NCBI GenBank assembly: GCA_024279115.1
Contig: JAJRRW010000068.1
Span: forward strand, 22,860 to 86,859
Origin: Alphaproteobacteria bacterium
GTDB taxonomy: Bacteria; Pseudomonadota; Alphaproteobacteria; Rhizobiales; JAKIUO01
Direction: 5' to 3'
DNA: 64,000 bases
How positions within the stretch are numbered: position 1 is the stretch's first letter; each line of letters begins with the position of its first letter. This document shows positions 1 through 64,000 of this stretch, in pieces. The notes beneath the pieces are model-generated. The model saw nothing but the letters and a program-made list of their open reading frames with translations. It ran no database searches and was not told the DNA's origin. A program made the translations under genes and the position numbers.

Positions 1-1
1 G

Positions 2-139
2 GCGGGCATGTTCTTGCATTTCGTGCCCCTGTTCGGCTCTGCTCTGGCCATCATTTTTCTGGGAGAACAGCTGTTTTTATATCATGCGCTGGGCTTTGGT
101 TTGATCTTGCTGGGCGTCACCACAGCGGTCCGGTCATAA
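2..139 (+). CDS. C-terminal end of an EamA/DMT-family permease (5' part outside window)
   Basis: Open frame from the window edge to TAA at 137-139. The translation AGMFLHFVPLFGSALAIIFLGEQLFLYHALGFGLILLGVTTAVRS looks like the last TM helix of EamA-domain transporters. Confidence 0.5.
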   Translation, partial: AGMFLHFVPLFGSALAIIFLGEQLFLYHALGFGLILLGVTTAVRS

Positions 140-156
140 GTGGCGCTCCTATGCGG

Positions 157-732
157 CTATCTGGCCAGCACTTTTGCAGCCTGTTCAAAGGGCGGGGTAA
201 GGGGACGCAATTGCACGGAGATGGCGGTAGGGATCGAATTTTTGAGAATGTGAAAAAAGCCGCGTATGCGAAATTGCTGATGGCCGCCACTGGCCACATA
301 TTCGCATGACACATCATGATAGGGAAACGCCGCGCGCGCGCCTGTGAAAACCGTCAATAGCAAGTGATTATAATTGGCAATCGGCCCCACAATATAGGCC
401 CGGCCAGCCCCCATCGGCAACGCTTGAGGCATAGCGCATGCCGCCTTGTTTTCGCGGGCAAGCCCGTTCACACCGCTGGTCGAAATATAGGGAACCGTGC
501 CGCCGCCGCGCCTCGAAAAATTGATCGAGAGGTCGAGATAAACAAAGCTGAGTTGCGCCAGGCCGGTCAGCTTGTCAATGATCGCCGCCCTTGTCTTTTC
601 ATCAACGGACAAAGGCACATCAATCGTGACTTTTTCGATCTCGACAAATGATACCGCCGCCGCACTTGCGGCAATGGCCCCAACCAGCAAAAACAGAACG
701 ACACACAAACCAGCAAACATATTCTTCAGCAT
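157..732 (-). CDS. Hypothetical membrane-anchored/secreted protein
   Basis: Part of the 157..858 ORF. The internal ATG at 732 is preceded by AGGAG (caaggagcatggaATG). It gives MLKNMFAGLCVVLFLLVGAIAASAAA, a signal/anchor-like N-terminus. No family recognised. Confidence 0.5.
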   Translation of the reverse strand: MLKNMFAGLCVVLFLLVGAIAASAAAVSFVEIEKVTIDVPLSVDEKTRAAIIDKLTGLAQLSFVYLDLSINFSRRGGGTVPYISTSGVNGLARENKAACAMPQALPMGAGRAYIVGPIANYNHLLLTVFTGARAAFPYHDVSCEYVASGGHQQFRIRGFFHILKNSIPTAISVQLRPLTPPFEQAAKVLAR

Positions 733-870
733 TCCATGCTCCTTGAAGACAGCAATTGCCCCTGTGTTCTTGTAGCGCAGAAAAGTGCCGATAAAAAGCA
801 CTCCCCGCCAGATCCCATAAACTGGGGAAGCAAGGAGTGCCAGATTATTTGGATACACCAGTCAGGGGAT

Positions 871-1857
871 CTAGCCAGCTCCGCGCGGATGATCTACACG
901 GGCCTTGCCAATGGCATCGTTCAATACTTCCTGGCGCAGTTTGATGGTTGGATCATTGGACAGGACATTTTTCATCCAGTCAAAACCTAGTTTGAGCAAT
1001 AGCTCATCGTCCGTGCGCAGCTCCTCCACCAGTTCGGGATCAATCAGATAGGTGGTCAAAAACTTGCTCTCGAAAACAAATTTGCGGAACATTTCAACAT
1101 CGGTTGTAGCCATGAAAAACATCTGCTTGGTCTTGTCGGGAACAACCGTGCCATTCGGCCCGCCCATAACTTTCCAGCTCGACATTTTCATCAAGATTTC
1201 GACCCAGCCCCGGTTCTGCTCATCATAGGCTTCAACCCCCTGTTCTTTTCGGAAATCTCCAACCGACTGGTCTTTTGGCTCTTCATGCCCCTGGCAATGA
1301 TCTTCCTTGACGAGGAAAAAGAAATCTTCGGGCCCCTCGGCGCCCTTCATGCGTACAGCGGCCATGCCAAGCGGGTAATAGCGGCAATTAACAGGACGGT
1401 CCTCATAGACCGTGCAGCCCTCTTCCTCATCCATGAACACGCACGCTCCCTTGCCATCCTTGCCGCTCATGCGCAGCTTGGCCACCGGCATATCGGCGCC
1501 GTGCCACATGGCAGGTATCGTGAACAGCTGCAAAAACTCCGCAGGCTTGATCGTCAGGTTTTTTGACAGGCGTATAATGTCAAAGGGTGTCAGCGTAATA
1601 TCGGCACCATGACAGCAGACATTCCAGCAAGACACGCCCTTGTGACAATTGAAGCAAAAATTGTCTGTCGATTTGATTTTAACAGGCTGAACCGGATTGC
1701 CATCACTGGAGCGCACCCCATCGAAAATATCCATATCCATGTCTTTTTCAGCTTCGCGGCGCGCACGGTCTTCCTCGTCGAGGCGATTGGCGTGCTCAAG
1801 CATGGTTTCTTTTTTCAGCTCGTCAATATCTTTTAGTGATTTCTTGTCGTCACTCAT
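871..1857 (-). CDS. YkgJ/UPF0153-type cysteine-cluster (putative Fe-S/Zn) protein with an acidic N-terminal region
   Basis: Cys cluster FCFNCHKGVSCWNVCCHG, plus later CVF..C and NCRYYP motifs typical of the YkgJ family. The ATG at 1857 (MSDDKK) has GGAG 8 nt upstream; an alternative start lies at 1875. Confidence 0.7.
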   Translation of the reverse strand: MSDDKKSLKDIDELKKETMLEHANRLDEEDRARREAEKDMDMDIFDGVRSSDGNPVQPVKIKSTDNFCFNCHKGVSCWNVCCHGADITLTPFDIIRLSKNLTIKPAEFLQLFTIPAMWHGADMPVAKLRMSGKDGKGACVFMDEEEGCTVYEDRPVNCRYYPLGMAAVRMKGAEGPEDFFFLVKEDHCQGHEEPKDQSVGDFRKEQGVEAYDEQNRGWVEILMKMSSWKVMGGPNGTVVPDKTKQMFFMATTDVEMFRKFVFESKFLTTYLIDPELVEELRTDDELLLKLGFDWMKNVLSNDPTIKLRQEVLNDAIGKARVDHPRGAG

Positions 1858-2092
1858 CTCGTTAACTCCGTTCATTGCCTATTGGCCGCTGACGCGCCTA
1901 ACGCTCGCCGCCCAATCTTCTCTACCAGGCGGGCAGCTTTTCAGCTGGAAGCAGGGGATGATCCCCTGCACCTCATTTGGTGATTTGCAATAGCATGTAG
2001 CACGACGGGGGAGAAAACGATAGTTGTTTGGCATGTGCTATGGCTAAAAGAGTGCGCTATGCTGTCGCGAGTGTGGAGCTTGTGCCATGCGC

Positions 2093-2527
2093 CTATGCGT
2101 CCTCATCCTTTGGAGCATAGGCTGCAAACACTTCGGGGCCGGTCATTTTACTGGTGTCATCGGCAAGGTCATAATAACCCGGCTTTTCATCAATGAAAAT
2201 CTGGTTGGTAAGAGTGAGGGAACTCTGGTCCTCAAGCAATCCCGCTGACAGCATGAATTCCCCCGGCCCCAGCAGCTTGTAATAAAGATTGGTTCCGCAA
2301 GTGCTGCAAAAAGCGCGCTCGGCCCAGTCGGATGATTGATAGGCGGTGATATGCTCCTCGCCGCTGATCTCGATATCCTTGCCCACATGCACCGCCATAT
2401 AGGGCCCACTCGCCCAGCGGCGACACATCTCGCAATGACATGTGCCAACCTGATGATGGTCTTTGGTGATTTTGATCTCGACAGACCCGCACAGGCATTT
2501 GCCAGTTCGTTGCACGGTTTCAGACAT
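2093..2527 (-). CDS. GFA/CENP-V family (glutathione-dependent formaldehyde-activating-like) zinc protein
   Basis: CLCGSV..CHCEMCRRW..FCSTCG Cys pattern diagnostic of the GFA domain. Start chosen at MSETVQ (2527); the ORF track extends to 2578. Confidence 0.8.
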   Translation of the reverse strand: MSETVQRTGKCLCGSVEIKITKDHHQVGTCHCEMCRRWASGPYMAVHVGKDIEISGEEHITAYQSSDWAERAFCSTCGTNLYYKLLGPGEFMLSAGLLEDQSSLTLTNQIFIDEKPGYYDLADDTSKMTGPEVFAAYAPKDEDA

Positions 2528-2850
2528 GTTGATCTCCCAATATTTTCGCCATCCCTTCAGAAAGGGGCAAGGTTTCATCGTCTGCGCGGCGGGCGGCAGG
2601 GGATGACCCCCTGCACCTCATCTTATTTTGGGGATATGTGTGACGGGGTGTCAAGAAGCAAGCTGGTGCAGATATACAAGCACACTCAGTACGAAATTTT
2701 TCCACAAACACTTGATCCCCCCCTTGCAAAATCGGTTTCCAAAGGCTGACCTTTGGTGCCAGCTGCATAAGCTGCCCCCCGGCGAGGGGATTATCGAAAG
2801 CATCCGTATTGCTCGAGAGGCCTCGCCATTGACAACCGATGCTCATTCAT

Positions 2851-2885
2851 CAAACAAAAAAGGGCGCTGGAAAAACCAGCGCCCT
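2851..2885 (-). terminator. Rho-independent terminator downstream of aprA
   Basis: Perfect 10-bp stem agggcgctgg/ccagcgccct with a 5-nt loop. It is followed on the minus strand by TTTTTGTTTG. Confidence 0.65.
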
Positions 2886-2944
2886 TTAAATTGTCTTATC
2901 TCACTGGCAAAGGCAAGCCCCGCCAAGTCAAACACACGCGTGTG

Positions 2945-4885
2945 TTATTTGTAGATTTTTTCCACAAGATCGATATGTGGACGTTTGATCATTTCCCATT
3001 CGCCGGTCTTTGGATCGACTTTCGAGTTGACGAAACATTTCCAGTTTTCTTCGTCAAGGTCGAGGAAGTCAGAGCGGTAATAGAAACCAGGATAACGACT
3101 TTCTTCGCGGAACAAGATGTGACGCAGATGCGCTTCACCAGTCCACATACGATGATAGTTTTCCCAGGCACGCATCAGCTCATGGAGATCTTTGGCGCGC
3201 ATGTTCTCACTGTCTTCTTTCAGCATGGCGAGATATTTCAAACCTTCTTCCAGCATAATGCCGTTGGTCTGGTAGTAAGTGGCAACGCCAGCTACATACT
3301 CGTCCATGATTTTCTGCAGACGCATCTGGAACATTTTAGGAGTGATATAATGCGGGTTGATATCTTCCGCAGTGGTCTTGTCCTTATGCTCCATATAGGT
3401 GCGAACAGGCTTGTAGATTTCGTCAGCAAAGCCTTGCGCAGTGCCGTCAAATTCTGGTGCGAAATCGGCGTGATCCTGACAATATTTGACCATTGCCTTA
3501 CCAGCGATACGACCTTCAGCATGTGAGCCTGAAGAGAATTTATGACCAGAAGCGCCAACACCGTCACCAGCTGTAAACAAGCCTTCAACAGTTGTCATGC
3601 GGTCATAACCCCACTGCCATTCGGCAGGCGCGATATCGGAAGGTCCAGAGACCCAGATGCCGCAGCAACCAGAATGTGATCCAAGCAGATAAGGCTCGGT
3701 TGGGATCAGCTCTGATTTGCTTTTCTCAGGGCGAATGTTGAGACCGGCCCAAACGCCAGCCTGTCCAATGCACATGTCGAGGAAATCTTCCCAGGCTTCA
3801 GCAATCAAATGCTTGTACTCGGTTGGATCCATTTTCTCGGCAAGGGCCGCAAGCGCTGTTGGTGTGTCCATGAAGATCGGGCCTTTGCCGTCTTTCATTT
3901 CTTTCAACATCGCATGGTTACGAAGACAAGACGGGATCACGACAGCTTTGTCGTAAGGTCCGTACTGTTCGAGCATGGCAGCGTTTTTGACGAGATAGTC
4001 TTCACCAAAAGCGTTGGTTGCTTTTGATTTAAAGAGCAAGAACCAGGCGCCCACAGGACCATAACCGTCTTTAAAACGGGTTGGAACGAAGCGGTTTTCC
4101 ATCATGGTCAGCTCGGCGCCGACTTCGGAAGCCATGGCATAAGTAGAACCAGCGTTCCAGACAGGATACCAAACACGGCCCATGCCTTCACCTGTTGAGC
4201 GAGGACGGAACACGTTCACAGCACCACCACAGACGTTGAGGATTGCTTTGGCCTTGAAGACGTAGATCTTGTCTTCGCGGTTTGAGAAACCAACAGCACC
4301 GGCGATACGGTTTGGATTGTTTTTGTCGAGCAGATATTTAACGATGAAGACGCGCTCATAGATGTTTTCCATCCCCAGAGCTTTCTTGGCAGCTTCCGCA
4401 ACAATCATCTTGTAGCTTTCACCATTGATCATGATCTGCCAGCCGCCGGAATGAACGGGCTTGCCGCCATCTTTGAGCAGTTTGCCACCTTTGGACTGCC
4501 AGCTTGCGCCATCAACGCGCTTGCCGTCTTCCATTTCTTTCCAAACAGGCAAACCCCATTCTTCAAACAGATGAACCGAATCATTCACATGACGACCAAC
4601 ATCATAGACGAGGTCATCACGGGTGATGCCCATCAGGTCAGCAGCAACATACTGGCAATATTGCTCAGGTGTTTTGCCATCGAGATAGGTGTTAATAGCA
4701 GACAGGCCCATGGCAACCGCACCAGAGCGATCCATAGCAGCTTTGTCTACGAGCGTGATTTTAAGATCGTCGCCAGCCCAGCGCACAGCTTCATAAGCCG
4801 CGCCACAAGCTGCCATACCACCACCCACGAACAGGATGTCGGTATCGATTTCGACGATTTCCGGCTCGCCAAAAGTTCCAGCCAT
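2945..4885 (-). CDS. aprA: Adenylylsulfate (APS) reductase alpha subunit
   Basis: 646 aa. N-terminal FAD fold DILFVGGGMAACGAA, with overall AprA-like sequence and length. Lies immediately downstream of aprB. Confidence 0.95.
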   Translation of the reverse strand: MAGTFGEPEIVEIDTDILFVGGGMAACGAAYEAVRWAGDDLKITLVDKAAMDRSGAVAMGLSAINTYLDGKTPEQYCQYVAADLMGITRDDLVYDVGRHVNDSVHLFEEWGLPVWKEMEDGKRVDGASWQSKGGKLLKDGGKPVHSGGWQIMINGESYKMIVAEAAKKALGMENIYERVFIVKYLLDKNNPNRIAGAVGFSNREDKIYVFKAKAILNVCGGAVNVFRPRSTGEGMGRVWYPVWNAGSTYAMASEVGAELTMMENRFVPTRFKDGYGPVGAWFLLFKSKATNAFGEDYLVKNAAMLEQYGPYDKAVVIPSCLRNHAMLKEMKDGKGPIFMDTPTALAALAEKMDPTEYKHLIAEAWEDFLDMCIGQAGVWAGLNIRPEKSKSELIPTEPYLLGSHSGCCGIWVSGPSDIAPAEWQWGYDRMTTVEGLFTAGDGVGASGHKFSSGSHAEGRIAGKAMVKYCQDHADFAPEFDGTAQGFADEIYKPVRTYMEHKDKTTAEDINPHYITPKMFQMRLQKIMDEYVAGVATYYQTNGIMLEEGLKYLAMLKEDSENMRAKDLHELMRAWENYHRMWTGEAHLRHILFREESRYPGFYYRSDFLDLDEENWKCFVNSKVDPKTGEWEMIKRPHIDLVEKIYK

Positions 4886-4927
4886 AATTAAATTCCTCCA
4901 AGTTTTACAGCATGCATGACGTCCCTG

Positions 4928-5428
4928 TCATGCAGCTACACAATATTGATATTCCATTGCAGCTGGCCTCGCTCGGTTAGAGCGAGCCAGCACAACAATG
5001 TCGTTGTTAAGCGATTGTTGGCAGATCACCTCTTCGGTGAACAGGTTGAGGCCATTGATATCACCTGGCTCTGGCTTGTTGCCATAGGGATCAATTGATC
5101 CAACTGGCGTTGTGCGAACCGGGAATTTGTAGCGCTCAACAGCTCCGTCGCGGAACTTGATAGTCCACATAATGGCACTATCGGTACGCAGTGGGATCAC
5201 AGCGCCGCCCATTGGAACCCAGTCAGCAAAAGCGCGGACTTCGATGGCCTGCTGTGGGCAAGCTTTCACGCAGCACTGGCATTCCCAGCACTGTTCAGGT
5301 TCCTGATTGAAAGCTTTCATGCGCTCGGTGTCGAGCTTCATGAGGTTATTTGGACAGATATACATACAAGCGGTGACTTCACCACCTTTACAACCGTCGC
5401 ATTTGTCAGTGTGAACAAAAGTAGGCAT
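4928..5428 (-). CDS. aprB: Adenylylsulfate (APS) reductase beta subunit (2x[4Fe-4S])
   Basis: MPTFVHTDKCDGCKG..CMYICP and CWECQCCVKACP ferredoxin motifs plus the AprB-type C-terminal tail. Gene order is aprB-aprA. Confidence 0.95.
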   Translation of the reverse strand: MPTFVHTDKCDGCKGGEVTACMYICPNNLMKLDTERMKAFNQEPEQCWECQCCVKACPQQAIEVRAFADWVPMGGAVIPLRTDSAIMWTIKFRDGAVERYKFPVRTTPVGSIDPYGNKPEPGDINGLNLFTEEVICQQSLNNDIVVLARSNRARPAAMEYQYCVAA

Positions 5429-5760
5429 ACTTGGGTTCCCTCCTCCTCGTCGTGGGCATTCGCCCTCGTGGATTATATTGATATAAGAATGAAAGGGATT
5501 TCATGCCCCTCTCCGAGCCGCAATTAGTTGGACTGTGCGGGTTTGTATACCATTTTGACGACAAGTTCAATTGCATCTCCTTCAAATATTCTAATTTTTT
5601 AATTTATGTTTTTTAATAATTCTAAAAAGCAATTATATTGCAGATATTTATCGACCTCGCCAATGACCATTTTCGCCTTAGTCATCGCGCCGTTATTGTT
5701 CAAGAGGTCGGCAATTTCAAAGCCGCGTATATTTTCATACGAAATCATATATCTGATTGA
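5429..5760 (-). promoter_or_regulatory. AT-rich upstream/leader region of aprBA
   Basis: A very AT-rich tract (ttctaattttttaatttatgttttttaataattctaaaaagc) sits upstream of aprB, inside a roughly 700-bp ORF-free interval. The exact promoter was not resolved. Confidence 0.3.
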
Positions 5761-6127
5761 TTAAAGCTATTTTTTAACAGTGAGAAAGCCGGCTTACTGG
5801 CGCGCCATGGAGCGTTTCTGAAAGCCGAAATATCATTTGGCCGCTATAAAAACCGGACATCACTGACAGCCAGTTCGACGCTTGTGCTCATGAAAATCTT
5901 GAAAGTGACAAAGATTGCTGGCGATCGCCCAAAAAACCTTCAAGCTCACCCAATCTTGTATGGAATATCTCGGCGCGCCTGCTATTGGCTCCAAATATGG
6001 CAAGGACGCGAGTCACCAATTGCGGCTTTTGATTCCCTCTTGCTGGAATTTTGACACCGCCTCCCTGGCCACAAATATTGCCAGTCCGGTTGGCGCAAAC
6101 CAACCCCCACCATGAAAGTCAAAAATT

Positions 6128-6607
6128 TCATTCCAATAAATCGATGATTTCAACTTTCTTCTTGGCTTTGGCCACGTCGAGCGCCGTCTCGCCATCCGCG
6201 TCGCAGGTCTTGGCGCTGGCCCCGTGCGATAAAAGCAGTTCCACAATATCTTTTTTGCCACGTGCCGCCGCCCAGTGCAAAGGCGTGCCACCATGCTTGT
6301 CGACAAAACTCGCATCTGCCCCACATTCGATATAGGCATGCACGATCGCCACATTGCCGTTGCGGATACCCTCGATCATGTTTTCGCTGTCATTGAGCTT
6401 GTTGGTGTTCCAGCCCGACACGCCAAAATAGACCAGTTCCCCGTCTTTGACTATTTGCACCATGGGCTCATATGTCAGGGCCTGTGTATCCACCACACAA
6501 GCGCCATTGCCATATTCTTTGGCCGCCGTCTCGGCTCCTTGCATCGATTGAAAGCCATACATAACGCGCCCATCAGGTGAACGCGTAAAATATCTGTGCT
6601 TGGCCAT
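6128..6607 (-). CDS. Ankyrin-repeat protein
   Basis: The C-terminal half carries ANK consensus GGTPLHWAAARGKKDIVELLLSHGA and DGETALDVA. Confidence 0.8.
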   Translation of the reverse strand: MAKHRYFTRSPDGRVMYGFQSMQGAETAAKEYGNGACVVDTQALTYEPMVQIVKDGELVYFGVSGWNTNKLNDSENMIEGIRNGNVAIVHAYIECGADASFVDKHGGTPLHWAAARGKKDIVELLLSHGASAKTCDADGETALDVAKAKKKVEIIDLLE

Positions 6608-6638
6608 ATGGCTGTTCCCTTTCTCACTACTTCCCTGG

Positions 6639-6757
6639 TTCTTTATTGTAACCTGCTTCTTATCGAAAAACCGGTGCCCACTTTTGTCGGAAGCACTCTT
6701 TGCTCTACCGTGCTTCTTATCGAAAAACCGGTGCCCACTTTTGTCGGAAGCACTTTA
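6639..6757. repeat. Tandem pair of repeat module D (44-bp perfect direct repeat, 57-bp period)
   Basis: tgcttcttatcgaaaaaccggtgcccacttttgtcggaagcact occurs at 6654-6697 and identically at 6711-6754. The same family recurs at 25116-25182 and 39284-39350. It has an internal gtgcttc/gaagcac stem. Confidence 0.8.
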
Positions 6758-7447
6758 ATATGGCACATCCACCGCCTTGCACAAGAAGCGCATCAGCGGG
6801 CTGGCGGCTTTAAAGCCATTGATGACATCTGTTAAGAAATCTCGTCGCGCCGCCTTGGTTGTTGTGGCGCCATGCATCAAGAAAAAGCTTTTGCGTTTTA
6901 GATCCTCAATATGGGGATGATCGGCATCATAACCGCGCGGCGGCCGCTTCAGACGATCGCCGCGCAACTCTCCAAACATGGCGTTGAGCTTTTTATTATT
7001 GCGAACACGGCTCCAGCCAGCCCGATCATTATCAATGCTTTGCCGGATGCTTTTGATCTGCCTGGACGCAGGCATCCAGACGCCGCCGCCATAGCGAATA
7101 TTACCGGGCTCCAGATGCACATAAAAACCTGGAGCATGAGCATCGCGCCCGTTCATATGACGAAATTGGATCGCAGCGTTGTCTTTATAGGGCCGCTTAT
7201 CTTTAGCGAACCGCACATCACGGTAAATGCGAAACATCGAGCCGCCGTGCTTCTTCGGGTTGGCGATAAAACAGGGCGATATTTTCTCCAACGACTCGGC
7301 AATGTCCTCGATAAAATCGAGAATCGGCTCAATCACCTGGCGATCATAGCGCTGCTTGTTCGCAGCCAACCATTCGCGAGTATTATGTTCTTTAAGGTCG
7401 ATAAAAAACTGAAAAAACGCTTCATCAAAGCCGTTAAATTTTGTCAT
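6755..7447 (-). CDS. DUF2461 (TIGR02453) family protein
   Basis: Family-typical sequence: FFIDLKEHNTREW, FRIYRDVRFAKDKRPYK, PGFYVHLEPG. Confidence 0.8.
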   Translation of the reverse strand: MTKFNGFDEAFFQFFIDLKEHNTREWLAANKQRYDRQVIEPILDFIEDIAESLEKISPCFIANPKKHGGSMFRIYRDVRFAKDKRPYKDNAAIQFRHMNGRDAHAPGFYVHLEPGNIRYGGGVWMPASRQIKSIRQSIDNDRAGWSRVRNNKKLNAMFGELRGDRLKRPPRGYDADHPHIEDLKRKSFFLMHGATTTKAARRDFLTDVINGFKAASPLMRFLCKAVDVPY

Positions 7448-7577
7448 GACCCGAGCGTTAGCAGAAAAGCCAAGAATCAGATAGCGGCTTATTCATAGCG
7501 ATAGCTTTGGCGCAGGTTTTTCGGCCAGTTACCGTAGACATAAAACAGGCTTTTACAAGGGCTTGACACGCTTGTAT

Positions 7578-8174
7578 TCAACTGTTTGGAGCGCGAACAA
7601 TCTGCACGGGGGCGCCTTTGTCTCGGGGAACAAAACTGGCGAACAAACGAATAGCTGTTGCCTCCATGGACCGAAACCGCAATTTGGCAAATGGCAGAGC
7701 CAGCTTCGACAGCTTGAAATCGGCTATTTTTTCGATACCTGCAGCAACCTTACTCGTTCGACCCGTATAAGGGCCAAATTGCTGCATTTTTTCAATACCG
7801 ACCTTGCCTGGCAGGCGCTTGGCCACTTCTCTTTCCCCGGAAAATTCAATCACCGTCACAAGGCTCATTTTAAAAACCGAAAAGCCTTTATAGACGCCCA
7901 GCAAATCCGGCGACAGCGCCCCGATAGACAGTCCGATGCGCGCGCTATTTTCTGGCCGCTCTGACGCTTTGATCATCAAGGGCGAACTGGCCCATTACCA
8001 GCCACGCGCGGCAAATGTCCGATCAAGGAATGATGTTAATGAGGTAGGTTGAGTGCCAAAATGCGCGGGAAGAGGCTTGAACTGAAACGAAAATCCCATT
8101 GCGCATGCCCGGGCAAAAACAGGTGCCACACCAACCAGCAGCAAGGTGGCAAACAAAAACAACAATGATTTCAA
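7578..8174 (-). pseudogene. Secreted hypothetical protein interrupted by one in-frame TAA (or two adjacent small ORFs)
   Basis: A TTG at 8174 sits behind gggaggg and gives KSLLFLFATLLLVGVAPVFARA, which looks like a signal peptide. The same frame continues into the 7578..7979 ORF, broken only by TAA at 7995-7997. Confidence 0.35.
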
Positions 8175-8441
8175 TTCGAACCCTCCCTATGGAATGTCGG
8201 TATGACCACGAAAGTCACCTTCTGACAAACGCCCCCCCCAATAACAGCCAGGCCAGCCTCACACGAGCTAGAATTGACATGCCCAAACTCAACCATGCGA
8301 ACAATCTTCATGGGGGCTGCGCTGTATCTTGAGGTGCAAAAGCGGCGCGAACTGGTTTTTATATTGAACCAGATCCAGTGTCGAAACGACAAATAAATAT
8401 AGGCTTCAAGCTTATGCTTATTTAATTCAAAGGAGTGGACA

Positions 8442-8786
8442 ATGATTTACAAGATTTTACTGACCTCTATCGCCATCGTGATGAGCACCACTATCGGCAG
8501 CGCCATGTCATTGGGTCCAGCCACCTCGCAACTGGGAGCATCCGTTGGCAACAACCAGCTGCAATTGATCGCGGACCGAAAAGACACGCGATCGAAACGG
8601 CGCGGTAGCCGCCGTAATACTAACAAGCTGTCGGCCTCACGAGGAGGCGTCAAAGACACCTGCCCTGGCGGAAACAAGCCCTGTATCAAAAAGCTTAAAG
8701 CCAGTTGCGACAAAGCCGGTGGCGGATTATCGACCGAGCCAGATGGCGGCGTGGACTGCTATGTCGTTGGTATTCATGACCAATAG
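8442..8786 (+). CDS. Small secreted basic/Cys-containing hypothetical protein
   Basis: RBS aaaggag lies 8 nt upstream. N-terminal signal-like MIYKILLTSIAIVMSTTIGSAMS. No family recognised. Confidence 0.5.
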   Translation: MIYKILLTSIAIVMSTTIGSAMSLGPATSQLGASVGNNQLQLIADRKDTRSKRRGSRRNTNKLSASRGGVKDTCPGGNKPCIKKLKASCDKAGGGLSTEPDGGVDCYVVGIHDQ

Positions 8787-9035
8787 TAGATGAGCCCCGG
8801 CGATATGAGGCTTGGAATGTTCCCCCTGGCATTTCGAGCCTCGAATTCCCTCTGGCGAGGTAATCCCAATGACAAGGGCGGGACCACCAATGCGGCCCCG
8901 CCCTTCAAATTTCGATATGTGTCACCCCAGCGGGGGCTGGGGTCCATACTCCCTTGCCCCTCAATTGAGAGAATGAACCCCCAATCGAAAGACTTGTGTA
9001 TGAATCCTCGCCTGCGCGGGGATGACAAATTCAGT

Positions 9036-10223
9036 TTAGTCATTCAGGCCTTGATAATAGTCCATCAGGATTTGCGCGACTTCGGGGCGCGAAAACTCTT
9101 TGGGCGGCGCTTCACCATTGCCGAGCATTTCGCGCACTGCGGTGCCAGATAGAAGCACGAAGTCTTCCTTGTTGTGATCCGGGGCTTCGCGCATCATCAC
9201 GACCTTATCGAGTTTTTTCGAGTAAGCCGTGTGGTCAGCGGCGAAAATTTCCAGTTCCAGAGCACCGGCTGGCACGTCGTCGAAAATTTCCTGAGCGCCA
9301 AAATCGGTGTAATAGTCACCAACCCCTGCGTGATCACGACCAACGATCAGATGGGTTGCCCCCATATTCTGGCGGAACACGGCATGCAGTACGGCTTCAC
9401 GTGGTCCGGCATAGAGCATATCGAACCCATAGCCGGTGACCATGGCGCTGTTTTCGGGGAAATAGATGTCGACCATCTTGCGGATCGAGGCATCGCGCAC
9501 ATCAGCAGGAATATCGCCCGCTTTCAACTTGCCCAGCAACATGTGAATGACCAGGCCATCAGCATCAAGACGGTCCATGGCCATGTGGCACAGCTCTTCA
9601 TGAGCACGATGCATGGGGTTACGGGTCTGGAAGGCCACAACCTTGTTCCAGCCGCGCGCCTTGATCTCGTCGCGAATTTCAACGGCGGTTTTGTAGGTAT
9701 CGCCAAAATCACTCTCGAAATAGGAATAGTTGAGCACCTGAATGGGGCCCGAAAGCGCCACATTGCCAGCCGCCAAAAACGCCCCAACCCCGGGATGGTC
9801 TTTGTCGGTGGTACCATAAACCTTTTCAGCCACGGTCATCATTTCCTCATCGGAAAAAGCCTCAACCGCTTCAACATTCATAATGGCAATCACCGGATTG
9901 CCATCGACATTGGGATCTTTCAAGGCAATGCGGTCCCCGGAACTGATCGAACCGGCGTCACGCACCATGTTGACAACCGGAGTTGGCCAGAACAGGCCGT
10001 TGGTGGTTTTCATGCCTTGAGCAACTGACAAGGTATCGGCCTTGTTCATATAACCGGTCAGCGGGTTGAAATAACCACCGCCCAGCATCACCGCATTGGC
10101 AGCGGCGGCCGAACTGACAGTGATTGATGTGAGACCATTTGCCTCGCTTTGCAGTTTTTCGTTTTCGGCAGGATCGGAGACGAACAGGGGATTGAGTTCA
10201 TCGGAGCCATGGGGCTTTATCAT
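9036..10223 (-). CDS. sat: Sulfate adenylyltransferase (ATP sulfurylase), single-domain dissimilatory type
   Basis: QTRNPMHRAHEEL and GRDHAGVG motifs. The start at 10223 (MIKPHG) has gaggaag upstream; the ORF track extends to 10250. Confidence 0.95.
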   Translation of the reverse strand: MIKPHGSDELNPLFVSDPAENEKLQSEANGLTSITVSSAAAANAVMLGGGYFNPLTGYMNKADTLSVAQGMKTTNGLFWPTPVVNMVRDAGSISSGDRIALKDPNVDGNPVIAIMNVEAVEAFSDEEMMTVAEKVYGTTDKDHPGVGAFLAAGNVALSGPIQVLNYSYFESDFGDTYKTAVEIRDEIKARGWNKVVAFQTRNPMHRAHEELCHMAMDRLDADGLVIHMLLGKLKAGDIPADVRDASIRKMVDIYFPENSAMVTGYGFDMLYAGPREAVLHAVFRQNMGATHLIVGRDHAGVGDYYTDFGAQEIFDDVPAGALELEIFAADHTAYSKKLDKVVMMREAPDHNKEDFVLLSGTAVREMLGNGEAPPKEFSRPEVAQILMDYYQGLND

Positions 10224-10618
10224 CGCATCTTCCTCTAAGGTAACTATCATAATTGCGGGCCCTGATCACACCGATACCCGACGAGATGGTCGATCATGAC
10301 AGGTTCAAATAATGTGATGGGCTGCTTTCGTTTATCCATCACAGCGCTTTATTGCAAGCCCCCCAACCGCCCTTATTGACGCATTATTCCCCTTAGAACC
10401 TCCCTTATCGGCGCCAAACATTGATGCAAACCCCCGGCTTTTTAGGGACATTTATTAAAAAATCAGAAGATTTGAACATTCGAAAATTTACAGATATGAA
10501 AATTTGCGCTATGTCTGGCGGAAAGAATACCAAAACCGATCCCCTTTATAACCAGTCAGCTCGCTATTGGGTCTGGCAATTTGAAGTATGGATCACCATG
10601 AGGATGGAGGCTTTTTGC

Positions 10619-12289
10619 ATGGCTGGTGACGACGATCTGGAAGACGAATTTGCGGCGTTTGAACGCGAAGCAAAAGAAGCGGCTGCCAAAGCCCAGGAAG
10701 AAATGGCCAAAAACGCCAAAAAGGCGGAGCCCGCAGCTGAACCTGTTGCCGCGAGCGATGAGCCAGAAGAAGAAGACGAATTTGCAGCCTTTGAGCGTGA
10801 AGCCAGAGAAGCTGCCGCAGCCGCGGCCTCTTCCATGGGCGGCGGCGCAAGCGGCGGCACGTCCAGCGCAACCGCTTCAAGTGCACCAAAAGCTGACGAC
10901 AAAGCTGACGAAGAGGAAGAAGACGACACTCCCGTTGGTGTGCTGTCCGATGCTGAAAAAGCCGAAAGAGACGCGGCGCAAGCGGCGGCGGTTAAAACCA
11001 TTAACAAGGCCTCCAAGGCCCTGTTTGGCGCCACCAGCCAGACCATTCTTGTGGTCGGCGGTGGTATCGCTGGTGTCACGGCTGCCATTGAAGCGGCTGA
11101 AACCGGTTATGACGTCATACTGCTGGAAAAAAATTCCTATCTTGGTGGGCGGGTAACGCGGCTGAATCGCTATTTCCCCAAACTCTGTCACCCCTCTTGT
11201 GGTCTTGAGATCAACTATCAGCGCATCAAAAACAATCGCAATCTGAAAGTCATGACCATGACAGAAGTTGTTGGCGTTTCTGGCGCCAAGGGCGATTACA
11301 AGGTCAAAATCAAAACCGCACCGCGTTTTATTGACGAAGGTTGCAACGGTTGTGGCTCTTGTTCCAATGCCGTTGAGACAACCGTCGACAATGAATATAA
11401 TTACGGCATGGATCAGATCAAGGCGGTCAACCTGCCCCACGAACATGCCTTTCCCATGAAATATGTGATGTCACCAGACGTCATCGGCACCGATGATGCT
11501 GACAAAATCAAGGAGGCCTGTACGTCTGGTCATGTTGATCTTGAGGCCACCGCTACGGATGGCGATCTGTCGGTTGGAGCCATCATCTGGGCCACCGGCT
11601 GGACACCATATGACAGCAACAAGCTGGAGCATTACAGCTACAGTCATAGTGCCGACATCATCAATAATGTTGAGATGGAACGCCTCGCCAGTCCAGATGG
11701 ACCAACCAATGGCAAAATTCTCAAGCCATCGGATGGCAAAGAGCCCAAACGCATCGCCATGATCCAGTGTGCCGGATCGCGCGACATCAATCATCTGCCT
11801 TATTGCTCGATGATCTGCTGCCTCGCCAGCCTCAAGCATGCCGCTTATGTGCGTGAACAATATCCCGACGCGGAGGTTGATATTTATTATATCGACATTC
11901 GCGCCCACGATAAGATGAGCAGCTTTTATGAGCGCGTCAAACGCGACGCCAAAGTCAATTTCATCAAATCAAAACCCGGTCACATCACCATTGGTGCTGA
12001 TGGTCGCCCCTTGATCCACGGTGAAAATACCATCGGTGATCGTGAAATTTACGATGAAGCTTATGATCTCGTCGTTCTGGCCACAGGCATGGAGCCTAGC
12101 CTGCCCCTCGAAACAGATTTCGAAGCGGCCCCCGAACGCGACGAATATGGCTTCGTCATCAATGGATCGGACAGTGACAATGGTCAGTTCGCAGCTGGCG
12201 TTGCCGGTGGTCCATTTGACGTTGCGCTATCAACACAAACAGCAACAGCTAGCGCCTTGAAGGCCATTCAAGCTGTTCGCGGTAACTAA
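10619..12289 (+). CDS. qmoA: QmoA-like HdrA-family flavoprotein with a roughly 140-aa acidic/Ala-rich N-terminal extension
   Basis: The ATG at 10619 sits 8 nt after ggagg. FAD fold VVGGGIAGVTAAIEAAETG follows the extension. QCAGSRD and MICC motifs are HdrA/QmoA-like. It is the first gene of a four-gene operon. Confidence 0.85.
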   Translation: MAGDDDLEDEFAAFEREAKEAAAKAQEEMAKNAKKAEPAAEPVAASDEPEEEDEFAAFEREAREAAAAAASSMGGGASGGTSSATASSAPKADDKADEEEEDDTPVGVLSDAEKAERDAAQAAAVKTINKASKALFGATSQTILVVGGGIAGVTAAIEAAETGYDVILLEKNSYLGGRVTRLNRYFPKLCHPSCGLEINYQRIKNNRNLKVMTMTEVVGVSGAKGDYKVKIKTAPRFIDEGCNGCGSCSNAVETTVDNEYNYGMDQIKAVNLPHEHAFPMKYVMSPDVIGTDDADKIKEACTSGHVDLEATATDGDLSVGAIIWATGWTPYDSNKLEHYSYSHSADIINNVEMERLASPDGPTNGKILKPSDGKEPKRIAMIQCAGSRDINHLPYCSMICCLASLKHAAYVREQYPDAEVDIYYIDIRAHDKMSSFYERVKRDAKVNFIKSKPGHITIGADGRPLIHGENTIGDREIYDEAYDLVVLATGMEPSLPLETDFEAAPERDEYGFVINGSDSDNGQFAAGVAGGPFDVALSTQTATASALKAIQAVRGN

Positions 12290-12306
12290 TAAGAGGGTAA
12301 AGAGTT

Positions 12307-14577
12307 ATGAGCGAAGAAGTTTTCGAACACAAACCCGCCGCCTATCTGTGCGGTGGTTGCGGCATCAAGGATGCTCTGGATATGGATGCGCTGGAAACAG
12401 CCATCACCGGCGGCATGATGGTCTCCAATGTCAAACAGTCCGATGCCTTTTGTTCCGGCAAGGGCCTGGAGACGATCAAGAGCGACATGAAAAGCGGCGA
12501 CGTCAATCAAGCCATTGTAGCTGGTTGTTCGCCGCGGGTCATGGTGCAGGAATTTAATGAGGTCGGCGGTCAGGTGTTTCGCGCCAATATGCGTGAACAG
12601 GTGATCTGGCAACAGCCCGCCAATAACGAAGACACGCAGGCCCTGGCCACCGATAATATGCGCATGGCCATTACCCAGGCCCGCAAGTCCGAGCCACCCC
12701 AGGCTCATTGGGATGGCGCAACCTCTTTGAAACTACTGGTGGTCGGCGGTGGTATCACCGGCCTGACAGCGGCGCGCGAAGCCTCCAAAACCGGTGCCCA
12801 AGTGGTGATTGTTGAAAAGACCGACAAGCTGGGCGGCTGGGCTGGCAAATGGAGCAAATTCATTCCCGAAAATGCCCCGTACCGCGAGCCTGAAGACAAT
12901 CCCGTCCCTGCCCTCATCGCCGAAGTCGAGAACGATGACAATATCACGGTATTGTTCGACACGATTGTCGATCGCACCGAAGGTGGTCCAGGTGAATTTT
13001 CCTGCCGCCTGAAAAATGGTTCGGGGACCAATTGGGATATTTATGGCGCGGTGGTTTTGGCCACGGGCTGGCGTCCTTACACCAGCGAAGATCAAAAGAA
13101 ATTCGGCATCGGCGAAACCGATGGCGTTGTCACCGACATTGAGATGGAAGAAAAGCTGTCCTCTGGTGATCTCAAAGATGTCAAAAATATCATCTTCATC
13201 ATCCCCGGCGATAGCGACCGCATGGTCTACAGCTCCGGCGTCTCTGACAAGGTGGCCATCAAACAGGCTCTGCAAATGACGCAGGCCGATCCCGATGTGA
13301 TGGCCTATATCATTCATGAAGATTTCCGCTCTCATGGTCTGGCCGAAGAATTTTATCGCCACGCCCAGGAAAAAGGCGTCATCTTCCAGCGCGGCGAAGT
13401 GAAAAGCATCAGCTCTGATCGAACCGTCACCGTTGATGACGAGCTTCTGGGGCTGGAAATCCCCATGAGCGGCATTGATCTGGTGGTTGTCTCAACCGGC
13501 ATGGTTCCCAACTCCACCAATATTGATCTTGAGGCCACCGAAAGAGGCGCCGATCAATTAAAGTCCGACATCAACCCCGTTGCGCCGATCTTTACGGTCA
13601 ACGGGACGCAGGTTGACGAGGACCTCGCGGAAACGGCGGCTGACGCTGAAGCAGAGGAAACGATCCCCGAAGGGGGTCCTCTGCTCAACCTGCAATATCG
13701 TCAAGGACCCCATGTGCCGGTTCTGGCCAACGGCTTTGCGGACAGTCACTATATCTGCTTCCCCTATGAAACACGCCGCTCGGGCATCTACACGGCTGGT
13801 CCGGTGCGCCGCGCCATGACTGCCTCTGAAGCCATCAACGATGCACAAGGTGCCGTCCTCAAGGCCATTCAGGCCATGCGTCAGGCCAATGAGGCCAAGG
13901 CGGTTCATCCGCGTGCGGGCGATTTGTCGTTCCCAGAATTTGGTCTCGATATCTGCACCAAGTGCCGTCGCTGCACGGTGGAATGTCCGTTCGGTGCCAT
14001 TGATGAAGATCCTGAAACTGATTATCCAGTGGTCAACCCGACGCGTTGTCGTCGTTGCGGCACCTGCATGGGCGCTTGTCCCGTGAGCACCATCAGCTTC
14101 AAAAACTACAATCCGGCCCAGGTCTCCGACATGGTTGCCGCTGGTACAGAAGAGTGCCCTCCCGACAAACCACGTATTCTGGTGCTGGCTTGCGAGAACG
14201 ATGCTTATCCGGCAATGGATATGGCGGGCATTAACAGACTTGAAGCCAGTCCCTATATGAGAGTGATACCGGTGCGCTGCCTTGGCTCCGTGACCCTTTT
14301 GTGGGTCAAAACGGCGCTGGAAAAAGGCTATGATGGCATCATGCTGCTGGGCTGCAAATCCGGCGATGATTATCAGTGTCATTTCGTCAAGGGATCCGGC
14401 ATTGCGCAAGAACGCATGAGCAAGGTGGGTGACACGCTACGCTCCATGATGATGGAAGAAGAACGGGTCCAGGTCAACGAGATCGCCATCGCCGACAGCG
14501 AGCGGGTCACACAGATCCTCAATAATTTTGGCAAGCAGATCGAAGATATCGGTCTCAACCCATTTAAAGGATTTTAG
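12307..14577 (+). CDS. qmoB: QmoB-like HdrA-family flavoprotein with two ferredoxin motifs and a C-terminal MvhD-like domain
   Basis: VVGGGITGLTAA. Ferredoxin motifs CTKCRRCTVECP and CRRCGTCMGACP. The C-terminal ILVLACENDAYPA..VRCLGSV..GCKSGDDYQCHF matches the MvhD/FlpD type. Confidence 0.9.
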   Translation: MSEEVFEHKPAAYLCGGCGIKDALDMDALETAITGGMMVSNVKQSDAFCSGKGLETIKSDMKSGDVNQAIVAGCSPRVMVQEFNEVGGQVFRANMREQVIWQQPANNEDTQALATDNMRMAITQARKSEPPQAHWDGATSLKLLVVGGGITGLTAAREASKTGAQVVIVEKTDKLGGWAGKWSKFIPENAPYREPEDNPVPALIAEVENDDNITVLFDTIVDRTEGGPGEFSCRLKNGSGTNWDIYGAVVLATGWRPYTSEDQKKFGIGETDGVVTDIEMEEKLSSGDLKDVKNIIFIIPGDSDRMVYSSGVSDKVAIKQALQMTQADPDVMAYIIHEDFRSHGLAEEFYRHAQEKGVIFQRGEVKSISSDRTVTVDDELLGLEIPMSGIDLVVVSTGMVPNSTNIDLEATERGADQLKSDINPVAPIFTVNGTQVDEDLAETAADAEAEETIPEGGPLLNLQYRQGPHVPVLANGFADSHYICFPYETRRSGIYTAGPVRRAMTASEAINDAQGAVLKAIQAMRQANEAKAVHPRAGDLSFPEFGLDICTKCRRCTVECPFGAIDEDPETDYPVVNPTRCRRCGTCMGACPVSTISFKNYNPAQVSDMVAAGTEECPPDKPRILVLACENDAYPAMDMAGINRLEASPYMRVIPVRCLGSVTLLWVKTALEKGYDGIMLLGCKSGDDYQCHFVKGSGIAQERMSKVGDTLRSMMMEEERVQVNEIAIADSERVTQILNNFGKQIEDIGLNPFKGF

Positions 14578-14579
14578 AC

Positions 14580-15179
14580 ATGACAGTCCCTATGCCGACA
14601 TCCAGTCGCAAATATGATCTCAATTTTGCCCGCTGGGTCCGCGACAATGTCGCGGGCGGCGACAAAATGAACATGTGCATGCAATGCGGCACCTGTTCGG
14701 GTTCATGTCCCATCGGCACAGAAATGGAAGATGGTCCGCGCAAACTGTTCATGATGATCAGAGCCGGCATGAAAGAAGAAGTGCTTTCCTCCAATTCTGT
14801 TTGGGAATGTACCAGCTGCTATCGCTGTGTGGTACGATGCCCGCGCGGCGTCCCTGTCACCTATCTGATGCAGGGCCTGGCGGCTCTTGCCTCCAAAGAG
14901 GGCTATGCCCCCAAAGTTGAGAACAATTATTTCTCGCGATATTTCTGGAAGAGTGTTGAGCTTACCGGCAAGACCGATGAACGCCTTGTGCCCACGGCCT
15001 ATTTCTTCTCATTTGGCCTGATCGAGGGCATCAAGCGCTCACTTGGCAATCTGAAGATTGCCTTCAACATGGCCAAAGCTGGACGCATGCATATCGGACT
15101 GCCTCACCGCATCAAGGATACCAAAGGCCTCAAGGCCATCCTTGCCAAAGCCGCGCAAATCGAAGATCAAAAAAGCTAG
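14580..15179 (+). CDS. hdrC: HdrC-like 4Fe-4S dicluster subunit
   Basis: CMQCGTCSGSCP and CTSCYRCVVRCP motifs. Starts 2 nt after the qmoB stop. Confidence 0.8.
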   Translation: MTVPMPTSSRKYDLNFARWVRDNVAGGDKMNMCMQCGTCSGSCPIGTEMEDGPRKLFMMIRAGMKEEVLSSNSVWECTSCYRCVVRCPRGVPVTYLMQGLAALASKEGYAPKVENNYFSRYFWKSVELTGKTDERLVPTAYFFSFGLIEGIKRSLGNLKIAFNMAKAGRMHIGLPHRIKDTKGLKAILAKAAQIEDQKS

Positions 15180-15191
15180 GAAGGGAGTTTT

Positions 15192-16100
15192 ATGATGAGT
15201 AAGAAAAAGAAAATGACCTATTATCCGGGCTGTAGTTCGCAAGGCTCGGGTCGCCATCTGGACGAATCTATCCGCGCAATCCTGCCTGATCTCGGGGTTG
15301 ACGTGGTTGATATTGATGACTGGAACTGTTGCGGAGCCTCCGTTGGTAATATTGGTGGTGGCCCCTTGCCCAACCTGGCGCTGACAGGCCGCAATCTGGC
15401 TCTGGCACAAGAACAGGGCAATCAGGACATTGTGACCGGTTGTGCCGCTTGCTATTTGAACACTCATGGCGGCAATGAGAAAATCAAGGCTGACGTCAAA
15501 AAACGTCGCGACGTCAATGATGCTCTGGGAGAGGCTGGCCTTTCCTATGATTACGACCTCGATGTACATCACGTCATGGAAGTCATCGTCAATGATATCG
15601 GCATGGAAGAAGTCGAGAAACAAGCCACCAACAAGCTCAAGGGCCTCAAAGTGGCCGGCTGGGTCGGCTGCCAGACGGTGCGCCCGTTCGCGGGGACGGA
15701 AACAGGTGGCAAATACGCCACCTATGAAGACCCCACCTTCCTTGACGAGATCACAGAAGCCTGCGGCGCTGAAGTCACCGACTTTGCTCCCAAGACGAAC
15801 TGCTGCGGTGGGTCTGTTGCCGTTATGAAACCCGAAAAAACCCTGCACCTGATGAAAACCATTCTCGATGCAGCCGTTGAATCTGGCGCTGACGTGGTGA
15901 GCACTCCTTGCCCGCTTTGCCAGACCAATCTGGAAATGTATCAAGACGCCATCAACAAGGAATTTGGCACGAACTATAATATGCCAGTGGTGTTCCCCAG
16001 CCAGCTCATCGCGGTTGCCATGGGCAAGGACAAGGAAAAGGATGCCGGCCTGCAACGCCAGACCATCCGCTCGAAAAAACTTGAAGATATGGCCAAATAG
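15192..16100 (+). CDS. hdrB: HdrB-like subunit with two CCG domains
   Basis: YYPGCS..NCCGAS and GCQ..NCCGGS..CPLCQ motifs, i.e. duplicated CCG domains. Confidence 0.85.
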   Translation: MMSKKKKMTYYPGCSSQGSGRHLDESIRAILPDLGVDVVDIDDWNCCGASVGNIGGGPLPNLALTGRNLALAQEQGNQDIVTGCAACYLNTHGGNEKIKADVKKRRDVNDALGEAGLSYDYDLDVHHVMEVIVNDIGMEEVEKQATNKLKGLKVAGWVGCQTVRPFAGTETGGKYATYEDPTFLDEITEACGAEVTDFAPKTNCCGGSVAVMKPEKTLHLMKTILDAAVESGADVVSTPCPLCQTNLEMYQDAINKEFGTNYNMPVVFPSQLIAVAMGKDKEKDAGLQRQTIRSKKLEDMAK

Positions 16101-16130
16101 CCGCTTCAATGCACACAACAATAAAGATCA

Positions 16131-16165
16131 AAAAGGCGCTGTAAATTCTCACAGCGCCTTTTTTG
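16131..16165 (+). terminator. Rho-independent terminator after hdrB
   Basis: aaaaggcgctgt / acagcgcctttt stem followed by a T-run. Confidence 0.75.
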
Positions 16166-16419
16166 CTGGCGATCGGTTTTGAACGTGAACTCTGCCTTAC
16201 CAGCATGTTAAATATTGGTAATAAAAGGCAGTAACTTCAAATTTTTACCCCAAACAGGTCTAATTACCGGCATTATGTAGCCTCGTTTCTCAGTCAATTC
16301 TATAGCTATTGAAGTAACGCTCGTTAAGTCCACAAATGGCTGTTTGGTCAAGTGGCAAGGGCAACAGGCAACAAATGACTTGAGACAAGTAAATTGGAAA
16401 TACCGGGGGGTATTGTAAT

Positions 16420-16824
16420 ATGGCCGATTTTGAAAATGCCTTGGCAAAAGCCGTCATGAGCTCGCTAAGCGAAGAAGGCGAAAAGGAGGATGTTTGTAAG
16501 CGGCCTCCCGAGATTGAGGCGCGGCGCATCCTTGATCTGTTTAACGATATGAATGTGACCAATGGGTTCGCCACCGGCGACCTGGTCACCTGGAAACAGG
16601 GGTTGAAAAATGGCCGCTATCCGCAAAAGAATTATCCAGCCATTGTGACGCGCATCTATGAGACCCCGCTCTCGCGCTCTGATATGGAATCAGGCTCCAA
16701 CCATTTTCGCGAACCGCTGGACCTGGTGATCCTTGTCGATACCGGCGATGAAGTCAGCGAATTTCATGTCGATAGTCGGCGCTTCAAACCTTATGAGGGG
16801 CAAATTGACGGATTTGGTGACTAG
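16420..16824 (+). CDS. Hypothetical protein
   Basis: 134-aa ORF with plausible composition. No family recognised. Confidence 0.45.
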   Translation: MADFENALAKAVMSSLSEEGEKEDVCKRPPEIEARRILDLFNDMNVTNGFATGDLVTWKQGLKNGRYPQKNYPAIVTRIYETPLSRSDMESGSNHFREPLDLVILVDTGDEVSEFHVDSRRFKPYEGQIDGFGD

Positions 16825-17034
16825 CCCTCGCATGCTTTTCCCCTAGGCATCACCCATGACCTGGATCAAGTCACCAACGATAAGCTTTTCCGCGTTACGA
16901 GGTGCAAGCTCATAAAAAATAATTTATAGGCACCTTGGGGTAGTCTCGCAGATTGTGACGTTTTCTGCGGGACTGCTTTCCGTTCCTGGATCGTGCGAAC
17001 ATCTAGAGTGTCCCTCTTGACCAAGACGGATACC

Positions 17035-17946
17035 CTAGCGGCGTGTCTGTTGTGTCTTCTTGCCGCCAAATGGTGGTTTTTTTCTCGGTTTTTTAACAGG
17101 CTTTGCCTTGCTCTCTATTGTTGATTTAAGCTGTGGTGTGGTTGTTTTTGCACTGTCTGCCCGCTGCACCTGTCGCTTTGGCCCTAGCTCAAATTGATCG
17201 CTTAGCTGCTTGCCAAGCTGCTCGGCCAACACGCGGCGCTTGACCTCTTCCACCGCCCCGGACTTGAGATCGCTTAGCTGAAACGGCCCATAGGAAAGAC
17301 GGATCAGGCGGCTGACCTTCATCCCCAAATGTTCCAGAACCCGGCGGATTTCACGATTTTTTCCCTCCGAGATAGACATGGTGATCCACGGATTATTACC
17401 GTCGCGCTCCAACTGAGCCGATATTTCACCATAACGCACGCCCTCAATGGTCAAGCCATTTTTAAGACCGTCCAGCTGCGTTTGCGTGATCCGGCCAAAG
17501 GCCCGCACCTTATAGCGCCTGCTCCATCCCGTTGCGGGTAACTCCAGATGCCGGGCCAGCCCCCCATCCGTGGTTAAAAGCATCAAGCCTTCGGTGTTAT
17601 AATCCAGCCGCCCCACCGAGATCACTCGCGGCAGATGGTCCGGCAGAGCGTCAAACACCGTTGGTCGTCCCTGCGGGTCCTTGTGAGAGGTCATGCGCCC
17701 ACGCGGCTTGTGATAGCGCCATAAACGCACCGGTTCGCTCACAGGCAAGGGCTTGTCATTGACCACAATAACATCACTGGTACTGACATTGAGCGCCGGA
17801 CTTTTTAGCACCTTGCCATTCACCACGACCTTGCCAGCCTCGATCAAACGCTCGGCGTCCCGGCGCGAACATACGCCGGCACGGGCAATCACCTTAGCGA
17901 TGCGCATGCCCTCTTTCACTGGTTTTTGTTCTGAAGTTTTTGACAA
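17035..17946 (-). CDS. rluB: Pseudouridine synthase, RsuA/RluB family, with S4 domain and basic C-terminal tail
   Basis: S4 motif RIAKVIARAGVCSRRDAERLI and catalytic GRLDYNTEGLMLLT. Confidence 0.85.
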   Translation of the reverse strand: MSKTSEQKPVKEGMRIAKVIARAGVCSRRDAERLIEAGKVVVNGKVLKSPALNVSTSDVIVVNDKPLPVSEPVRLWRYHKPRGRMTSHKDPQGRPTVFDALPDHLPRVISVGRLDYNTEGLMLLTTDGGLARHLELPATGWSRRYKVRAFGRITQTQLDGLKNGLTIEGVRYGEISAQLERDGNNPWITMSISEGKNREIRRVLEHLGMKVSRLIRLSYGPFQLSDLKSGAVEEVKRRVLAEQLGKQLSDQFELGPKRQVQRADSAKTTTPQLKSTIESKAKPVKKPRKKPPFGGKKTQQTRR

Positions 17947-17994
17947 TGGACCTGCCCTTGATTTAATGGCTTAACCTAATGAGTTGGCGCGCAG

Positions 17995-18123
17995 CTTGTC
18001 TTCGCCAGACGGGCAGCCTATTCAGCTGGAACCAAAGGCGAGCCTTTGGAAACCTTTCAAATAAGGGGTTTGGGGGCTGGTCCCCAATGCCAGCTGCAAA
18101 GCTGCCCGTCTGGCGAAGACAAG
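17995..18123. repeat. 129-bp compound hairpin element (REP-like)
   Basis: 23-bp perfect inverted repeat cttgtcttcgccagacgggcagc (17995-18017 vs 18101-18123). Inner stems are ccaaagg/cctttgg and tgggg/cccca. Partial relatives occur at 1925-1976 and 25183-25245. Confidence 0.75.
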
Positions 18124-18163
18124 TGCTCTACGAGCACTCAACAACCGCAAACAAGGATGCACA

Positions 18164-18628
18164 GTGGCAAATCATACACGCACAAGCAACAGCTTTATGG
18201 AACTGGCTTTAACGCAGGCCAGGAAGGCGCGGGCACGCGGTGAGGTGCCGGTGGGAGCGGTGATCGTTGGCCCAGACAAATCCGTTATCGCGCAGGACGG
18301 CAACCGCACGCTGGAGCTTCAAGACCCCAGTGCCCATGCCGAGCTTTTGGTCATTCAGCAAGCTTGTCAACTGATTGGCAGCGAGCGGCTCACCGGGCAT
18401 GATCTTTATGTCACGCTGGAGCCTTGTACCATGTGCGCCGGGCTCATCAGCTTTGCCCGTATCCGGCGGCTCTATTTCGGCGCTTATGATGCCAAAAGTG
18501 GCGGCGTTGAGCAAGGCGCCTCGTTTTTTGGCCAAACCACCTGCCATCACGCCCCCGAAGTCTATGGCGGCATGGATGAAAGCCGCTGCGCGGACCTGCT
18601 CACCGGTTTTTTCACGGCAAGGCGCTAA
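18164..18628 (+). CDS. tadA: tRNA-specific adenosine deaminase
   Basis: HAELLVI and TLEPCTMCAG deaminase zinc motifs. Confidence 0.85.
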   Translation: MANHTRTSNSFMELALTQARKARARGEVPVGAVIVGPDKSVIAQDGNRTLELQDPSAHAELLVIQQACQLIGSERLTGHDLYVTLEPCTMCAGLISFARIRRLYFGAYDAKSGGVEQGASFFGQTTCHHAPEVYGGMDESRCADLLTGFFTARR

Positions 18629-19521
18629 GCCTTTGCTTTTGAGCTTTCCATCGCCTTTTCCAGTTCGCGTTTGACATCATCCTTGAGCGTATCGCACCTG
18701 TTGAGGATCTCTTCCATCTTGAAAAAGTCGAGCACCTTGAAGCGCCCCACCGGTGGCGATAATAAAATGTCGGGCTGATGGTCATGCAGTTTTTCGCGCA
18801 GGATCGAGCGCATGATGATTTGCGACGTGCCAATCAGCGCTTCCATGGAGCCTGGCATGCTTTTACCATCGCCGCGCGGCTCGCCATTGACATCAATGGC
18901 CAGCGAAATATCCATCTGCCCTTCAAGGCTCTCATAAGGCAACGGATTAACGAACCCCCCATCGATCAGAATATGGCCATCAATGACAACGGGTTCCAAA
19001 AGAGCCGGCAGCGCCGCACTGGCGGCAATGGCCGGCAATAACGGGCCACTTGTGACATCTCGTTGCATTTGCGTATGGTAGTCTGTGGTGATGGAAATAA
19101 ACGGGATTTGCAGCCCCTCGAAATCTTTCGGCAGGCTCGCGGGCAATAGTTGTTCCAGCACGGTTTCCACATTGAACAAAGCAGGGGAAAACGGGTTCCA
19201 GATCTGCGTGCGCGAACCCGGCCATTTGCGCATTACCTTGCGCACCAGATTGCTCTTTTTATGGAACAGCTCCTCGCAATGAGCACGTATTTGCGCCCCT
19301 GACAGGCCAGACGCATACGCCGCCCCAAAAATCGCGCCGATGCTCGTTCCTGCGATCAGAGTTGGCTTGACGCCCATCTCATCAAGGGCTTCGAGCACCA
19401 AAAGATGCACAAGCCCGCGCGCGCCGCCACCGCCGAGCGCCAGCCCGATAGTGGGTTCACTCCCATTGCTGTTTTGGTGTTTTGGCTCTTGGGATGTCTT
19501 GTTGATCATTTTTCCTGACAT
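18625..19521 (-). CDS. Patatin-like phospholipase
   Basis: GGGGARG oxyanion motif and GTSIG nucleophile elbow. Confidence 0.85.
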   Translation of the reverse strand: MSGKMINKTSQEPKHQNSNGSEPTIGLALGGGGARGLVHLLVLEALDEMGVKPTLIAGTSIGAIFGAAYASGLSGAQIRAHCEELFHKKSNLVRKVMRKWPGSRTQIWNPFSPALFNVETVLEQLLPASLPKDFEGLQIPFISITTDYHTQMQRDVTSGPLLPAIAASAALPALLEPVVIDGHILIDGGFVNPLPYESLEGQMDISLAIDVNGEPRGDGKSMPGSMEALIGTSQIIMRSILREKLHDHQPDILLSPPVGRFKVLDFFKMEEILNRCDTLKDDVKRELEKAMESSKAKA

Positions 19522-19586
19522 GGGGGCCTCGTTCGGATTTAAGTGCGATCAAAATGGTTTTCAGTGGCCGCGGGGGGCCGAGCGGA

Positions 19587-20870
19587 TCAAGTGCTTTGTT
19601 TTTCCCGCTCAACCGCTCGCCAGCCAATATCCTTGCGGTAAAAGCCTTGCGGCCAGTCGATTTTGTCGATCGCCGCATAGGCCTTGTCGCGCGCCTGCGA
19701 AACGGTGTCGCCAAGGGCGGTTATGTTCAGCACCCGCCCGCCGGTTGCCAGGATGCGGCCATCCTCATTTTTGGTGCCAGCATGGAAGATCATGACATCG
19801 GGATCATTGGCCGCCTCTTCAAGCCCCTTGATCTCGCTACCGCTGTCATAGTCTCCAGGATATCCCTTTGTCGCCATGACAATGGTGATGGCGGGACGCT
19901 CGTCAAAGCGATTGACCATACGCTCGAGCTTGCCATCAGAAGAGGCCAGCATGACCGGCAACAAATCGGAGCGCAACCGCGCCATCTGCACCTGACATTC
20001 GGGATCGCCAAAGCGCACATTATACTCGATCAGCTTGGGCCCCTCGCTGGTGATCATCAACCCGGCAAACAGCACGCCCTTGAACGGCATCCCCTCCGCC
20101 TTCATGCCCTTCAAGGTCGGCAGGATAATCTCATCCATGGTGCGCTGGCACATGTCTTTGGTCATGACGGGAGCGGGAGAATACGCGCCCATGCCGCCGG
20201 TATTTGGGCCCGTATCGCCCTCATAGGCACATTTATGATCCTGCGCCGTGGGGAATTCCATGGCATAATCACCATCGGAAATGACGAAAAAGCTGGCTTC
20301 TTCGCCGACCAGACATTCTTCAATGACAAGTTTCGTCCCCGCCTCCCCAAAACGCCCGGCAAAGCACTCTTTGGTGGCTTTTCGCGCCTCATCCTGGTCT
20401 TTTGCAATGATCACGCCCTTGCCGGCTGCCAGGCCGTCCGCCTTGATGACAATCGGGTAGGCGCACTCATTGAGATAGGACAATGCGGGCGCTTCACGTT
20501 CAAAGATTTCGTAAAATGCGGTCGGGATGTCATATTTGCTGCATAATTGCTTGGTGAAGGCTTTTGACCCTTCTAGTTGAGCCGCCGCCTTGGTAGGCCC
20601 AAAGGCCTTGATGCCCTCGACTTCAAGGCTGTCCACCAAACCATCCACCAGCGGCAACTCGGGCCCAACGACCACCAGCCCGACATTATTCTCCCAGCAA
20701 AAATCGACAATCGTCTGGTGATCGGTGACATCAAGATCAAGGCAGGTGGCAAGCTTGGCTATGCCGCCATTGCCGGGCGTACAAAAAACATCTCCGGCCA
20801 TCTGACTGCGTGAAAAGGCATAGGCCAGCGCATGCTCACGCCCTCCCGAGCCGATTATTAAAACACCCAT
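19587..20870 (-). CDS. purD: Phosphoribosylamine-glycine ligase
   Basis: MGVLIIGSGGREHALAYAF, ATP-grasp core and typical length of 427 aa. Confidence 0.95.
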   Translation of the reverse strand: MGVLIIGSGGREHALAYAFSRSQMAGDVFCTPGNGGIAKLATCLDLDVTDHQTIVDFCWENNVGLVVVGPELPLVDGLVDSLEVEGIKAFGPTKAAAQLEGSKAFTKQLCSKYDIPTAFYEIFEREAPALSYLNECAYPIVIKADGLAAGKGVIIAKDQDEARKATKECFAGRFGEAGTKLVIEECLVGEEASFFVISDGDYAMEFPTAQDHKCAYEGDTGPNTGGMGAYSPAPVMTKDMCQRTMDEIILPTLKGMKAEGMPFKGVLFAGLMITSEGPKLIEYNVRFGDPECQVQMARLRSDLLPVMLASSDGKLERMVNRFDERPAITIVMATKGYPGDYDSGSEIKGLEEAANDPDVMIFHAGTKNEDGRILATGGRVLNITALGDTVSQARDKAYAAIDKIDWPQGFYRKDIGWRAVEREKQST

Positions 20871-20956
20871 TTCATTTAATCCCCGGATTGCTAATTTCGT
20901 TATTGAAGCGTTTTTACCTAAAGTCTATCTATAGAGCCAGTTAAAACAGGAAATAA

Positions 20957-22492
20957 GTGCAAATGCCTATGGACGGACTGCCACTGGACAGGAATGGCAA
21001 TGACAAGGGAGCGGACAAGGAGACGGGCAAGGGCAATGTCGCCGAATTTACCGTCTCTGAATTGTCTTTTGCCGTCAAGCGCACTGTGGAGCGCGGCTTT
21101 GAACATGTGCGGGTGCGCGGTGAACTCGGGCGCATTTCGACCCCTGCGTCCGGGCATATTTATCTCGATCTTAAAGATGACAAGGCCGTCATTAACGGGG
21201 TGATCTGGAAGGGCAATGCGCAAAAGATGAAAATCCGCCCCGAACAGGGGCTGGAAGTCATCGCCACGGGCAAGCTCACCACCTTTCCCGGTCAGAGCAA
21301 ATATCAAATCATTATTGAAAGCATCGAGCCTGCCGGGGTCGGCGCGCTGATGCAATTGCTGGAGCAGCTCAAGAAAAAACTGGAAACGGAGGGCCTGTTT
21401 GCCGACGAGCGCAAAAAGCAAAGACCGTTTTTGCCCCGCACCATCGGCATTATCACCTCCCCCACCGGCGCGGTTATCCGCGACATGATGCATGGCTTTA
21501 CCGAGCGCTTCCCCTCCCATGTGATCGTCTGGCCGGTGCGCGTGCAGGGCAAAACCAGCGGCGAAGAAGTGGCGCGGGCCATTCGCGGTTTTAATGCACT
21601 TGATGACAGCGCCAGAGTGCCGCGCCCCGACGTGCTGATCGTGGCGCGTGGTGGTGGCTCGCTGGAAGATTTATGGGGCTTTAACGAAGAAGTGGTGGCA
21701 CGCGCGGCCGCCGACAGTGATATTCCGCTGATCTCTGCGGTTGGTCATGAAACCGACTGGAGCGTGCTTGATCTGGTGGCTGATTTTCGCGCTCCCACCC
21801 CCACCAAAGCGGCCGAATGGGCGGGGCCTAAATATTCCGAACTGATGGAGCGGCTCGGCGAACTTGGCCATCGGCTCAATCTGGCCAACCGGCGCGCACT
21901 CGAAGCGCGGCGTAGCCGATTGCTGGCCGCCTCGCGCGGTCTGCCCCGCCTGGCCGATCTGTTGGCGCTACCACGGCAAAGAGTGGACGAGATGAGCCGC
22001 CGCCTGTCCGGCAGTCTCTTGCAACTGGTGCGCGAAAAACGCTCCCGACTGGAGCGTCTGCCCCTGTCTGCCAATATGCTGATGATGCGTCAACGCCAAG
22101 GACGCGAGCGTCTGTTGATGGTGGGAGGGCGCGCCGATCGCAGTTTCAAAGCCCTCATCGAGCGCCAGCGTTTCGCCCTTGAAGGACAGCGAAAACTACT
22201 GGCAAGCCTGAGCCATAAATCCGTATTGGAGCGCGGCTTTGCCCTTGTTCGCGATGAAAACGGTGCCATGCTCCGCTCGGTCAACGACATGCAAAGCGGC
22301 CAGTTGGTCGAGCTCGAAATGACAGATGGAAACATCCATAGTCAAATTGTCGGCGCTAGCACAAAAGCCGCATCTGGCGCTCCAATAAAACCCAAGCCCG
22401 CAACAAAACCCAGGCCAGCGACAAAACCAGCAGCGCGAAAAACGCGCAAAAAACCGCCCGTTAACGGCGGGGGACAAGGGTCACTGTTTTAA
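20957..22492 (+). CDS. xseA: Exodeoxyribonuclease VII large subunit
   Basis: OB-fold N-terminus (VRVRGELGRISTPASGHIYLDLKD), ARGGGSLEDLWGFNEE motif, and a coiled-coil C-terminus. Confidence 0.9.
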   Translation: MQMPMDGLPLDRNGNDKGADKETGKGNVAEFTVSELSFAVKRTVERGFEHVRVRGELGRISTPASGHIYLDLKDDKAVINGVIWKGNAQKMKIRPEQGLEVIATGKLTTFPGQSKYQIIIESIEPAGVGALMQLLEQLKKKLETEGLFADERKKQRPFLPRTIGIITSPTGAVIRDMMHGFTERFPSHVIVWPVRVQGKTSGEEVARAIRGFNALDDSARVPRPDVLIVARGGGSLEDLWGFNEEVVARAAADSDIPLISAVGHETDWSVLDLVADFRAPTPTKAAEWAGPKYSELMERLGELGHRLNLANRRALEARRSRLLAASRGLPRLADLLALPRQRVDEMSRRLSGSLLQLVREKRSRLERLPLSANMLMMRQRQGRERLLMVGGRADRSFKALIERQRFALEGQRKLLASLSHKSVLERGFALVRDENGAMLRSVNDMQSGQLVELEMTDGNIHSQIVGASTKAASGAPIKPKPATKPRPATKPAARKTRKKPPVNGGGQGSLF

Positions 22493-22828
22493 AACCAATC
22501 ATTGCTTTGAAGATCATTGCTCACGAGATCTTTGCTCTGGAGACCATGCCCCGGCAAAACCGCCCTGCAGAACGCGTGAACATTTGCACCCACGCAAAAC
22601 ATGAGGGCAAATACTCACACGCTCACAGCGATATCTGGCAAGGTGTCGCCAATATTACCCGAGTAATTGACAAGCCGAAAATTAGTCATTGTTTTTACAA
22701 CAATTATTTCTTGTCATCCCCGCCTGCGCGGGGAAGCACAGTGGTGTATGCGGGGATATCACTGATATATAACGCTAAATCAACGCATTTTCTTTAAAGC
22801 CGGAAGGTTTCCTTATCCGTTATTCAGC

Positions 22829-23044
22829 CTATTTAAAAGCGTTTCCAGGTGTTGCACCAAGCGCCTTGAAAATCATCGCAGCAGGGCAAAATCCAGTCAA
22901 CGATGCCTGAAACAGATTGGCACCAACAAAACCAGGTATGATCAACCAATAGCTACCAAAATCCATCCAGTTTAAATAAGCGCCAGCAGTGCCAACCAAG
23001 ATAAAAACCCCGGCCATCATCATCACCATACGGTCAATATTCAT
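22829..23044 (-). CDS. DUF2892 (YgaP-like) small membrane protein
   Basis: Two TM helices and the NLFQASLTGFCPAAMIF motif. The ATG at 23044 follows gggagagg. Confidence 0.65.
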   Translation of the reverse strand: MNIDRMVMMMAGVFILVGTAGAYLNWMDFGSYWLIIPGFVGANLFQASLTGFCPAAMIFKALGATPGNAFK

Positions 23045-23259
23045 TTTTTCTACCTCTCCCAATTGTTGTTCATTTCACAAAATCACCTTAAAGAGTCTGC
23101 CCCGTGAAAACAATATAAACAAAGCTCAAAATGTCGCGTAGATGCGCCAAATAGCGCAATCTAGCCATGCTTCCGCGTTAATTAGAGCAAACCTCTTGCG
23201 CCACAACCATGAGCAGAATATAACCCGCAGCAATTAAGTTTAACACGGGAGCAACGACC

Positions 23260-24084
23260 ATGACGTCCAAAACAACCAACTCGATCCGATTACGGACCGT
23301 AGCCCTGTCGCTTGCGCTCGCTTTTGCCGCGACCCCGGCCATGGCAGCAAAATGCGGGAATGGCGCAGGCGGTTTTAACGCCTGGAAAGCTCAATTTGCC
23401 AAGGAAGCACGCGCCAAGGGAATTTCGCAAAAAACCCTCAACCGAGCCTTCAAGGGCGTCTCTTATGACAAGCGCGTCATCCGCCTTGATCGCTCGCAAA
23501 AAAGCTTCAAACTGTCATTCGCGCAATTTTATAAGCGCCGCGCCGCTGGTCTTGTTGGCCGCGCCCGCGCCAAGCTCAAACAAAATGCCCGCCTGCTGCG
23601 ACGCATCGAAAAACGCTTTGGCGTTCCTGGCCCGATCCTTATCTCGATCTGGGGACTGGAAACCGGTTTTGGCGGTAATTCGGGGAAGATGAATGTCGTC
23701 AGGTCTCTGGCCACCTTGTCCTATGATTGCCGTCGCACCGCTTTTTTTACCAAGAACCTCTATGCGGCCCTCAAAATCATCCAGCGCGGCGATATGAGCC
23801 CCGGCCAGATGCGTGGTGCCTGGGCCGGCGAACTTGGACAGACCCAGTTCATGGCCGATTCCTATTTACGTTTTGCGGTTGATTTTGACGGCAATGGTCG
23901 CCGTGATCTGGTGCGCTCACGCGCCGACGTGCTTGCCTCCACCGCCAACTATCTGCGCGGCCATGGCTGGAAACGCGGCGGCTCCTGGGGACCTGGCACC
24001 CACAATCACAATGTCCTGCGTAAATGGAACAAAGCCGGTGTCTACCGCAAAACCATCGCTAAAATGGCCAATGCCATCAAATAG
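23260..24084 (+). CDS. Lytic murein transglycosylase (MltB/SLT_2 family), secreted
   Basis: Signal peptide, WGLETGFG and GAWAGELGQTQFM motifs. Confidence 0.85.
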   Translation: MTSKTTNSIRLRTVALSLALAFAATPAMAAKCGNGAGGFNAWKAQFAKEARAKGISQKTLNRAFKGVSYDKRVIRLDRSQKSFKLSFAQFYKRRAAGLVGRARAKLKQNARLLRRIEKRFGVPGPILISIWGLETGFGGNSGKMNVVRSLATLSYDCRRTAFFTKNLYAALKIIQRGDMSPGQMRGAWAGELGQTQFMADSYLRFAVDFDGNGRRDLVRSRADVLASTANYLRGHGWKRGGSWGPGTHNHNVLRKWNKAGVYRKTIAKMANAIK

Positions 24085-24121
24085 AAGCCTCAGTAATTAG
24101 GGATGAATGAAAAGAGATTGA

Positions 24122-24158
24122 ACAAGGGGCGAGCGCATAGACTGCACTCGCCCCTTGT
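24122..24158. terminator. Hairpin between convergent genes (possible bidirectional terminator)
   Basis: 12-bp perfect stem acaaggggcgag/ctcgccccttgt. The flanking T/A tracts are weak. Confidence 0.45.
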
Positions 24159-24183
24159 TTCAGGCCTTACGACTTTTCAAACC

Positions 24184-24732
24184 TTATGACTTGTCGGCTT
24201 TTACAGCCCTGCGGCTGATGCTATCGAGCCAGGTCATGCCAATCGCCGAGACCACAAATGTCATATGAATAATCACCGCCCACATCAGCTTGTCATTGTT
24301 TATTTCATTGATATCCATGAAAAATTTCAACAAATGAATAGATGAAATCGCCACAATCGAGGCCGCCACCTTGGTTTTCAGGCTACCCGCATCAAGCTTG
24401 CCGAGCCAGGACAGCTTTTCATCGCCCTCACTAATATCAATGCGCGAGACAAAGTTTTCATATCCCGAAAACATGACCATCACAATCAGGCCGCCAACCA
24501 GCGCGATGTCGACAAGTGTCAAAACCAGCAGCACAAGATGGGCTTCCTTGATGACAAAAATCATCGGCACCACATGGAATATCTCCTGAAAGAACTTTAT
24601 CCCCAAAAGCATCAGAGCCAACGATAGCCCAAGATAAATAGGAGCCAGCAACCAACGGCTCATATACATGAGACGCTCGCCCGTTTCCTCCAGCGTTTTA
24701 AAAAAACTACTCATTGGTTGATATGACCTCAA
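24184..24732 (-). CDS. UPF0114/YqhA-family membrane protein
   Basis: [29 protein letters not shown] pattern typical of YqhA. Confidence 0.8.
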
Positions 24733-25076
24733 TCTGTTAAGTTTTGCGATTGCTTATATGGCGGATAAGCCTCCCCAACACAACCCAAAAAGCGCCCGAC
24801 ACCCCATCGCCAAAGGGACCAATGCTGATAAATGGAGGGTAAGCGGGGGACCAGCGGAACATAATGCGCTCGCCGCGCGAAAGCCTGTGCGGCCGGCAGC
24901 AAGGACCAGTCCCTGCACCCTGTTATGGGGGGGGACTGGTCCTTGCGTTATGTCTGGACCAGTGTAGCGCCGCCCCGCCGCCCAATGACGCTCCCTCGAT
25001 GCAAGATGTTTGAGAGAACGGGGCAATGACATTCCAAACCACCCTTTCGCTGGTCTAAACTCGATAACCTCCTCCC

Positions 25077-25182
25077 CTAGGGTCTTTCCGTTTTAGGTTG
25101 ACAAAATGAAAGCCCCTAGCTCTTTGTTTTATCGTGCTTCTTATCGGAAAACCGGTACCCACTTTTCTCGGAAGCACTCTAA
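25077..25182. repeat. Adjacent repeat modules C and D joined at CTAG
   Basis: ctagggtctttccgttttaggttgacaaaatgaaagcccctag, followed by ctctttgttttatcgtgcttcttatcggaaaaccggtacccacttttctcggaagcactcta. The same modules occur at 39083-39125 and 39284-39350. Confidence 0.8.
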
Positions 25183-25249
25183 TCGGGGTTTGGGGACTAG
25201 TCCCCAACGCTGTCTGCGAAGACGCCCGTCCGGCGAGGACATTACTTTT

Positions 25250-28200
25250 CTACTGCACAACCGCGCCCTCACCGACCACCACAAAAGGGGCCCAATAGGA
25301 GGGGTGCGAGGCCAGATCATCGTCTTTCTTTTGAAGCACCCACAACATGGCCAGACGCAGCGCCTCGGCTCTGCCAACGGGCTGACCGGCGGTTTGCCCC
25401 TCGTCAATATATTTGAAGGCTTTGGTGGTCAGCAAGGTGGCGGCGTCTGAATAGACCGGCCAGTGGGAGACCAGCAGCGATTTGGCGCCTGCGTAAAAGA
25501 ACGCCTGCGCCAGACCTGACAGAGCTTCGGCCCCCGGCTTATCGCCAGAGGCGGTGTTGCAGGCCGACAGCACAACCCAGTCCGCATTGAGGTGCAATTG
25601 CGTAACTTCTGATGCGGTGAGCAGGCCATCGTCGATAGTGGTGGCCTTTTGCGGCACACTGAGCGCCAGAGCGGGCTCCCCCAATCCCTTGATATCTCCC
25701 GATATCAGCCCGTGCGTGGCGAAATAAACGATCTTGTGACGCGCCAGTTCACCAGACTTGTTCAACTGTTTGACAATGGCCTCGCTGGCCCCTCGCCCCA
25801 GCTTGATGTCGCCAAGCGGTACATTGAGCGTCTTGGCGACATTGATCAGCTCGTCTCTGGTGTCGGGCAATTGCGACAGCTGTGACAGGGCCGCCAGGTT
25901 GACCTGCCCACCGCGATAAAAACTGGCAAAACCAGCCGTGTTCGAGACCCGCGCGATGGGCTTTTTTTGTTGCGAAAACACCGGATCTCCAAAACCGATC
26001 AGGGCCTTAGGCGGGCTGTCGCTTTTACCGGCAAACTGGCGCAAGGCTTTGAGGGAGGCGATACTTGGCAAAGTGGTCAGGGCATATTTTTTAATCAACC
26101 AGCTTGCCTCGCGATAGATTTGACTTTCGCCTGGCGCGCCAGATGTGGGCGGGTCGGTGATCAACACCTGAAACGGCAGACCGGTCAAGGCGTCCGACGC
26201 GATGATGATCAGATGTTTCTTGCTGCCGATGACGTCTTCGAGGGGTTGCAGCAGATCCTTGTAGAGCTTGTGCGAAGCATCCAGATCAAACGAGGTTTTG
26301 ACTTTCACCTCCAGGGCCGGTTGCGCATTTGATGCAAACCCCCTTGTGCCAGCGGTCAGCGGATTGAGGGAGAGCCGCAAATGGGCTACCTGTTTGCGCA
26401 ATTCGCTGCGCTTCAGGGGCACCCGGTGCCAGGCGAATTGTGTATTGGTCAGCGCCCAGATATAAACCGCCTGATTGGAGGTCATGAAATAAATCAGCGC
26501 CTCATCGCCTTGAAGCTGTTTTTGAACATCGCTGCCGGTCAGCGGTTGGGGATTGGCAAGGCTGGCATATTCAGGAAACTGCGCAGCCAGTTTTTGATCA
26601 AGGCTTTTGATCTTGTCGCCGACCTCGATGAGCGAAACCCGCAGCCTTTTAATCGCCGCACCATCACGCGATTTGCTGGTCGCACCAACCAGGGAGGCCA
26701 GCTTGCTATCGAGTTTGGTATAACGCCGTGTGAGGTACTGACGGTGGCGCACATTGCTGGCCAACTGCCCACTACCCGCCGCAAAACGCGCCGACATTTG
26801 CGCAAGAGCCGCGCCTGCCGAGGTGCGAAGGGCTTTTTGCGCCGCATGCAACCCCTGTTCCATCAAGGCATCGCGATTTGAGCCGGTTTTTTGCAGCAGA
26901 TCCTTGTTGCTGGCCACATGCCACGAGGTGATCGCCAGACCGGAAAACACACCGCGACGCCCGCCGCCTTTGGCATCATTTTTACCTTCTTGTTTATGGA
27001 TCAGTTGCAGTTCTTCAATGCGCGCGGCCCGGCGATAATTGGCAAGGGCAACAAGATAGTTCTGCTGCCACAGATAAAGCTTGCCCATCTGATAATGAAT
27101 ATAGCCGGTTTTGATATGATCGCGACCATTGGCCTTGATGGAAATCTCCAGCGCCTTTTTATAATGGCGCTCAGAAGCGACATAATCCTGGCGGGCAAAA
27201 TCATTTTCGCCAAGCAATCGCCAGATATTGGCCAGCATGGGATGGTTTTCGCCAAAGGCTTTTTGATTGATCGCGATGGCTTTACGAAACAGTTTTTCCG
27301 CGCCTATATAATCTTTGCGATTGCCGTAAAGAGCGGCCAGATTGCTCATGGCAAGGGCCACTTGCGGATGGCGGGGGCCATAGGCCTTGAGCAGCGCATC
27401 CATGGCCAGCTTATAGGTCTTTTCAGCCGCCACAAATCGCTTGGCGATGCGATAGGAGCCGGCCAGATTATCATAAAATACGCCGATCTGTGGATCGGAG
27501 GGCCTTGCGGGTTTTAGATAGATGGCAATTCCACGCTCTTGCAGCTTTATGGCCTCGCCTGTGCGGCCCTGATAGCCATAGACAGCGGCCAGATTGTTCA
27601 GGGCCAGCGACACCGTGCGATGCTCGGGACCCAGATTTTCTTCAAATAGGGCCAGCGCTTTCTTGTGAAATTTCTCGGCCACATCAAATTTCTCAATCTC
27701 GATATTGAGCACACCAAGATTGTCGTAAAGACGCCCCAGATTGATCGGTTTGGCATTGCTGGCATCCAGATGAAAAGCCAGCGCTTTTTTATAAGCAGCG
27801 CCACTTTCGCCATAACGCCCGGTTTCGCGGTACAGCCCGCCCAGATTGCTGTAAACTGCACTTAATGTGGTTTTTTTTGGTTTTGATCGGGCCTGCTCGC
27901 GTTTGAGCGCCGTCTTCATCAAAGTCTCGGCTTTCTTGAATCTGGCGATTTGACGATTGAGCTGACCCAGAAAAATCATCGCATGAATGACTTTGGTGGC
28001 GCTTTCGCCCTCTTTTTTTATGAGAATTTCAAGGCGCCGCGCATAGACTGGTACCGCCGCTTCATAGCGCCCCAGATCCTCATAAAGCGTCGCCAGATTA
28101 CGCAGATGAACCAGTAATTGCGGGCTGTCTTTCCCTTCTTTTTTTTCGGTAATTTCAATCGCCCGCACCAGCGCCCGCCCCGCCAGGTCAAAATCCTTGG

Positions 28201-29149
28201 CGCGGTAAGCATAAGCCGACAAACGATTATGCTTGCCCGCCAGAGAAATATCATCAACGCCGAGCTTGGCTTCATTGAGGGAAATGAGCTGTTTGGCCAG
28301 CAAAATGGCCCGATCATACTGTTTCAGGCTGGAGGCGATTTCCGACAATTCCGTCATGGTCTGCAAGGTCAGGGGATGATCTGGACCTAACAGGATTTTG
28401 CGCGCTTGATAGACCTCGTCAAATAGCGTGATCGCAGCTTTATAATCTTTTTGCTTGGTATAAATTACCGCCCGATTGCTGATCGACATTATAGTGGTTT
28501 TATGGCGTCGCCCCAGCACCGTTTCATTGATGTTGATGGCGCGCTTGATCTTGACAATGGCCCCGCCATACTCCCCCGCATTGATCTCAATAACCCCCAG
28601 GCGATCAAGCGCAAAGGCAAGTCGTTTGGCATTTTTGGGAGGCGTACCACCATACAGCTCCACAAGCTGCAACAAGATTTTGGTTTCTTTGGCTGGCTGA
28701 CCGATCGCCAACAAGGCTGTTTGCAGATCTTCCAGGGTCCCCAATATGCGCTTGTCATTTGGCGGAAGCAGAGCCTTGCGGATCGCCAACGCCTCTTCAT
28801 AAAGGGGCACCGCGTGCTTGTAGCGCCTCGTCGAGGTATAAAGGACGGCCAGATTATTGATCTGGGACGCCGTCACCAGATGCTTGTTACCCAGCAGCTT
28901 GCGCGCCAGTTTAAGAGCTGTTTCGACCTCGACTTCCGCCTCCTTGTAGAGCTTTAATTTAAAGAAGTTCAAAAACAGCGCATGGGCCTTTTTAAAACGG
29001 GCGATGTCGCTGGCCTGGGAGCTGGAGAGTTCGGATTTCGCAGCTTTTGGCTTCGCCTCCTCGCCACTGGCCGCAACAAACATGCCCAAAGAAAACAATA
29101 GGATTGATGTCAAAAACATCGAGAAACTGCGTCTAAAATGAGAGGCCAT
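25250..29149 (-). CDS. Secreted multi-TPR protein with C-terminal CHAT (caspase-like) protease domain
   Basis: Signal peptide MFLTSILLFSLGMFVAASG. About 900 aa of TPR-like repeats (NLAxxY..G.Y.eAe periodicity). The C-terminus has the His/Cys dyad context YFATHG and VVLSACNTASGD. Confidence 0.9.
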   Translation of the reverse strand: MASHFRRSFSMFLTSILLFSLGMFVAASGEEAKPKAAKSELSSSQASDIARFKKAHALFLNFFKLKLYKEAEVEVETALKLARKLLGNKHLVTASQINNLAVLYTSTRRYKHAVPLYEEALAIRKALLPPNDKRILGTLEDLQTALLAIGQPAKETKILLQLVELYGGTPPKNAKRLAFALDRLGVIEINAGEYGGAIVKIKRAININETVLGRRHKTTIMSISNRAVIYTKQKDYKAAITLFDEVYQARKILLGPDHPLTLQTMTELSEIASSLKQYDRAILLAKQLISLNEAKLGVDDISLAGKHNRLSAYAYRAKDFDLAGRALVRAIEITEKKEGKDSPQLLVHLRNLATLYEDLGRYEAAVPVYARRLEILIKKEGESATKVIHAMIFLGQLNRQIARFKKAETLMKTALKREQARSKPKKTTLSAVYSNLGGLYRETGRYGESGAAYKKALAFHLDASNAKPINLGRLYDNLGVLNIEIEKFDVAEKFHKKALALFEENLGPEHRTVSLALNNLAAVYGYQGRTGEAIKLQERGIAIYLKPARPSDPQIGVFYDNLAGSYRIAKRFVAAEKTYKLAMDALLKAYGPRHPQVALAMSNLAALYGNRKDYIGAEKLFRKAIAINQKAFGENHPMLANIWRLLGENDFARQDYVASERHYKKALEISIKANGRDHIKTGYIHYQMGKLYLWQQNYLVALANYRRAARIEELQLIHKQEGKNDAKGGGRRGVFSGLAITSWHVASNKDLLQKTGSNRDALMEQGLHAAQKALRTSAGAALAQMSARFAAGSGQLASNVRHRQYLTRRYTKLDSKLASLVGATSKSRDGAAIKRLRVSLIEVGDKIKSLDQKLAAQFPEYASLANPQPLTGSDVQKQLQGDEALIYFMTSNQAVYIWALTNTQFAWHRVPLKRSELRKQVAHLRLSLNPLTAGTRGFASNAQPALEVKVKTSFDLDASHKLYKDLLQPLEDVIGSKKHLIIIASDALTGLPFQVLITDPPTSGAPGESQIYREASWLIKKYALTTLPSIASLKALRQFAGKSDSPPKALIGFGDPVFSQQKKPIARVSNTAGFASFYRGGQVNLAALSQLSQLPDTRDELINVAKTLNVPLGDIKLGRGASEAIVKQLNKSGELARHKIVYFATHGLISGDIKGLGEPALALSVPQKATTIDDGLLTASEVTQLHLNADWVVLSACNTASGDKPGAEALSGLAQAFFYAGAKSLLVSHWPVYSDAATLLTTKAFKYIDEGQTAGQPVGRAEALRLAMLWVLQKKDDDLASHPSYWAPFVVVGEGAVVQ

Positions 29150-29377
29150 CTGCCAGGTTCCTTCGCGAGTTATCCTGCGCTATCGCACCATTTAAACGAG
29201 CCGATGGCAAGGCCTGTTTACGCGGTCGGCGCACAAACAACCCGCCCGCCCGGTCTCTCGAACAGACGATCTTTACGCGCCGCAATGACATATTTTTACC
29301 TAACGCCATGTTCAAGCTGGATTGCGCGCCCGCAAGCAGCTAAAATAAGAAAAATATTTTATTTGCAAAAATATTTT

Positions 29378-29404
29378 GAACCTGACCCGTCGCCAACGCG
29401 ACTA
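29378..29404 (+). promoter_or_regulatory. Candidate ECF-type promoter upstream of the sigma gene
   Basis: GAAC, then 17 nt, then CGACTA, ending about 29 nt before the ATG at 29433. It resembles the GGAAC..CGTC architecture of ECF promoters. Confidence 0.3.
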
Positions 29405-29432
29405 TCCATTCACAAGCGGAGACCAAACGCCC

Positions 29433-30005
29433 ATGAGCGGAACCTTCGGAAAATCTTCCGACCGGAAGCTGATCGAGCGGATCGCCAACGCTGACAAGGC
29501 CGCTGTACAGGCCCTGTTTGCAAGGTTTCATGTGCGTATCTATCGCTTTATTATACGAATGGTGGGGAATGAAGCTGTGGCTGAAGAATTGGCAAACGAA
29601 GTTTTTCTGGATGTCTGGCGCCAGGCCGGGCGGTTTGAAAGCCGCTCATCGGTCAGCACCTGGCTGATGGCGATTGCCCGCAACAAGGCGATTTCGCACT
29701 TACGCCGCAAAAAAGATCTGCCACTTGACGAGGATGCCGCCAACCAGATTGTCGATACGCAGGACAATCCTGAGGTCGTCGCCCAAAAAAGCGACAAGGG
29801 TGCGGCTATACGCGAGGCTATAGATTCCTTATCGCCGAACCACAAAGCGGTGATTGATCTGGTCTACTACCATGAATTGTCGGTGCGCGAGGTCGCCAAA
29901 GTACTTGATGTGCCGGCCAACACGGTCAAACCCCGCATGTTTCACGCCCGAAAAAAACTGGCTGAAAAACTGACCAAAGCTGGAATTGATCGCGGCTGGC
30001 CCTAA
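29433..30005 (+). CDS. ECF-type RNA polymerase sigma-70 family factor
   Basis: Region 2 (YRFIIRMVGNEAVAEELANEVFLDVW) and region 4 HTH (LSVREVAKVLDVPANTVKPRMFHARKKL). The alternative TTG at 29376 is less likely. Confidence 0.85.
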   Translation: MSGTFGKSSDRKLIERIANADKAAVQALFARFHVRIYRFIIRMVGNEAVAEELANEVFLDVWRQAGRFESRSSVSTWLMAIARNKAISHLRRKKDLPLDEDAANQIVDTQDNPEVVAQKSDKGAAIREAIDSLSPNHKAVIDLVYYHELSVREVAKVLDVPANTVKPRMFHARKKLAEKLTKAGIDRGWP

Positions 30006-30063
30006 GGGTTGAGCGTATTTTGAGAGTTGCCGCCATGATGAATTTGGTGAGGAGGGTTCGAAA

Positions 30064-30756
30064 ATGAGCGAGAAAGACGACACAATGCTTGGAACAAGTT
30101 TGCAAAATGAAGTGGCCTCCCTGTTGCCATTTTATATCACCGGCCGCCTTGGCCTGCGCGACCAGATGCGGGTCGAGCAATGGCTCAAGGATGACCCGCG
30201 CGGACAAAAAGCGCTGGATAATGCCTATGCTGATCAGCGCGCCTCCATCGATGCCAATGAAGCCATCGCCTCCCCGTCTGGAGCGCTTGGCCGCTTGCTC
30301 AAGGATATCGACGCCGAGCCCTCGCAAACCTGGTCGAACTATGTCGGCGGCAATATGCTGTCATGGGTGATGAGTTGGCTCAATATCATCCCTTCGACCC
30401 TGACATGGGGCGCTGTTGCCGCTTTGTTGCTGGTGACTGTAACGCAATCCACCCTGCTTTTGACCAAAACTACCAATACGCCGTTTGAAGTGTCCAACGG
30501 TAAAAACGGTGCGGCCACAAATCCCGACATCAAAGGAACCAGCGCCTTTATCCGCTTTGCTCCCAATACCGGCATCAATGATATCTCCACCTTGTTGCAT
30601 GAGGCTGGTGCCGTTTTGATCGATGGACCGCGCGGCAAGAACACATATGGGATACGTTTGGTTGAAGACAATAAACGCCCCTCCATCAAAGAGCGACTGG
30701 CAAGCCTTGCTAAACGCTCGGATCTTGTGCATTTCATTGCGGAGAAAAAGGACTAG
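30064..30756 (+). CDS. Putative single-pass anti-sigma factor
   Basis: Position directly after the sigma gene. N-terminal LLPFYITGRL..RVEQWL helix pattern, one TM (WGAVAALLLVTVTQSTLLL), and RBS ggaggg. Confidence 0.6.
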   Translation: MSEKDDTMLGTSLQNEVASLLPFYITGRLGLRDQMRVEQWLKDDPRGQKALDNAYADQRASIDANEAIASPSGALGRLLKDIDAEPSQTWSNYVGGNMLSWVMSWLNIIPSTLTWGAVAALLLVTVTQSTLLLTKTTNTPFEVSNGKNGAATNPDIKGTSAFIRFAPNTGINDISTLLHEAGAVLIDGPRGKNTYGIRLVEDNKRPSIKERLASLAKRSDLVHFIAEKKD

Positions 30757-32133
30757 ATGCGCAAAGTATTCACCTTGCTTGCTTGCTTAACAGCCCTTTA
30801 CAGCCTGTTGATGAACGATCAGGCGCTGGCCGCCACCGGCTGCCCCTCCGGCGGGGCGATCAGCAAACATCAACGTGAGATGCTGGACAAGCTGCCCCCG
30901 CCAATGCAAACCATCCTGCAAGCGGTCAGACGCCAGACCCAAACCGCCTGCCAGGCCCCTGTTAGCAGCCAGTTACCATCTACGGTAATAGATCCTTTTT
31001 TCATTCCCGTTGGTCTGGATACCAACTCACCAGCCATAGATGGCGAGGCCACTCCAGATGAAGTGGTGGCGATGATCAATGGAGATGGCGCCAATATTGA
31101 TGCCGTTGCCGCCAGCAACGGTCTCACCGTACGCAGCCGGCGGCGCTCTGCCCTGCTTGGCGCGTTCATTGTACGCTTTGGCATCACTGATGGCCGCTCC
31201 CCAGCTGCTGCCATTGCCCTCTTGCAGGCCAATGGCGCCATCGACACCCCCGGCCCCAACCACCTCTATCGGTTACAAGGCTCCGTGCGGGAGCCAAATG
31301 CCTTCGAAAAGGCCCGCTATGCCCCCCAGAAATTTGGCCGACCAGCAAGCGGTTTGCAACTGACGGGAAAAGATGTCGTCATTGGCGTCATTGATACCGC
31401 CATCGACCCGGACCATCCTGACCTCAAAGACGCGGTGCTTGAAAGCTATGATGCCCTGCCCGATCAACCGGTCAATAACCGCCGTCACGGCACCGCGGTT
31501 GCCGGTTTGCTGGCCGGGCGCTCGATGATCCTTGGGGTCGCCCCAAAAGCCAGACTGCTGGTAGCGCGGGCTTTTGATGTGCCGGTCAAAAATGCCAAGG
31601 CCAGCGCCACCACCTATCAAATCCTTGAAGCCCTTGACTGGACGGTCGAAAAAGGCGCCCAGATTATCAATATGAGTTTCACCGGTCCTCGCAATAATCT
31701 GATGTCAAAAGCCTTGTCGGCGGCCGCCGGAAAAAATGTGCTGCTGATTGCCGCCGCTGGCAATAATGGCCCCAAGGCGCGCCCGGCCTATCCTGCGGCC
31801 GAACAATCCGTACTGGCGGTGACGGCGACTGACGTGGACAATCGCATCTATTCCCATGCCAATGCGGGAGGCTATGTATTTGTCGCCGCTCCTGGCGTCG
31901 ATGTGCTCGCCGCCGTGCCTGACAACGGCGTCGATATGGTCAGCGGCACCAGCTTTGCCGCGCCATTTTTGTCGGGTCTGGCCGCCTTGATGCTGGAACA
32001 AAACAAGGGGCTGACGCCTCGCCAATTTGCCAAAACCATCGAGCTGACCTCCCATGATCTTGGTCAGCCCGGGCGCGACCATGTGTTTGGCGTCGGGCTG
32101 GCGAACCTGACCAAAGCGCTGGCACAAAAATAA
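30757..32133 (+). CDS. Secreted subtilisin-like serine protease (peptidase S8) with propeptide-like N-region
   Basis: Triad contexts VIGVIDTAID, HGTAVAGLLAG and SGTSFAAPFLSG, plus a signal peptide. The start abuts the anti-sigma stop (TAGATG). Confidence 0.9.
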   Translation: MRKVFTLLACLTALYSLLMNDQALAATGCPSGGAISKHQREMLDKLPPPMQTILQAVRRQTQTACQAPVSSQLPSTVIDPFFIPVGLDTNSPAIDGEATPDEVVAMINGDGANIDAVAASNGLTVRSRRRSALLGAFIVRFGITDGRSPAAAIALLQANGAIDTPGPNHLYRLQGSVREPNAFEKARYAPQKFGRPASGLQLTGKDVVIGVIDTAIDPDHPDLKDAVLESYDALPDQPVNNRRHGTAVAGLLAGRSMILGVAPKARLLVARAFDVPVKNAKASATTYQILEALDWTVEKGAQIINMSFTGPRNNLMSKALSAAAGKNVLLIAAAGNNGPKARPAYPAAEQSVLAVTATDVDNRIYSHANAGGYVFVAAPGVDVLAAVPDNGVDMVSGTSFAAPFLSGLAALMLEQNKGLTPRQFAKTIELTSHDLGQPGRDHVFGVGLANLTKALAQK

Positions 32134-32360
32134 AGTTCATCAATCACTTAATTCATTTTTCTGACATGCTGGCCGACCATACCTTGTCGCGCGCTGCCCC
32201 ACAGCCGTTAAGCATGAATGGCAGGCGAAATGCCCATTTCGCGGTTTATGTCCTACACTGCGCAAAGCCATAGTTTTCCTTGACAAGACATATTGTCGCG
32301 GACAAACATATGAGTGTGAAATAGATCCAACTTAAATAACCAGAAAAACTGGAGACTAGA

Positions 32361-33380
32361 ATGAAGACAGGTAAACTGATTGTAGCAGCGGTTGCGTTGC
32401 TCGGGTTGTCCGCCACGACAGCCAGCGCTGCGACCACCCTTGAGGCGGTCAAAGCCAAAGGCCACATCCAATGCGGCGTCACGACAGGGCTCGCTGGTTT
32501 TTCAGCTCCCGATGACAAAGGCGTTTACTCCGGTATTGATGCAGATGTCTGCTATGCCGTTGCCGCTGCCGTGTTTGGCGACAAAAACAAAGTCAAATTT
32601 ACTCCCCTGACTGCCAAAGAGCGTTTCACCGCTCTTGCATCTGGTGAAATTGACATTTTGTCTCGTAACACCACCCACACCCTGACCCGTGATGCCTCTC
32701 TTGGCCTCAACTTCACCTATTACAACTATATTGATGGTCAAGGCTTCATGGTCAAAAAATCTCTCGGCGTCAAAGGCGTCAAGGAACTTGACGGCGCGAA
32801 AATCTGCATCCAGGCCGGTACAACAACCGAGCTTAACCTTGCTGACTATTTCCGCACCAACGGCATGAAGTTCCAGCCTGTTGTTTATGACACCTCTATC
32901 CAGACCCGCGAAGGTTTCGACAAAGGTGCCTGTGACGTGCTGACCTCTGACAAATCACAGCTGGCTGCTCTTCGCACCGAGCTGAAAGATCCAAAAAGCG
33001 CAGTTATCCTGCCTGAAACGATCTCTAAAGAGCCACTCGGCCCCGTTGTCCGTCAGGGCGATGACCAATGGTTCAACATTGTCAAATGGGTTCTGTTTGC
33101 CGTCATCAATGCTGATGAAATGAATGTCAGCTCGAAAAATGTCGATGATCTCAAAGCAAAAACCACCAACCCGAACATCAAGCGTCTGCTTGGTACCGAA
33201 GGTGATATGGGCAAAAAACTTGGTCTGTCCGCAGACTGGGCATATAATGCGATCAAACAGGTCGGCAATTATGACGAAATGTACCAGCGCAATGTTGCTC
33301 CGCTCGGTCTCTCAAGAGACGGCAGCGTCAACGCTCTGTGGTCCAAAGGCGGCGTTCTTTATGCGCCACCAATCCGCTAG
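32361..33380 (+). CDS. aapJ: General L-amino-acid ABC transporter, periplasmic binding protein
   Basis: Signal peptide, family 3 SBP features, and position ahead of two long permeases and an ATPase (Aap/Bzt-type layout). Confidence 0.8.
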   Translation: MKTGKLIVAAVALLGLSATTASAATTLEAVKAKGHIQCGVTTGLAGFSAPDDKGVYSGIDADVCYAVAAAVFGDKNKVKFTPLTAKERFTALASGEIDILSRNTTHTLTRDASLGLNFTYYNYIDGQGFMVKKSLGVKGVKELDGAKICIQAGTTTELNLADYFRTNGMKFQPVVYDTSIQTREGFDKGACDVLTSDKSQLAALRTELKDPKSAVILPETISKEPLGPVVRQGDDQWFNIVKWVLFAVINADEMNVSSKNVDDLKAKTTNPNIKRLLGTEGDMGKKLGLSADWAYNAIKQVGNYDEMYQRNVAPLGLSRDGSVNALWSKGGVLYAPPIR

Positions 33381-33501
33381 TAAACTCGTCAAGAGTTGAA
33401 CGCTTTGAACTTGAGGGACCGGTCTCATAATAAAAACACCGGCCGGTCCCTCTTCCTTCTGCCTCAAAACAATTAATAAATAAAGATCTGAGATCTCGTC
33501 T

Positions 33502-34686
33502 ATGGCTGGTCCCAAAAACACTGTTGCGTGGCACCGCAATCCGCTCATTCGTGGTATTTTTGCTCAACTCGTGCTTGTCTTGCTCGTTGTCTGGGGAATA
33601 TCCACCATTTACGCCAATACCGTCGCCAATATGGAAGCCCGTGGCATTCAAATCGGTTTTGGTTTCCTGAACGAAGTGGCCCCCTTTGGCATTGCCTTTT
33701 CCCCCTTTATTGACTTCAATCTTGGCGAGAGCACCTATTTGACGGTGTTTTTCATTGGTATTCAAAATACCATTATCGTCAGTGTATTCGGGATTATCGC
33801 TGCGACCATTCTTGGGGTTACCGTCGGCATCATGCGCCTGTCGGCAAACTGGTTCGTGTCAAAAATTGCGACAATCTATATTGAAGTCTTTCGCAATATT
33901 CCCGTCTTGCTACAGATTATGTTCTGGAATTTTGCCGTTTTTCTACCGCTCCTGCCAGGACCAAGAGAAAGTCTTGGAGGTGGAGGTTTTTTCCTCAATA
34001 ATCGCGGCACCTATCTGCCCAAACCCGTCGTTGAAAACGCCACTGCCAATACGGCATTCTGGCTGGCAATCGCCCTTGGCATTATCGCCATTTATGTGCT
34101 GCACAAGTTCTCGGCAAGACGCCAGGAACAGACTGGTCAAATCCTGCGCGGCAAGCTTATCGGGTTTGGTCTCCTGGCAGCACTGGTGGCATTGGCAACA
34201 ATCATTTTTGGCGCTCCCTTCGCATTTGAAGCTCCCGTTCTTGGGCGTTTCAACATGACGGGCGGCATCGAAATTCCACTTCCACTTTTTGCCTTGTGGT
34301 TTGCCCTTACAACCTATACCGCAGCGTTTATTGCCGAGCAGGTGCGTGGTGGCATCGAGGCCGTCACAAAGGGCCAATGGGAAGCCGCTGGTGCCCTTGG
34401 CCTGTCACGATCACACCTGTTGAAGCTGGTCATAATTCCCCAGGCCATGCGGGTCATCGTCCCGCCAACTATCAGCCAATATCTCAACCTGACCAAGAAC
34501 TCGTCCCTTGCCACGGCCATCGCCTATGAGGATATCGTCGCCTTGTGGACCGGTACATCTCTCAATCAGACCGGGCAGGCCCTGATCATTGTCGCCATGA
34601 CCGTCGTTGTCTATGAATTGCTTAGCCTTATGACGTCCATCGCCCTCAATATTTATAATAAACGCGTACAGCTGGTGGAGCGCTAG
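33502..34686 (+). CDS. aapQ: General L-amino-acid ABC transporter permease
   Basis: 394-aa polytopic protein with a His/Glu/Gln-type permease EAA loop (FIAEQVRGGIEAVTKGQWEAAGALGLS). Confidence 0.8.
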   Translation: MAGPKNTVAWHRNPLIRGIFAQLVLVLLVVWGISTIYANTVANMEARGIQIGFGFLNEVAPFGIAFSPFIDFNLGESTYLTVFFIGIQNTIIVSVFGIIAATILGVTVGIMRLSANWFVSKIATIYIEVFRNIPVLLQIMFWNFAVFLPLLPGPRESLGGGGFFLNNRGTYLPKPVVENATANTAFWLAIALGIIAIYVLHKFSARRQEQTGQILRGKLIGFGLLAALVALATIIFGAPFAFEAPVLGRFNMTGGIEIPLPLFALWFALTTYTAAFIAEQVRGGIEAVTKGQWEAAGALGLSRSHLLKLVIIPQAMRVIVPPTISQYLNLTKNSSLATAIAYEDIVALWTGTSLNQTGQALIIVAMTVVVYELLSLMTSIALNIYNKRVQLVER

Positions 34687-34687
34687 A

Positions 34688-35809
34688 ATGACAGATACCT
34701 TGATACATACCAGATTGCCCGACCGAGCCCCTCCGGCTTCCGAAACAGGCATCATCCACTGGGCCCGGACAAATCTGTTCAGTTCGATCACCAATACGAT
34801 ACTGACCTTGGCGTCTCTCTATGCACTTTATGTCCTGGTGCCGCCCTTGCTCAATTGGGGGCTATTGAATGCCAATCTTGCCGGCACTGACCGCAGCGTT
34901 TGCGACGCCAATCAAGGTGGTGCCTGCTGGACCTTCATCAAGGTGCGCTTCAACCAAATCATGTTTGGCCTGTTCTATGGCTCCAATCCCGATCAGATCT
35001 GGCGGCCCGTCCTCGCCTTCTTCTCGCTGGTGGCACTGGTCATTCCTTTGTTCTTTGACCGTTTCAATTACAAAGGCATGCTTTCTGCCTTTATCCTGAT
35101 CGTCTTCCCGTTCATCGCATTTGCACTCATTCATGGAGCATGGCTTGGACTACCCGTTGCTGATACCAGCGAGTGGGGCGGCTTCTTGCTGACCTTCGTG
35201 CTCGCCAGTGTGGGCATCGTGGCTGCGTTACCTATCGGCATCTTGCTGGCACTGGGGCTGCGTTCCGAACTGCCGATTGTCCGAGGATTTTCAGTTTTCT
35301 ACATCGAGTTGTGGCTCGGCACCCCGTTGATTACGGTTTTGTTCATGGCGTCCGTTCTGCTCCCCTTGTTCTTTCCGGCCGGCGTCGATTTCGACAAGGT
35401 GCTGCGCGCCATGATCGGCATTACATTATTCCAGTCAGCCTATGTGGCGGAAGCTGTCAGAGGTGGGTTGCAGGCTATTCCCAAGGGCCAGTTTGAGGCG
35501 GCTGACGCGCTCGGGCTTTCTTATTGGAAAAAGATGCTTTTCATTGTCCTGCCGCAGGCTCTTAAAATTTCTATTCCTGGCATCGTCAACACCTTTATTG
35601 CTCTGTTCAAAGATACCTCGCTGGTCTCCATCATCGGCCTGCTTGACCTTCTCAACATGTCACAAACGGCCTCCAAGGGGCTGGAGTGGAAGGGCTATGA
35701 TACCGAAGCCTATCTGTTCGCGGCCTTCGTATTCGGGATATGCTGTTACGGAATTTCCCTCTACTCAAGAAGTCTCGAAGAAAAGCTCGATCGAGGCCAT
35801 AAAAATTAA
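34688..35809 (+). CDS. aapM: General L-amino-acid ABC transporter permease
   Basis: EAA loop YVAEAVRGGLQAIPKGQFEAADALGLS. Starts 1 nt after the aapQ stop. Confidence 0.8.
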   Translation: MTDTLIHTRLPDRAPPASETGIIHWARTNLFSSITNTILTLASLYALYVLVPPLLNWGLLNANLAGTDRSVCDANQGGACWTFIKVRFNQIMFGLFYGSNPDQIWRPVLAFFSLVALVIPLFFDRFNYKGMLSAFILIVFPFIAFALIHGAWLGLPVADTSEWGGFLLTFVLASVGIVAALPIGILLALGLRSELPIVRGFSVFYIELWLGTPLITVLFMASVLLPLFFPAGVDFDKVLRAMIGITLFQSAYVAEAVRGGLQAIPKGQFEAADALGLSYWKKMLFIVLPQALKISIPGIVNTFIALFKDTSLVSIIGLLDLLNMSQTASKGLEWKGYDTEAYLFAAFVFGICCYGISLYSRSLEEKLDRGHKN

Positions 35810-35833
35810 GTAAATGTCTGGAAGGACTGACGC

Positions 35834-36628
35834 ATGACAAACACCGATCCCCAAGGCCAGCCGGTCCCGCAGGCACCGGGCACTAACGACAGCTCCTATA
35901 GTATTGACATTGAGGGGCTCAACAAATGGTATGGCACATTTCATGTTCTCAAGGAGATCAATCTGAAAGTCGCCAAGGGCGAACGAATCGTTATTTGCGG
36001 CCCCTCTGGTTCAGGAAAATCGACCCTTATTCGCTGCATCAACAGACTGGAAGAGCATCAAGAAGGCTCGATCATTGTTGATGGGGTTGAGCTTACCAAT
36101 GATGTTAAAAATGTCGACAAGGTGCGCCGTGAAGTCGGCATGGTGTTCCAGCATTTCAACCTGTTTCCACATCTCACCGTTTTGGAAAACTGTACGCTTG
36201 CCCCCATCTGGGTGCGTAAAACGCCAAAAAAAGAGGCTATCGCCGAGGCCATGAAATATCTGGAGCGCGTGCGCATCCCCGAGCAGGCTCTAAAATATCC
36301 CGGCCAGCTGTCAGGCGGCCAGCAACAGCGCGTGGCCATCGCGCGCTCGCTTTGCATGAACCCGCGCATCATGTTGTTTGATGAGCCAACCTCGGCGCTC
36401 GATCCCGAAATGATCTCGGAAGTGCTGGACGTGATGATCGACTTGGCCAATAGCGGCATGACCATGCTGTGCGTGACCCATGAAATGGGTTTTGCCAAAC
36501 AGGTAGCCGACCGTGTGATCTTTATGGATTATGGCGAAATCGTTGAAGAAGCGCCTCCCGAAGAATTTTTCAACAATCCCAAACATGATCGCACGCAGCT
36601 GTTCTTGTCGCAAATCCTGGCGCATTAA
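35834..36628 (+). CDS. aapP: Amino-acid ABC transporter ATP-binding protein
   Basis: Walker [10 protein letters not shown], signature [13 protein letters not shown], Walker [12 protein letters not shown]. Confidence 0.9.
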
Positions 36629-36730
36629 TTCATCTCGCGGTTATTCGCGCTATGCTTGGGCCTCTGCCGGGGCACGCATAGCGTGACGGCCCGTCGGCCT
36701 TGCCGAAGGGTACTTCGGAATTTATGATCC

Positions 36731-36901
36731 CTAAGAGCCCAATTCAAAACGCCTCACTGATTTTATTGGCTTTTTACGGCTCATTATCGGCGCAAATCGC
36801 CTTGAAAGGGACGCCAGCCCCGTTCTGCGACAATTTGCTTGATTCTGAACCGGAAAAAGCCAATAAAATCAAGCAATGAGTTTTGAATCGAACTCTAAGA
36901 G
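36731..36901. repeat. MITE-like element with roughly 45-bp imperfect terminal inverted repeats
   Basis: ctaagagcccaattcaaaacgcctcactgattttattggcttttt pairs with aaaaagccaataaaatcaagcaatgagttttgaatcgaactctaagag. Confidence 0.55.
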
Positions 36902-37009
36902 AATCATTATTTGCCGCTGATTATTCGATTGAGATAATATCAGGATGCAACATAATTGACCATTGGCATCCTGGTATAAAACGACCGTCAACCAAATCGA
37001 GCGCATGCA

Positions 37010-37477
37010 ATGTCCAGCCCTGATGCCAAACGTCTTGCCCAAACAACCGTTCGCAGGCTTGATGACGGCTATTGGACCGCTGGCTATATCACCCCTGAAG
37101 ATCTGAAAATGGCGGCCGATTGCGGCTTCAAATCCATCGTCAATATCCTGCCCAAAGATGATACCGACCAGCATATGAGCGATGCACAGGCCAAGGAGCT
37201 GGCTGAAACATCTGGCCTTGAATATCGCTACATGCCGCTCTATGGCCATCAGGTCAATAATCAATATATCGCCACAGCCTATGGCTCGATGATCAAAGAA
37301 CTGCCCGAACCCGTCTTGAGCTATTGCCGCTCGGGCACTCGCGTGACGCTCTTGTGGGCGATGATCCACGCTGGCAAACTGGATATTGACGACATGCTTG
37401 ATCGGGCGCTCGATAATGGCTACGACATTGAGGTCATCAAGGAAGATCTTGAGAGAGTGTCAAAGAAACGCAAATAG
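37010..37477 (+). CDS. DUF442/TIGR01244 family (Blh N-terminal phosphatase-like sulfur-transfer domain) protein
   Basis: GFKSIVNILP..EYRYMPL..SYCRSGTRVTLLWA pattern with the CxxxxxR loop typical of DUF442. Confidence 0.75.
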   Translation: MSSPDAKRLAQTTVRRLDDGYWTAGYITPEDLKMAADCGFKSIVNILPKDDTDQHMSDAQAKELAETSGLEYRYMPLYGHQVNNQYIATAYGSMIKELPEPVLSYCRSGTRVTLLWAMIHAGKLDIDDMLDRALDNGYDIEVIKEDLERVSKKRK

Positions 37478-37555
37478 CCCTTTTGTTGCGAACAGGTCGG
37501 GCACCGTTGTTTCAGCACGCACGATAAAAGAGACAATAGATCGATAGGAACAGAT

Positions 37556-38590
37556 ATGATTTTTCGCCAATTATTTGACAGTGTTTCATGTACTTACAGC
37601 TATCTCATTGCCAGCAGAGCTGGTGGGGAGGCCTTGATTATTGATCCGGTACTGGAAAAGGTGGATCGCTATTTGACCCTCATTGACGAGCTTGATCTCA
37701 AACTGGTGAAGGCCGTTGACACCCATTTGCACGCCGACCACATCACGGGGCTTGGCGCTTTGCGCGACAAAACCCGCTGCATCACCGTGATGGGGGAGCA
37801 AAGCCTGGTCAATGTGGTGTCCATGCGGGTCGCGGACGGCGATCATATTGATATTGAAGGCGCTCGCCTTGATGTGTTGTACACCCCTGGCCACACGGAC
37901 GATAGCTACAGCTTCTTGATGGGCGACCGTATCTTCACGGGCGATACGCTGCTGATCCGCGGCACGGGCCGCACCGACTTCCAAAATGGCGATGCGCGGT
38001 CTCAATATCATTCCATTTTTGATCGACTTTTGAAGCTGCCCGAACAAACGCTGGTCTATCCAGGCCACGATTACAAAGGCGATACCGTCAGCACGATTGG
38101 CGAGGAAAAAGCCTTTAACCCGCGCCTGCAAGTGCAATCAATCGACGAATATGTCGACCTCATGAGTAATCTCAATCTGCCCAATCCCAAATTGATGGAT
38201 GTCGTTGTTCCCGAAAATATGAAAATTGGACTGGTGCAAAAAGAAAATGCCAAATGCGGCTGGTCGTTGACCGCCCAGCAGGTGGCAGAGCTCAAGGACA
38301 AACCTGATATTTTGTTTGTTGATCTGCGCGATGACAATGAACGCAAAAAAGATGGCATCATCGAGGGCTCAATCCATGTCCCCTATCCCGACTTGCAAGA
38401 ATGTCTTGCTGATCATGGAAAGCTAAGAGCGCAAGCGCTCGACCATAATAAGCGTCTGGTGTTTTTATGTAGCTTTGGAGAGCGCTCCGCCATGGCAGTG
38501 CGCGCTGCCCAGGATCAGGGCCTATCAACCGCCTGCCATATCGCTGGCGGCATCAATAATTGGAAACCCGCTGATCGGTCAACGGGCTGA
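37556..38590 (+). CDS. Persulfide dioxygenase (ETHE1-type MBL fold) fused to a C-terminal rhodanese domain
   Basis: THLHADHITG, YTPGHTDDS and GDTLLIRGTGRTDF are ETHE1/PDO-like. The C-terminal FLCSFGERSAMA..AGGINNW is a rhodanese active-site loop. Confidence 0.85.
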   Translation: MIFRQLFDSVSCTYSYLIASRAGGEALIIDPVLEKVDRYLTLIDELDLKLVKAVDTHLHADHITGLGALRDKTRCITVMGEQSLVNVVSMRVADGDHIDIEGARLDVLYTPGHTDDSYSFLMGDRIFTGDTLLIRGTGRTDFQNGDARSQYHSIFDRLLKLPEQTLVYPGHDYKGDTVSTIGEEKAFNPRLQVQSIDEYVDLMSNLNLPNPKLMDVVVPENMKIGLVQKENAKCGWSLTAQQVAELKDKPDILFVDLRDDNERKKDGIIEGSIHVPYPDLQECLADHGKLRAQALDHNKRLVFLCSFGERSAMAVRAAQDQGLSTACHIAGGINNWKPADRSTG

Positions 38591-38689
38591 AGATCATCTC
38601 GCGCCAATACAACCAACATATTCACTGCACCCGTTAGCGGGTGCGGGGCGTCCATAGCGACCATCTTCAAAATACTTCAAGAGATCAAT

Positions 38690-38917
38690 ATGAAAAAGTA
38701 TAATCACATAGGAATCCCGACAACCGAAAAGAAAGAAGGTGAAGTTCATCTCCCTCATCTAAAGATGTTTGTCACTGACCACGAAAAAAGCCCAAACAAA
38801 ATTCAATGGATACGTTTTGAGGACGATGCCCCGTGTTTTCTAGCCACCTTGCGGTTTTCTTTTTTTTCAAAATTGCTGGGCGACCGCATCCCGCTTTTGC
38901 CAAGCTTTGGATTGTAG
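38690..38917 (+). pseudogene. Probable truncated gene (possible glyoxalase/VOC-like N-terminal fragment)
   Basis: MKKYNHIGIPTTEKKEGEVHLPHLKMFVTDHE..IRFEDDAP reads like a real N-terminus. The frame then runs into low-complexity repeat DNA right at a CTAG (38840-38843). The family call is from memory only. Confidence 0.3.
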
Positions 38918-38956
38918 AAAAATTCCAATAGCGATGTCAGCTTACGAAATAGGCTA

Positions 38957-39086
38957 AACTGTCCAAAGCGTGGGTGGGGCCTCTGTTCGAAAACATCGCT
39001 TCCCGGGCTTGACCCGGGATCCAGGGCAAGGAACAAAAATTTCACACGAAAACAGATCCTTGTTCTGGGCCCCGGATCTGCGCTAG
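38957..39086. repeat. Repeat module A, copy 1
   Basis: gcttcccgggcttgacccgggatccaggg...ttctgggccccggatctgcgctag. Closely similar to 41327-41456. Confidence 0.75.
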
Positions 39087-39125
39087 GGTCTTTCCGTTTT
39101 AGGTTGACAAAATGAAAACCCCTAG
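39083..39125. repeat. Repeat module C (43 bp, CTAG to CTAG)
   Basis: ctagggtctttccgttttaggttgacaaaatgaaaacccctag. Near-identical copy at 25077-25119. The ends ctaggg/cccctag are inverted. Confidence 0.75.
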
Positions 39126-39287
39126 AGCGGTTTGCATTCACTCCCGGCCAGAAACAGCTGAACAGTTTTGCTTCGGTTTCAAGTTAAGAAATGCAGGATA
39201 TATCTGGATATTTTCAAATTTCTTGACGCCGAAAACGGCGCAAAAATATCGGCTGGAATGATTGCGGGTGAACGCAAACTGCTCTAG
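39122..39287. mobile_element. 166-bp MITE (module E) with 20-bp terminal inverted repeats, inserted at a CTAG
   Basis: Left end ctagagcggtttgcattcac. The right end gtgaacgcaaactgctctag reverse-complements to ctagagcagtttgcgttcac, an 18/20 match. It separates modules C and D, which are directly adjacent at 25116-25119. Confidence 0.75.
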
Positions 39288-39350
39288 CTCTTTGTTTTAT
39301 CGTGCTTCTTATCGGAAAACCGGCACCCACTTTTCTCGGAAGCACTCTAG
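39284..39350. repeat. Repeat module D (CTAG to CTAG)
   Basis: ctagctctttgttttatcgtgcttcttatcggaaaaccggcacccacttttctcggaagcactctag. Copies at 25116-25182 and 6639-6757. Confidence 0.8.
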
Positions 39351-39488
39351 CGCTTGTCCGGGGAGCTGTTGATTTTATCTCACGGCGAATCCGTGCCAGC
39401 GCGGGCCTGCGATGGGGCGGCCTGTTCGGCGCTCGCCCGGTCGAGCTCTGATGGAGCCATGTTCGAGGTTTTTTCTTCGAAACGCACC
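39347..39488. repeat. Repeat module B, copy 1
   Basis: ctagcgcttgtccggggagc...gcctgcgatggggcggcctgttcggcgctcgcccggtcgagctctg. Similar to 41453-41629. Confidence 0.7.
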
Positions 39489-39716
39489 GTTTTTGCTGCG
39501 TAAGTTGCAGCCTCGTCCATTTGCCTGTGCGTCACCGCCATATGCGCTAAGAGCGCAAGCGCTCGACCACAATAAGCGTCTGGTGTTTTTATGTAGCTTT
39601 GGAGAGCGCTCCGCCATGGCAGTGCGAGCCGCCCAGGATCTGGGCCTATCAACCGCCTGCCATATCGCCGGCAGCATCAATAATTGGAAACCCGCTGATC
39701 GGCCAACGGGCTGAAG
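39485..39716. pseudogene. Chimeric remnant: TPR-gene fragment (minus sense) fused to a duplicate of the last ~55 codons of the PDO-rhodanese gene (plus sense)
   Basis: 39485-39562 is about 85% identical by eye to 40905-40982 inside the TPR gene. 39546-39716 matches 38422-38592 with about 7 mismatches. The join falls in the shared gctaagagcgcaagcg. Confidence 0.8.
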
Positions 39717-39753
39717 AGAGGGGACTAAGTTTTCTATTAAGTACAATTAGTAA

Positions 39754-39960
39754 ACTGTCACCGTAATTCCAAGATCGACAGGTAATGCGGATTCAAGAAA
39801 TAGACAGGGGCAGGAAATCTTAGAGGGCATTTTGGCAAGTAGCAATCGGAGTACGAGAACTCGACCTACTTTTTACGATATCTTTGACAATAATACGGGT
39901 CGTGGAGTAAGATTCGACTCAGGCAACAGAATGGTTGGTTTTTTGGATGCGTCGAGATGA
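39754..39960 (+). pseudogene. Start-less 68-codon open frame, possibly an orphan C-terminal fragment of a larger (toxin-like?) gene
   Basis: The frame is open from just after TAG-TAA (39748-39753) to TGA at 39958-39960. That stop overlaps the next ORF's ATG (ATGA). There is no start codon apart from an internal ATG 9 codons before the stop, and the DNA is low-GC. The function is speculative. Confidence 0.2.
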
Positions 39961-40208
39961 AAAAAGAAGATATATTAGTGCTGATATGTAGTGACTATCG
40001 TTATGAAGAAGTGATTGCGGAAATCAATATTGACGATAAATTTGTAGCCCAGCTTAACCAGGAAGCTGGTTTGGATAATTTGGTAATCGAGTTTCCTGCT
40101 GCGGATGATGATGAAGATGCGGTGCTAAGAAAGGTCGATCTTGCCGATTTTGAGAAGGGATTGGCATTGGCTAAAAAAAGAATTCGAAACGAGGAGGATG
40201 TTTCATAA
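39957..40208 (+). CDS. Small acidic hypothetical protein (immunity-protein-like size/composition)
   Basis: 83 aa, lower GC than its surroundings, with an ATGA overlap with the upstream open frame. No family recognised. Confidence 0.45.
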   Translation: MKKEDILVLICSDYRYEEVIAEINIDDKFVAQLNQEAGLDNLVIEFPAADDDEDAVLRKVDLADFEKGLALAKKRIRNEEDVS

Positions 40209-40347
40209 ACCCTACAATCTTTTCGGAACTACGCTTCAATTACGGGAATGGTATTGATGTCCCATTCGGCTTCGAAATGAGCCATATTGGAGTTACGGCA
40301 ACAGTTTACTAAATGCACTTAATTCGCCTCAATCACCCTTAACCAAC

Positions 40348-41193
40348 CTACACTCCCACGTGTTTCCCCAGCAAACCCGCCACAATCTTTGCCTCTTTCA
40401 TCTTGCCAACACTCGCATAAAACTTTTCTGCCTGCTGCCAGTTACTGCAGGCTTCCGACACATTGGCTAGTTTCGACCAGGCATTGCCCATATTGGCATA
40501 ATCTGCCGCAAGCTCGGCGCGATCATTTTTCGCTTCATTCAATTTGGCGCGCCTTGAAAAAATCTCGATGGCCTTTTGAAAGTCGCGCAATATAAAATGC
40601 AGCGAGCCAAGATAACCCAGCGTGTGAATGATTTCCTTTTGACGGTTATCCTTATCCCATGTGACCAATGACTTTTCAAACATAGCCTTGGCCTCACTGA
40701 ATTTCTTCTGGCGGCGCAGGATCAGCCCGAGATTGCCAGTGGCTTCAGCAGCACTGATCTCATCCCCCGCTTGCTCGAACCCGGTGACGGCCTTGCTGTA
40801 AAACTCTTCCGCCTTGGCAAAATCACCCTTCATGTGATGCAGCACCCCAAGATCCTCATAGGCCACCGCCTGCCATTTCACATTCGCACCGCTTGCGCGA
40901 AGCTGCACCGCCTTTGCTGCGTAAGTTTCACTCTCGTCCATTTGCCTGTGCATCATCGCCAGATGGGCTAACAGCGCCAGCGGCTTGATATTATCCTGAT
41001 CGACTTGCACCGCTTTGAGAAACGCATCTTTGGCCTTTTCGCCATTGCCTTGCAGGTACACCGCCGCAAGATTGATATAGGCCTGCGACCTTTGGGCGGG
41101 CGTCACCGCCTTCGATGCCACATAGGCATCGGCAACAGATTGAAAGACCGGGTTACGGTGACAGCTTACTAAATATACTAAACATTCGCCCAT
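40348..41193 (-). CDS. TPR-repeat protein (N-terminus possibly truncated/remodelled)
   Basis: Repeated A..Y..LG..y...g.y.kA TPR periodicity. The first ~15 codons are encoded by the 23-bp repeat at 41150-41172, so the N-terminus looks non-native. Confidence 0.65.
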   Translation of the reverse strand: MGECLVYLVSCHRNPVFQSVADAYVASKAVTPAQRSQAYINLAAVYLQGNGEKAKDAFLKAVQVDQDNIKPLALLAHLAMMHRQMDESETYAAKAVQLRASGANVKWQAVAYEDLGVLHHMKGDFAKAEEFYSKAVTGFEQAGDEISAAEATGNLGLILRRQKKFSEAKAMFEKSLVTWDKDNRQKEIIHTLGYLGSLHFILRDFQKAIEIFSRRAKLNEAKNDRAELAADYANMGNAWSKLANVSEACSNWQQAEKFYASVGKMKEAKIVAGLLGKHVGV

Positions 41194-41326
41194 TCCAAAT
41201 AGGCTGTCGCTTCCGCAACCAGCTCATCGCGGAATTTAGACGCCTACTCAATCACCAAATTCCTGGATCAACATCCCTCCAACATCTCATTTTGATCTTC
41301 GATCATGACTATACAAAGATCTGCCG

Positions 41327-41456
41327 AATTGTCCAAAACCTGGATGGTGTCTCAGTTTGAAAGCATTGCTTCCCGGGCTTGAACCGGGATCCAGGGAAAG
41401 TAACAAAATTTTCACACGAAAACAGATCGTTATTCTGGGCCCCGGATCTGCGCTAG
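41327..41456. repeat. Repeat module A, copy 2
   Basis: Homologous to 38957-39086. It ends in gcgctag, directly joined to module B. Confidence 0.75.
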
Positions 41457-41629
41457 CGCTTGTCCGGGGAGCCATTATTCAAGCTGGGGGCACCACCAAA
41501 GGCGGCGCCGTTTTTGCATATCTCACGGCTATTCTTCGCTGCGCAAAGGCCTGCGATGGCGCGGCCTGTTCGGCCGTCGCCCGGTCGGGCTCTGGTGGTG
41601 CGGTACTCAAAGAGTCGTAGTCGAAACAC
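41453..41629. repeat. Repeat module B, copy 2
   Basis: Homologous to 39347-39488 (ctagcgcttgtccggggagc...gcctgcgatgg..gcggcctgttcggc). Confidence 0.7.
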
Positions 41630-41693
41630 GCTCAATTAAACCCTCAACTCCCTTCTTGCTTTGCCGTGAGCGCCGCCGGTGATATGACGATTT

Positions 41694-42224
41694 ATGAGCA
41701 ACGAGCCACCAGACAATCTCGATGGAGGAACGAAACTACCATCCAGCAATCGGCTGGTGGAAGTGTTTTTCGACGAGAACAGTATTGCCCGCTGCACGCC
41801 CGATATCGAACATGAGCGCAATATCGCGATTTATGATCTGCTGGAGACCAATTTTTTTGAACTCATGAAAGAAGGAACGCGCGGCCCTTACAGCTTGCAG
41901 CTGGCACTGGAAGATAACCGGCTGGTGTTTCACATAGGTGATGAGAAACGCCAGCCCCTCAACTCTTTGATGCTCTCCCTATCCCCCTTCAAGCGCCTCG
42001 TTGGCGATTATTTTCTGCTGTGTGAAAGCTATTTCGAGGCTATTAAAACGGCGCCCCCCAGCCGTATTGAAGCCATCGATATGGGGCGACGCGGCCTGCA
42101 CAATGAGGGCGCACAACTGGTGCAGGATCGCTTGAGCGGCAAAATCAATGTGGATTTTGAAACGGCTCGACGATTATTTACGCTGATTTGCGCGCTGCAA
42201 TGGCCCGGGGGACCAGTGCGATGA
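41694..42224 (+). CDS. UPF0262 family protein
   Basis: PDIEHERNIAIYDLLETNFF and RLFTLICAL motifs typical of this alphaproteobacterial family. Confidence 0.8.
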   Translation: MSNEPPDNLDGGTKLPSSNRLVEVFFDENSIARCTPDIEHERNIAIYDLLETNFFELMKEGTRGPYSLQLALEDNRLVFHIGDEKRQPLNSLMLSLSPFKRLVGDYFLLCESYFEAIKTAPPSRIEAIDMGRRGLHNEGAQLVQDRLSGKINVDFETARRLFTLICALQWPGGPVR

Positions 42225-42688
42225 TCAATATGGACCCTGAGATTGCGCGCAATATCCCGGGTGCTGTGCTGTTTGCCTGCTCCATGAACTCTGTGCGCTC
42301 CCCCATGGCAGCGGGTATTTTGCGCCATCTGGCGGGGCGGCGGATTTATGTTGAAAGCGCCGGCGTTCGCACCGGCTCGCCCGACCCGTTTGTAACCATC
42401 GTCATGGATGAAATCGGCATTGACGTCTCCAGGCACAATCCCGTCGCCATCAGTGATCTTCATGACACCAATTTTGACCTGATCATCAGCCTGACGCCTG
42501 AAGCGCACCATCAGGCTCTGGAGCTGACCCGGACCCAGGCCGTTGATGTCGATTATTGGCCGACCCTTGATCCGACCTTTGTCACTGGCAATCGCGATCA
42601 GGTTCTGGATTCTTACCGGACCTGCCGCGATACCCTGTTCAAAAAAATAAAGGCCTTTTTCAATCTTGATCGAAGCGCAAATCTCTAG
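42221..42688 (+). CDS. Low-molecular-weight phosphotyrosine phosphatase / ArsC-like protein
   Basis: P-loop context LFACSMNSVRSPMAAG. The start at 42221 overlaps the upstream stop (ATGA). Confidence 0.8.
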   Translation: MINMDPEIARNIPGAVLFACSMNSVRSPMAAGILRHLAGRRIYVESAGVRTGSPDPFVTIVMDEIGIDVSRHNPVAISDLHDTNFDLIISLTPEAHHQALELTRTQAVDVDYWPTLDPTFVTGNRDQVLDSYRTCRDTLFKKIKAFFNLDRSANL

Positions 42689-42802
42689 AACCACGCCTCA
42701 AAACCCCAAAATCGAAAAATAGTTGCAGAAAACTGCAACAACAGCCTTGCATTTGTCGTCAATCACTCACATGCTTCGAAAAAATGATAGGAATAGAGTT
42801 AC

Positions 42803-43021
42803 ATGGCTAAAGAAGAATTGCTGGAGTTCGAGGGCATCGTCAACGAGCTGCTGCCCAACGCGACCTTTCGCGTCGAACTTGAAAACGGTCACGAGGTGAT
42901 AGCTCACACAGCTGGTCGCATGCGTAAAAACAGAATTCGCGTTCTGGCGGGAGATAAAGTGCTTGTCGAGATGACGCCTTACGATCTCTCCAAAGGACGC
43001 ATCACCTATCGTTTCAAATAG
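42803..43021 (+). CDS. infA: Translation initiation factor IF-1
   Basis: [53 protein letters not shown] is near-canonical IF-1. Confidence 0.95.
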
Positions 43022-43072
43022 GTTTGAGCCCGGTTCTTGCTGATACCGCCTCTTGCATATGGATAAGCTGCT

Positions 43073-43771
43073 TTGGTTGAAAAGATCACCACAGATGTCT
43101 CGGCCCAGGTCCCAAGGGGCAAAAAGTCCGGTCAGGAAAAGCGCGGCCAGCTTGTGCTTGCCTCCGCTTCGCCGCGCCGCCTTGCCCTGCTCGAACAAAT
43201 AGGCGTGGTGCCCAATACATTGCGCCCCACCACCATTGACGAGACACCGGCCAAAGCCGAGATGCCGCGCACCCTTGTCAACAGGCTGGCGCTGGCCAAG
43301 GCGGAAGCTGCTCGCAATATTGTGCGCCAGGAGCCTGATCTGACCTCCGCCTATATTCTAGCTGCCGATACGGTGGTCGCGGTTGGCCGCAAAGTGTTGG
43401 CCAAACCTGAAACGGCCGAAGACGCCGCCGCTTCCCTTTATCAACTGTCAGCCCGCTCCCACCGTGTTTATACCACAGTGTGCCTCATCACCCCTGAAGA
43501 CAAGGTACGTTCGCGCCTCGTTGAAACAAAAGTCAAATTCATGCGCCTGACCAGAGAAGACATCAATGCCTATCTGGCCACCGGGGAGTGGCGTGACAAA
43601 GCCGGTGGATATGCCATTCAGGGGTTCGCTGCTGCCTTTATCACCGGCATCAAAGGCTCTTACACCAATGTTGTGGGACTGCCCCTGCGCGAGACCGTTA
43701 ATCTGTTGCGCGGTGAAAAATACCCGGTTTATTTCAACTGGCTGTCACGAGGTCATGTGGACGGCCAATAG
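43073..43771 (+). CDS. maf: Maf-like nucleoside triphosphate pyrophosphatase
   Basis: LVLASASPRR and GGYAIQG motifs. The exact start is uncertain (non-ATG in the track). Confidence 0.85.
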   Translation: MVEKITTDVSAQVPRGKKSGQEKRGQLVLASASPRRLALLEQIGVVPNTLRPTTIDETPAKAEMPRTLVNRLALAKAEAARNIVRQEPDLTSAYILAADTVVAVGRKVLAKPETAEDAAASLYQLSARSHRVYTTVCLITPEDKVRSRLVETKVKFMRLTREDINAYLATGEWRDKAGGYAIQGFAAAFITGIKGSYTNVVGLPLRETVNLLRGEKYPVYFNWLSRGHVDGQ

Positions 43772-43800
43772 AAAACCCTGGTCGATCGAGGAGGCGCGCT

Positions 43801-44013
43801 ATGCAAATTTCTAAAAATAAAAGCAAAAAAGCAAAAATCATTTCTTGCCCAATCTGTCAGAAGCCACTGGAACAAGCCTTTCGCCCGTTCTGCTCCAAAC
43901 GCTGCGCCGATATTGATCTGTCGCGCTGGCTGAACGGCCATTACGCCATCCCCGTCACCGAAGAAGATGGCAGCATCCCCCGCCCTTTTGGCAACGAAAA
44001 TCTAGAAGAATAA
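43801..44013 (+). CDS. yacG: DNA gyrase inhibitor YacG (zinc finger)
   Basis: CPICQKP..FCSKRCADIDLSRW. Confidence 0.85.
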   Translation: MQISKNKSKKAKIISCPICQKPLEQAFRPFCSKRCADIDLSRWLNGHYAIPVTEEDGSIPRPFGNENLEE

Positions 44014-44144
44014 GGCCTGCAAGTCATAAACGACCCGCGCCAGCAATACTTTCCCCTTGCCTCCCACGACATCAAGGCAATAGAACTGCCTATACCCCGT
44101 GCTCTCAATCAACCAGCCCTTCGCAGGTTTGTTCGAGCATAAAC

Positions 44145-44221
44145 GGTCCCGTAGCTCAGTTGGATAGAGCACCAGATTCCTAATCTGGGGGTCGCGTGTT
44201 CGAATCACGCCGGGATCACCA
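44145..44221 (+). tRNA. tRNA-Arg (anticodon CCT)
   Basis: Cloverleaf: acceptor GGTCCCG/CGGGATC, anticodon stem ccaga/tctgg with loop ttCCTaa, T-arm gcgtg-ttcgaat-cacgc, encoded CCA. Confidence 0.9.
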
Positions 44222-44512
44222 ATTAAAACAAAGAGCTAGACGCTTTGCAATAAGTCCTGAAAACTTAATAGCTAACCCATAGCTAACCTGGAACTATCTT
44301 GTGAGGAGTTGCCTAACGTTTGCTCGACACCTCTCATCTTATGATAAAGATCGAATATCCACATTGCGCAGAAAACAGAATTGGAGGATTGGAAGCCGCA
44401 CACTGAACTACAGCTCGGTATAGGGTTCCGCTTTCCTACCGAAAGCGGTCAAAGGCCGGCTTTCCGAGAAGTGCCAATAGCGGACTTCGTCGTTTCACCA
44501 CATTTCTGTTTT

Positions 44513-45811
44513 TTATTTGTCAGGTCTCTTTTGATTGACAAGAAGTTCCGCGAAGATAACAGCGGCGTAAAGCGCGAGGATGGATAGCAATGTTTCAGGC
44601 TCGTGCTGCCATAGATGGATGATCAGTAACAGTACCGTTGTGCACATCAGCGCCAAGCCGAGCCAGATGAGCCAAAGACTGGCTTTGGTCTGTCCCAGCA
44701 AACGCAGGTTGGCGACTGATACAAGAATGGAAACGACGAGGAAAGTCATGCTGGAAAAGGCGGCGATCACTTTGAGCCCGCCAAGAACAGCGAAGACAAT
44801 CCCGGCCCCGGTGAGAACGCCTACCGCCACAAAGGGTACGCCACGCTCACTGTTTTTTGCCATTATGGGCGGCATGACATGATCGGCTCCCATCGATGCC
44901 ATCATGCGCGAGGCACCAAAAACGGTGGCATTGATCGCCGAACTTGTGGCCATAAGGGCGGCAACGGCGACAAGTACCGCTCCCGCGTTACCAAGCACAG
45001 GTTTTGCCGCGGCCGCCAAGGCATATGCCTCCGCCTTGATAAGATCATCGAGCGGCAGATTACCGATGCCGACAATGGCCAGCAGGATATAGATGATTGA
45101 GGTGATGAGAATCGATAGATAGATGCCACGCGGAATATCACGGTCTGGATTTTTTGTTTCGCATACCGTATTGGTAATTAACTGAAAACCTTCAAAGGCA
45201 ACAAAAATAAGGGCACCTGCCATAAATACAGACGGCACCCCCTTGTCGAGGACGGGTGTCAGATAGTCTGGCCTGATGGTGGAAAAACCAGCAACAGCAA
45301 ACACTCCGAGCAGCAAAATCTTGGCATAGACAACAATATCCTCCGTTCGACCGCTGGCCTTTGTTCCCTGTAGATTGATGAGCAGAAAGAAAACTAGCAC
45401 TGCTACGGACAAGGTCATGCGCAGCAGAGGGTTGCCTGCCTGCCCGAGCAGATCGCCCCCATATGCACCAAAGGTAAATGCATAAAGCGCCAGCGTTCCC
45501 ACATAACCAAGGATCACTGTCCAGCCCGTGATACCGGCTATATGGGGCTGATCGGGAAAAGCATGAGCGAGATAAGTGTAGCTCGCTCCGTCAGAGCGGA
45601 AGGTCAGCGCCAGTTTGATGTAAGAATAGCCAGCGGCCAGCGCAATCAGCGAGCCAATGGCAAAGGCCAGCGGTGCTGCGCGTCCGGTGATGTCAACAGC
45701 CAGACCCAGCACCGAAAAAATACCGCCGCCGATCATCCCCCCGACGCCCATGGCGACAAGTTCGAGCAGGCCAAGGTCCTTTTGTGCCACTTTTTTTCCC
45801 ATCGCAGGCAA
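44513..45811 (-). CDS. APC-superfamily amino acid/polyamine permease
   Basis: 12-TM-like protein. N-terminal LVAMGVGGMIGGGIFSVLG motif. Confidence 0.85.
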   Translation of the reverse strand: MPAMGKKVAQKDLGLLELVAMGVGGMIGGGIFSVLGLAVDITGRAAPLAFAIGSLIALAAGYSYIKLALTFRSDGASYTYLAHAFPDQPHIAGITGWTVILGYVGTLALYAFTFGAYGGDLLGQAGNPLLRMTLSVAVLVFFLLINLQGTKASGRTEDIVVYAKILLLGVFAVAGFSTIRPDYLTPVLDKGVPSVFMAGALIFVAFEGFQLITNTVCETKNPDRDIPRGIYLSILITSIIYILLAIVGIGNLPLDDLIKAEAYALAAAAKPVLGNAGAVLVAVAALMATSSAINATVFGASRMMASMGADHVMPPIMAKNSERGVPFVAVGVLTGAGIVFAVLGGLKVIAAFSSMTFLVVSILVSVANLRLLGQTKASLWLIWLGLALMCTTVLLLIIHLWQHEPETLLSILALYAAVIFAELLVNQKRPDK

Positions 45812-45911
45812 GCCCTTTCAAATTCGTATTATTAAAAAAAGCGGGGCCGGATGAGTAAGGTCTAACAACTCATCCGGCCCTGTTTTGTTTTCTTGTTTTT
45901 GCGATGGCTAT

Positions 45912-47495
45912 CTATTCCGCGGGGACAGCCGCGCCTGGTACAGGCTGGGGAACGGTGACATCGCCGATGCGGCCACCTTGTTTTTTACCTGATGTTTCCA
46001 GATCGATCTCCAGATCTTCCGTGTTTTTGTGCAGCAGGCTACCGGTTGTTGCGCCGGTATTGCGAGCTCCAAGACGAACCAGGAAGATCAGCAAGCCAAC
46101 GAGGGCCAGCCACCACAGGCCGAGAATGATTTTCTGCCCGACAATCGAATTGGGAGAAATATATTCGTACCATTTATAGGTCTCGATCAGCAGCGTGCTT
46201 TTCAAGAACGCCTTGTGGGCATCGTAGAACAAGGTGAAGGGCAGATAGCCAAGGGCAAACCCCATGAAACCGACCCAGGTGTTGAGATAGCCCATGCCAA
46301 TCCGCATATAGGAGCGGATTTCACAGCCAATCAACATCACGGCCCCCGAGCCAAGCAACAATCCGCCAATCAGATTGCCAACGGTTGTTTGATATTTGAG
46401 CGCCCCGGAAAAAGCGGGACCGACATCAAACAAAGCCCAGACAAACACAATGAAACCAAGCATCACAACCCAGGAGGCAACAATACCGATCAGTGGCAGA
46501 TAGCCTCTCATCAGGGTGCGGGTGATGCGCGGCACGCCCATTTTGGCAAATTTACTGTCATTATTGGTCATGGGCTGGGCGACTTCCATGGCGACCAGCG
46601 AACATTCCGTACCAAAGCCACTTTTGGCCATACCAAAGCCACCGACAATCCCGGCCAGCAAGGTCGTAACGACATAGAACCAGCCCTTGGCATCAATGGA
46701 TTTACTGAACGAAACCAGTTCACCCTTTTTAAGATGTTGCAGGCTTTCGGGGTTGAACAAGCCGCCATAAACGGCAACCCCGAACATGGCGACCGAGAAT
46801 AACAGGGCGAGCCAGAAGATGGGCCGTCTGGTGCCATTATACCCGGCTTTATAGGTGGCTGCTTCGCCGCTATCATTGCCTTTGGCATAAGACAGCGTTT
46901 CTTGATGCTTGAAGAACGGCGCAATGCCCGTGCGGCTCATGACCCAAAAGGCACCGGCTCCGCCAATGGCCATCATGCCAGCTGTGACAAAGGAGTGGAT
47001 ATTGAGCAGGGGAATACCGCCGAGCAGATGGTTGAGTGTGCACCCCCCCGCCAGCCTTGTACCATAGCTGAACAACACGCCGCCCAGAAAGGAAACGAAC
47101 AGCACGCGGGCAGGATAATGGGCCCAGATGCGGCTTTCCTTTTCGGCGCGCGTGACCAGCCAGCCACCGATCATCATGCCGACAATCGGCCAGCCGACAC
47201 CGGGAATAAACGCCCCGCCGGTTGAGGCGATGCCGTCAATGGCTTTGCCATAGAGTTCAAAATCTGGCAGATTGAACAGATTATAAAAGGAGACCTCAAG
47301 CCCCCGGAACATCTTGCCAAGATCCGTTGTAACGGTGATGGGTTTGAGAGTTGGTGTTTTGCCGGCCTGTACTTTTGACACCCACAGGCCGATCATATAG
47401 ATCACCTGCGCGATACCAAAAGTGATACCGGCCCAAAAGAACGGCCATTGTTTGCTCATGGCCCTCCTCCATAAAGTTTCTTTCGCCTTTGACAT
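45912..47495 (-). CDS. YeeE/YedE-family sulfur-compound transport protein (long form)
   Basis: Polytopic. Motifs GTRLAGGCTLNH and IGCEIRSYMR are typical of sulfur-transport domains. The start at 47495 (MSKAKE) has ggagg 8 nt upstream. Confidence 0.85.
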   Translation of the reverse strand: MSKAKETLWRRAMSKQWPFFWAGITFGIAQVIYMIGLWVSKVQAGKTPTLKPITVTTDLGKMFRGLEVSFYNLFNLPDFELYGKAIDGIASTGGAFIPGVGWPIVGMMIGGWLVTRAEKESRIWAHYPARVLFVSFLGGVLFSYGTRLAGGCTLNHLLGGIPLLNIHSFVTAGMMAIGGAGAFWVMSRTGIAPFFKHQETLSYAKGNDSGEAATYKAGYNGTRRPIFWLALLFSVAMFGVAVYGGLFNPESLQHLKKGELVSFSKSIDAKGWFYVVTTLLAGIVGGFGMAKSGFGTECSLVAMEVAQPMTNNDSKFAKMGVPRITRTLMRGYLPLIGIVASWVVMLGFIVFVWALFDVGPAFSGALKYQTTVGNLIGGLLLGSGAVMLIGCEIRSYMRIGMGYLNTWVGFMGFALGYLPFTLFYDAHKAFLKSTLLIETYKWYEYISPNSIVGQKIILGLWWLALVGLLIFLVRLGARNTGATTGSLLHKNTEDLEIDLETSGKKQGGRIGDVTVPQPVPGAAVPAE

Positions 47496-47757
47496 GCTTA
47501 AAACCTCCAATTTTGCTGTATTGTCCCCCATGCCTTTCTGGCTCGTTCAGGGGGGTATTGATGGAGGCTAGGTTATGGGGATAGGATAAACTGCTACCTA
47601 GGTATCATCAGGAGAGGTAAAATCTGCGACATATACGACCTCGCGCCCCTCACCGGACAATAATCGCTCAACCATGTAACCAATTGTGGCTATGACCTTG
47701 GGTTCCAAGATCATCCAGCTCTAAAATAGCAAGAGAGTAGAAAGCAGATAAAACCAT

Positions 47758-48501
47758 ATGCCGGGACCAGCCGAAATGAACGATAAGTGCACGCAAGTTC
47801 TCAACAGCTCCGACTTGTTCCAATATATCGGCGAGACAACGGTGCTGGAAATGTTGCAAACCTTCAAGCGCGAGACCTGGGCCCGTCGTCGTTCGGTTGC
47901 CGCCCAGGACGTTCAGGACAGATTTCATGTCATCATGTGCGGGCGCTTGCAGATGGTGCGCATTAATGAAGACACCGGGCGCATGGTGACCCTGCTTTTG
48001 CTTGGCCCAGGGGACTGTTTCGATATTTTGCAATTGCTCAACGGGCAACCCTTTGATGGTATGCTTGAAGCCCGCGATGAACTGCAACTATTGAGCCTTC
48101 CCATGGAGGAGGCGCGCCAATGGATTTCCGCTCACCCCGATTTCAACCGCGCCTTTCTTGCCTATCTTGGCAAACAGATGCACGCTCTGGCCAGTCTTGC
48201 CGGCGATCTGGCCCTGCACGATACAGAGACACGGCTGGCCAAATTGCTGCTGCGCCATCTCGATCCACTTGACCCTGGACACAACAAGATCTCCCTTATC
48301 AATGACCTCTCCCATGAAGCCATTGCCGAAATGATCGGTTCGGTGCGCGCCGTCGTCAATCGCCAACTGCAACATTGGCGCAAAAAGGGCATTGTCAGCC
48401 TCGATCACGGCCATATTCACATCGAAAAACTGGAAAGCCTGCTGGAGCGTACTCATCAGCACCTGCTGCCCCCCCCTGGCCTCAACCAACGGGACGACTA
48501 A
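47758..48501 (+). CDS. Crp/Fnr-family transcriptional regulator
   Basis: cNMP-binding-like N-domain and a C-terminal HTH (SHEAIAEMIGSVRAVVNRQLQHWRKKGIV). No N-terminal Fnr-type Cys cluster was seen. Confidence 0.85.
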   Translation: MPGPAEMNDKCTQVLNSSDLFQYIGETTVLEMLQTFKRETWARRRSVAAQDVQDRFHVIMCGRLQMVRINEDTGRMVTLLLLGPGDCFDILQLLNGQPFDGMLEARDELQLLSLPMEEARQWISAHPDFNRAFLAYLGKQMHALASLAGDLALHDTETRLAKLLLRHLDPLDPGHNKISLINDLSHEAIAEMIGSVRAVVNRQLQHWRKKGIVSLDHGHIHIEKLESLLERTHQHLLPPPGLNQRDD

Positions 48502-48504
48502 TTT

Positions 48505-49809
48505 ATGCATCAATCTGGAAAAACCGTTTCTTTCTGGTCGGCGGTGGCCATGGGCATCGGAGCCATGGTCGGGGCTGGCATTTTCGCGCTGCTCGGGCAG
48601 GCCGGACAGATTGCTGGAAGTGCCGTGTGGATGAGCTTTGCTGCTGGTGGTGGCATTGCGCTTTTGTCGGGCTATTCCATGGGCAAGCTGGGGGCACGTT
48701 TTCCCTCAAGCGGCGGGCTTGTTGAATATCTGGTGCAGGGCTATGGCGAGGGAGTATTTTCCGGCACCATCAGTGTGTTGATGTATATGTCGGCACTGGT
48801 CTCGGTGTCGCTGATCGCCCGCACTTTTGGCACATACGCCTATGAACTGCTGCCTGCGGGGCAGCCGCGCGTCTTTGTCGAAATCTTTGCCGCCGGGATC
48901 GTATTGCTGTTCATGTTGATCAATCTGCGTGGCCCGGGCTCCATGGCGCGGATTGAAAATCTGGTGGTGCTGGTGAAAATGCTGGCGCTTGGTATCTTTG
49001 CCATCGCAGGAATGGTCGCCATGGACCCCGCAAGACTTTCCCCGGACCACTATCCCCCGGTCAATATGGTATTTTTCTCTTTGGCCATCACGTTTTTTGC
49101 CTATGAAGGCTTTCGCATCATTACCAATGCGGCAGAAGATATGCCCGATCCGGCACGCACGCTGCCGCGCGCCATCCTGACCTCGATTGCTATTGTCATG
49201 GTGCTTTATGTCGCCGTGGCATTTGCGGTGTTTGGCAATCTGTCCGCCGATGAGGTCATCAAAGCGCAGGATTATGCCTTGGCGGAAGCAGCTCGCCCGG
49301 TGTTTGGAGCCGCCGGTTTCACAATCATGGCACTAACGGCGCTATTATCCACCTCCTCCGCCATTAATGCCAGCCTCTATGCTGTCACCAATGTCACTTA
49401 TCAGTTGGCACGTCTTGGAGAATTGCCGCATGTTTTTGGCAAGCCCATTGCTCATTCCCGCGAGGGACTGATAATCAGTTCGGCAGCCATCATGACCATG
49501 GCGGTGCTCTTTGATCTGTCGTCAATCGCCGCCATCGGCGCCATATCGACGCTGATCATTCATATGATCGTCCATATCGGTCATCTGCGCCTGATCAAAA
49601 AAACCGGTGCATCGCTGTGGCTGGTGCTGGCGGCTATCGGTGTCAATTTTGGCGCCATACCCCTGTCGGCGATTTTTTTGTATGGCAAACAGCCCAGCAT
49701 CCTGGTCTGGATTATTGGGTTTTTCCTGGCCGCTTTCGCACTTGAGATCATGCTGCGGGTTGTCACCGGCCGCGTCATCGTCAAACGCATCCATAATCAT
49801 GCAGAGTGA
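48505..49809 (+). CDS. APC-superfamily permease (paralog of 44513..45811)
   Basis: VAMGIGAMVGAGIFALLG motif. Starts 3 nt after the regulator's stop. Confidence 0.85.
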   Translation: MHQSGKTVSFWSAVAMGIGAMVGAGIFALLGQAGQIAGSAVWMSFAAGGGIALLSGYSMGKLGARFPSSGGLVEYLVQGYGEGVFSGTISVLMYMSALVSVSLIARTFGTYAYELLPAGQPRVFVEIFAAGIVLLFMLINLRGPGSMARIENLVVLVKMLALGIFAIAGMVAMDPARLSPDHYPPVNMVFFSLAITFFAYEGFRIITNAAEDMPDPARTLPRAILTSIAIVMVLYVAVAFAVFGNLSADEVIKAQDYALAEAARPVFGAAGFTIMALTALLSTSSAINASLYAVTNVTYQLARLGELPHVFGKPIAHSREGLIISSAAIMTMAVLFDLSSIAAIGAISTLIIHMIVHIGHLRLIKKTGASLWLVLAAIGVNFGAIPLSAIFLYGKQPSILVWIIGFFLAAFALEIMLRVVTGRVIVKRIHNHAE

Positions 49810-50013
49810 TACCCAGGTAGCAGAACTCCCGTTTCCCTTGGGGTAAAATGACGTTCAGGTGCAGGTCAGCAAAGACCAAACTCCGACCGGCCCCGTTGTA
49901 AATTCCGCTGGAACGAGAGGACTGACACCATGGCAGACGATATGACAATCATCGGTTTTGACAGCGATATCGCCCACCGGTTCTAGAAAGCGACGCTTGC
50001 CACGGGCATCATC

Positions 50014-50493
50014 ATGGTTGTTCTTGGACTTGCGGGAATAATCGTGCCGCAAATCATATCGCTGATCGTCAATTTTTTTCTCGGCTGGCTGTTGATTGTG
50101 GCCGGGCTGCTTTCGCTTTATGTGATCCATCTAAGCCGCTGGCGCTCTGCGATGACATGGCTAAAGGCTATCCTTTTGCTGGTCACAGGGGGATTGCTAT
50201 TGTTTGACCCAAAGGCAGGAATAGCCGCCCTGGCGCTGCTATTGACCTTCTATTTACTGCTCGATGCCGTCGCCAATTTTGGCTTTGCCTATGATTATCA
50301 TCCGCTAAAGGGCTGGGGCTGGATCGTCTTCAACGGTCTTGGTTCGGCGTTACTGGCAGGGATGGTGATGATTGGCTGGCCTCAAACCTCGGCCCTGCTC
50401 CTTGGCATCTATGTCGGGGTCTCTTTGCTACTCGATGGACTGGTCCTGATTTTCATGAGCCTTGGCGCCAGACCGCCCAGTCACCCACTTTAA
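50014..50493 (+). CDS. HdeD/DUF308-family membrane protein (upstream part cut off by an in-frame TAG)
   Basis: Repeated GxxxxxxG-rich TM helices of DUF308. The same frame is open from the ATG at 49930 except for TAG at 49984-49986. Confidence 0.7.
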   Translation: MVVLGLAGIIVPQIISLIVNFFLGWLLIVAGLLSLYVIHLSRWRSAMTWLKAILLLVTGGLLLFDPKAGIAALALLLTFYLLLDAVANFGFAYDYHPLKGWGWIVFNGLGSALLAGMVMIGWPQTSALLLGIYVGVSLLLDGLVLIFMSLGARPPSHPL

Positions 50494-50559
50494 GTCACAA
50501 CCAAATCAACAACGGGCCTATCGAGCCTATTCTGGTTTTCATTTCAAGGAGTTGATATT

Positions 50560-50949
50560 ATGTTTGAAATACTTCCTCTAAGCACAGGAGCGCTGCTCGC
50601 CGTCAGGGCCAGCGGCAAAATCAGTGTTGAAGATTATGAAAAGACCCTGTTTCCAAAACTTGACGAGCTGTTCGCCACCCACGAAAAGCTGAACATTTTA
50701 ATTCAGTTCGATGAAAATTTTGCAGGCTGGTCATCCCCGCAAGCGGCCATAGACGATGCCAAAATAGGTTTCGAGCACCCCAATGGCTTTGACAAGATTG
50801 CCCTTGTTGGGGCTCCCCAATGGTTTGAATGGGGTATGAAACTTTACAGCTTGTTCGTGAGCGGCCAATTGCGCTCATTCCCTGCCGGGGGACGTGAGGA
50901 CGCTATCAACTGGGTTCAAGACACCAGCAGCAAGGAGCCTTTGTCATGA
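50560..50949 (+). CDS. SpoIIAA-like/STAS (DUF3478) protein
   Basis: RBS aaggag. VRASGKISVEDYEK..L..KLNILIQFDENFAGW pattern of the DUF3478 family. Confidence 0.65.
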   Translation: MFEILPLSTGALLAVRASGKISVEDYEKTLFPKLDELFATHEKLNILIQFDENFAGWSSPQAAIDDAKIGFEHPNGFDKIALVGAPQWFEWGMKLYSLFVSGQLRSFPAGGREDAINWVQDTSSKEPLS

Positions 50950-51475
50950 GTGAAAAAATACTGGTGGCAGTGGATGGCTCGCAGCACACAAAAAAAACAC
51001 TCGCCAAGGCAATCGAGCTAGCGCATAAAGATCAGGCAGAGCTGATTATAATTCATGTCAGCACACCCCATTTTTGACCGAGGAAGAGCTGCAATATGCG
51101 AACGAGCGATGTGGCGAAAAATGCAGGCACCTTGTTGGCGGAGACTTTCTTCCAGCCTTTCCGACCGACCATGAATCCGAACGAAAATATATTGACGACT
51201 ATGAAAGAGCACGGGCGATCTTTAAAAAGCTTTATGGTGAACACACGATCAGTCAGGCCAAGGAACAGGCAGAAATGGCCGGCATTACAACGGTCCGCTC
51301 CCTCATCAAAGAAGGCGATGTCGCCAAGACTGTGCTTGATATTGCTCAAAAAGAACAGGTCGATCTGATCATTGTCGGGCGGCGCGGGCATGGGCGGGTC
51401 GCGACGTTTTTTCTCGGCAGCGTCGCCCACAAAATTATTCAATATGCCGACCGCTCGGTGCTGATGGTAGACTAA
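50946..51475 (+). pseudogene. Universal stress protein (UspA family) with a frameshift
   Basis: The N-part MSEKILVAVDGSQHTKKTLAKAIELAHKDQAELIIIHVSTPHF stops at 51075-51077. The C-part (…VDLIIVGRRGHGRVATFFLGSVAHKIIQYADRSVLMV) continues in another frame that is open from 51029. The shift lies near the CCCC/TTTTT runs at 51066-51075. Confidence 0.7.
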
Positions 51476-51518
51476 GCTGCCAGTGTCTTTGATCTTCAAC
51501 ACAAGTAGGCGATAACGT

Positions 51519-52478
51519 ATGGAATACAAAGACTATTATGGCGTTCTTGATGTCAAAAAGGATGCCACGCAGGCCGAGATAAAAAGTGCTTACAGGAAAC
51601 TTGCGCGGCAATATCATCCTGACCTCAACAAGGACGAAGGGGCGGAAGACAAGTTCAAGGAAATCGGTGAAGCGCATGAGATTTTGAAAGACCCCGAAAA
51701 GCGGGCCGCCTATGATCAGCTTGGTAGCGGCTATCAACCTGGACAAGATTTCACGCCGCCGCCAAACTGGGATGCTGGCTTTGAATATTCGGGAGGTTCC
51801 CCGGATATGGGAGCCGCTGGCGCGCGAGACAGCACAGCCTATTCTGAATTCTTTGAAGACCTGTTTGGGCAGGCAATGCGGGAAAAACGGGCGCAGCAAG
51901 CTCAGTTCCACACAAAAGGTCAAGATCATCACGCTAAAATACTGGTTGATCTCGACGATGTTTTTACGGGTGCCAAACGAGCCATCCAGCTGCAGGTTCC
52001 CAAGGTCACAGCCGACGGCCATGTGATCACCGAGCAGCGCACCCTCAATGTCAATATTCCCAAAGGCCTGCGTGCTGGACAACATATCCGCCTCAAGGGA
52101 CAAGGAACACCCGGGCTTGGCAAAGGGGAAGCGGGGGATCTGTATCTCGAAGTCAGCTTCAAACCCCATCCCCATTACCGGGCGCAAGGGCACGATTTAT
52201 ATCTCGACCTTCCTGTCGCCCCGTGGGAAGCGGCGCTTGGCGGCAAGGTCAAAGCCCCAACGCCTGGCGGATCGGTGGATGTGACCATCCCTGCCAACTC
52301 CTCGGGGGGTAAAAAAATGCGCCTGAAGGGGCGCGGAATTCCAGGCAAAACGCCGGGCGATCTATATATTACCTTACAAATTTCCCTGCCGCCTGCCAGC
52401 GATGACAAGGCGAAAAAACTGTACGAAAAAATGGCCGAGGAACTGGCCTTCAATCCACGCGCCAAGCTTGGTGTCTAG
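51519..52478 (+). CDS. cbpA: Curved-DNA-binding DnaJ-like co-chaperone
   Basis: J-domain DYYGVLDV..YRKLARQYHPDLNK without the zinc-finger region, followed by a cbpM-like gene. Confidence 0.9.
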   Translation: MEYKDYYGVLDVKKDATQAEIKSAYRKLARQYHPDLNKDEGAEDKFKEIGEAHEILKDPEKRAAYDQLGSGYQPGQDFTPPPNWDAGFEYSGGSPDMGAAGARDSTAYSEFFEDLFGQAMREKRAQQAQFHTKGQDHHAKILVDLDDVFTGAKRAIQLQVPKVTADGHVITEQRTLNVNIPKGLRAGQHIRLKGQGTPGLGKGEAGDLYLEVSFKPHPHYRAQGHDLYLDLPVAPWEAALGGKVKAPTPGGSVDVTIPANSSGGKKMRLKGRGIPGKTPGDLYITLQISLPPASDDKAKKLYEKMAEELAFNPRAKLGV

Positions 52479-52497
52479 CTTAAACCGGAGAATTATC

Positions 52498-52833
52498 ATG
52501 CCAGATCGGAAACAACCGGCAGCTTTGGGGGATCTCGTCACCACAAAGCCAGAGCTTACGCTGGCTGAGTTATGTCAAAGCTGTAACCTGTCCAAAGAGT
52601 TGATCACGACTTATGTCGAAGAAGGAATTGTTGAACCGCAAGGTCTGGACAAGACGCAATGGCGTTTTTCCCGTATCGCTTTGATTGAAGTGCGCCGGGC
52701 CTGCAGGCTTGAGCGTGACCTTGGCCTCAATGCGGCGGGGGTAGCGCTGGCTCTGCGTTTGATGGACGAAATTGAGGAGCTGAAGCGCCAACTCGTCCAC
52801 TATGAGCGCCCCGGCATTGGTGATGATTTATAG
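52498..52833 (+). CDS. cbpM: Chaperone modulatory protein CbpM (MerR-like)
   Basis: The ATG at 52498 follows ggag. Its position after cbpA and its size fit CbpM. The track ORF starts earlier, inside cbpA. Confidence 0.7.
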   Translation: MPDRKQPAALGDLVTTKPELTLAELCQSCNLSKELITTYVEEGIVEPQGLDKTQWRFSRIALIEVRRACRLERDLGLNAAGVALALRLMDEIEELKRQLVHYERPGIGDDL

Positions 52834-52857
52834 TATGCGGGCCAAAACCGCACAAAA

Positions 52858-54387
52858 TCAGGCCTGATAGGCGCTCTGATATTGCTCGCGCAACTGGTTT
52901 TTCTGAATTTTTCCCATTTTATTGCGGGGCAAGGCACCCACGAAACACACGCGTTTGGGCAATTTATAATTCGCCAAATCACGTTCAAGCGTCGTGCGAA
53001 TATCATCGACACCAGGCGCGCTTTCCGCCTCGGTCACCACAACCGCTGTCACCCCTTCGCCAAAGTCAGGGTGCGGCACGCCGATCACCGCGCTTTCACT
53101 GATACCCTTGATGGCATCAAGGGCATTTTCCACTTCGGCAGGGTAAATATTGAAGCCGCCTGAAATGATCAAGTCCTTGTTGCGACCAACAATCGACAGA
53201 TAGCCGCGCTCATCTATAAAGCCCAGATCTCCCGAAATGAAAAATCCATCCTCGCGAAATTCCTGTTGGGTTTTCTCGGGCATGCGCCAATAGCCTTTAA
53301 AAATATTGGGACCCCGGATTTCGATGACGCCAACTTCATTGGCGGCCAGAATATCGCCGCTTTCAATGTCGGCAATGCGGATGTCAATGTCTGGTAGCGC
53401 AAAGCCAACCGTGCTGGCCCGGCGCTCTCCCTCAAACGGGTTTGAGGTGTTCATGCTGGTCTCGGTCATTCCGTATCGCTCTAGAATGGCGTGACCGGTT
53501 TGTTGTTCGAACTGTTTATGCGTTTGGGGGGACAAGGGAGCTGACCCCGAGATGAAAACGCGCATATGAGACACGAGATCACGGGTTAATCTTGGCGACC
53601 CCAACAAGCGCGAATAAAAAGTCGGCACTCCCATCATGCAAGTGGCGCGCGGCAAAGCATCAAGTACATCATCAACATCAAAGCGGTTCTGGAAAATCAT
53701 CGAGCCGCCCGAGTTCAAAACGGTATTTGTCGCCACAAACAGACCATGCGTATGAAATATGGGCAAGGCATGCAGCCACACATCCGCACTCGTAAACTGC
53801 CAGCAATCCACCAGCGCTTGCGCATTGGAAGACAGGTTCTTATGGGTCAGCATCGCGCCTTTTGAACGCCCGGTGGTCCCCGAGGTATAAAGGATCGCCG
53901 CCAGATCATCTTCTTCGCGGTGCAAATCTTCAAAATCCGTTGCAGCCCTATTGGCCATGGCGATAAGCGTGCCCGCCCCTTCTTGCTCGAATGTCTCAAC
54001 CCTGCCCAGCCCGTTGCTTGCCACGATCTGCTCCAGGGCCGCTTGTCTGGTCGAGACGCAAACAACCAGCACAGGCTCGGCATCCGTGATAAAATAGGAC
54101 AGCTCTTTATCCTTGTATCCCATATTGAGAGGCAGGAACACAGCTCCGGCGCGCAGACAGCCCAGATATAAAAACAAGGCATCGGCGGTTTTTTCGACCT
54201 GGGCCGCAACCCTGTCCCCCGGCTTTGTGCCAAGCGATACAAGCGCATTGGCAAATTGCGCCGAACGCTTCAACATACCGCCATAGCTGATCACCTGACC
54301 ATCGGGCAGTTCCAGAAAAGGCGCGTCAGCGTTGCTGATTGCACGGCGAAAAATTGCGAACAGATTATGATTTTGTGAGTTCGTCAC
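52858..54387 (-). CDS. matB: Malonyl-CoA synthetase (AMP-forming acyl-CoA ligase)
   Basis: GDRVAAQVEKTADALFLYLGCLRAGAVFLPLN closely resembles rhizobial MatB. AMP-binding motif YTSGTTGRSKG. Overlaps the matA stop. Confidence 0.8.
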   Translation of the reverse strand: MTNSQNHNLFAIFRRAISNADAPFLELPDGQVISYGGMLKRSAQFANALVSLGTKPGDRVAAQVEKTADALFLYLGCLRAGAVFLPLNMGYKDKELSYFITDAEPVLVVCVSTRQAALEQIVASNGLGRVETFEQEGAGTLIAMANRAATDFEDLHREEDDLAAILYTSGTTGRSKGAMLTHKNLSSNAQALVDCWQFTSADVWLHALPIFHTHGLFVATNTVLNSGGSMIFQNRFDVDDVLDALPRATCMMGVPTFYSRLLGSPRLTRDLVSHMRVFISGSAPLSPQTHKQFEQQTGHAILERYGMTETSMNTSNPFEGERRASTVGFALPDIDIRIADIESGDILAANEVGVIEIRGPNIFKGYWRMPEKTQQEFREDGFFISGDLGFIDERGYLSIVGRNKDLIISGGFNIYPAEVENALDAIKGISESAVIGVPHPDFGEGVTAVVVTEAESAPGVDDIRTTLERDLANYKLPKRVCFVGALPRNKMGKIQKNQLREQYQSAYQA

Positions 54388-55754
54388 GATACTTTCTCCA
54401 CGATTTGGAATGAAGAAGACCCTTTGGCCATTCGCGAAATCGAACTGGCTGCACGCACCATGCCCTCATTGGCAAACGCCTCATGATTATTTTCGATCTC
54501 GTCGAGATCGTAAAGATAATTGACCATAATCCCTGCGGATTGGCCAAAGCTTTTTGCGGAGTGATCGGCCAGCCAGTTAATGCGCTCCAGACGCGCCCCA
54601 TTTCCCAGATGAAAACGGGCCACCGGATCATAGGGTTTTTGATGCCGATCCTTGGCATGAAGGAAATACCAGGCGCAAAGCGGCACAAGTATATCTTGCA
54701 GAACCTGTTGCTGGTCCTCGCTGGCAGGCCAGCCATGGGCCAATAGATCCTCGATGACAAGCAACTGCTCGTCTGGTAATTCTGGAGCGGCTTGCGGCTC
54801 CCTCCCCCGATTGTCTTGGGCCAGCTGTCGCAGCCAGCGCAAAAAACCCGGCACCGGTGAGAGCGTTACAAATTGCTCCAGTTGAGGAAGCTCGCGCAGC
54901 AGTTCTTGCGCGACTTGTTTAATCAAAAAACTGCCAAAGGAAATCCCTGACAGCCCTTGTTGGCAATTACTGATGGAATAAAAGGTCGCCAATCTGGCGT
55001 GCCTGTCTTTGGTGATTTCGCGCTTGGGGGCAATCACCGGTTCAATCGCGTCCGGAATATCTTTCCCCAGCGCAACCTCCACAAAAATCAACGGCTCTTC
55101 GGCAAGGGCTGGATGAAAAAATGCATAGCAGCGACGGTCCGTTGGCTCGATACGCTGGCGCAATTCTTCCCAACTGGCGATCTCATGCACCGCTTCATAT
55201 TTGATGATTTTCTCAAGCACAGATGCGGGCGTCGACCAGGTAATACGCTTCAAAACCAGAAAGCCACGATTGAACCAGGAATGAAACAGATGGTGCAGGT
55301 CGGCATCGACCTCGCCAAGACGAGGATTTTTTCCCAGGCGCTTCAACAACTCTTCTCGCAGGCGCACCAGTTTTATAGTGCCCTGCGGGGCCTGATTGAG
55401 GCGGCGAAACAGTTCTTGTCTTTGTGGCTCGGCTTTTACGTGCAGCTCCAGGACCGCCTCCACCGTTGCTGTGTCCCCAATATCGGCAATGATTTCATTG
55501 ACGCTTTTGAGGTCCGGCCCAAACTGCTTCGCAAGAATATCGAAAAAAGCATCAAGTTCTAGGGCGTCCATGTCCTCATAGACCGAAAAAAAATCACTGG
55601 CCAGGGCAATGCCAGAGGCTTCTCCTTTTTGCGACAGCAACGCCTTGGCGATTGTTTGCAGATCTTTTGGTTCTGGCGACACCTGATGCACATCGACAAA
55701 GCTGCGCCCCCGTTCAGAGATTGCCACAATAAGATCGCTGAAAAAACTGGTCAT
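54384..55754 (-). CDS. matA: Malonyl-CoA decarboxylase
   Basis: MCD-family motifs (FYSISNCQQGLSGISFGSFLIK, RFHLGNGA). Confidence 0.85.
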   Translation of the reverse strand: MTSFFSDLIVAISERGRSFVDVHQVSPEPKDLQTIAKALLSQKGEASGIALASDFFSVYEDMDALELDAFFDILAKQFGPDLKSVNEIIADIGDTATVEAVLELHVKAEPQRQELFRRLNQAPQGTIKLVRLREELLKRLGKNPRLGEVDADLHHLFHSWFNRGFLVLKRITWSTPASVLEKIIKYEAVHEIASWEELRQRIEPTDRRCYAFFHPALAEEPLIFVEVALGKDIPDAIEPVIAPKREITKDRHARLATFYSISNCQQGLSGISFGSFLIKQVAQELLRELPQLEQFVTLSPVPGFLRWLRQLAQDNRGREPQAAPELPDEQLLVIEDLLAHGWPASEDQQQVLQDILVPLCAWYFLHAKDRHQKPYDPVARFHLGNGARLERINWLADHSAKSFGQSAGIMVNYLYDLDEIENNHEAFANEGMVRAASSISRMAKGSSSFQIVEKVS

Positions 55755-57100
55755 ACCACCACCGGTCCCATCAGGTAATTGGGCAGCCAGGTGGCTATGC
55801 CGGGGAACAGGCAGAGCAACAAGATGCCAATCACCATACAGATCATGAAGGGCAGCGCCCCCTTGAGAATGGTTTGCAAGGAAATGTCAGGGGCAATGGA
55901 GTTGATCACGTATAAATTAAGCCCGACCGGCGGCGTGATGAGGCCAATTTCCATATTGATGGTGAACATGACAGCGAACCAATAGGGGTCGAAGCCGGCC
56001 TGAATGACGATCGGCAACAATATCGGTGCCGTCATCAAAATCACCGCCACCGGCGGCAGGAAGAAACCAGCAACCAGCAAAAAGAAATTGATGGCCAGGA
56101 TCAGCACCCATTTATTGAGCCCGGCGGATGCTATCGCCTCGGCAGCGGCCTGGGTGATATAAAAAGACGACAACATCTGCGAGAAAAGCGCCGCGCAGCC
56201 AATGATCGTCAAGATCATCACGCTTTCTTTCATCGATGTCGATAAAATCGCCCACAGGTCGCGCGGTTTCCACATGCGATAAATGATGATGGCGAGCAAG
56301 ATACAAAATGCGGCGCCAACGCCAGCCGCTTCAGACGGCGTCGCAACACCGCCATACAGCACCCAAAGCACCCCGACAATGATCGAAATAAAGGGCAGCA
56401 CGCGGGGCAGAATGGTAAAACGGTCTTTCCATGTCACCTGCCGGTGATTGGAAAAATTATAGCCCGATTTCCAGGCCGTATAGAGCGACCATGCCATAAA
56501 CAGCAAAGTCAGCATGAGCCCGGGGATCAATCCAGCAAGAAACAATCGCCCGATGGAGGTTTCGGTGGCAATGCCATAGACGATCATGGTGATGGATGGA
56601 GGAATGAGAATACCAAGCGTTCCCCCCGCCGCAATCGCGCCGGTGGCCAGCCCATCAGGATAGCCCCGCTTGCGCATCTCGGGAATACCCATTTTACCAA
56701 TCGCTGCGCAGGTCGCGGGGGACGACCCCGAGAGCGCGGCAAAGATCGAGCAGGCACCAATATTGGATATGATCAACCCGCCAGGCAAGCGATTGAGCCA
56801 GCGGTCTAGCGCTTCATACAGATCCTTGCCAGCCGGAGAGGCGGCAACCGCCGCTCCCATGACGATAAACATGGGGATCGACAGCAGCGTAAATTCGGCC
56901 AGTCCGGCGAAATAATTATCCGCCAGAGTTGATATGGCGAGGGGGCCCTTGAACGCCACAAAAAAAATGACAGCCGTAACGGCCAACGTAAAGGCCACAG
57001 GAAGACCAAGAGCCAGAAGAATAAAAACAGTCAGACAAATCAGCAGGCCAATCGCACCCGTACCCATATCAATGTTCCCTTTTGTGTGTGAGGCCTTCAT
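55751..57100 (-). CDS. dctM: TRAP transporter large permease (mat-cluster, MatM-like)
   Basis: 449-aa polytopic DctM-type sequence. Overlaps the matA start. Confidence 0.9.
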   Translation of the reverse strand: MKASHTKGNIDMGTGAIGLLICLTVFILLALGLPVAFTLAVTAVIFFVAFKGPLAISTLADNYFAGLAEFTLLSIPMFIVMGAAVAASPAGKDLYEALDRWLNRLPGGLIISNIGACSIFAALSGSSPATCAAIGKMGIPEMRKRGYPDGLATGAIAAGGTLGILIPPSITMIVYGIATETSIGRLFLAGLIPGLMLTLLFMAWSLYTAWKSGYNFSNHRQVTWKDRFTILPRVLPFISIIVGVLWVLYGGVATPSEAAGVGAAFCILLAIIIYRMWKPRDLWAILSTSMKESVMILTIIGCAALFSQMLSSFYITQAAAEAIASAGLNKWVLILAINFFLLVAGFFLPPVAVILMTAPILLPIVIQAGFDPYWFAVMFTINMEIGLITPPVGLNLYVINSIAPDISLQTILKGALPFMICMVIGILLLCLFPGIATWLPNYLMGPVVV

Positions 57101-57566
57101 GGCGCGAGGCGTTGATCATGCAAGCAATGGCTTGCAAGGCTAACAGTCCAAACCCGACGGGCATGGAAAGATATGGTATCCACATGGGAAACTCATAGAT
57201 GGAATCGGTGGTCCAGTTGCCCCTAAAAGCCTGCTCGGTCAGCTCAAAGCCCTTCCAGAACATCAAGGCGGCAAACAAAAAGACAATAAAATCTCCGATC
57301 ATCTGCATGATACGTCTGACATTATCAGAGGCGTAGACCATCACCAGACCAACCGAGACATGACCGCGCTCTTTCAGAACATAGGCGCTGCCAAGCATTG
57401 TCGCGGCAACAAGCGAATAGGTCACAACCTCGGTTTGCCAGGCCGCAGACCCCACAAGGACGTAGCGAATGAACACCATCTGACAGACAATACCGATCGC
57501 AATGCCAATTAACGAAGCGGCGATGATACCCGCAAGGTTCGACAAGCGTTCAATAAACGCCACCAT
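57069..57566 (-). CDS. dctQ: TRAP transporter small permease (MatQ-like)
   Basis: 4-TM DctQ-like. The start at 57566 has ggagga upstream; the track ORF extends to 57740. Confidence 0.8.
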   Translation of the reverse strand: MVAFIERLSNLAGIIAASLIGIAIGIVCQMVFIRYVLVGSAAWQTEVVTYSLVAATMLGSAYVLKERGHVSVGLVMVYASDNVRRIMQMIGDFIVFLFAALMFWKGFELTEQAFRGNWTTDSIYEFPMWIPYLSMPVGFGLLALQAIACMINASRHEGLTHKREH

Positions 57567-57761
57567 ATTCTCTTCCTCCAGTTTGTTTTTTTTTGGGGGG
57601 GGGCGGCGCCAAAACGATTGTTCCAGCACCATCAATATCAACAAAGATGTCAACCAGGTGCCAGGAGCAATATCAACTGCAAAGCCGGTATTGCTCCTGG
57701 TCAGTTTCAACAGATCAAACAATGCCCGATCGACAGGCAATGCGCGATTGACAGGCTGGGC

Positions 57762-58751
57762 CTATTTGACGGCCAGAGCTTTTTTGATCAGTTCAGCACC
57801 GTTTTTGACCTTTTTGGTGAACACCGCATAGGAGGTTTTCTCGGCAATTTCACGCCACGCAGCGGCATCTTGTGCACTCATTTCAACGACTTTGACACCG
57901 GCTTTTTTGTAGGTATCGACCATTGTCTTATCAAGGCCGGCAGCTTCTTTGGCAAACCAGTCCTCGGCCACTTGTCCAGCCGCCATCACGGCTTTTTTCT
58001 GCGCATCGTTGAGCTTGGCAAAGGAGGCCTTTGACATCAAAATAGGCTCATACATGAACCACAAGGCATGGGCGCCGGGAGCTGTCAGACATTTCACCTG
58101 CTCATAAATACGGTATGAAACAAACGACCCGGACGACGTATTTGCGCCATCGAGCACGCCTTGTTGCAAGGCGGTGTAAATCTCGGACGACGGCATCGAC
58201 TGGATCGAGGCCCCTGCCCCTTGCAACATTCTGTTGAACGCTTTACCAGCCGCGCGGAACACCTGTCCCTTTACATCAGCGGGCGCGAGTACACATTTTT
58301 TCTTGGAGGCAAAACCGCCAGCCAGCCAGGTGTCGGAGATCACCGTCACACCAGCTTTGTCGATGATCGCCTTGATGTCAGCCATAAACGGACTGTCATT
58401 CATGCGCATGGCATGGTCATGATTTTTGACAAGGCCGGGCATCAATGTGGAATCAAATTCGGGATGGCGATTTGCGGCATAGGCCAGAGGGAAAGCGGAA
58501 ATATCCAGCTCGCCGGTGGTCAGTGGCGCCCATTGTTCCTTTGGCTTGTAAAGTGATTTGGTGGGAAACACCTTGACCGTGGCACCAACATTGGCCTTGG
58601 CCAGTTCATCGGCAATGATCTGCACCATTTTGTGGCGCACATCTTTGGTGTTCCATTGATGCGAGGCGCGCAATTCTATAGCATTTGCTGATGTGGCAGC
58701 AAAAATAATCGCTGTCGCACCCAGCAAAGTTTTCAAGAGACGTTTCTTCAT
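57762..58751 (-). CDS. dctP: TRAP transporter substrate-binding protein (MatP-like)
   Basis: Signal peptide plus DctP-family sequence. First gene of the dctPQM-matAB run. Confidence 0.85.
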   Translation of the reverse strand: MKKRLLKTLLGATAIIFAATSANAIELRASHQWNTKDVRHKMVQIIADELAKANVGATVKVFPTKSLYKPKEQWAPLTTGELDISAFPLAYAANRHPEFDSTLMPGLVKNHDHAMRMNDSPFMADIKAIIDKAGVTVISDTWLAGGFASKKKCVLAPADVKGQVFRAAGKAFNRMLQGAGASIQSMPSSEIYTALQQGVLDGANTSSGSFVSYRIYEQVKCLTAPGAHALWFMYEPILMSKASFAKLNDAQKKAVMAAGQVAEDWFAKEAAGLDKTMVDTYKKAGVKVVEMSAQDAAAWREIAEKTSYAVFTKKVKNGAELIKKALAVK

Positions 58752-58992
58752 TTTTTCCTCCCGGGAAAATCACACCTGAACTAAACCCGCGATTTTTTCT
58801 CATTATCAACAAGCGGGCTCGCTTTTTATACACACAAACTAAAGTCACCCTAGATTGTATACAAGTCAAGCTCTATTGTCTAGAATGTCAATATTGACGG
58901 TGATCAAACTTGAGAATCTGTGCCAAATGCCGGTCGTTTTCCTGTCGCAACGGCGCTCTTGGTGCTAAGATATATGTGCGAGCCGCAAGAGG

Positions 58993-59685
58993 ATGATTAT
59001 GGACACCAAACCACCAAGACATGCTGATCAGCTAAGACACGTGCTCGAAGAAGAGATTGCTTCAAGCCTGCTTGCGCCTGGTACACGCCTGGAAGAAGTG
59101 GCGCTGGCCGAGCGCTTTGGTGTCTCGCGCACCCCCATTCGCGAGGCCTTGCAAATGCTGTCGGCTTCGGGACTTGTGGATCTGCGGCCACGGCGCGGCG
59201 CGGTTGTTGCCTCGCTAAGTCTGGAGCGCCTGCTGGAAATGTTTGAAATGATGGCATTGATGGAGGCCATCTGCGGACGCCTTGCGGCGCGGCGCATGAC
59301 CGAGATTGAGCGCCAGCATCTGCAAAAACAACATGATGTCTGCGGCGAAGCGGTGCGCCGCAATGATATAGATCTGTACTATACGGAAAATGTCCGGTTC
59401 CATGGGGTAATCTATCAAGGGTCCCACAACAAGTTTCTGGCCGATGAAGTCAAACGTCTGCAACGCCGTTTGCAGGCCTATCGCCGCTTGCAACTGCGAT
59501 CTAGTGGACGTATGGCCGAATCTTACGCCGAACATACCAATATTACCAAAGCCATCATCGAGGGTGATGGCGAACTCACCGCCAGCCTGTTGCAAGGTCA
59601 TGTCTCGGTACAGGGCGACCGCTTTGGCGACTGGCTCTCCACCTTGTCCGCCGCACAGCTGGTCAGCAATGATGCGAGCGGCTAA
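58993..59685 (+). CDS. GntR/FadR-family transcriptional regulator (FCD domain), divergent from the malonate operon
   Basis: w[19 protein letters not shown] plus a C-terminal FCD-like helical domain. Confidence 0.8.
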
Positions 59686-59793
59686 GCGGCTGCAGCCGCG
59701 CTCTCGTCATGTCCGGACAAGCCAAGCGCAGATACGGGAGCACGGCAATGAGAAGCTGCGTGGCGTGGCTTGCCTGACGCAAACGTTTTCTCT

Positions 59794-61713
59794 TTACCCG
59801 ACCAGTCCGCCATCGTCGCGTTTTATGGCGATGATTGAGGAGCGCGGGACGCGATTGCCGCCATTGGGAAAATGGCTCTTGCCGCGTTCGCCGGGATGCT
59901 GGATGCCCACAAACATGGTGCGCCGGTCAGCGCTCCAGGTGAGGCCGGTGATTTCGCATTTCTTGGGCCCCACCAAAAAGCGCCGAATTTCGCCGCTGAC
60001 GGCATCCGCCGCCAGCATTTGATTATTACCCATGCCTGCAAAATCTCCCTTATTGGAGGTCTTGCCATCGGTCTGGATCCATAGCGTTCCGCTTTGGTCA
60101 AATTTCAGCCCATCGGGCGAATTGAACATATTGTCCGCATTAATATTTGGTGAGCCCTTGCGCGCATCAGTGTGCACGGTTGGATTGCCCGCCAGCACAA
60201 ACAGCTGCCAGTCGAACCCCGGCCTGGTGTGGTCTCCTTCATCAGAGCGCCAGCGAACGATCTGGCCATATTTGTTTTGCGCGCGCGGATTGGGACCGCC
60301 CACCGGCATGTCATCGCCGCCCCGGTTGGGTTTCTTGCCGCGATGTTTGTTATTGGTCAAAGCGCAATAGACTTCGGCGGTGGCAAGATTGGCAGCGATC
60401 GATTCCGGGCGGTCCATGGTGGTGGCGCCAACCGCAGAGGCGGCTTGCCTTGTGTGAATACAAATCAGGGCTTGTGAGGCCATGCCCGTGGTCTGAGGGG
60501 TCAGCGCCAGCCATTCGCCGCGCAGATCATCGTGGAATTTGGCGGCGTAAAGCTGGCCACTATCAAGCAGATCGCGATTGTCGCCGCCCTCGATAAATTT
60601 TCCATCGCTGACAAACCGATAGAGAAATTCGCCGCGCTCATCATCCCCCATATACACCACGACCCGCCCATCGCCGTTAATAACCAGCTCGGCATTTTCA
60701 TGCTTGAAACGGCCAAGAGCGGTACGCTTCTTTGGCGTTGACTTAGGGTCAAGGGGATCAATTTCCACCACATAGCCAACCCGGTTAGGCTCAAAGGGGT
60801 GTTCTGATACATCAAAGCGCTCATCGCTTGAGGCCCAGTTATAGCCCCAGTCCCTGGCCCCGATCCCATAGCGCTGCAACACCTCTGGAATGTCCCTGGT
60901 CAAATCACTGCGCGTAAAATAACCGTTGAAATTTTCTTCACAGGTCAGATAGGTGTGCCACGGCGTCTGCCCATTGGCGCAATTGGCCCAGGTACCAAGC
61001 GAGCGGGTGCCGCTGGGATCAGCCTTGGTTTTCATCAAATCATGACCTGCTGCTGGCCCGGTGATCTGCATGGGCGTGGTGGCCGTGATGCGCCGATTGA
61101 AGGGGCTGTCTTTGACGATCGACCATTTGCCGGACTTTTTGTGCTGCGACTGGCTTATCTCGCAGATGGTGACGCCGTGCGCTGCCATGCCCTTGCGCAC
61201 ATCATCAAGGGTTTGCGGACGGCTGGCATCACGATTGCCAAACAGGGTCGGGCGATTGGCATATTCATTATTGAGCGCCAGGATCGAGCGGCCCTGATGC
61301 GAGAACAGATACATGCCATCATTATTGTCACCAACTGACAGTTCCTGACTGGCACCAGTGCCACCGCTTTGTTCATCAAGCGGTTGGCTTTTTGACCACA
61401 GCTCATCCCCCCACGACATCAGCACGTCCCAGCTATAGCCAGCAGGCACCGTGACACTATCGGCGCTATTGGCGGCCACGGCCTGAAAAGTCAGAGCATT
61501 GCCTGCCAGCGAACGCGCCTCAAGACCTGGTACGCCGCTGCCGACCATTGCCGCCACCCCAAAAGCGGCGCTGCCACCAATAAAGGCGCGGCGCGACAAC
61601 ACGCGCTCGATAATGTGATTGATTTCCACGTCCCCATCGAGGGGATCAGACGATTGCCGCTTCAAGTGCTGGCTATTTTGGTGCGAACGAGGAGTTTGGA
61701 TTTTTTTCTTCAT
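59794..61713 (-). CDS. phoX: PhoX-family (DUF839) secreted alkaline phosphatase with Tat signal
   Basis: Twin-arginine SRRAFIGGSAAFG. The beta-propeller-like DUF839 sequence includes the MDRPE motif. Confidence 0.8.
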   Translation of the reverse strand: MKKKIQTPRSHQNSQHLKRQSSDPLDGDVEINHIIERVLSRRAFIGGSAAFGVAAMVGSGVPGLEARSLAGNALTFQAVAANSADSVTVPAGYSWDVLMSWGDELWSKSQPLDEQSGGTGASQELSVGDNNDGMYLFSHQGRSILALNNEYANRPTLFGNRDASRPQTLDDVRKGMAAHGVTICEISQSQHKKSGKWSIVKDSPFNRRITATTPMQITGPAAGHDLMKTKADPSGTRSLGTWANCANGQTPWHTYLTCEENFNGYFTRSDLTRDIPEVLQRYGIGARDWGYNWASSDERFDVSEHPFEPNRVGYVVEIDPLDPKSTPKKRTALGRFKHENAELVINGDGRVVVYMGDDERGEFLYRFVSDGKFIEGGDNRDLLDSGQLYAAKFHDDLRGEWLALTPQTTGMASQALICIHTRQAASAVGATTMDRPESIAANLATAEVYCALTNNKHRGKKPNRGGDDMPVGGPNPRAQNKYGQIVRWRSDEGDHTRPGFDWQLFVLAGNPTVHTDARKGSPNINADNMFNSPDGLKFDQSGTLWIQTDGKTSNKGDFAGMGNNQMLAADAVSGEIRRFLVGPKKCEITGLTWSADRRTMFVGIQHPGERGKSHFPNGGNRVPRSSIIAIKRDDGGLVG

Positions 61714-61766
61714 GTCATCCGTCCATGCGTTTTCGTCGAATTAGCTCCCATCAAGAAACATCTTGT

Positions 61767-62747
61767 TTATCCATCGCGCTTGGGCTGGCGGGGCTTTTTT
61801 TTACGTTTCTTGGTTTTTTTGCTGGGCCTCACAACGCGGCGCTTGGGACGGCAGACGGTGGGTCGCAAATTGGCGGGCTCGGCCTTTTGGTTGGCCCCAC
61901 GGGGAAAATCAGCCAGAAACAGCTCTTTCTTTTGCCCCCCGAGCAGCATTTTCCACTCATAAAACTCAAAACCATAGGTCAGCAAGGCCTTGGCCCGCAC
62001 GGCGCGCTGGCCGCCGTTTTTGGCTCCCAACACAACCGCGATCAGACGGCGACCATTTCTGGTGGCGCTGGCGACAATATTATAACCCGACGCGCAGACA
62101 ACACCGGTCTTCATGCCATCAGCACCCTCAAAGGTGCGCAAAAGTGAATTATCAGACCGCAGCTTGCGCCGGCCTATTTTCATGGACGAACGAGAAAAAC
62201 GAGCGCGATGCTCAGGAAAGTCTTTCCAAAGAGCCTGCGTCAGAAGCGCCAGGTCACGTGCCGTTGAAACATGTTTGACATCATGCAGGCCGTGAGGATT
62301 AACAAAATTGGTGCTGTTCATGCCAAGCGCTTGGGCCTTGCGGTTCATGCGGGCAGAAAAACCCTCTACCGTGCCGCCAACTTTTTCGGCCAGCATAACC
62401 GCTACATCATTGGCTGATTTGATGATCAAGGATTGCAGGGCAAGCTCCACCGACATGCCGATACCAACAGGATAGCCACTCTTGCTGGGCGGCTCCAATA
62501 TGGAGCGCTCGGATTGCAGGACCGCATCTGTGAGCTTTAATTTACCATCCCTGATGGCTTCAAACACCAGATAGGCCGTCATTAATTTTGTGGTGGAGGC
62601 GGGATGCCAGGGCAAGTCCTGATCTTCCGCATAAAAAATCTTGCCGCTGTCTGCATCCATCAGCAGCGTCGGACGGGCATTGGCCGTGCCAAATACAAAA
62701 GCTGTCAAAAACACAGCCATGCTCAACAAGAGGCTAAAATACTTCAA
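61767..62747 (-). CDS. D-alanyl-D-alanine carboxypeptidase (peptidase S11) with Lys-rich tail
   Basis: SxxK (ASTTK), SxN (SAND) and KTG motifs, plus a signal peptide. Confidence 0.85.
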   Translation of the reverse strand: MKYFSLLLSMAVFLTAFVFGTANARPTLLMDADSGKIFYAEDQDLPWHPASTTKLMTAYLVFEAIRDGKLKLTDAVLQSERSILEPPSKSGYPVGIGMSVELALQSLIIKSANDVAVMLAEKVGGTVEGFSARMNRKAQALGMNSTNFVNPHGLHDVKHVSTARDLALLTQALWKDFPEHRARFSRSSMKIGRRKLRSDNSLLRTFEGADGMKTGVVCASGYNIVASATRNGRRLIAVVLGAKNGGQRAVRAKALLTYGFEFYEWKMLLGGQKKELFLADFPRGANQKAEPANLRPTVCRPKRRVVRPSKKTKKRKKKPRQPKRDG

Positions 62748-63039
62748 AATAATGGCAATCCGACTGTCAATTTCAAGGGTGTTATCGAGAGTTGCCTATA
62801 GCGACCCGACACTGCTTTCAATCGTCCGCCAGACCATATGATCTGGCGCTCGAACATCGCCCGATAACCAGCATAACATATCACAGCAATCAATCCGTGA
62901 CATCAACAATTCGCCCCTGGTCGCATAAATCATCAATGGTCTGTGATCACCGCGCATCAGTAATGGCAAGGAGGCAAATACCAGACACTCCACAAAGCCC
63001 GACAGGGCATTTAAACAGACAAGCCGTGAGATAAAAGAA

Positions 63040-63126
63040 TGGTGCCCCTGGCCCGACTCGAACGGGCACGTCCTTACGAACAACAGATTTTGAATCTGTC
63101 GCGTCTACCAGTTCCGCCACAGGGGC
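63040..63126 (-). tRNA. tRNA-Leu (anticodon CAA), class II with long variable arm
   Basis: The reverse complement GCCCCTGTGGCGGAACTGGTAGACGCGACAGATTCAAAATCTGT...CAGGGGCACCA folds with acceptor GCCCCTG/CAGGGGC and loop ttCAAaa. Confidence 0.9.
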
Positions 63127-63336
63127 AATGGACGAACCACGGTCGGGGTCTGCCCGCACGCATCGTCCTTGCTCCAAAGTGTCTTATCGTGCGCAGCCAT
63201 GATGAGCAAGAACAGAATCAGCGATCAGGCACTTTTCCGCACAGGGGGAAAACTCCTTCACAGATTACCATCATTGCGATAGTAAAATCAGCTAACGGCA
63301 AAATGCAGATCGGTGAAACCGGATTTGGGGAATAAT

Positions 63337-63918
63337 ATGTTTCGACGCCTATATGAGTGGATGATGAAGATGGCAGAGCACCCCAAAGCGGTGTGGGCGA
63401 TGTCATTGGTGTCTTTTGTCGAGAGTTCGTTTTTTCCCCTGCCCCCCGATTTAATGCTCATTCCCATGGTGCTGGCCAAACGCGCCAAAGCTTTTGTATA
63501 TGCGTCCTATGCGACGATTTCATCGGTGCTTGGCGGCATCCTTGGATATGCCATTGGTTATTTTTTGTTTGATTTGGTCGGCCAGCCAGTGCTCGATTTT
63601 TATGGCTATGGCGATAAGTTCAGCTCCTTTTCTTCGCAATATAATGAGTGGGGCGCCTGGATTGTGCTAATGGCGGGGATCACGCCGTTTCCCTACAAGG
63701 TCATCACCATAGCAAGCGGCGTCACGGGTCTCGCATTCCCGGTATTCCTTATAGCCAGCATTGTCGCCCGCGCGATCCGATTTTTCGCGGTCAGCGCCCT
63801 GCTTTACTGGTTCGGCCCGCAAATTCGCTCCTTTATCGAGCGCTATTTCGGCCTTGTGACCATCGCCTTTTTTATCCTGTTATTTGGTGGTTTTGCCTTG
63901 ATCAAACTGATCGCCTGA
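63337..63918 (+). CDS. DedA/YqaA-family membrane protein
   Basis: VSFVESSFFPLPPDLMLIPM motif typical of YqaA/DedA. Confidence 0.8.
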   Translation: MFRRLYEWMMKMAEHPKAVWAMSLVSFVESSFFPLPPDLMLIPMVLAKRAKAFVYASYATISSVLGGILGYAIGYFLFDLVGQPVLDFYGYGDKFSSFSSQYNEWGAWIVLMAGITPFPYKVITIASGVTGLAFPVFLIASIVARAIRFFAVSALLYWFGPQIRSFIERYFGLVTIAFFILLFGGFALIKLIA

Positions 63919-64000
63919 CCGGCTGATCACCTAAATTTGTAGTGCCAATGGCATTTATTTTCGCACTTGAATGGCGTATCAGAGCGCAGGACATTTTTTA

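Follow-up and report, generated by a model that had tools for sequence, protein, structure and literature searches.

The 64-kb stretch of DNA analysed here, hereafter the window, belongs to an uncultured, heterotroph-looking alphaproteobacterium of the Hyphomicrobiales type and carries on its plus strand a qmoA-qmoB-hdrC-hdrB cassette that ends at position 16100 and whose genes are separated by gaps of 17, 2 and 12 nt (Table 1). The sat gene lies on the opposite strand and points away from qmoA, at a distance of 3.6 kb from aprBA. The gene identities proposed in the initial annotation are all confirmed by profile matches and its positions agree, as does the arrangement it described, with a divergent sat, four tightly packed genes and aprBA nearby. 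The hairpin located 3' of hdrB is likely, by its sequence, to be a bidirectional intrinsic terminator that ends the operon.

Table 1. Annotated features of the sat, aprBA and qmoAB-hdrCB region (positions in the window).
Feature	Position	Strand	Evidence or remark
YkgJ-family CxxCxxCC cysteine-cluster protein	871-1875	-	PF03692 7e-10
GFA-domain gene	2093-2578		inserted between YkgJ-family gene and aprA
aprA, APS reductase flavoprotein	2945-4885	-	TIGR02061 974 bits
aprB	4928-5428	-	TIGR02060 199 bits
Small ankyrin-repeat protein	6128-6607	-	Pfam Ank_2 1.4e-14; between sat and aprB
sat, ATP sulfurylase, 404 aa	9036-10250	-	TIGR00339 sopT 397 bits, cut-off 323
qmoA-like HdrA-type flavoprotein, 556 aa from ATG 10619	10619-12289	+	NCBIfam HdrA2 1.7e-100, ORF residues 191-618
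qmoB-like HdrA-like flavoprotein, 756 aa	12307-14577	+	2x[4Fe-4S] ferredoxin domain and fused C-terminal MvhD/FlpD domain
hdrC-like dicluster ferredoxin subunit, 199 aa	14580-15179	+	TIGR03290 1.3e-24; PDB HdrC 1.8e-20
hdrB-like subunit, 302 aa	15192-16100	+	Pfam CCG x2; TIGR03288 3e-48; PDB HdrB 7e-38
GC-rich hairpin between A-run and T-run	16130-16164	none	3' of hdrB

The most likely start of qmoA is the ATG at 10619, which is preceded by GGAGG and is common to qmoA and its relative in locus L001. From this start, QmoA consists of an acidic low-complexity N-terminal extension of ~140 aa followed by the catalytic core, whose Rossmann fold begins at ~11036. The extension (residues 1 to ~140) holds two EDEFAAFEREA(K/R)EAAA motifs, and the repeat number differs in frame between this locus and L001; in general, the EDEFAAFEREAKEAAA motif is found in 2-4 copies in this rare type of extension, which is possibly a new observation. 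QmoB contains two CX2CX2CX3CP motifs, CTKCRRCTVECP and CRRCGTCMGACP, and is organised in a FAD-binding Rossmann domain (142-193), Fer4 domains (547-596) and a FlpD domain (624-749; PF02662, 2.4e-38), its best solved relatives being the HdrA and MvhD chains of 5odc/8rvu.

The cysteines of the HdrC-like protein are at positions 33/36/39/43 and 77/80/83/87. Within the QmoC model, which has 360 positions, it covers positions 2-100 only and is the counterpart of just the N-terminal Fe-S part of QmoC. In the HdrB-like protein both CCG motifs are complete (Cys 14/46/47/84/87 and 160/204/205/240/243), and they are predicted to provide the ligands for two non-cubane [4Fe-4S] clusters, forming a putative terminal redox site. 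This protein matches the methanogen HdrB model with 164.6 bits (3e-48) and, over its full length, the model NF042965 with 154.9 bits (3.2e-45). The latter describes SdhE of methylmenaquinol:fumarate reductase, which belongs to the type E succinate:quinone oxidoreductases. SdhE is a CCG protein devoid of transmembrane (TM) helices and forms the connection between a soluble flavo/Fe-S dehydrogenase and quinone. The scores for the HdrB, HdrC and SdhE models are all far under the family cut-offs (500 bits for SdhE), which supports a likeness by analogy rather than family membership; moreover, the partner subunits of SdhE are wholly different and the quinone reactivity of the HdrB-like protein is putative.

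As the initial annotation had noticed by eye, no TM segment is present in QmoA, QmoB, HdrC or HdrB when 19-residue Kyte-Doolittle windows are applied. The highest value of the four proteins, 1.71, falls on the Rossmann GxGxxG strand of QmoA, while the maxima of HdrC and HdrB are 0.78 and 0.86, so that neither of these two shows a clearly hydrophobic surface helix. Its description of the module as soluble, instead, is not supported, given that the HdrB-like protein is nearly as close to a TM-less membrane anchor as to HdrB and that coupling to quinone is therefore possible without TM helices. The reported lack of QmoC and AprM is found again in the 64-kb window, which has no credible multi-TM ORF within positions 1-20000 and encodes transporters as the membrane proteins in the remainder, and extends to the relatives: within 10 kb on either side, the fetched loci have no conserved multi-TM gene, and no such gene, aprM included, lies upstream of aprB here or in 28 related loci. 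Since the window covers only 64 kb of the genome, QmoC, AprM, a DsrMK-type protein or another partner could be encoded elsewhere.

Species-representative genomes contain at least 595 stretches that encode a relative of the HdrB-like protein, and 81 loci were fetched from them; the full qmoA-qmoB-hdrC-hdrB set is present in 62 of these, is cut by a contig end in 18 and is degenerate in one. The alphaproteobacterial clade (55-73% HdrB identity), which includes Xanthobacteraceae, Roseiarcus, Kiloniellales, Rhodomicrobium, Magnetospirillum and Rhodospirillales, has sat adjoining the cassette and aprBA close by. The identity to the beta/gamma representatives is 42-54%; a beta/gamma clade at 42-46% holds Sulfuricella, Sedimenticola, Thiodiazotropha and Rhodocyclaceae, which are taxa of known sulfur oxidisers. 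In many beta/gamma loci the cassette is away from aprBA. This separation, together with a locus (L017) that has only a MvhD-like piece and hdrC-hdrB without apr, could suggest a general Hdr-like complex that has nothing to do with APS reductase and lies near sat and aprBA by coincidence. However, among the 81 fetched loci 31 have sat and 32 have aprA, and the sat-positive loci are nearly all alphaproteobacterial, with the gene mostly divergent and adjacent to the cassette; the link to aprBA and sat that had been proposed is thus sustained, and the reading as an unrelated complex is disfavoured and extremely improbable.

The four genes are best explained, with a probability of about 0.7, as encoding a QmoAB-HdrCB complex, an equivalent of QmoABC that lacks the anchor and goes together with the SRB-related lineage-II AprBA in proteobacterial sulfur oxidisers. 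The locus is an ordinary example of the known QmoAB-HdrCB ('HdrAACB') set, which stands in for the membrane subunit QmoC beside APS reductase and ATP sulfurylase. In proteobacterial sulfur oxidisers this set is well established as the partner of AprBA of lineage II (PMC2211403, PMC4136832, PMC5024460, PMC6397845, PMC10504309, PMC11294248). The idea that the variant is unusual and known only from Gram-positive sulfate reducers is not supported, considering that beta- and gammaproteobacterial sulfur oxidisers are documented hosts of QmoAB-HdrBC with lineage-II AprBA, that its carriers in the literature include Sulfuricaulis, Sulfuritalea, Thiobacillus, Thiolapillus and 'Ca. Taurinisymbion', that a heterotrophic taurine-degrading sponge symbiont also has the module (PMC10356861) and that lineage-II Apr in alphaproteobacteria has already been remarked on (PMC5099947). 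The window shares with the sulfur-oxidiser sets the four genes, their order and domain content, the lack of QmoC and AprM and the tie to sat and aprBA; it differs in the QmoA repeat extension, in the heterotroph-looking host and in the divergently adjacent sat, whereas most beta/gamma cassettes are separate from apr.

With the QmoABC of Desulfovibrio, Archaeoglobus and Chlorobi the locus has in common the QmoA/QmoB architecture, including the MvhD-like tail, the match of HdrC to the QmoC Fe-S domain and the Qmo-type surface loop of AprB, but it is devoid of the HdrE-like di-haem b membrane domain and has a separate HdrB-like CCG subunit instead. In particular, AprB carries the SRB/lineage-II loop C13-KGGEV, comparable to the surface loop described as KGX(D/E)(K/R) (PMC2211403); this loop and the closeness of AprA to D. 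gigas AprA speak for the lineage assignment. AprM-type loci, as in Allochromatium and SAR11, serve the same task of passing electrons from sulfite oxidation by AprBA to an acceptor; in contrast, AprB here does not have lineage-I features (PMC2211403). The methanogen HdrABC-MvhAGD (5odc, 8rvu, 7bkb) is similar in the two CCG domains of HdrB, the two [4Fe-4S] clusters of HdrC and the HdrA-type flavoproteins with a MvhD module; nevertheless, the window encodes two distinct HdrA-like subunits rather than a homodimer, QmoB carries MvhD as a fused domain, AprBA takes the place of the hydrogenase as partner, there is no CoM/CoB metabolism and all the NCBIfam scores are well under the equivalog cut-offs.

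Judging only from gene context, Sat, AprBA and QmoAB-HdrCB most likely operate in the direction of sulfite oxidation, and the earlier proposal to this effect is plausible: the flanks of relatives hold dsrEFH/tusA/dsrE2, dsrE, soeABC or cbbQO beside the cluster, and the window encodes a persulfide dioxygenase-rhodanese fusion and a YeeE-like transporter. The opposite direction, in which the same proteins would reduce sulfate and form sulfite, as they do in Gram-positive sulfate reducers, could be suggested by D. gigas AprA, the nearest solved structure to AprA (924 bits), and by the SRB-type sat-aprBA-qmoAB-hdrCB locus L079, assigned to Desulfobacteraceae. It is very unlikely, as AprA is 62-85% identical to that of the alpha/beta/gamma sulfur-oxidiser clades versus 53% to that of L079, the genes flanking the relatives are oxidative markers, no dsr genes are found in the window and the persulfide dioxygenase is O2-dependent.

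In the oxidative direction, AprBA would convert cytoplasmic sulfite and AMP to APS, the sulfite deriving from the persulfide dioxygenase, from organosulfonates or from sulfane-sulfur oxidation, and Sat, which by established enzymology forms ATP and sulfate from APS and PPi, would thereby pull the reaction forward. Two electrons would pass from AprB to the HdrA-like flavoproteins QmoA and QmoB by a presumed contact between QmoA and AprAB, for which Desulfovibrio QmoABC is the only demonstrated case (PMC3333476), and then, by homology to methanogen HdrABC, to the two [4Fe-4S] clusters of HdrC and the two non-cubane clusters of HdrB, whose ligands are all present in the sequence. HdrB would finally deliver them to a terminal acceptor; neither a purified QmoAB-HdrCB complex nor its acceptor was found in the literature searched.

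The acceptor is tentatively proposed to be the quinone pool, with the complex peripheral on the membrane in analogy to SdhE. A truly soluble complex, in which HdrB reduces a thiol/disulfide carrier as methanogen HdrB does with CoM-S-S-CoB, is the reading of the initial annotation and appears somewhat less likely; candidates for the carrier are proteins of the DsrC/TusA type, lipoyl proteins and disulfides of low molecular weight. The complete CCG motifs, the nearly full-length match to methanogen HdrB and HdrC as best solved relatives, the lack of TM segments and the tusA/dsrE2/dsrEFH or dsrE genes adjoining the cluster in some relatives are in its favour, but the potential of the APS/sulfite couple is about -60 mV, from which by established thermodynamics the reduction of a typical disulfide is uphill unless the pull by Sat is strong. 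Furthermore, the fetched loci have no carrier gene in common, and a search of the window, a weak test, found no tusA- or dsrC-like gene. Membrane coupling without QmoC has been judged unlikely (PMC10504309), yet for the taurine-degrading heterotroph with the same module the electrons were drawn to quinone by the authors (PMC10356861).

Thiol/disulfide reduction and electron bifurcation have both already been proposed (PMC3333476, PMC4949241). In the latter, one electron would go downhill from the flavin of QmoA/QmoB through HdrCB to quinone or disulfide and the other uphill to ferredoxin or NAD(P)+, so sparing reverse electron transport. The subunits correspond to a complete HdrA(A')BC with fused MvhD, the bifurcating architecture of methanogens, QmoB retains the ferredoxin-like 2x[4Fe-4S] domain and many carriers are autotrophic, with cbbQO adjoining the cassette. 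Conversely, a heterotroph-looking organism would have little to gain, and the flanks show no conserved gene for a ferredoxin, Rnf or NAD-binding partner, which makes bifurcation improbable here compared with transfer to the quinone pool.

As regards the apr genes themselves, aprB shows a 1-nt deletion near 5031-5037 with respect to a 95%-identical relative, and the frameshift swaps the last 7 residues for a 33-residue tail. The YkgJ-family gene, whose product matches no NCBIfam family, directly follows aprA, with the same orientation, in 21 of the 24 loci with enough sequence, and it lies downstream of aprA in all six contigs sampled through ykgJ as well. Five of these six contigs also have the ankyrin-repeat gene, and the ankyrin-repeat cluster is present in 13 alphaproteobacterial loci. 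The position of the YkgJ-family gene downstream of aprA and that of the ankyrin-repeat gene between sat and aprB in Alphaproteobacteria are both possibly new observations.

The four tightly spaced plus-strand genes divergent from sat are qmoA, qmoB, hdrC and hdrB, and their placement and identity in the initial annotation were confirmed by ORF listing and profile searches. The tandem genes qmoA and qmoB encode HdrA-like flavoproteins, the QmoB one also containing 2x[4Fe-4S] and fused MvhD-like domains; the position of qmoC is taken by the HdrC-like gene, with two CX2CX2CX3CP motifs, followed by the HdrB-like gene, whose two CCG motifs comprise cysteines 14/46/47/84/87 and 160/204/205/240/243. 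The four genes are separated by 17, 2 and 12 nt, and aprBA lies 3.6 kb from sat. In the window sequence the ligands are complete for the FAD/Fe-S flavoproteins, the MvhD-type module, the two HdrC cubane clusters and the two HdrB non-cubane clusters. An Rfam scan of the window returned two tRNAs only; none of sat, apr and qmo has a riboswitch match nearby.

Features of the apr-sat-qmo region and other window features discussed in the text
Feature	Position	Strand	Remarks
YkgJ-family CxxCxxCC protein, 334 aa	871-1875	-	eight invariant Cys, no TM segment
GFA-domain gene	2093-2578	-
aprA	2945-4885	-	score far over NCBIfam equivalog cut-off
aprB	4928-5428	-	score far over NCBIfam equivalog cut-off
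aprB 1-nt deletion	~5031-5037	-	3' end of aprB
Small ankyrin-repeat protein	6128-6607	-	between sat and aprB
DUF2461 gene	6755-7447	-
Region between DUF2461 gene and sat	7450-9036		~1.6 kb
Small ORF	8442-8786	+	hydrophobic N-terminus, basic, Cys-rich
sat	9036-10250	-	sopT profile, 397 bits
qmoA-like HdrA-type flavoprotein	10619-12289	+	ATG 10619 most likely start; ORF listing, profile search
QmoA N-terminal extension	10619-11035	+
qmoB-like, 756 aa	12307-14577	+	two CX2CX2CX3CP motifs, C-terminal MvhD/FlpD domain
hdrC-like dicluster protein, 199 aa	14580-15179	+	ORF listing, profile search
hdrB-like, 302 aa	15192-16100	+	two complete CCG motifs
Hairpin + T-run	16130-16164		3' of hdrB
TPR-CHAT to subtilase region	25250-32133
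Metallo-beta-lactamase-fold-rhodanese fusion	37556-38590	+	persulfide-dioxygenase/Blh-like
YeeE/YedE-type sulfur-transport protein, 539 aa	45912-47531	-
Crp-family regulator	47758-48501		adjoins YeeE/YedE-type gene

Judged from its sequence, this cassette is the QmoAB-HdrCB module of sulfur oxidisers with lineage-II (SRB-related) Apr, a known kind of module and not a new variant. The interpretation in the initial annotation is thus supported in part; its premise of an unusual arrangement is not supported, the cassette being documented in the literature and widespread among relatives. Meyer and Kuever already paired SRB-type and lineage-II AprB with 'QmoABC/QmoAB(-HdrBC)' (PMC2211403), surveys of sulfur oxidisers catalogue the module as HdrAACB/QmoABHdrCB (PMC6397845, PMC5024460, PMC11294248), and the cluster is carried by Thiolapillus brandeum, where its function was called unclear (PMC4136832). 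Lineage-II Apr has already been noted in Alphaproteobacteria (PMC5099947), and a heterotrophic, taurine-degrading sponge symbiont has the module, with HdrB detected in its proteome and electrons sent by the authors to quinone (PMC10356861). A large evolutionary study sets the module against QmoABC and AprM and considers membrane coupling without QmoC unlikely (PMC10504309). A physical complex exchanging electrons with AprBA has been shown only for Desulfovibrio QmoABC (PMC3333476), and the literature search found no biochemical characterisation of QmoAB-HdrBC.

The best 120 matches of the HdrB-like protein are 66-95% identical to it, the few named ones coming from Hyphomicrobiaceae, Rhizobiales and Kaistiaceae MAGs, and at least 595 stretches in a scan of species-representative genomes encode a relative. 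The best 80 of these at least 595 loci and one metagenomic contig (L001), 81 in total, were compared with the window proteins: the full qmoA-qmoB-hdrC-hdrB set is present in 62, 18 are cut by contig ends and one is partial. In an alphaproteobacterial clade with 55-73% HdrB identity (Xanthobacteraceae, Roseiarcus, Kiloniellales, Hyphomicrobiales, Rhodomicrobium, Magnetospirillum, Rhodospirillales), sat adjoins the cassette, mostly in divergent orientation, and aprBA is close by; the pairing of lineage-II Apr and QmoAB-HdrCB with sat adjacent is thus widespread in Alphaproteobacteria, and an uncultured, heterotroph-looking Hyphomicrobiales-type member joins its carriers here. The gene order is identical in a beta/gamma clade of 42-46% HdrB identity, which includes Thiohalomonadales as well as the known sulfur-oxidiser genera and families Sulfuricella, Sedimenticola, Thiodiazotropha and Rhodocyclaceae (loci at 42-54% identity), and in which the cassette often lies apart from apr, adjoining cbbQ/cbbO or soeABC-like genes. 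The partial locus (L017, 8628-10876 of the Rhodospirillales bin96 chromosome) is the only one without qmoA and most of qmoB; it encodes a 249-aa protein with the MvhD/FlpD domain alone, then hdrC-hdrB, with an AMP nucleosidase gene adjoining and apr/sat absent nearby. It may be a remnant, or the HdrCB pair may have another role there.

The initial annotation had also reported that the four proteins lack transmembrane (TM) segments and that neither QmoC nor AprM is encoded, and both the window and the flanks of the relatives agree with this. In 19-residue Kyte-Doolittle windows no TM-like segment was found in QmoA, QmoB, HdrC or HdrB, the sole value above 1.6 falling on the Rossmann GxGxxG strand of QmoA; no credible multi-TM ORF occurs within positions 1-20000, and the membrane proteins further along are transporters. 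Canonical QmoABC has a TM QmoC with haem b, whereas the HdrC-like protein is devoid of TM segments and matches the QmoC model only in its Fe-S part (positions 2-100 of 360, 70 bits where the cut-off is 300), and no ORF for a QmoC with an HdrE-like haem-b TM domain was found in the window. In lineage-I Apr loci aprM is located directly 5' of aprBA and is co-transcribed with it; in contrast, no aprM-type multi-TM ORF precedes aprB in the window, nor in 28 loci of relatives; a multi-TM gene does occupy that place in two loci, and the products are ABC-3 and MFS transporters. Since no conserved multi-TM gene was found in any flank of the fetched relatives, the lack of an anchor characterises the family as a whole and does not stem from a gap in the window. 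The module also differs from the sHdr system, whose order is hdrC1-hdrB1-hdrA-hyp-hdrC2-hdrB2 with a single HdrA and the lipoate-binding lbpA; the window has the order A-A'(MvhD)-C-B with one HdrCB pair, and no lbpA-like neighbour is conserved in the flanks of the relatives.

The AprBA pair is assigned to the SRB-related lineage II by two sequence traits. The AprB loop described by Meyer and Kuever, and thought to dock the Qmo complex (PMC2211403), reads C13-K-G-G-E-V, four of five positions fitting KGX(D/E)(K/R) after Cys-B13, and the closest solved relative of AprA is that of D. gigas. At its 3' end aprB shows a 1-nt deletion in comparison to the 95%-identical gene of L001 (GAAGAGG vs GAAGAAGG), which replaces the expected C-terminus GDLPTIA* with an unrelated 33-residue tail; the shift may stem from faulty sequencing or assembly, or the AprB tail may truly differ.

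The sulfite-oxidising direction proposed in the initial annotation is favoured for Sat-AprBA-QmoAB-HdrCB on three grounds: AprA is 62-85% identical to the AprA of sulfur-oxidiser clades and 53% to that of the SRB-type locus L079; the cluster of the relatives is flanked by dsrEFH/tusA/dsrE2, dsrE, soeABC or cbbQO; and the window itself, whose surrounding genes are of heterotroph type (amino-acid permeases, TRAP transporter, malonate genes, PhoX), encodes a persulfide-dioxygenase-rhodanese fusion, a possible cytoplasmic source of sulfite, and a sulfur transporter resembling YeeE. Genes of soeABC type, encoding a cytoplasmic molybdopterin oxidoreductase of about 960-990 aa and an Fe-S subunit, with a DmsC-type membrane subunit in L084, lie beside the qmo/hdr cassette or aprBA-ykgJ in eight related loci (L012, L025, L039, L047, L074, L075, L080, L084), so that two cytoplasmic routes of sulfite oxidation are often co-located.

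In this oxidative direction AprBA would stand in place of a hydrogenase as the redox partner of the Hdr-like complex, and electrons would pass from AprB to QmoAB, HdrC and then HdrB. The destination beyond HdrB without a membrane subunit, and energy conservation by bifurcation, form a question already recognised, and bifurcation and confurcation ideas are in print (PMC3333476, PMC4949241). Quinone, reached peripherally, is ranked first as terminal acceptor, with a probability of about 0.4, because the HdrB-like protein resembles SdhE, the TM-less CCG 'membrane anchor' of methylmenaquinol:fumarate reductase, almost as strongly as methanogen HdrB (154.9 and 164.6 bits), and because a general acceptor would suit a module present in autotrophs and heterotrophs alike. 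SdhE serves here as a working analogy only, its family cut-off of 500 bits not being reached and its partners being SdhAB-type subunits in place of QmoAB and HdrC. A bifurcating pair would be compatible with the architecture, which corresponds to a methanogen HdrA(A')BC with a fused MvhD; this acceptor is considered improbable. The methanogen equivalog levels are not reached by HdrB (cut-off 345 bits), HdrC (86.8 vs 160), QmoA (337 vs 1100) or QmoB (287 vs 1100). A thiol/disulfide carrier, one of the possibilities raised initially, is a doubtful candidate; neither TusA nor DsrC/TusE was matched in the window by a CPxP motif scan or by tblastn with E. coli queries, which together make a weak test. 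Cultured carriers, of which the scan included Sedimenticola selenatireducens and Magnetospirillum sp. SS-4, are better material for this question than the organism of the window, and the candidate partners are now sharper, namely the YkgJ-type protein, the ankyrin-repeat protein and the repeat extension of QmoA.

Relatives of the YkgJ-family protein are about 300-335 aa long, share its eight invariant cysteines and likewise lack TM segments. Among the 24 loci with sufficient sequence, 21 have the gene directly 3' of aprA in the same orientation, with alpha, beta and gamma lineages all represented, and so do all six contigs reached through the YkgJ protein itself. Besides the window, the loci that carry it are L003, L011, L013, L019, L021-L024, L026, L031-L033, L036, L038, L041, L045, L046, L051, L053, L056, L059, L073 and L082-L085; the SRB-type locus L079 lacks it. 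No NCBIfam family or PDB fold matched the protein, and the literature search found no link to apr. In 13 alphaproteobacterial loci (the window and 12 others) sat and aprB enclose the ankyrin-repeat gene, whose product has about 160-190 aa; the gene is also present in five of the six contigs sampled through YkgJ, and in several relatives a MazG-like gene separates it from aprB. Its conserved place makes it part of the locus, and its reading as a symbiosis marker was rejected. The GFA-domain and DUF2461 genes are inserted into the conserved sat-ank-aprB-aprA-ykgJ order; the latter is common to L001, and the former was not seen at that position in the mapped loci.

A GGAGG precedes the most likely qmoA ATG, and the product would then have an acidic extension of about 140 aa ahead of the flavoprotein core. 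Similar acidic, low-complexity extensions of about 140-220 aa are present in L001 (5271-5843), L007, L085 (1169-3112, minus strand) and P0242, another QmoA carrier, and contain copies of EDEFAAFEREA(K/R)EAAA whose number varies among close relatives (two in the window, L007 and P0242, three in L001, four in L085); every other QmoA sequence examined is free of them. Among 1.84 billion representative proteins, QmoA residues 1-135 matched only three, namely a fragment of 52 aa, a QmoA and a low-complexity protein, so the extension is clade-specific and its identification as a common known domain was rejected. It is tentatively suggested, as a rather unlikely case, that the sulfite-oxidation unit is larger than published, with the YkgJ and ankyrin proteins as unrecognised components and the QmoA repeat as a tether assembling a metabolon; YkgJ could then serve as a redox link or maturation factor of Sat-AprBA-QmoAB-HdrCB, and the helical N-terminal repeat as a multivalent tether in one small clade.

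Between the DUF2461 gene and sat no recognisable gene was found, only short ORFs including the Cys-rich one listed in the table; in L001 the syntenic gap has half this length, and the small ORF with a hydrophobic N-terminus found there is a different one. Unrelated to the cassette, a further region encodes a 1299-aa TPR-CHAT protein, an ECF sigma factor, a 230-aa protein without family match and an S8 subtilase.

Follow-up and report, generated by a model that had tools for sequence, protein, structure and literature searches.

The QmoA encoded in the window (the whole stretch of 64,000 nucleotides analysed here) carries an N-terminal arm of about 140 residues ahead of its FAD-binding fold. 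This arm is not random low-complexity sequence; it is modular, consisting of two acidic amphipathic helices of 25-30 residues, disordered linkers and a third helix. We read it, with a probability of about 0.45, as a bivalent or multivalent docking (fly-casting) tether that would hold a putative partner near the soluble QmoAB-HdrCB complex.

Beyond the arm, the protein reprises the features of an ordinary QmoA. Over its core (residues 140-556) it shares 62-73% identity with ordinary proteins of 420-430 aa, which carry the JGI name QmoA. Pfam matches to FAD/Rossmann families (FAD_oxidored, NAD_binding_8, and DAO) begin at residue 143, and the VVGGGIAGV sequence begins at residue 145 of the 556-aa translation (nucleotide 11051), which agrees with the preliminary description in placing some 140 residues before the fold. 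The NCBIfam models HdrA2 and HdrA align over residues 125-552 with E-values of 1e-100 and 6e-80, below their equivalog cut-offs, and NCBIfam alignments of the HdrA type begin no earlier than residue 113-140. Among solved structures, those of HdrA (8rvv and 5odc) lie closest to the core, with E-values of about 1e-75. Pfam, NCBIfam and PDB thus all place the protein in the HdrA-type FAD-binding, thioredoxin-reductase-like fold with its N-terminal GxGxxG, and the conserved CAGSRD segment is present. No Fer4 match was found and the core is of QmoA size, but with the arm the protein totals 556 aa, beyond the 410-430 aa usual for a QmoA that lacks the N-terminal 4-Cys and C-terminal ferredoxin domains of HdrA. 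The genes lie in the order expected of qmoA, with sat divergent from qmoA-qmoB-hdrC-hdrB and aprBA about 5 kb upstream, and this synteny is the same in relatives. Ordinary QmoA proteins likewise have the HdrA-like FAD fold and are encoded beside qmoB and close to sat and aprBA, but they are without the repeated-motif arm. The expectation that such proteins measure roughly 400-430 aa and start close to the Rossmann fold is borne out by the nearest short forms, which have 420-430 aa with only 10-16 residues before the fold; the extension is lineage-specific and unusual for a QmoA.

Table 1. Position, strand and basis of the features of the arm and of the surrounding locus
Feature	Position	Strand	Basis
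qmoA, long form, 556 aa; HdrA-like FAD flavoprotein with N-terminal arm of ~140 aa	10619..12289	+	Translation
Shine-Dalgarno-like GGAGG, 8-nt spacer to start codon	10606..10610	+	Read from sequence
Motif copy 1, residues 4-31, DDDLEDEFAAFEREAKEAAAKAQEEMAK; acidic cap, then amphipathic helix	10628..10711	+	AF2, helical wheel, pN, profile score 48 bits
Linker 1, residues 32-46; sequence and length both vary	10712..10756	+	AF2 pLDDT <50; pN 0.19-0.56 between relatives
Motif copy 2, residues 47-80, DEPEEEDEFAAFEREAREAAAAAASSMGGGASGG; includes conserved MGGGA(S/A)G tail	10757..10858	+	AF2, conservation, profile score 52 bits
Linker 2, residues 81-106; Ser/Thr/Ala-rich, then EEEEDD	10859..10936	+	AF2 pLDDT 35-41; unconserved among long forms
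Pre-core helix, residues 107-139, leading into SQTIL-VVGGG of the Rossmann fold	10937..11035	+	AF2; long/short-form alignment
DNA direct repeat, copy 1, 47 nt	10640..10686	+	Repeat search
DNA direct repeat, copy 2, 47 nt, 83% identical to copy 1	10772..10818	+	Repeat search
qmoB, 756 aa; FAD domain, 4Fe-4S ferredoxin domains, MvhD/FlpD-like C-terminus	12307..14577	+	Pfam, NCBIfam
hdrC-like iron-sulfur subunit, 199 aa, net charge +11; occupies the place of qmoC	14580..15179	+	Pfam, NCBIfam
hdrB-like subunit, 302 aa, two CCG cysteine-rich domains	15192..16100	+	Pfam PF02754, NCBIfam HdrB
sat (ATP sulfurylase), divergent from qmoA	9036..10250	-	Pfam PF01747, PF14306
aprB (4928-5428) and aprA (2945-4885), APS reductase	2945..5428	-	Pfam PF12139, PF00890/PF02910

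Residues 1-139 are 29% Ala and 26% Asp plus Glu, carry a net charge of -21, and contain no Cys. The sequence DEFAAFEREA(K/R)EAAA occurs twice, as the preliminary description had it, although its coordinates for the DNA copies needed slight correction: residues 9-23 (nucleotides 10643-10687) and residues 53-67 (nucleotides 10775-10819). The motifs are followed, as also described, by GGGASGGTSSATASS at residues 74-88 and by an EEEEDD run at residues 98-103. AF2 predicts a helix at residues 8-31 (pLDDT about 75) for motif copy 1, a second at residues 54-72 (pLDDT about 58, moderate confidence only) for copy 2, and a third at residues 111-136 (pLDDT 78-83) in the pre-core segment, with values below 50 at residues 34-50 and 69-105, so that the flanks of the motifs are predicted to be disordered. 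A disordered regulatory segment, one of the roles first proposed, is borne out as to disorder in the linkers only, the motifs and the pre-core segment being predicted helices. Each of the two modules is an acidic cluster with an amphipathic helix after it, and the linkers that join them are rich in Ala, Ser, Gly, Pro and acidic residues. The hydrophobic residues of the motif share one helix face (wheel angles 320-60 degrees), forming in copy 1 the stripe L7-F11-F14-A18-A21/22-A25-M29. Such an Ala-rich stripe would suit self-association just as well as docking.

About 35 related QmoA proteins (57-92% identical; 556-669 aa) hold two to four copies of the motif, spaced 31 to 58 residues apart; the lone apparent long form with a single copy is a truncated gene call. 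The named genomes among them are Hyphomicrobiales-type alphaproteobacterial MAGs, and by its relatives the bacterium of the window is an uncultured, Hyphomicrobiaceae-like alphaproteobacterium. Across 45 motif units, F11, F14, A18, and A25 are invariant; at D9, E10, A12, A13, E15, A21-23, and M29 conservation is 90% or more. The first and last copies form subtypes that stay distinct across the clade (DLEDEF...AAAKA versus EEEDEF...AAAAAA..MGGGASG), the MGGGA(S/A)G tail being typical of the last copy among long forms. The pre-core helix is semi-conserved in long forms and missing from short forms. When divergence is expressed as nonsynonymous difference per site (pN), the motif scores 0.000-0.016 against the closest relatives, compared with 0.05-0.11 for the core in the same comparisons, at a distance where synonymous sites are near saturation. 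Against distant relatives the motif reaches about 0.12; core values range from 0.05 to 0.23 overall and linker values from 0.19 to 0.56. Judging from these substitution patterns, purifying selection acts on the motif no less strongly than on the catalytic core, and the linkers drift freely. The arm shows two of the hallmarks of short linear motifs, namely conserved islands set in fast-evolving, compositionally biased flanks that are predicted to be disordered.

Conservation of this kind bears on whether the arm is made at all. Spurious ORFs can arise from low-complexity, GC-rich repeats, and the true start might then lie near residue 140, leaving the repeat as an untranslated leader or an assembly artefact. 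The two DNA copies of the repeat are spaced 132 nucleotides apart, that is 44 codons, in frame, and differ at eight nucleotides, of which seven are synonymous and one exchanges Lys for Arg. The repeat exceeds chance expectation because seven of the eight differences are synonymous and the motif recurs in about 35 homologues, drawn from about as many independent assemblies (NCBI, JGI, ENA, and Logan). The same frame-specific synonymous pattern, seen between copies and between orthologues, indicates that the extension is real and translated. It also agrees with the earlier view that the antisense ORFs are by-products, since in the frame of QmoA the great majority of the changes that separate relatives are synonymous. 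The start codon, proposed earlier as the ATG preceded by GGAGG, is read directly at 10619-10621, and comparison with relatives supports it. To illustrate, stop codons lie directly upstream of the equivalent Met in orthologue loci L085 and L108, the NCBI annotation of the nearest relative (a Hyphomicrobiaceae MAG, 563 aa) uses the equivalent start, and long-form orthologues all open with M-[A/T/V]-x-D/N. Further, the window protein has no Met between residue 73 and the Rossmann fold. An artefactual or non-coding origin is essentially refuted. A promoter and terminator scan of 10200-11200 returned nothing exceeding shuffled expectation.

A non-specific physical role has also to be weighed. The arm would then serve as an acidic 'entropic bristle', as a solubility tag or as an autoinhibitory lid, shielding the FAD domain or repelling non-partners, with no dedicated partner of its own. 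The net charge of -21, the abundance of Ala and the long disordered linkers all fit such a role, as do the acidic proteins found throughout the locus, which are consistent with a saline habitat, and the sister lineages that dispense with the arm. A bristle, however, depends on composition and not on sequence. Here the core diverges more than a motif of 25-30 residues in which Phe and Ala positions are invariant, while the linkers drift, and the minimum of two copies is left unaccounted for; we regard this explanation as unlikely.

Searches beyond the QmoA family place the motif nowhere else. A motif profile run against 1.84 billion representative proteins recovered only one long QmoA and a 52-aa fragment of a QmoA N-terminus. 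A scan of GTDB species genomes with a degenerate DNA pattern returned 104 loci, eight of which are genuine two-copy QmoA loci; the 96 with a single copy were discarded, being coincidental matches, matches in other frames, or unrelated proteins (lipoyl synthase, for example). When 17 loci were scanned in six frames with an HMM, QmoA alone matched, and a six-frame regular-expression scan for the motif in other proteins of the window gave just the two QmoA copies. Neither Pfam nor NCBIfam has a match within QmoA residues 1-112, a PDB profile search for structures akin to the arm yielded a chance match only (E = 0.5), and in the literature searched no paper joins 'QmoA' to 'N-terminal extension' or contains the motif strings. 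By these searches, the motif is a clade-specific peptide, confined to QmoA and matching no Pfam family, solved structure or searched paper.

Among better known systems, methanogen HdrA (5odc and 8rvv) also has about 130 residues before its FAD domain, so that the arm occupies the same topological position. The N-terminal domain of HdrA, however, is folded and holds an iron-sulfur cluster, whereas the arm is largely disordered, with a repeated helix motif, and lacks the four Cys that ligate [4Fe-4S] within the first ~130 residues. A degenerate HdrA N-domain was considered and rejected, given the repeated structure and the lack of Cys in residues 1-139; at most, the last helix before the core aligns weakly to the segment that precedes the FAD domain of HdrA.

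Multivalent short linear motifs are known to tether enzymes, as in CP12 with GAPDH and PRK, the Rubisco-binding repeats of CsoS2, CcmM, and EPYC1, and the acidic tail of SSB. The arm appears analogous to these in having conserved helical or acidic motifs within fast-evolving disordered linkers and a variable copy number, and it may, like them, function through binding rather than catalysis. It shows no sequence similarity to any of them and differs in being fused to an enzyme instead of forming a separate scaffold.

Encapsulation peptides, such as the N-termini of PduP, PduD, and EutC, place an amphipathic helix and a flexible linker before an enzyme domain, an arrangement that the QmoA arm seems to share by analogy. 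The arm might accordingly be imagined as a targeting signal that sends Qmo to a microcompartment, a polar microdomain or the membrane: a terminal amphipathic helix is followed by a poorly conserved flexible linker, as in the Pdu and Eut peptides, and a cell might confine sulfite, a reactive intermediate. Yet QmoA repeats the helix, which is also much more acidic and richer in Ala and occurs in a single enzyme. Several cargo enzymes, in contrast, usually have a targeting peptide in common. No BMC/EutN shell-protein or encapsulin gene occurs among the annotated ORFs of the window or of neighbouring loci, and the strong negative charge disfavours binding to anionic membranes. The N-terminus itself (MAGDDDLEDEF...) has neither Sec nor Tat features, with no basic n-region, hydrophobic stretch or twin arginine. 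Targeting is thus very unlikely.

Sister lineages encode an ordinary QmoA of 420-430 residues in the same neighbourhood (ankyrin gene, sat, qmoAB, and hdrCB), and the gene content of long-form and short-form loci is identical. No hidden extension was found upstream of the short-form genes, which have either stop codons close upstream or no motif. The preliminary description had suggested that the arm substitutes for the missing membrane subunit QmoC. This does not hold: relatives with a short QmoA share qmoA-qmoB-hdrC-hdrB and are also without QmoC, and therefore the arm does not track QmoC loss. Sulfur oxidisers and Gram-positive sulfate reducers have already been described with hdrBC in place of qmoC (PMC10356861, PMC2211403), and the NCBIfam matches of the hdrC-like protein include the N-terminal part of the QmoC model. 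The arm is missing from the nested short forms P0039 and P0048 in a neighbour-joining tree, which is indicative only, and the arm is dispensable because it has been lost from, or is absent in, these forms. The same tree, subject to the same limit, suggests a history of repeated gain, duplication (two to four copies) and loss.

When five long-form loci were compared with five short-form loci, no convincing co-varying insertion or discriminating column was found in AprA, AprB, Sat, Ank, QmoB, HdrC, or HdrB. The ankyrin-repeat protein was rejected as a co-varying partner, because the short-form loci L109, L111, and L113 have its gene just as the long-form loci do. The lack of a co-varying partner at the locus would fit packing of the Ala/Phe-stripe helices within or between QmoA chains, giving a dimer or oligomer of Qmo-Hdr or a multivalent higher-order assembly or condensate. 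Helices that pack together typically show a narrow stripe of this kind, with small residues (F, F, A, A, A, M) at heptad-like intervals; complete proteins never have fewer than two copies, and some reach four; and restriction of the motif to QmoA is what self-binding would predict. Against this, the highly acidic helices would repel one another, the linkers form long, disordered stretches where tight hairpin loops might be looked for, and the second helix is predicted at moderate pLDDT only. The distinct first-copy and last-copy subtypes, moreover, look more like two different binding sites. Self-assembly is, on balance, rather unlikely.

The docking tether, which the preliminary description had offered as one possibility, fits the conserved helical islands within disordered, fast-evolving linkers and the constant presence of at least two copies. 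In such a mechanism, the arm helices would engage a partner protein at a groove or helix, keeping it near the soluble QmoAB-HdrCB electron-transfer complex. The predicted third helix packs into the beginning of the FAD domain. The partner would most plausibly belong to the sulfite to APS to sulfate module (AprBA and Sat), or be the basic HdrC subunit or an electron acceptor. HdrC alone among the proteins of the locus is basic (+6 to +15, versus -21 for the arm), the others being acidic. A physical interaction of QmoA with AprAB is known only from the QmoABC of Desulfovibrio (PMC3333476). Since sister lineages manage without the arm, it would not be needed for the basic chemistry and might be an add-on that tunes assembly or electron channelling.

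The matter bears on how Qmo couples APS reductase to the electron-transport chain and on the acceptor of the soluble QmoAB-HdrBC complex in sulfur oxidisers. Ramos et al. (2012) detected binding of QmoABC to AprAB but no electron transfer, and proposed a third partner (PMC3333476). If the arm serves solely for solubility or self-association, its importance is confined to annotation of this clade. As a motif-based add-on without a domain, the arm is a clean bacterial case of its kind on a core redox enzyme, and its core-level conservation and constant complement of at least two copies make the QmoA motif a natural bait for Qmo contacts. It is conceivable, though distinctly improbable, that in marine Hyphomicrobiales-type alphaproteobacteria the DEFAAFE-type repeat is a hitherto unrecognised multivalent scaffold motif that gathers APS reductase, ATP sulfurylase, and QmoAB-HdrCB into a sulfite-oxidation metabolon or condensate in the cytoplasm. 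Were this so, reactive sulfite or APS would be confined and electrons channelled, and the motif would offer, for the first time, a physical means of reaching the 'third partner' or electron acceptor of Qmo that has long been sought.

Translation from ATG 10619 gives a 556-residue protein that is QmoA by fold, sequence and synteny. Pfam FAD/Rossmann matches run from residue 143 onward, NCBIfam HdrA models align to residues 125-552, methanogen HdrA (8rvv and 5odc, E ~1e-75) provides the closest solved structures, and close homologues are annotated by JGI as 'quinone-modifying oxidoreductase subunit QmoA'. The protein departs from the compact architecture that defines the family. As the preliminary description held, an extension (the arm) precedes the FAD-binding fold, with VVGGGIAGV beginning only at residue 145, and it is indeed acidic and alanine-rich: residues 1-139 contain 29% Ala and 26% Asp+Glu, with a net charge of -21. 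Lacking any Cys, the arm is not the N-terminal iron-sulfur domain of HdrA. The motif DEFAAFEREA(K/R)EAAA, said to occur twice, was found at residues 9-23 and 53-67. The underlying DNA repeat (10640-10686 and 10772-10818) is 47 nt long and 83% identical, with a spacing of 132 nt, or 44 codons. Seven of the eight nucleotide differences between the copies are synonymous, and the eighth gives K->R; this alone points to selection acting on the peptide in the QmoA frame.

Comparative data support the start assigned from the sequence. GGAGG is present at 10606-10610, 8 nt ahead of ATG 10619; all orthologues start M-[A/T/V]-x-[D/N/S], a stop codon lies no more than two codons upstream of the start in the related loci L085 and L108, and the NCBI annotation of the nearest relative, MCF6198750.1 (Hyphomicrobiaceae MAG, 563 aa), has the same start. 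Starting instead at the in-frame ATG 10598 or 10604 would lengthen the protein by only 5-7 residues, and conservation of these codons extends no further than the nearest relatives. Since no Met occurs between residue 73 and the Rossmann fold and the orthologues share their starts, a downstream start near 11040 is very unlikely, and the notion that the arm is not translated deserves almost no credence.

A search with the full-length protein returned one identical NCBI protein and about 35 other proteins with the arm, hereafter long forms (533-669 aa, 57-92% identity in full-length alignment), which stem from NCBI, JGI, ENA and Logan assemblies. Next in the list are ordinary QmoAs, 420-430 aa in length (short forms; core identity 62-73%), which lack the arm and start M-x-x-G-x-x-SQTI(L/A) directly before the Rossmann fold, in keeping with the expectation that QmoA is roughly 400-420 aa and starts close to that fold. 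Stop codons or unrelated sequence lie upstream of these genes, so the short forms are genuinely short; the extension is lineage-specific. Every complete long form has two to four motif copies, spaced 31 to 58 residues apart; P0037, an apparent single-copy protein, is a truncated gene call whose start is the conserved Met in the unit before. The unit is an acidic run followed by D-E-F-A-A-F-E-(R/A)-E-A-(K/R)-(E/A)-A-A-A-x-A-x-x-x-M. Across 45 aligned units, F11, F14, A18 and A25 are invariant, and conservation reaches at least 90% at D9, E10, A12, A13, E15, A21-23 and M29. The clade maintains two subtypes: first copies have a Leu four residues ahead of DEF and end ...AAAKA, and last copies end AAAAAA..MGGGA(S/A)G. 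As judged from these alignments, the arm is a conserved, clade-specific module rather than random low complexity.

Constraint was assessed as pN, the nonsynonymous differences per site between the codon-aligned window gene and five orthologues. Against the nearest relatives (L037 and L038), pN is 0.000-0.016 in the motifs, except for motif 2 versus L037 (0.050), 0.05-0.11 in the catalytic core and 0.10-0.23 in the linkers; against distant relatives (L088 and L085), the values are ~0.12, 0.21-0.22 and up to 0.56. In all three, synonymous sites approach saturation; constraint on the motif islands is therefore no weaker than on the enzyme core, with the linkers left to drift. This pattern rules out antisense and alternative-frame ORFs as genes, the antisense ORFs having rightly been discounted before. 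Strict conservation of the motif sequence also weakens the proposal that the arm is a non-specific acidic bristle or an autoinhibitory lid, which we regard as quite unlikely.

Searching 1.84 billion representative proteins with a profile built from the 45 units gave two matches at an E of 1e-3 or better: one long QmoA and a frameshifted N-terminal piece of QmoA, 52 aa in length (59 bits, E = 2e-11). Single copies score 39-56 bits, so one good copy in any other protein would be detected; none was found outside QmoA. A degenerate DNA scan of 185,579 GTDB species genomes with the pattern D[DE]FAAFEx[EA]A yielded 104 loci, only eight of which have two copies and the full motif. All eight are qmoA, from three Hyphomicrobiales MAGs, one Hyphomicrobiaceae MAG, one Rhizobiaceae-labelled MAG, two 'Alphaproteobacteria' MAGs and 'Bacterium BMS3Bbin10'. 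When the window and 16 related loci were scanned in six frames with the HMM, QmoA was likewise the sole match. That no other protein shares the motif makes a subcellular or compartment targeting signal highly unlikely. No counterpart was found in Pfam, NCBIfam, PDB or the searched literature, and the arm with its repeated motif is apparently undescribed so far.

An AF2 run on a 54-sequence alignment (mean pLDDT 77.6, pTM 0.71) gave a confident core and predicted helices at residues 8-31 (pLDDT ~75), 54-72 (~58) and 111-136 (78-83). The prediction thus bears out the suggestion of a disordered segment for linkers 34-50 and 69-105 (pLDDT <50) but not for the helices. On a helical wheel, L7, F11, F14, A18, A21/22, A25 and M29 all fall inside ~100 degrees, so each motif is predicted to form an amphipathic helix that has an acidic cap and a narrow stripe of Phe, Ala and Met. 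Among long forms the third, pre-core helix is semi-conserved; short forms lack it. This helix aligns weakly to the HdrA segment preceding the FAD domain.

The qmoA neighbourhood is a complete oxidative/reverse APS pathway locus (see table); hdrBC in place of qmoC has been documented for sulfur oxidisers (PMC10356861, PMC2211403). The persulfide-dioxygenase-like fusion is a possible sulfite source and, with the YeeE/YedE transporter, is consistent with a sulfur-oxidising lifestyle feeding AprBA and Sat.

Features of the window and of related loci (L numbers)
Feature	Coordinates	Strand	Remark
PF03692 (CxxCxxCC-domain) gene	871-1875	-	~320-330 aa; conserved position directly downstream of aprA
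aprA	2945-4885	-	
aprB	4928-5428	-	3' end, 4928-5050
ankyrin-repeat gene	6128-6607	-	~160-aa product
small ORF	8442-8786		114 aa
sat	9036-10250	-	divergent from qmoA
qmoA	10619-12289	+	
qmoB	12307-14577	+	
hdrC-like gene	14580-15179	+	
hdrB-like gene	15192-16100	+	
TPR-repeat/CHAT gene	25250-29149	-	1299 aa
subtilase-family peptidase gene	30757-32133	+	near TPR/CHAT gene
metallo-beta-lactamase/rhodanese fusion, persulfide-dioxygenase-like	37556-38590	+	
YeeE/YedE-type sulfur transport protein	45912-47531	-	
CxxCxxCC genes, relatives	L001 2456-3451; L107 4557-5504; L109 3480-4439; L110 15873-16850; L111 3228-4202; L113 4463-5416		
ankyrin genes, relatives	L001 7490-7975; L106 7497-7985; L107 8193-8684; L108 7938-8429; L109 7996-8493; L111 7379-7897; L113 8118-8606		

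Several other features of the window were recorded. Its AprB has 166 aa, versus 139-142 aa in relatives, and diverges after ...NLFTEE; a second frame at the 3' end reads GDLPTIA-stop, like the relatives' ending G..LPTL/I-stop, and the tail probably carries a 1-nt frameshift, either an assembly error or a real mutation. From the DUF2461 gene to sat (7500-9035, ~1.5 kb), no ORF has a Pfam or NCBIfam match; the sole small ORF there combines an N-terminus resembling a signal peptide with a basic tail that contains Cys, and relatives have DUF302 or MazG-like genes in this place. The TPR protein, with its C-terminal CHAT protease-like domain, and the peptidase possibly form a signalling or defence-type module.

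Long-form loci (the window, L001, L106, L107, L108) and short-form loci (L109, L111, L113) share one architecture: ankyrin gene, sat and divergent qmoA-qmoB-hdrC-hdrB, often with aprBA and the CxxCxxCC gene nearby. QmoC loss thus does not track the arm, which removes the earlier idea of a substitute for the missing membrane subunit. The ankyrin gene, present with long and short QmoA alike, was also rejected as a correlate. It adjoins sat in nearly all these alphaproteobacterial apr/sat/qmo loci and encodes a small cytoplasmic protein with an uncharacterised 80-residue N-terminal part followed by ankyrin repeats, an unusual conserved member of a dissimilatory sulfur locus. In a neighbour-joining core tree, which is only indicative, long forms fall in two groups with the short forms P0039 and P0048 nested inside, suggesting an old acquisition of the arm followed by losses or transfers. 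In the P0039 locus (L112 7703-11263) the 5' flank is rearranged, and an MCP (methyl-accepting chemotaxis) gene replaces sat and the ankyrin gene, which suggests that the arm was lost together with this rearrangement.

The arm is a translated, modular element confined to a single QmoA clade, in which two or more amphipathic acidic helices under constraint are carried on disordered tethers, and we infer that it acts through binding. Self-association or a scaffolding role seems rather unlikely. We favour the reading, at a probability of roughly 0.45, that the arm would serve as a docking tether, bivalent or multivalent, recruiting a partner to the soluble QmoAB-HdrCB complex. CP12 and the Rubisco-binding repeats of carboxysome/pyrenoid scaffolds are motif-in-disorder tethers that the arm may resemble in function, although it has no sequence similarity to them. 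Candidate partners for such a docking tether would be AprBA, Sat, HdrC or the electron acceptor of the complex. In Desulfovibrio, QmoA is the subunit in contact with AprAB (PMC3333476). Comparison of five long-form with five short-form loci revealed no discriminating insertion or convincing co-varying column in QmoB, HdrC, HdrB, Sat, the ankyrin protein, AprB or AprA. Within the set, only the HdrC-like subunit is basic (+11 in the window, +6 to +15 in relatives, in both groups), QmoB, Sat, AprA and HdrB being strongly acidic; the C-terminal half of HdrC is amphipathic and rich in Lys/Arg, so that on electrostatic grounds this subunit would be a plausible contact for either the acidic arm or the membrane. 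The arm is a clean, well-supported feature and a practical bait for finding what Qmo interacts with.

Follow-up and report, generated by a model that had tools for sequence, protein, structure and literature searches.

The locus raises the question whether four neighbouring genes act as one signalling module. A gene for a secreted TPR-CHAT protein lies divergent from genes for an ECF sigma factor, an anti-sigma factor, and a subtilisin-like (S8) protease. The reading preferred here, held with a probability of about 0.7, is that the last three form an uncharacterised, widespread ECF operon, found mainly in Hyphomicrobiales, and that the TPR-CHAT gene is a neighbour in one lineage. The window is the whole 64-kb stretch of DNA that was analysed, and its relevant features are as follows.

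25250..29149, (-): TPR-CHAT gene, 1299 aa (ORF, Pfam); divergent neighbour specific to one lineage rather than a conserved part of the module
25268..26278, (-): CHAT caspase-fold (clan CD) domain, aa 958-1294 (Pfam CHAT, 8.8e-53)
25559-25561, (-): codon of the dyad residue Cys1197
25712-25714, (-): codon of the dyad residue His1146
27140..28879, (-): TPR array, aa ~91-670, kinesin-light-chain-like TPR_12/TPR_10 type (Pfam and PDB sequence matches)
29069..29149, (-): signal-peptide-like leader of TPR-CHAT, aa 1-27, ending ...FVAA/SGEE (from sequence and homologue comparison)
29295..29324, (+): conserved intergenic block TTTACCTAACGCCATGTTCAAGCTGGATTG (comparison of loci)
29378..29402, (+): predicted ECF-type autoregulatory promoter GAACC-N16-CGAC (motif), with its end 31 nt 5' of the sigma ATG
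29433..30005, (+): ECF sigma factor, 190 aa, NCBIfam PRK12515 subfamily (Pfam and NCBIfam)
30064..30756, (+): single-pass anti-sigma factor, 230 aa (AF2 model, family comparison)
30088-30315, (+): helical N-domain of the anti-sigma factor (AF2)
30394-30465, (+): its TM helix (AF2)
30466-30534, (+): its disordered linker (AF2)
30535-30744, (+): its periplasmic beta-alpha-beta-beta-alpha-beta domain (AF2)
30757..32133, (+): secreted S8 subtilase, 458 aa (Peptidase_S8, 2.5e-45)
~30757-30831, (+): signal peptide of S8
31054-31281, (+): prodomain-like segment of S8
31366-32097, (+): catalytic domain of S8
32225..32242, (+): weak terminator-like hairpin with a 7-bp stem, 3' of S8 (consensus scan only)

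The sigma and anti-sigma genes and their promoter

The ORFs lie exactly where the preliminary description had placed them, with three co-directional genes separated from the TPR-CHAT gene by a divergent gap of 283 bp (29150-29432). The sigma factor matches Sigma70_r2 (5e-17), Sigma70_r4_2 (1.7e-12), and TIGR02937 (2.3e-31), and scores 267 bits against NCBIfam PRK12515 (NF009168), for which the curated cut-off is 236. Sigma factors of distant S8-linked loci likewise exceed this cut-off, and those of an S8-less sister clade fall below it, at 183-201 bits. The model is titled merely 'RNA polymerase sigma factor'; no literature and no documented link to S8 proteases were found for it. The main text of a classification of ECF groups (PMC7826278) does not mention CHAT, S8, or peptidase.

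The predicted promoter fits the pattern of ECF (group 4) sigma factors: its -35 element is of the GAAC type, its -10 element is of the CGT/CGA type, and an anti-sigma gene stands behind the sigma gene. Of 61 related loci, 51 carry the sequence GAACC-N16-CG[AT]C ahead of sigma, the window among them, and the 64-kb window holds just two exact matches to the motif. A promoter that had been guessed at 29378-29404 coincides with this family-wide motif. The motif was not found on the CHAT side of the gap. The full TTTACCTAACGCCATGTTCAAGCTGGATTG pattern is shared by all loci of the CHAT clade and absent from the others. This block may be a promoter of the housekeeping type directed at the sigma operon, as it resembles the Caulobacter sigma-73 consensus.

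The anti-sigma gene is preceded by a GGAGG ribosome-binding site. In the AF2 models (pLDDT 85-86) the N-domain is a helical bundle (aa 9-84), and one TM helix (aa 111-134, STLTWGAVAALLLVTVTQSTLLLT) precedes the linker and the periplasmic domain. The protein matches no Pfam family, and its matches to NCBIfam anti-sigma models are weak (5.7e-5 and 4.6e-4, both below the cut-offs). A search of solved structures with the family profile found no anti-sigma factor (best E-value 0.19). The zinc-binding (ZAS) HxxxCxxC sequence is absent, and the N-domain contains no Cys or His motif. Relatives are named 'RsiW' by JGI, and a few match zf-HC2. The family comprises 1047 representative clusters matched over the full length (E<=1e-3).

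The anti-sigma stop codon directly abuts the S8 start codon, and the TAGATG junction noted in the preliminary description was confirmed. The operon probably ends at the hairpin at 32225..32242.

This arrangement can be compared with the AlgU-MucA-MucB-MucC-MucD and RpoE-RseA/DegS envelope-stress systems. There too, the operon of an ECF sigma factor and a single-pass anti-sigma factor is autoregulated, and a serine protease of the periplasm acts on the pair or is encoded with it. Those systems use an HtrA/DegS-type PDZ protease, whereas the operon described here encodes an S8 subtilase, lacks a RseB/MucB homologue, and has an unrelated anti-sigma periplasmic domain.

Conservation of the operon and of its TPR-CHAT neighbour

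About 100 related loci were surveyed. Metagenome contigs were fetched by a single peptide pattern, LLP[WF]Y[VAI]TG[RK], and the set is a sample rather than a census; it includes two duplicate pairs (L022/L023 and L070/L071). The anti-sigma gene lies directly behind sigma in essentially all surveyed loci. Among the 41 loci whose sequence runs 1.3 kb or more further downstream, 33 have an S8 gene directly 3' of the anti-sigma gene. The same holds for 27 of 30 distant loci whose anti-sigma factors share only 25-37% identity, and two further genome loci have S8 nearby. Judged by gene order, sigma, anti-sigma, and S8 are a conserved co-directional unit far beyond the window genome.

The divergent position is more variable. 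In distant loci it is occupied by giant DUF11-like or VWA proteins with an ECF promoter. A second copy of the motif faces the divergent or downstream neighbour, which is a DUF11-like giant in four loci (L013, L053, L062, and L040) and a VWA protein in one (L095). Two distant modules (L040 and L077) also have caspase-fold C14 genes in their vicinity.

The TPR-CHAT protein itself is largely as it was first described, with a signal-peptide-like leader and a C-terminal CHAT domain. Pfam CHAT matches at 180 bits against a gathering cut-off of 24, and the dyad is not lost on alignment, since His1146 (YFATHG) and Cys1197 (LSACNTASG) are invariant across 19 aligned homologues. A hydrophobic N-terminal leader with an AxA-like end was read by eye in all aligned homologues. 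The RR of the window leader is not kept in them, so the leader looks to be of the Sec type. The repeats match TPR_12 (2e-83) and TPR_10 (2.4e-70) over aa ~91-670, and kinesin light chain TPR in the PDB sequence search (1e-27). The length of 1299 aa holds, but the figure of about 900 aa of TPR was slightly generous; TPRs detected by HMM cover ~580 aa and are followed by a helical linker. The exported TPR-CHAT family is very large (>3263 matches), and its normal state appears to be unlinked: none of the three homologues sampled (~45% identity) adjoins a sigma or S8 gene.

A comparison with Csx29 had been drawn earlier. Csx29 also has a TPR and CHAT architecture with a caspase-like His/Cys dyad; it is cytoplasmic and is bound to Cas7-11 in the type III-E CRISPR craspase. 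The likeness holds at the level of domain class only, as the window protein has a signal-peptide-like leader and the locus has neither repeat arrays nor cas context. No tandem repeat arrays were found within the 64-kb window, and searches of the four proteins against defence-system models (PADLOC) gave nothing specific, only generic TPR and subtilase matches.

A closer parallel is DdvS/DdvA of Myxococcus xanthus, an ECF sigma factor and a transmembrane anti-sigma factor with a periplasmic TPR-CHAT (PMC11506125). In DdvA, TPR-CHAT and a zinc-binding anti-sigma domain make up one polypeptide, and a CBASS/CRISPR defence island is under the control of the system (PMC11506125). In both cases the ECF sigma/anti-sigma pair is accompanied by a periplasmic TPR-CHAT that has the His/Cys dyad, and the anti-sigma factor is proposed to undergo regulated proteolysis. 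The window CHAT, unlike that of DdvA, is a separate secreted protein whose N-terminus bears nothing more than a signal-peptide-like leader, and the window anti-sigma factor has neither HxxxCxxC nor CHAT, carrying a small alpha/beta domain instead. Its neighbours are housekeeping genes rather than a defence island (purD, xseA, SLT lytic transglycosylases, UPF0114, and an amino-acid ABC transporter).

The preliminary description had proposed a periplasmic proteolytic cascade of all four genes, in which the TPR array is a sensor or scaffold and CHAT, S8, or both cleave the anti-sigma factor or each other. Within the window's Hyphomicrobiales clade (anti-sigma identity >=60%), several observations are in keeping with it. 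The gene divergent from sigma is CHAT in 9 of 9 loci that reach far enough, and in one locus (L004) CHAT, sigma, and anti-sigma remain together though both flanks differ. Active sites and export signals are intact in both proteases, as far as can be read from sequence, and DdvA sets a precedent for CHAT in ECF signalling (PMC11506125). The four-gene set, however, is not conserved. CHAT adjacency is found only in this monophyletic clade (L001, L002, L004, and L007-L011) and is missing from distant modules, three members of the clade (L002, L004, and L011) keep CHAT, sigma, and anti-sigma without S8, no ECF promoter precedes the CHAT gene, and the homologues of this gene elsewhere stand alone. 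A cascade of all four is therefore improbable. What survives of the proposal is one dedicated extracytoplasmic protease, S8, tied to the sigma/anti-sigma pair; CHAT as a second one does not, and conservation of the neighbourhood was found for the three-gene operon and not for the four-gene version. CHAT may be functionally tied to the operon; the confinement of S8 loss to CHAT-bearing lineages and the C14 genes close to two distant modules also speak for its being more than a neighbour.

One form that such a tie could take is a split DdvA-like system, in which the periplasmic TPR-CHAT has come to act as the site-1 protease of the anti-sigma factor, making S8 dispensable. DdvA has been proposed to cleave itself via CHAT ahead of RseP (PMC11506125). 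A takeover would explain why S8 loss is seen only in CHAT-bearing lineages: the S8-less lineages (L002, L004, L005, L011, and L017) all belong to the CHAT clade, the outgroups all retain S8, and the S8-less loci keep both the CHAT dyad and the anti-sigma periplasmic domain. Against this, the sample is small, with one or two loss events, and S8 could lie elsewhere in these genomes. The canonical ECF promoter is lost in the S8-less lineages, and together with the drift of their sigma factors (183-201 bits) this could equally mean decay or rewiring. TPR-CHAT also shows no detectable sequence similarity to DdvA, Csx29, separase, or solved CHAT chains. The split system is accordingly given little weight, and TPR-CHAT is still best read as a lineage-specific neighbour of the operon.

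The periplasmic domain and the S8 subtilase

The S8 residues D213, H244, N336, and S399 align with catalytic residues of AK.1 protease and subtilisin BPN', giving the subtilase Asp-His-Ser triad in its usual order together with the oxyanion Asn. Between the signal peptide and the catalytic domain, a segment of ~76 aa is conserved in 29 homologues; this prodomain-like segment has no Pfam match and no PDB profile match.

The C-domain of the anti-sigma factor is modelled by AF2 as a beta-alpha-beta-beta-alpha-beta fold of ~70 aa (pLDDT 86). It has no Pfam match at E<=10. Its top Foldseek matches include subtilase prosegments and I9-type inhibitors (3cnq_P, 1spb_P, EpiP, pro-subtilisin E, POIA1, the PC1/3 prodomain, and also 1scj_B). 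These have TM-scores of 0.55-0.70 and rmsd values of 2.3-3.4 A, the lowest among the structural matches of the domain; for 3cnq_P, TMq is 0.63, TMt is 0.70, and the rmsd is 2.5 A. The E-values of 0.02-0.1 are not significant, and generic ferredoxin-like folds score nearby. A comparison of the anti-sigma factor with the S8 prodomain by hhalign gave a weak, colinear match that falls on the C-domain (probability 5-8%, P 0.004-0.007).

The domain thus has the same predicted fold and a similar size as the prosegments and I9 inhibitors (3CNQ_P, 1SPB_P, 1SCJ_B, EpiP 3T41, and POIA1 1ITP). Like them, it has a free C-terminal tail, and it is encoded beside an S8 protease. Unlike them, it is tethered to the anti-sigma factor and not to the protease, and it has no significant sequence similarity to them; the ferredoxin-like fold is very common. 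From the models, we infer that the C-domain is prosegment-like, and this structural likeness suggests a direct coupling between S8 and the anti-sigma factor.

Two views of the role of S8 can be weighed on this evidence. In the first, S8 is purely an output that matures or turns over sigma-dependent secreted proteins such as the DUF11-like giants, with no action on the anti-sigma factor, whose periplasmic domain would sense an unrelated signal. S8 appears to be co-transcribed behind the autoregulated promoter, and the same promoter precedes giant DUF11-like, VWA, and TPR proteins beside distant operons. The non-significant prosegment scores, the apparent prodomain-like segment in S8 itself, and the retention of the anti-sigma domain in relatives that lack S8 also agree with a pure output. 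This view is at odds with the tight co-inheritance of anti-sigma and S8 over deep divergence, down to 25% identity, with the abutting stop and start codons, and with subtilase prosegments being the matches of lowest rmsd. It is a serious candidate, at clearly under even odds. In the second view, S8 may additionally act on, or be held by, the periplasmic domain of the anti-sigma factor. The second view leans on the predicted model and is put forward tentatively, as the likeliest further step in the preferred reading, with no greater confidence than the first.

Proposed mechanism and its meaning

In the preferred reading, the anti-sigma factor would be the cognate of the sigma factor, binding it through the cytoplasmic helical domain and reaching through the TM helix and a flexible linker to a small periplasmic domain. 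The operon would be positively autoregulated from GAACC-N16-CGAC, so that S8 would always be a sigma-dependent output. If the periplasmic domain is prosegment-like, S8 activity would feed back on the stability of the anti-sigma factor, ahead of intramembrane proteolysis. TPR-CHAT would be a periplasmic caspase-fold protease from a normally unlinked family that took the divergent position in one lineage. A bolder combination, in which the anti-sigma domain is an I9-like prosegment mimic for S8 and CHAT was recruited as well, perhaps replacing S8 as in a split DdvA, is considered rather unlikely.

In that combination, S8 would dock on the periplasmic domain of the anti-sigma factor, be inhibited by it, or consume it. 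This would make the operon, conserved over >1000 protein clusters, a self-contained 'protease-sensing' ECF switch.

Gene content of the locus

The locus contains a TPR-CHAT gene that diverges, across a 283-bp gap, from genes for an ECF sigma factor, a putative anti-sigma factor, and an S8 subtilase. The four ORFs and the gap are as reported in the preliminary description, which read the genes as a single periplasmic proteolytic cascade. The stop codon of the anti-sigma gene touches the S8 start (TAGATG), also as described.

Features of the locus (window coordinates, strand, description)
25250-29149, minus: TPR-CHAT protein, 1299 aa, with a hydrophobic N-terminal leader, TPRs, and a C-terminal CHAT domain
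29295-29324, plus: second intergenic block, TTTAC-N-GCTGGATTG / TTTACCTAACGCCATGTTCAAGCTGGATTG
29378-29402, plus: predicted ECF promoter motif, window copy
29433-30005, plus: ECF sigma factor, start 283 bp from the divergent CHAT gene
30064-30756, plus: anti-sigma factor, 230 aa, without a Pfam family
30757-32133, plus: S8 subtilase, in which D213, H244, N336, and S399 match the catalytic residues of solved subtilases

The TPR-CHAT protein has kinesin-light-chain-like TPRs at approximately aa 91-670 (Pfam TPR_12, 2e-83; TPR_10, 2.4e-70) and a CHAT domain at aa 958-1294 (Pfam, 8.8e-53). His1146 and Cys1197, the proposed catalytic dyad, are unchanged across 19 aligned homologues, all of which carry comparable leaders with an AxA-like end. 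A Tat signal on this protein (FRRSF) was rejected because the RR is not kept in homologues. An S8 lipobox (LLAC) was likewise dismissed, on account of its short h-region and the lack of conservation of the motif. PDB sequence searches with the CHAT domain, single-sequence or profile, returned no solved CHAT.

Housekeeping genes flank the locus (purD, xseA, SLT transglycosylases, UPF0114, and an amino-acid ABC transporter). No tandem repeat arrays were found in the 64-kb window, and defence-system models gave no specific match to it; a defence-island role was rejected on these three grounds. The Rfam scan of the locus returned nothing beyond one partial match far below threshold. This match, to the Brucella sRNA CI408 (RF02599), lies at 25123-25183 on the minus strand, immediately 3’ of the CHAT stop, and scores 33 bits where the gathering score is 398. 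Its fold is ordinary (z of -1.4), and a shared terminator or repeat fragment is the probable explanation.

Conservation and promoter of the sigma/anti-sigma/S8 operon

The survey comprised 99 related loci (given L numbers here, mostly metagenome contigs), and the window proteins were mapped by tblastn onto 94 of them. The sigma gene lies directly 5’ of the anti-sigma gene wherever upstream sequence is present. S8 is directly downstream of the anti-sigma gene, on the same strand, in 33 of the 41 loci with at least 1.3 kb of downstream sequence. Among distant loci, where the anti-sigma factor is 25-37% identical to that of the window, the same holds for 27 of 30 (26 of 28 without duplicate contigs); L022/L023 and the Methylocapsa plasmid pRX1 depart from this order. 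In two more genome loci, S8 lies 4 kb downstream or is divided between two ORFs. The sigma factors of distant loci also pass the cut-off of the NCBIfam subfamily PRK12515. Gene order, the downstream S8, and the PRK12515 assignments together show that the three-gene operon is a deeply conserved unit.

In L008, a close relative, the S8 gene (10694-12069) is broken into ORFs of 329 and 130 aa, either as a frameshift pseudogene or through an assembly error. The plasmid locus (L014, Methylocapsa polymorpha pRX1, NZ_CP136863.1 191900-196240) is the only example found in a cultured organism. It has a 620-aa S8 peptidase upstream, and a PRK12515 sigma and family anti-sigma downstream, amid IS elements. 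It was the one useful match when the sigma was searched against plasmids by tblastn; plasmids had no match to the anti-sigma by tblastn or to the whole locus by megablast.

Of 61 loci, 51 carry the motif GAACC-N16-CG[AT]C 30-65 nt before the start of the sigma gene, and the window copy (29378-29402) coincides with the promoter site guessed in the preliminary description. The analysis thus shows the layout of an autoregulated operon: with all three genes behind this predicted promoter, S8 would necessarily be sigma-dependent. The only other exact copy in the 64-kb window is at 8366-8390 (plus strand; GAACCAGATCCAGTGTCGAAACGAC). It lies 52 nt before an ORF (8442-8786, plus strand) encoding 114 aa with a signal peptide, a Cys-rich C-terminus, and no Pfam family. 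This ORF may belong to the regulon of the sigma factor; since 0.75 matches are expected by chance in the window, the copy is only a lead.

No ECF motif faces the CHAT gene, even with one mismatch or relaxed spacing, and a sigma-70 consensus scan of the 283-bp gap gave no match. The block at 29295-29324 is kept in every CHAT-clade intergenic region, including those of loci lacking S8, and its full pattern occurs in no other locus. We take it to resemble an alphaproteobacterial housekeeping promoter oriented to the sigma operon; it may be such a promoter or a regulator site.

TPR-CHAT and other divergent neighbours

CHAT homologues adjoin the operon only in the clade of the window, in which the anti-sigma factors share at least 60% identity with that of the window (L001, L002/L003, L004, and L007-L011). 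Relatives of the CHAT half of the window protein number more than 3263 at E<=1e-10 and are mostly exported TPR-CHAT proteins of 900-1050 aa; none of the three homologues sampled (approximately 45% identity, each on a long contig) lies close to a sigma, anti-sigma, or S8 gene. Where distant loci extend far enough upstream, the gene beside the operon differs from one locus to the next.

Neighbours of the operon in distant loci, and second copies of the ECF motif
L012, L013, L053, L062, L040: giant DUF11-like proteins, mutually homologous
L095: VWA protein
L082: autotransporter
L040: C14 caspase-FGE fusion
Second motif copy, L013, L053, L062, minus: faces giant DUF11-like genes, at or just before the gene start
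Second motif copy, L040: faces the DUF11 gene 3’ of S8
Second motif copy, L012: faces a TPR protein
Second motif copy, L095: faces the VWA gene

The divergent slot held by CHAT in the window is taken by DUF11-like proteins of 1171-2259 aa in L012 (3575-9142), L013 (2590-9369), L062 (5612-9127), and L053 (3-1754), all on the minus strand. In L040, a Peptidase_C14 caspase fused to an FGE-sulfatase domain (7173-9251, plus strand) lies directly 5’ of sigma, and a 1465-aa DUF11-like protein (12492-16889, plus strand), with the ECF motif before its gene, lies 3’ of S8. L077 also has a C14 homologue, approximately 7 kb upstream.

Because a second motif copy faces the neighbouring gene in these distant loci, the divergent neighbour there looks like a regulon member, whereas CHAT has no such evidence.

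Within the CHAT clade, S8 is absent from L002, L004, L005, L011, and L017, and CHAT, sigma, and anti-sigma are visibly kept in three of these (L002, L004, and L011). A neighbour-joining tree of the anti-sigma factor places the CHAT clade as monophyletic with the S8-less lineages basal in it, and S8 is present in all outgroups. The canonical ECF motif (GAACC..CGAC) is missing from the S8-less lineages, whose sigma factors fall below the PRK12515 cut-off (L002 9350-9955, 201 bits; L004 6687-7217, 183 bits), which suggests rewiring or decay after S8 loss.

A functional link between CHAT and the operon is judged unlikely, but four observations speak for it: CHAT is constantly present within its clade, it is retained beside sigma and anti-sigma in a different genomic context (L004), S8 has been lost only in lineages that carry CHAT, and C14 caspases occur close to two of the distant modules. 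A lineage-specific neighbour is the best fit to the data, and by gene neighbourhood TPR-CHAT is not part of the conserved three-gene unit. Of the cascade first proposed, the sigma/anti-sigma/S8 unit is conserved, but CHAT does not hold its place as a fourth member, being confined to one clade and without the ECF motif.

The anti-sigma factor and its possible communication with S8

A word-indexed search found 25 close relatives of the anti-sigma factor, all metagenome or MAG, and an exact look-up of the window protein gave no recorded contig. When 1.84 billion cluster representatives were searched with a profile, 1047 clusters matched at E<=1e-3, of which 345 reached E<=1e-10; almost all are full-length, at approximately 225 aa. 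Named sources are Hyphomicrobiales, Hyphomicrobiaceae, or ‘Rhizobiales’ MAGs, and the JGI label is often ‘anti-sigma factor RsiW’. As seeds for the genome scan, the broad alignments (A2 and A3) were too diverse, and a narrower one (A4) led to only seven genome loci. HMM matches to anti-sigma domains were below threshold and a profile search of the PDB found no solved anti-sigma; the assignment is therefore based chiefly on gene position, topology, and the names given to the family.

The AlphaFold2 model (77-sequence alignment, mean pLDDT of 85) has four parts.

Predicted parts of the anti-sigma factor (AlphaFold2)
aa 9-84: helical N-domain
aa 111-134: single TM helix
aa 135-157: disordered linker
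aa 158-227: C-terminal beta-alpha-beta-beta-alpha-beta domain, confident

Modeled alone, the periplasmic domain has a pLDDT of 86 and a pTM of 0.70. Its best Foldseek matches include subtilase prosegments and I9-type inhibitors, which have the lowest rmsd. These include 3cnq_P (TMq 0.63, TMt 0.70, 2.5 Å), 1spb_P, 1scj_B, the EpiP prodomain, pro-subtilisin E, POIA1, and the PC1/3 prodomain. The E-values of 0.02-0.09 are not significant, and ACT, S6, RRM, and PII-like ferredoxin-like folds are close behind. In profile-profile comparison, the prodomain-like segment of S8 is colinear with the periplasmic domain, at a probability of only 5-8%; this segment had no match among PDB sequences.

From the model and these comparisons we infer that S8 may communicate directly with the anti-sigma factor. 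The periplasmic domain would dock to S8 or be degraded by it, and the linker would thereby be exposed to site-1 and RseP-type processing, a reading to which we assign a probability of about 0.35. That S8 is purely an output protease carries similar weight.

Among characterised systems, DdvS/DdvA of M. xanthus comes closest: DdvA joins a zinc-binding anti-sigma factor and a periplasmic TPR-CHAT in one protein, and it is proposed to self-cleave before RseP acts (PMC11506125). Unlike DdvA, the window proteins are unfused, with no ZAS motif, no defence island, and no detectable sequence similarity. Csx29 has only the domain class in common with the window TPR-CHAT. The predicted logic of the operon resembles that of AlgU-MucABCD or RpoE-RseA-DegS, with the difference that the window has an S8 subtilase and another sensor domain.

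A literature search found no paper on an ECF sigma/anti-sigma/S8 operon and no mention of PRK12515. CHAT, S8, and peptidase are absent from the main text of the ECF reclassification paper; the gene context of this group may already be catalogued in the ECF Hub group descriptions.

Among the major signalling mechanisms of bacteria are ECF sigma/anti-sigma pairs; to our knowledge the trigger of anti-sigma destruction is not known for most ECF groups. What emerges chiefly from this analysis is a widespread ECF sigma/anti-sigma/S8 module, so far uncharacterised, that has a defined promoter motif and a suggestive prosegment-like sensor domain. It defines a large group with a PRK12515 sigma, a Pfam-less anti-sigma (approximately 1000 representative clusters), a near-obligate S8 partner, and a clear promoter motif, and it yields a structural hypothesis, open to testing, of how the protease and the anti-sigma might signal to each other. 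An attractive reading is also corrected: the giant TPR-CHAT is not a member of a conserved cascade but a clade-specific addition of uncertain relevance. The lineage-specific CHAT/S8 pattern is a natural experiment on whether caspase-fold proteases can take part in ECF signalling beyond the fused DdvA, and Methylocapsa polymorpha pRX1 could give an experimental handle on the module.
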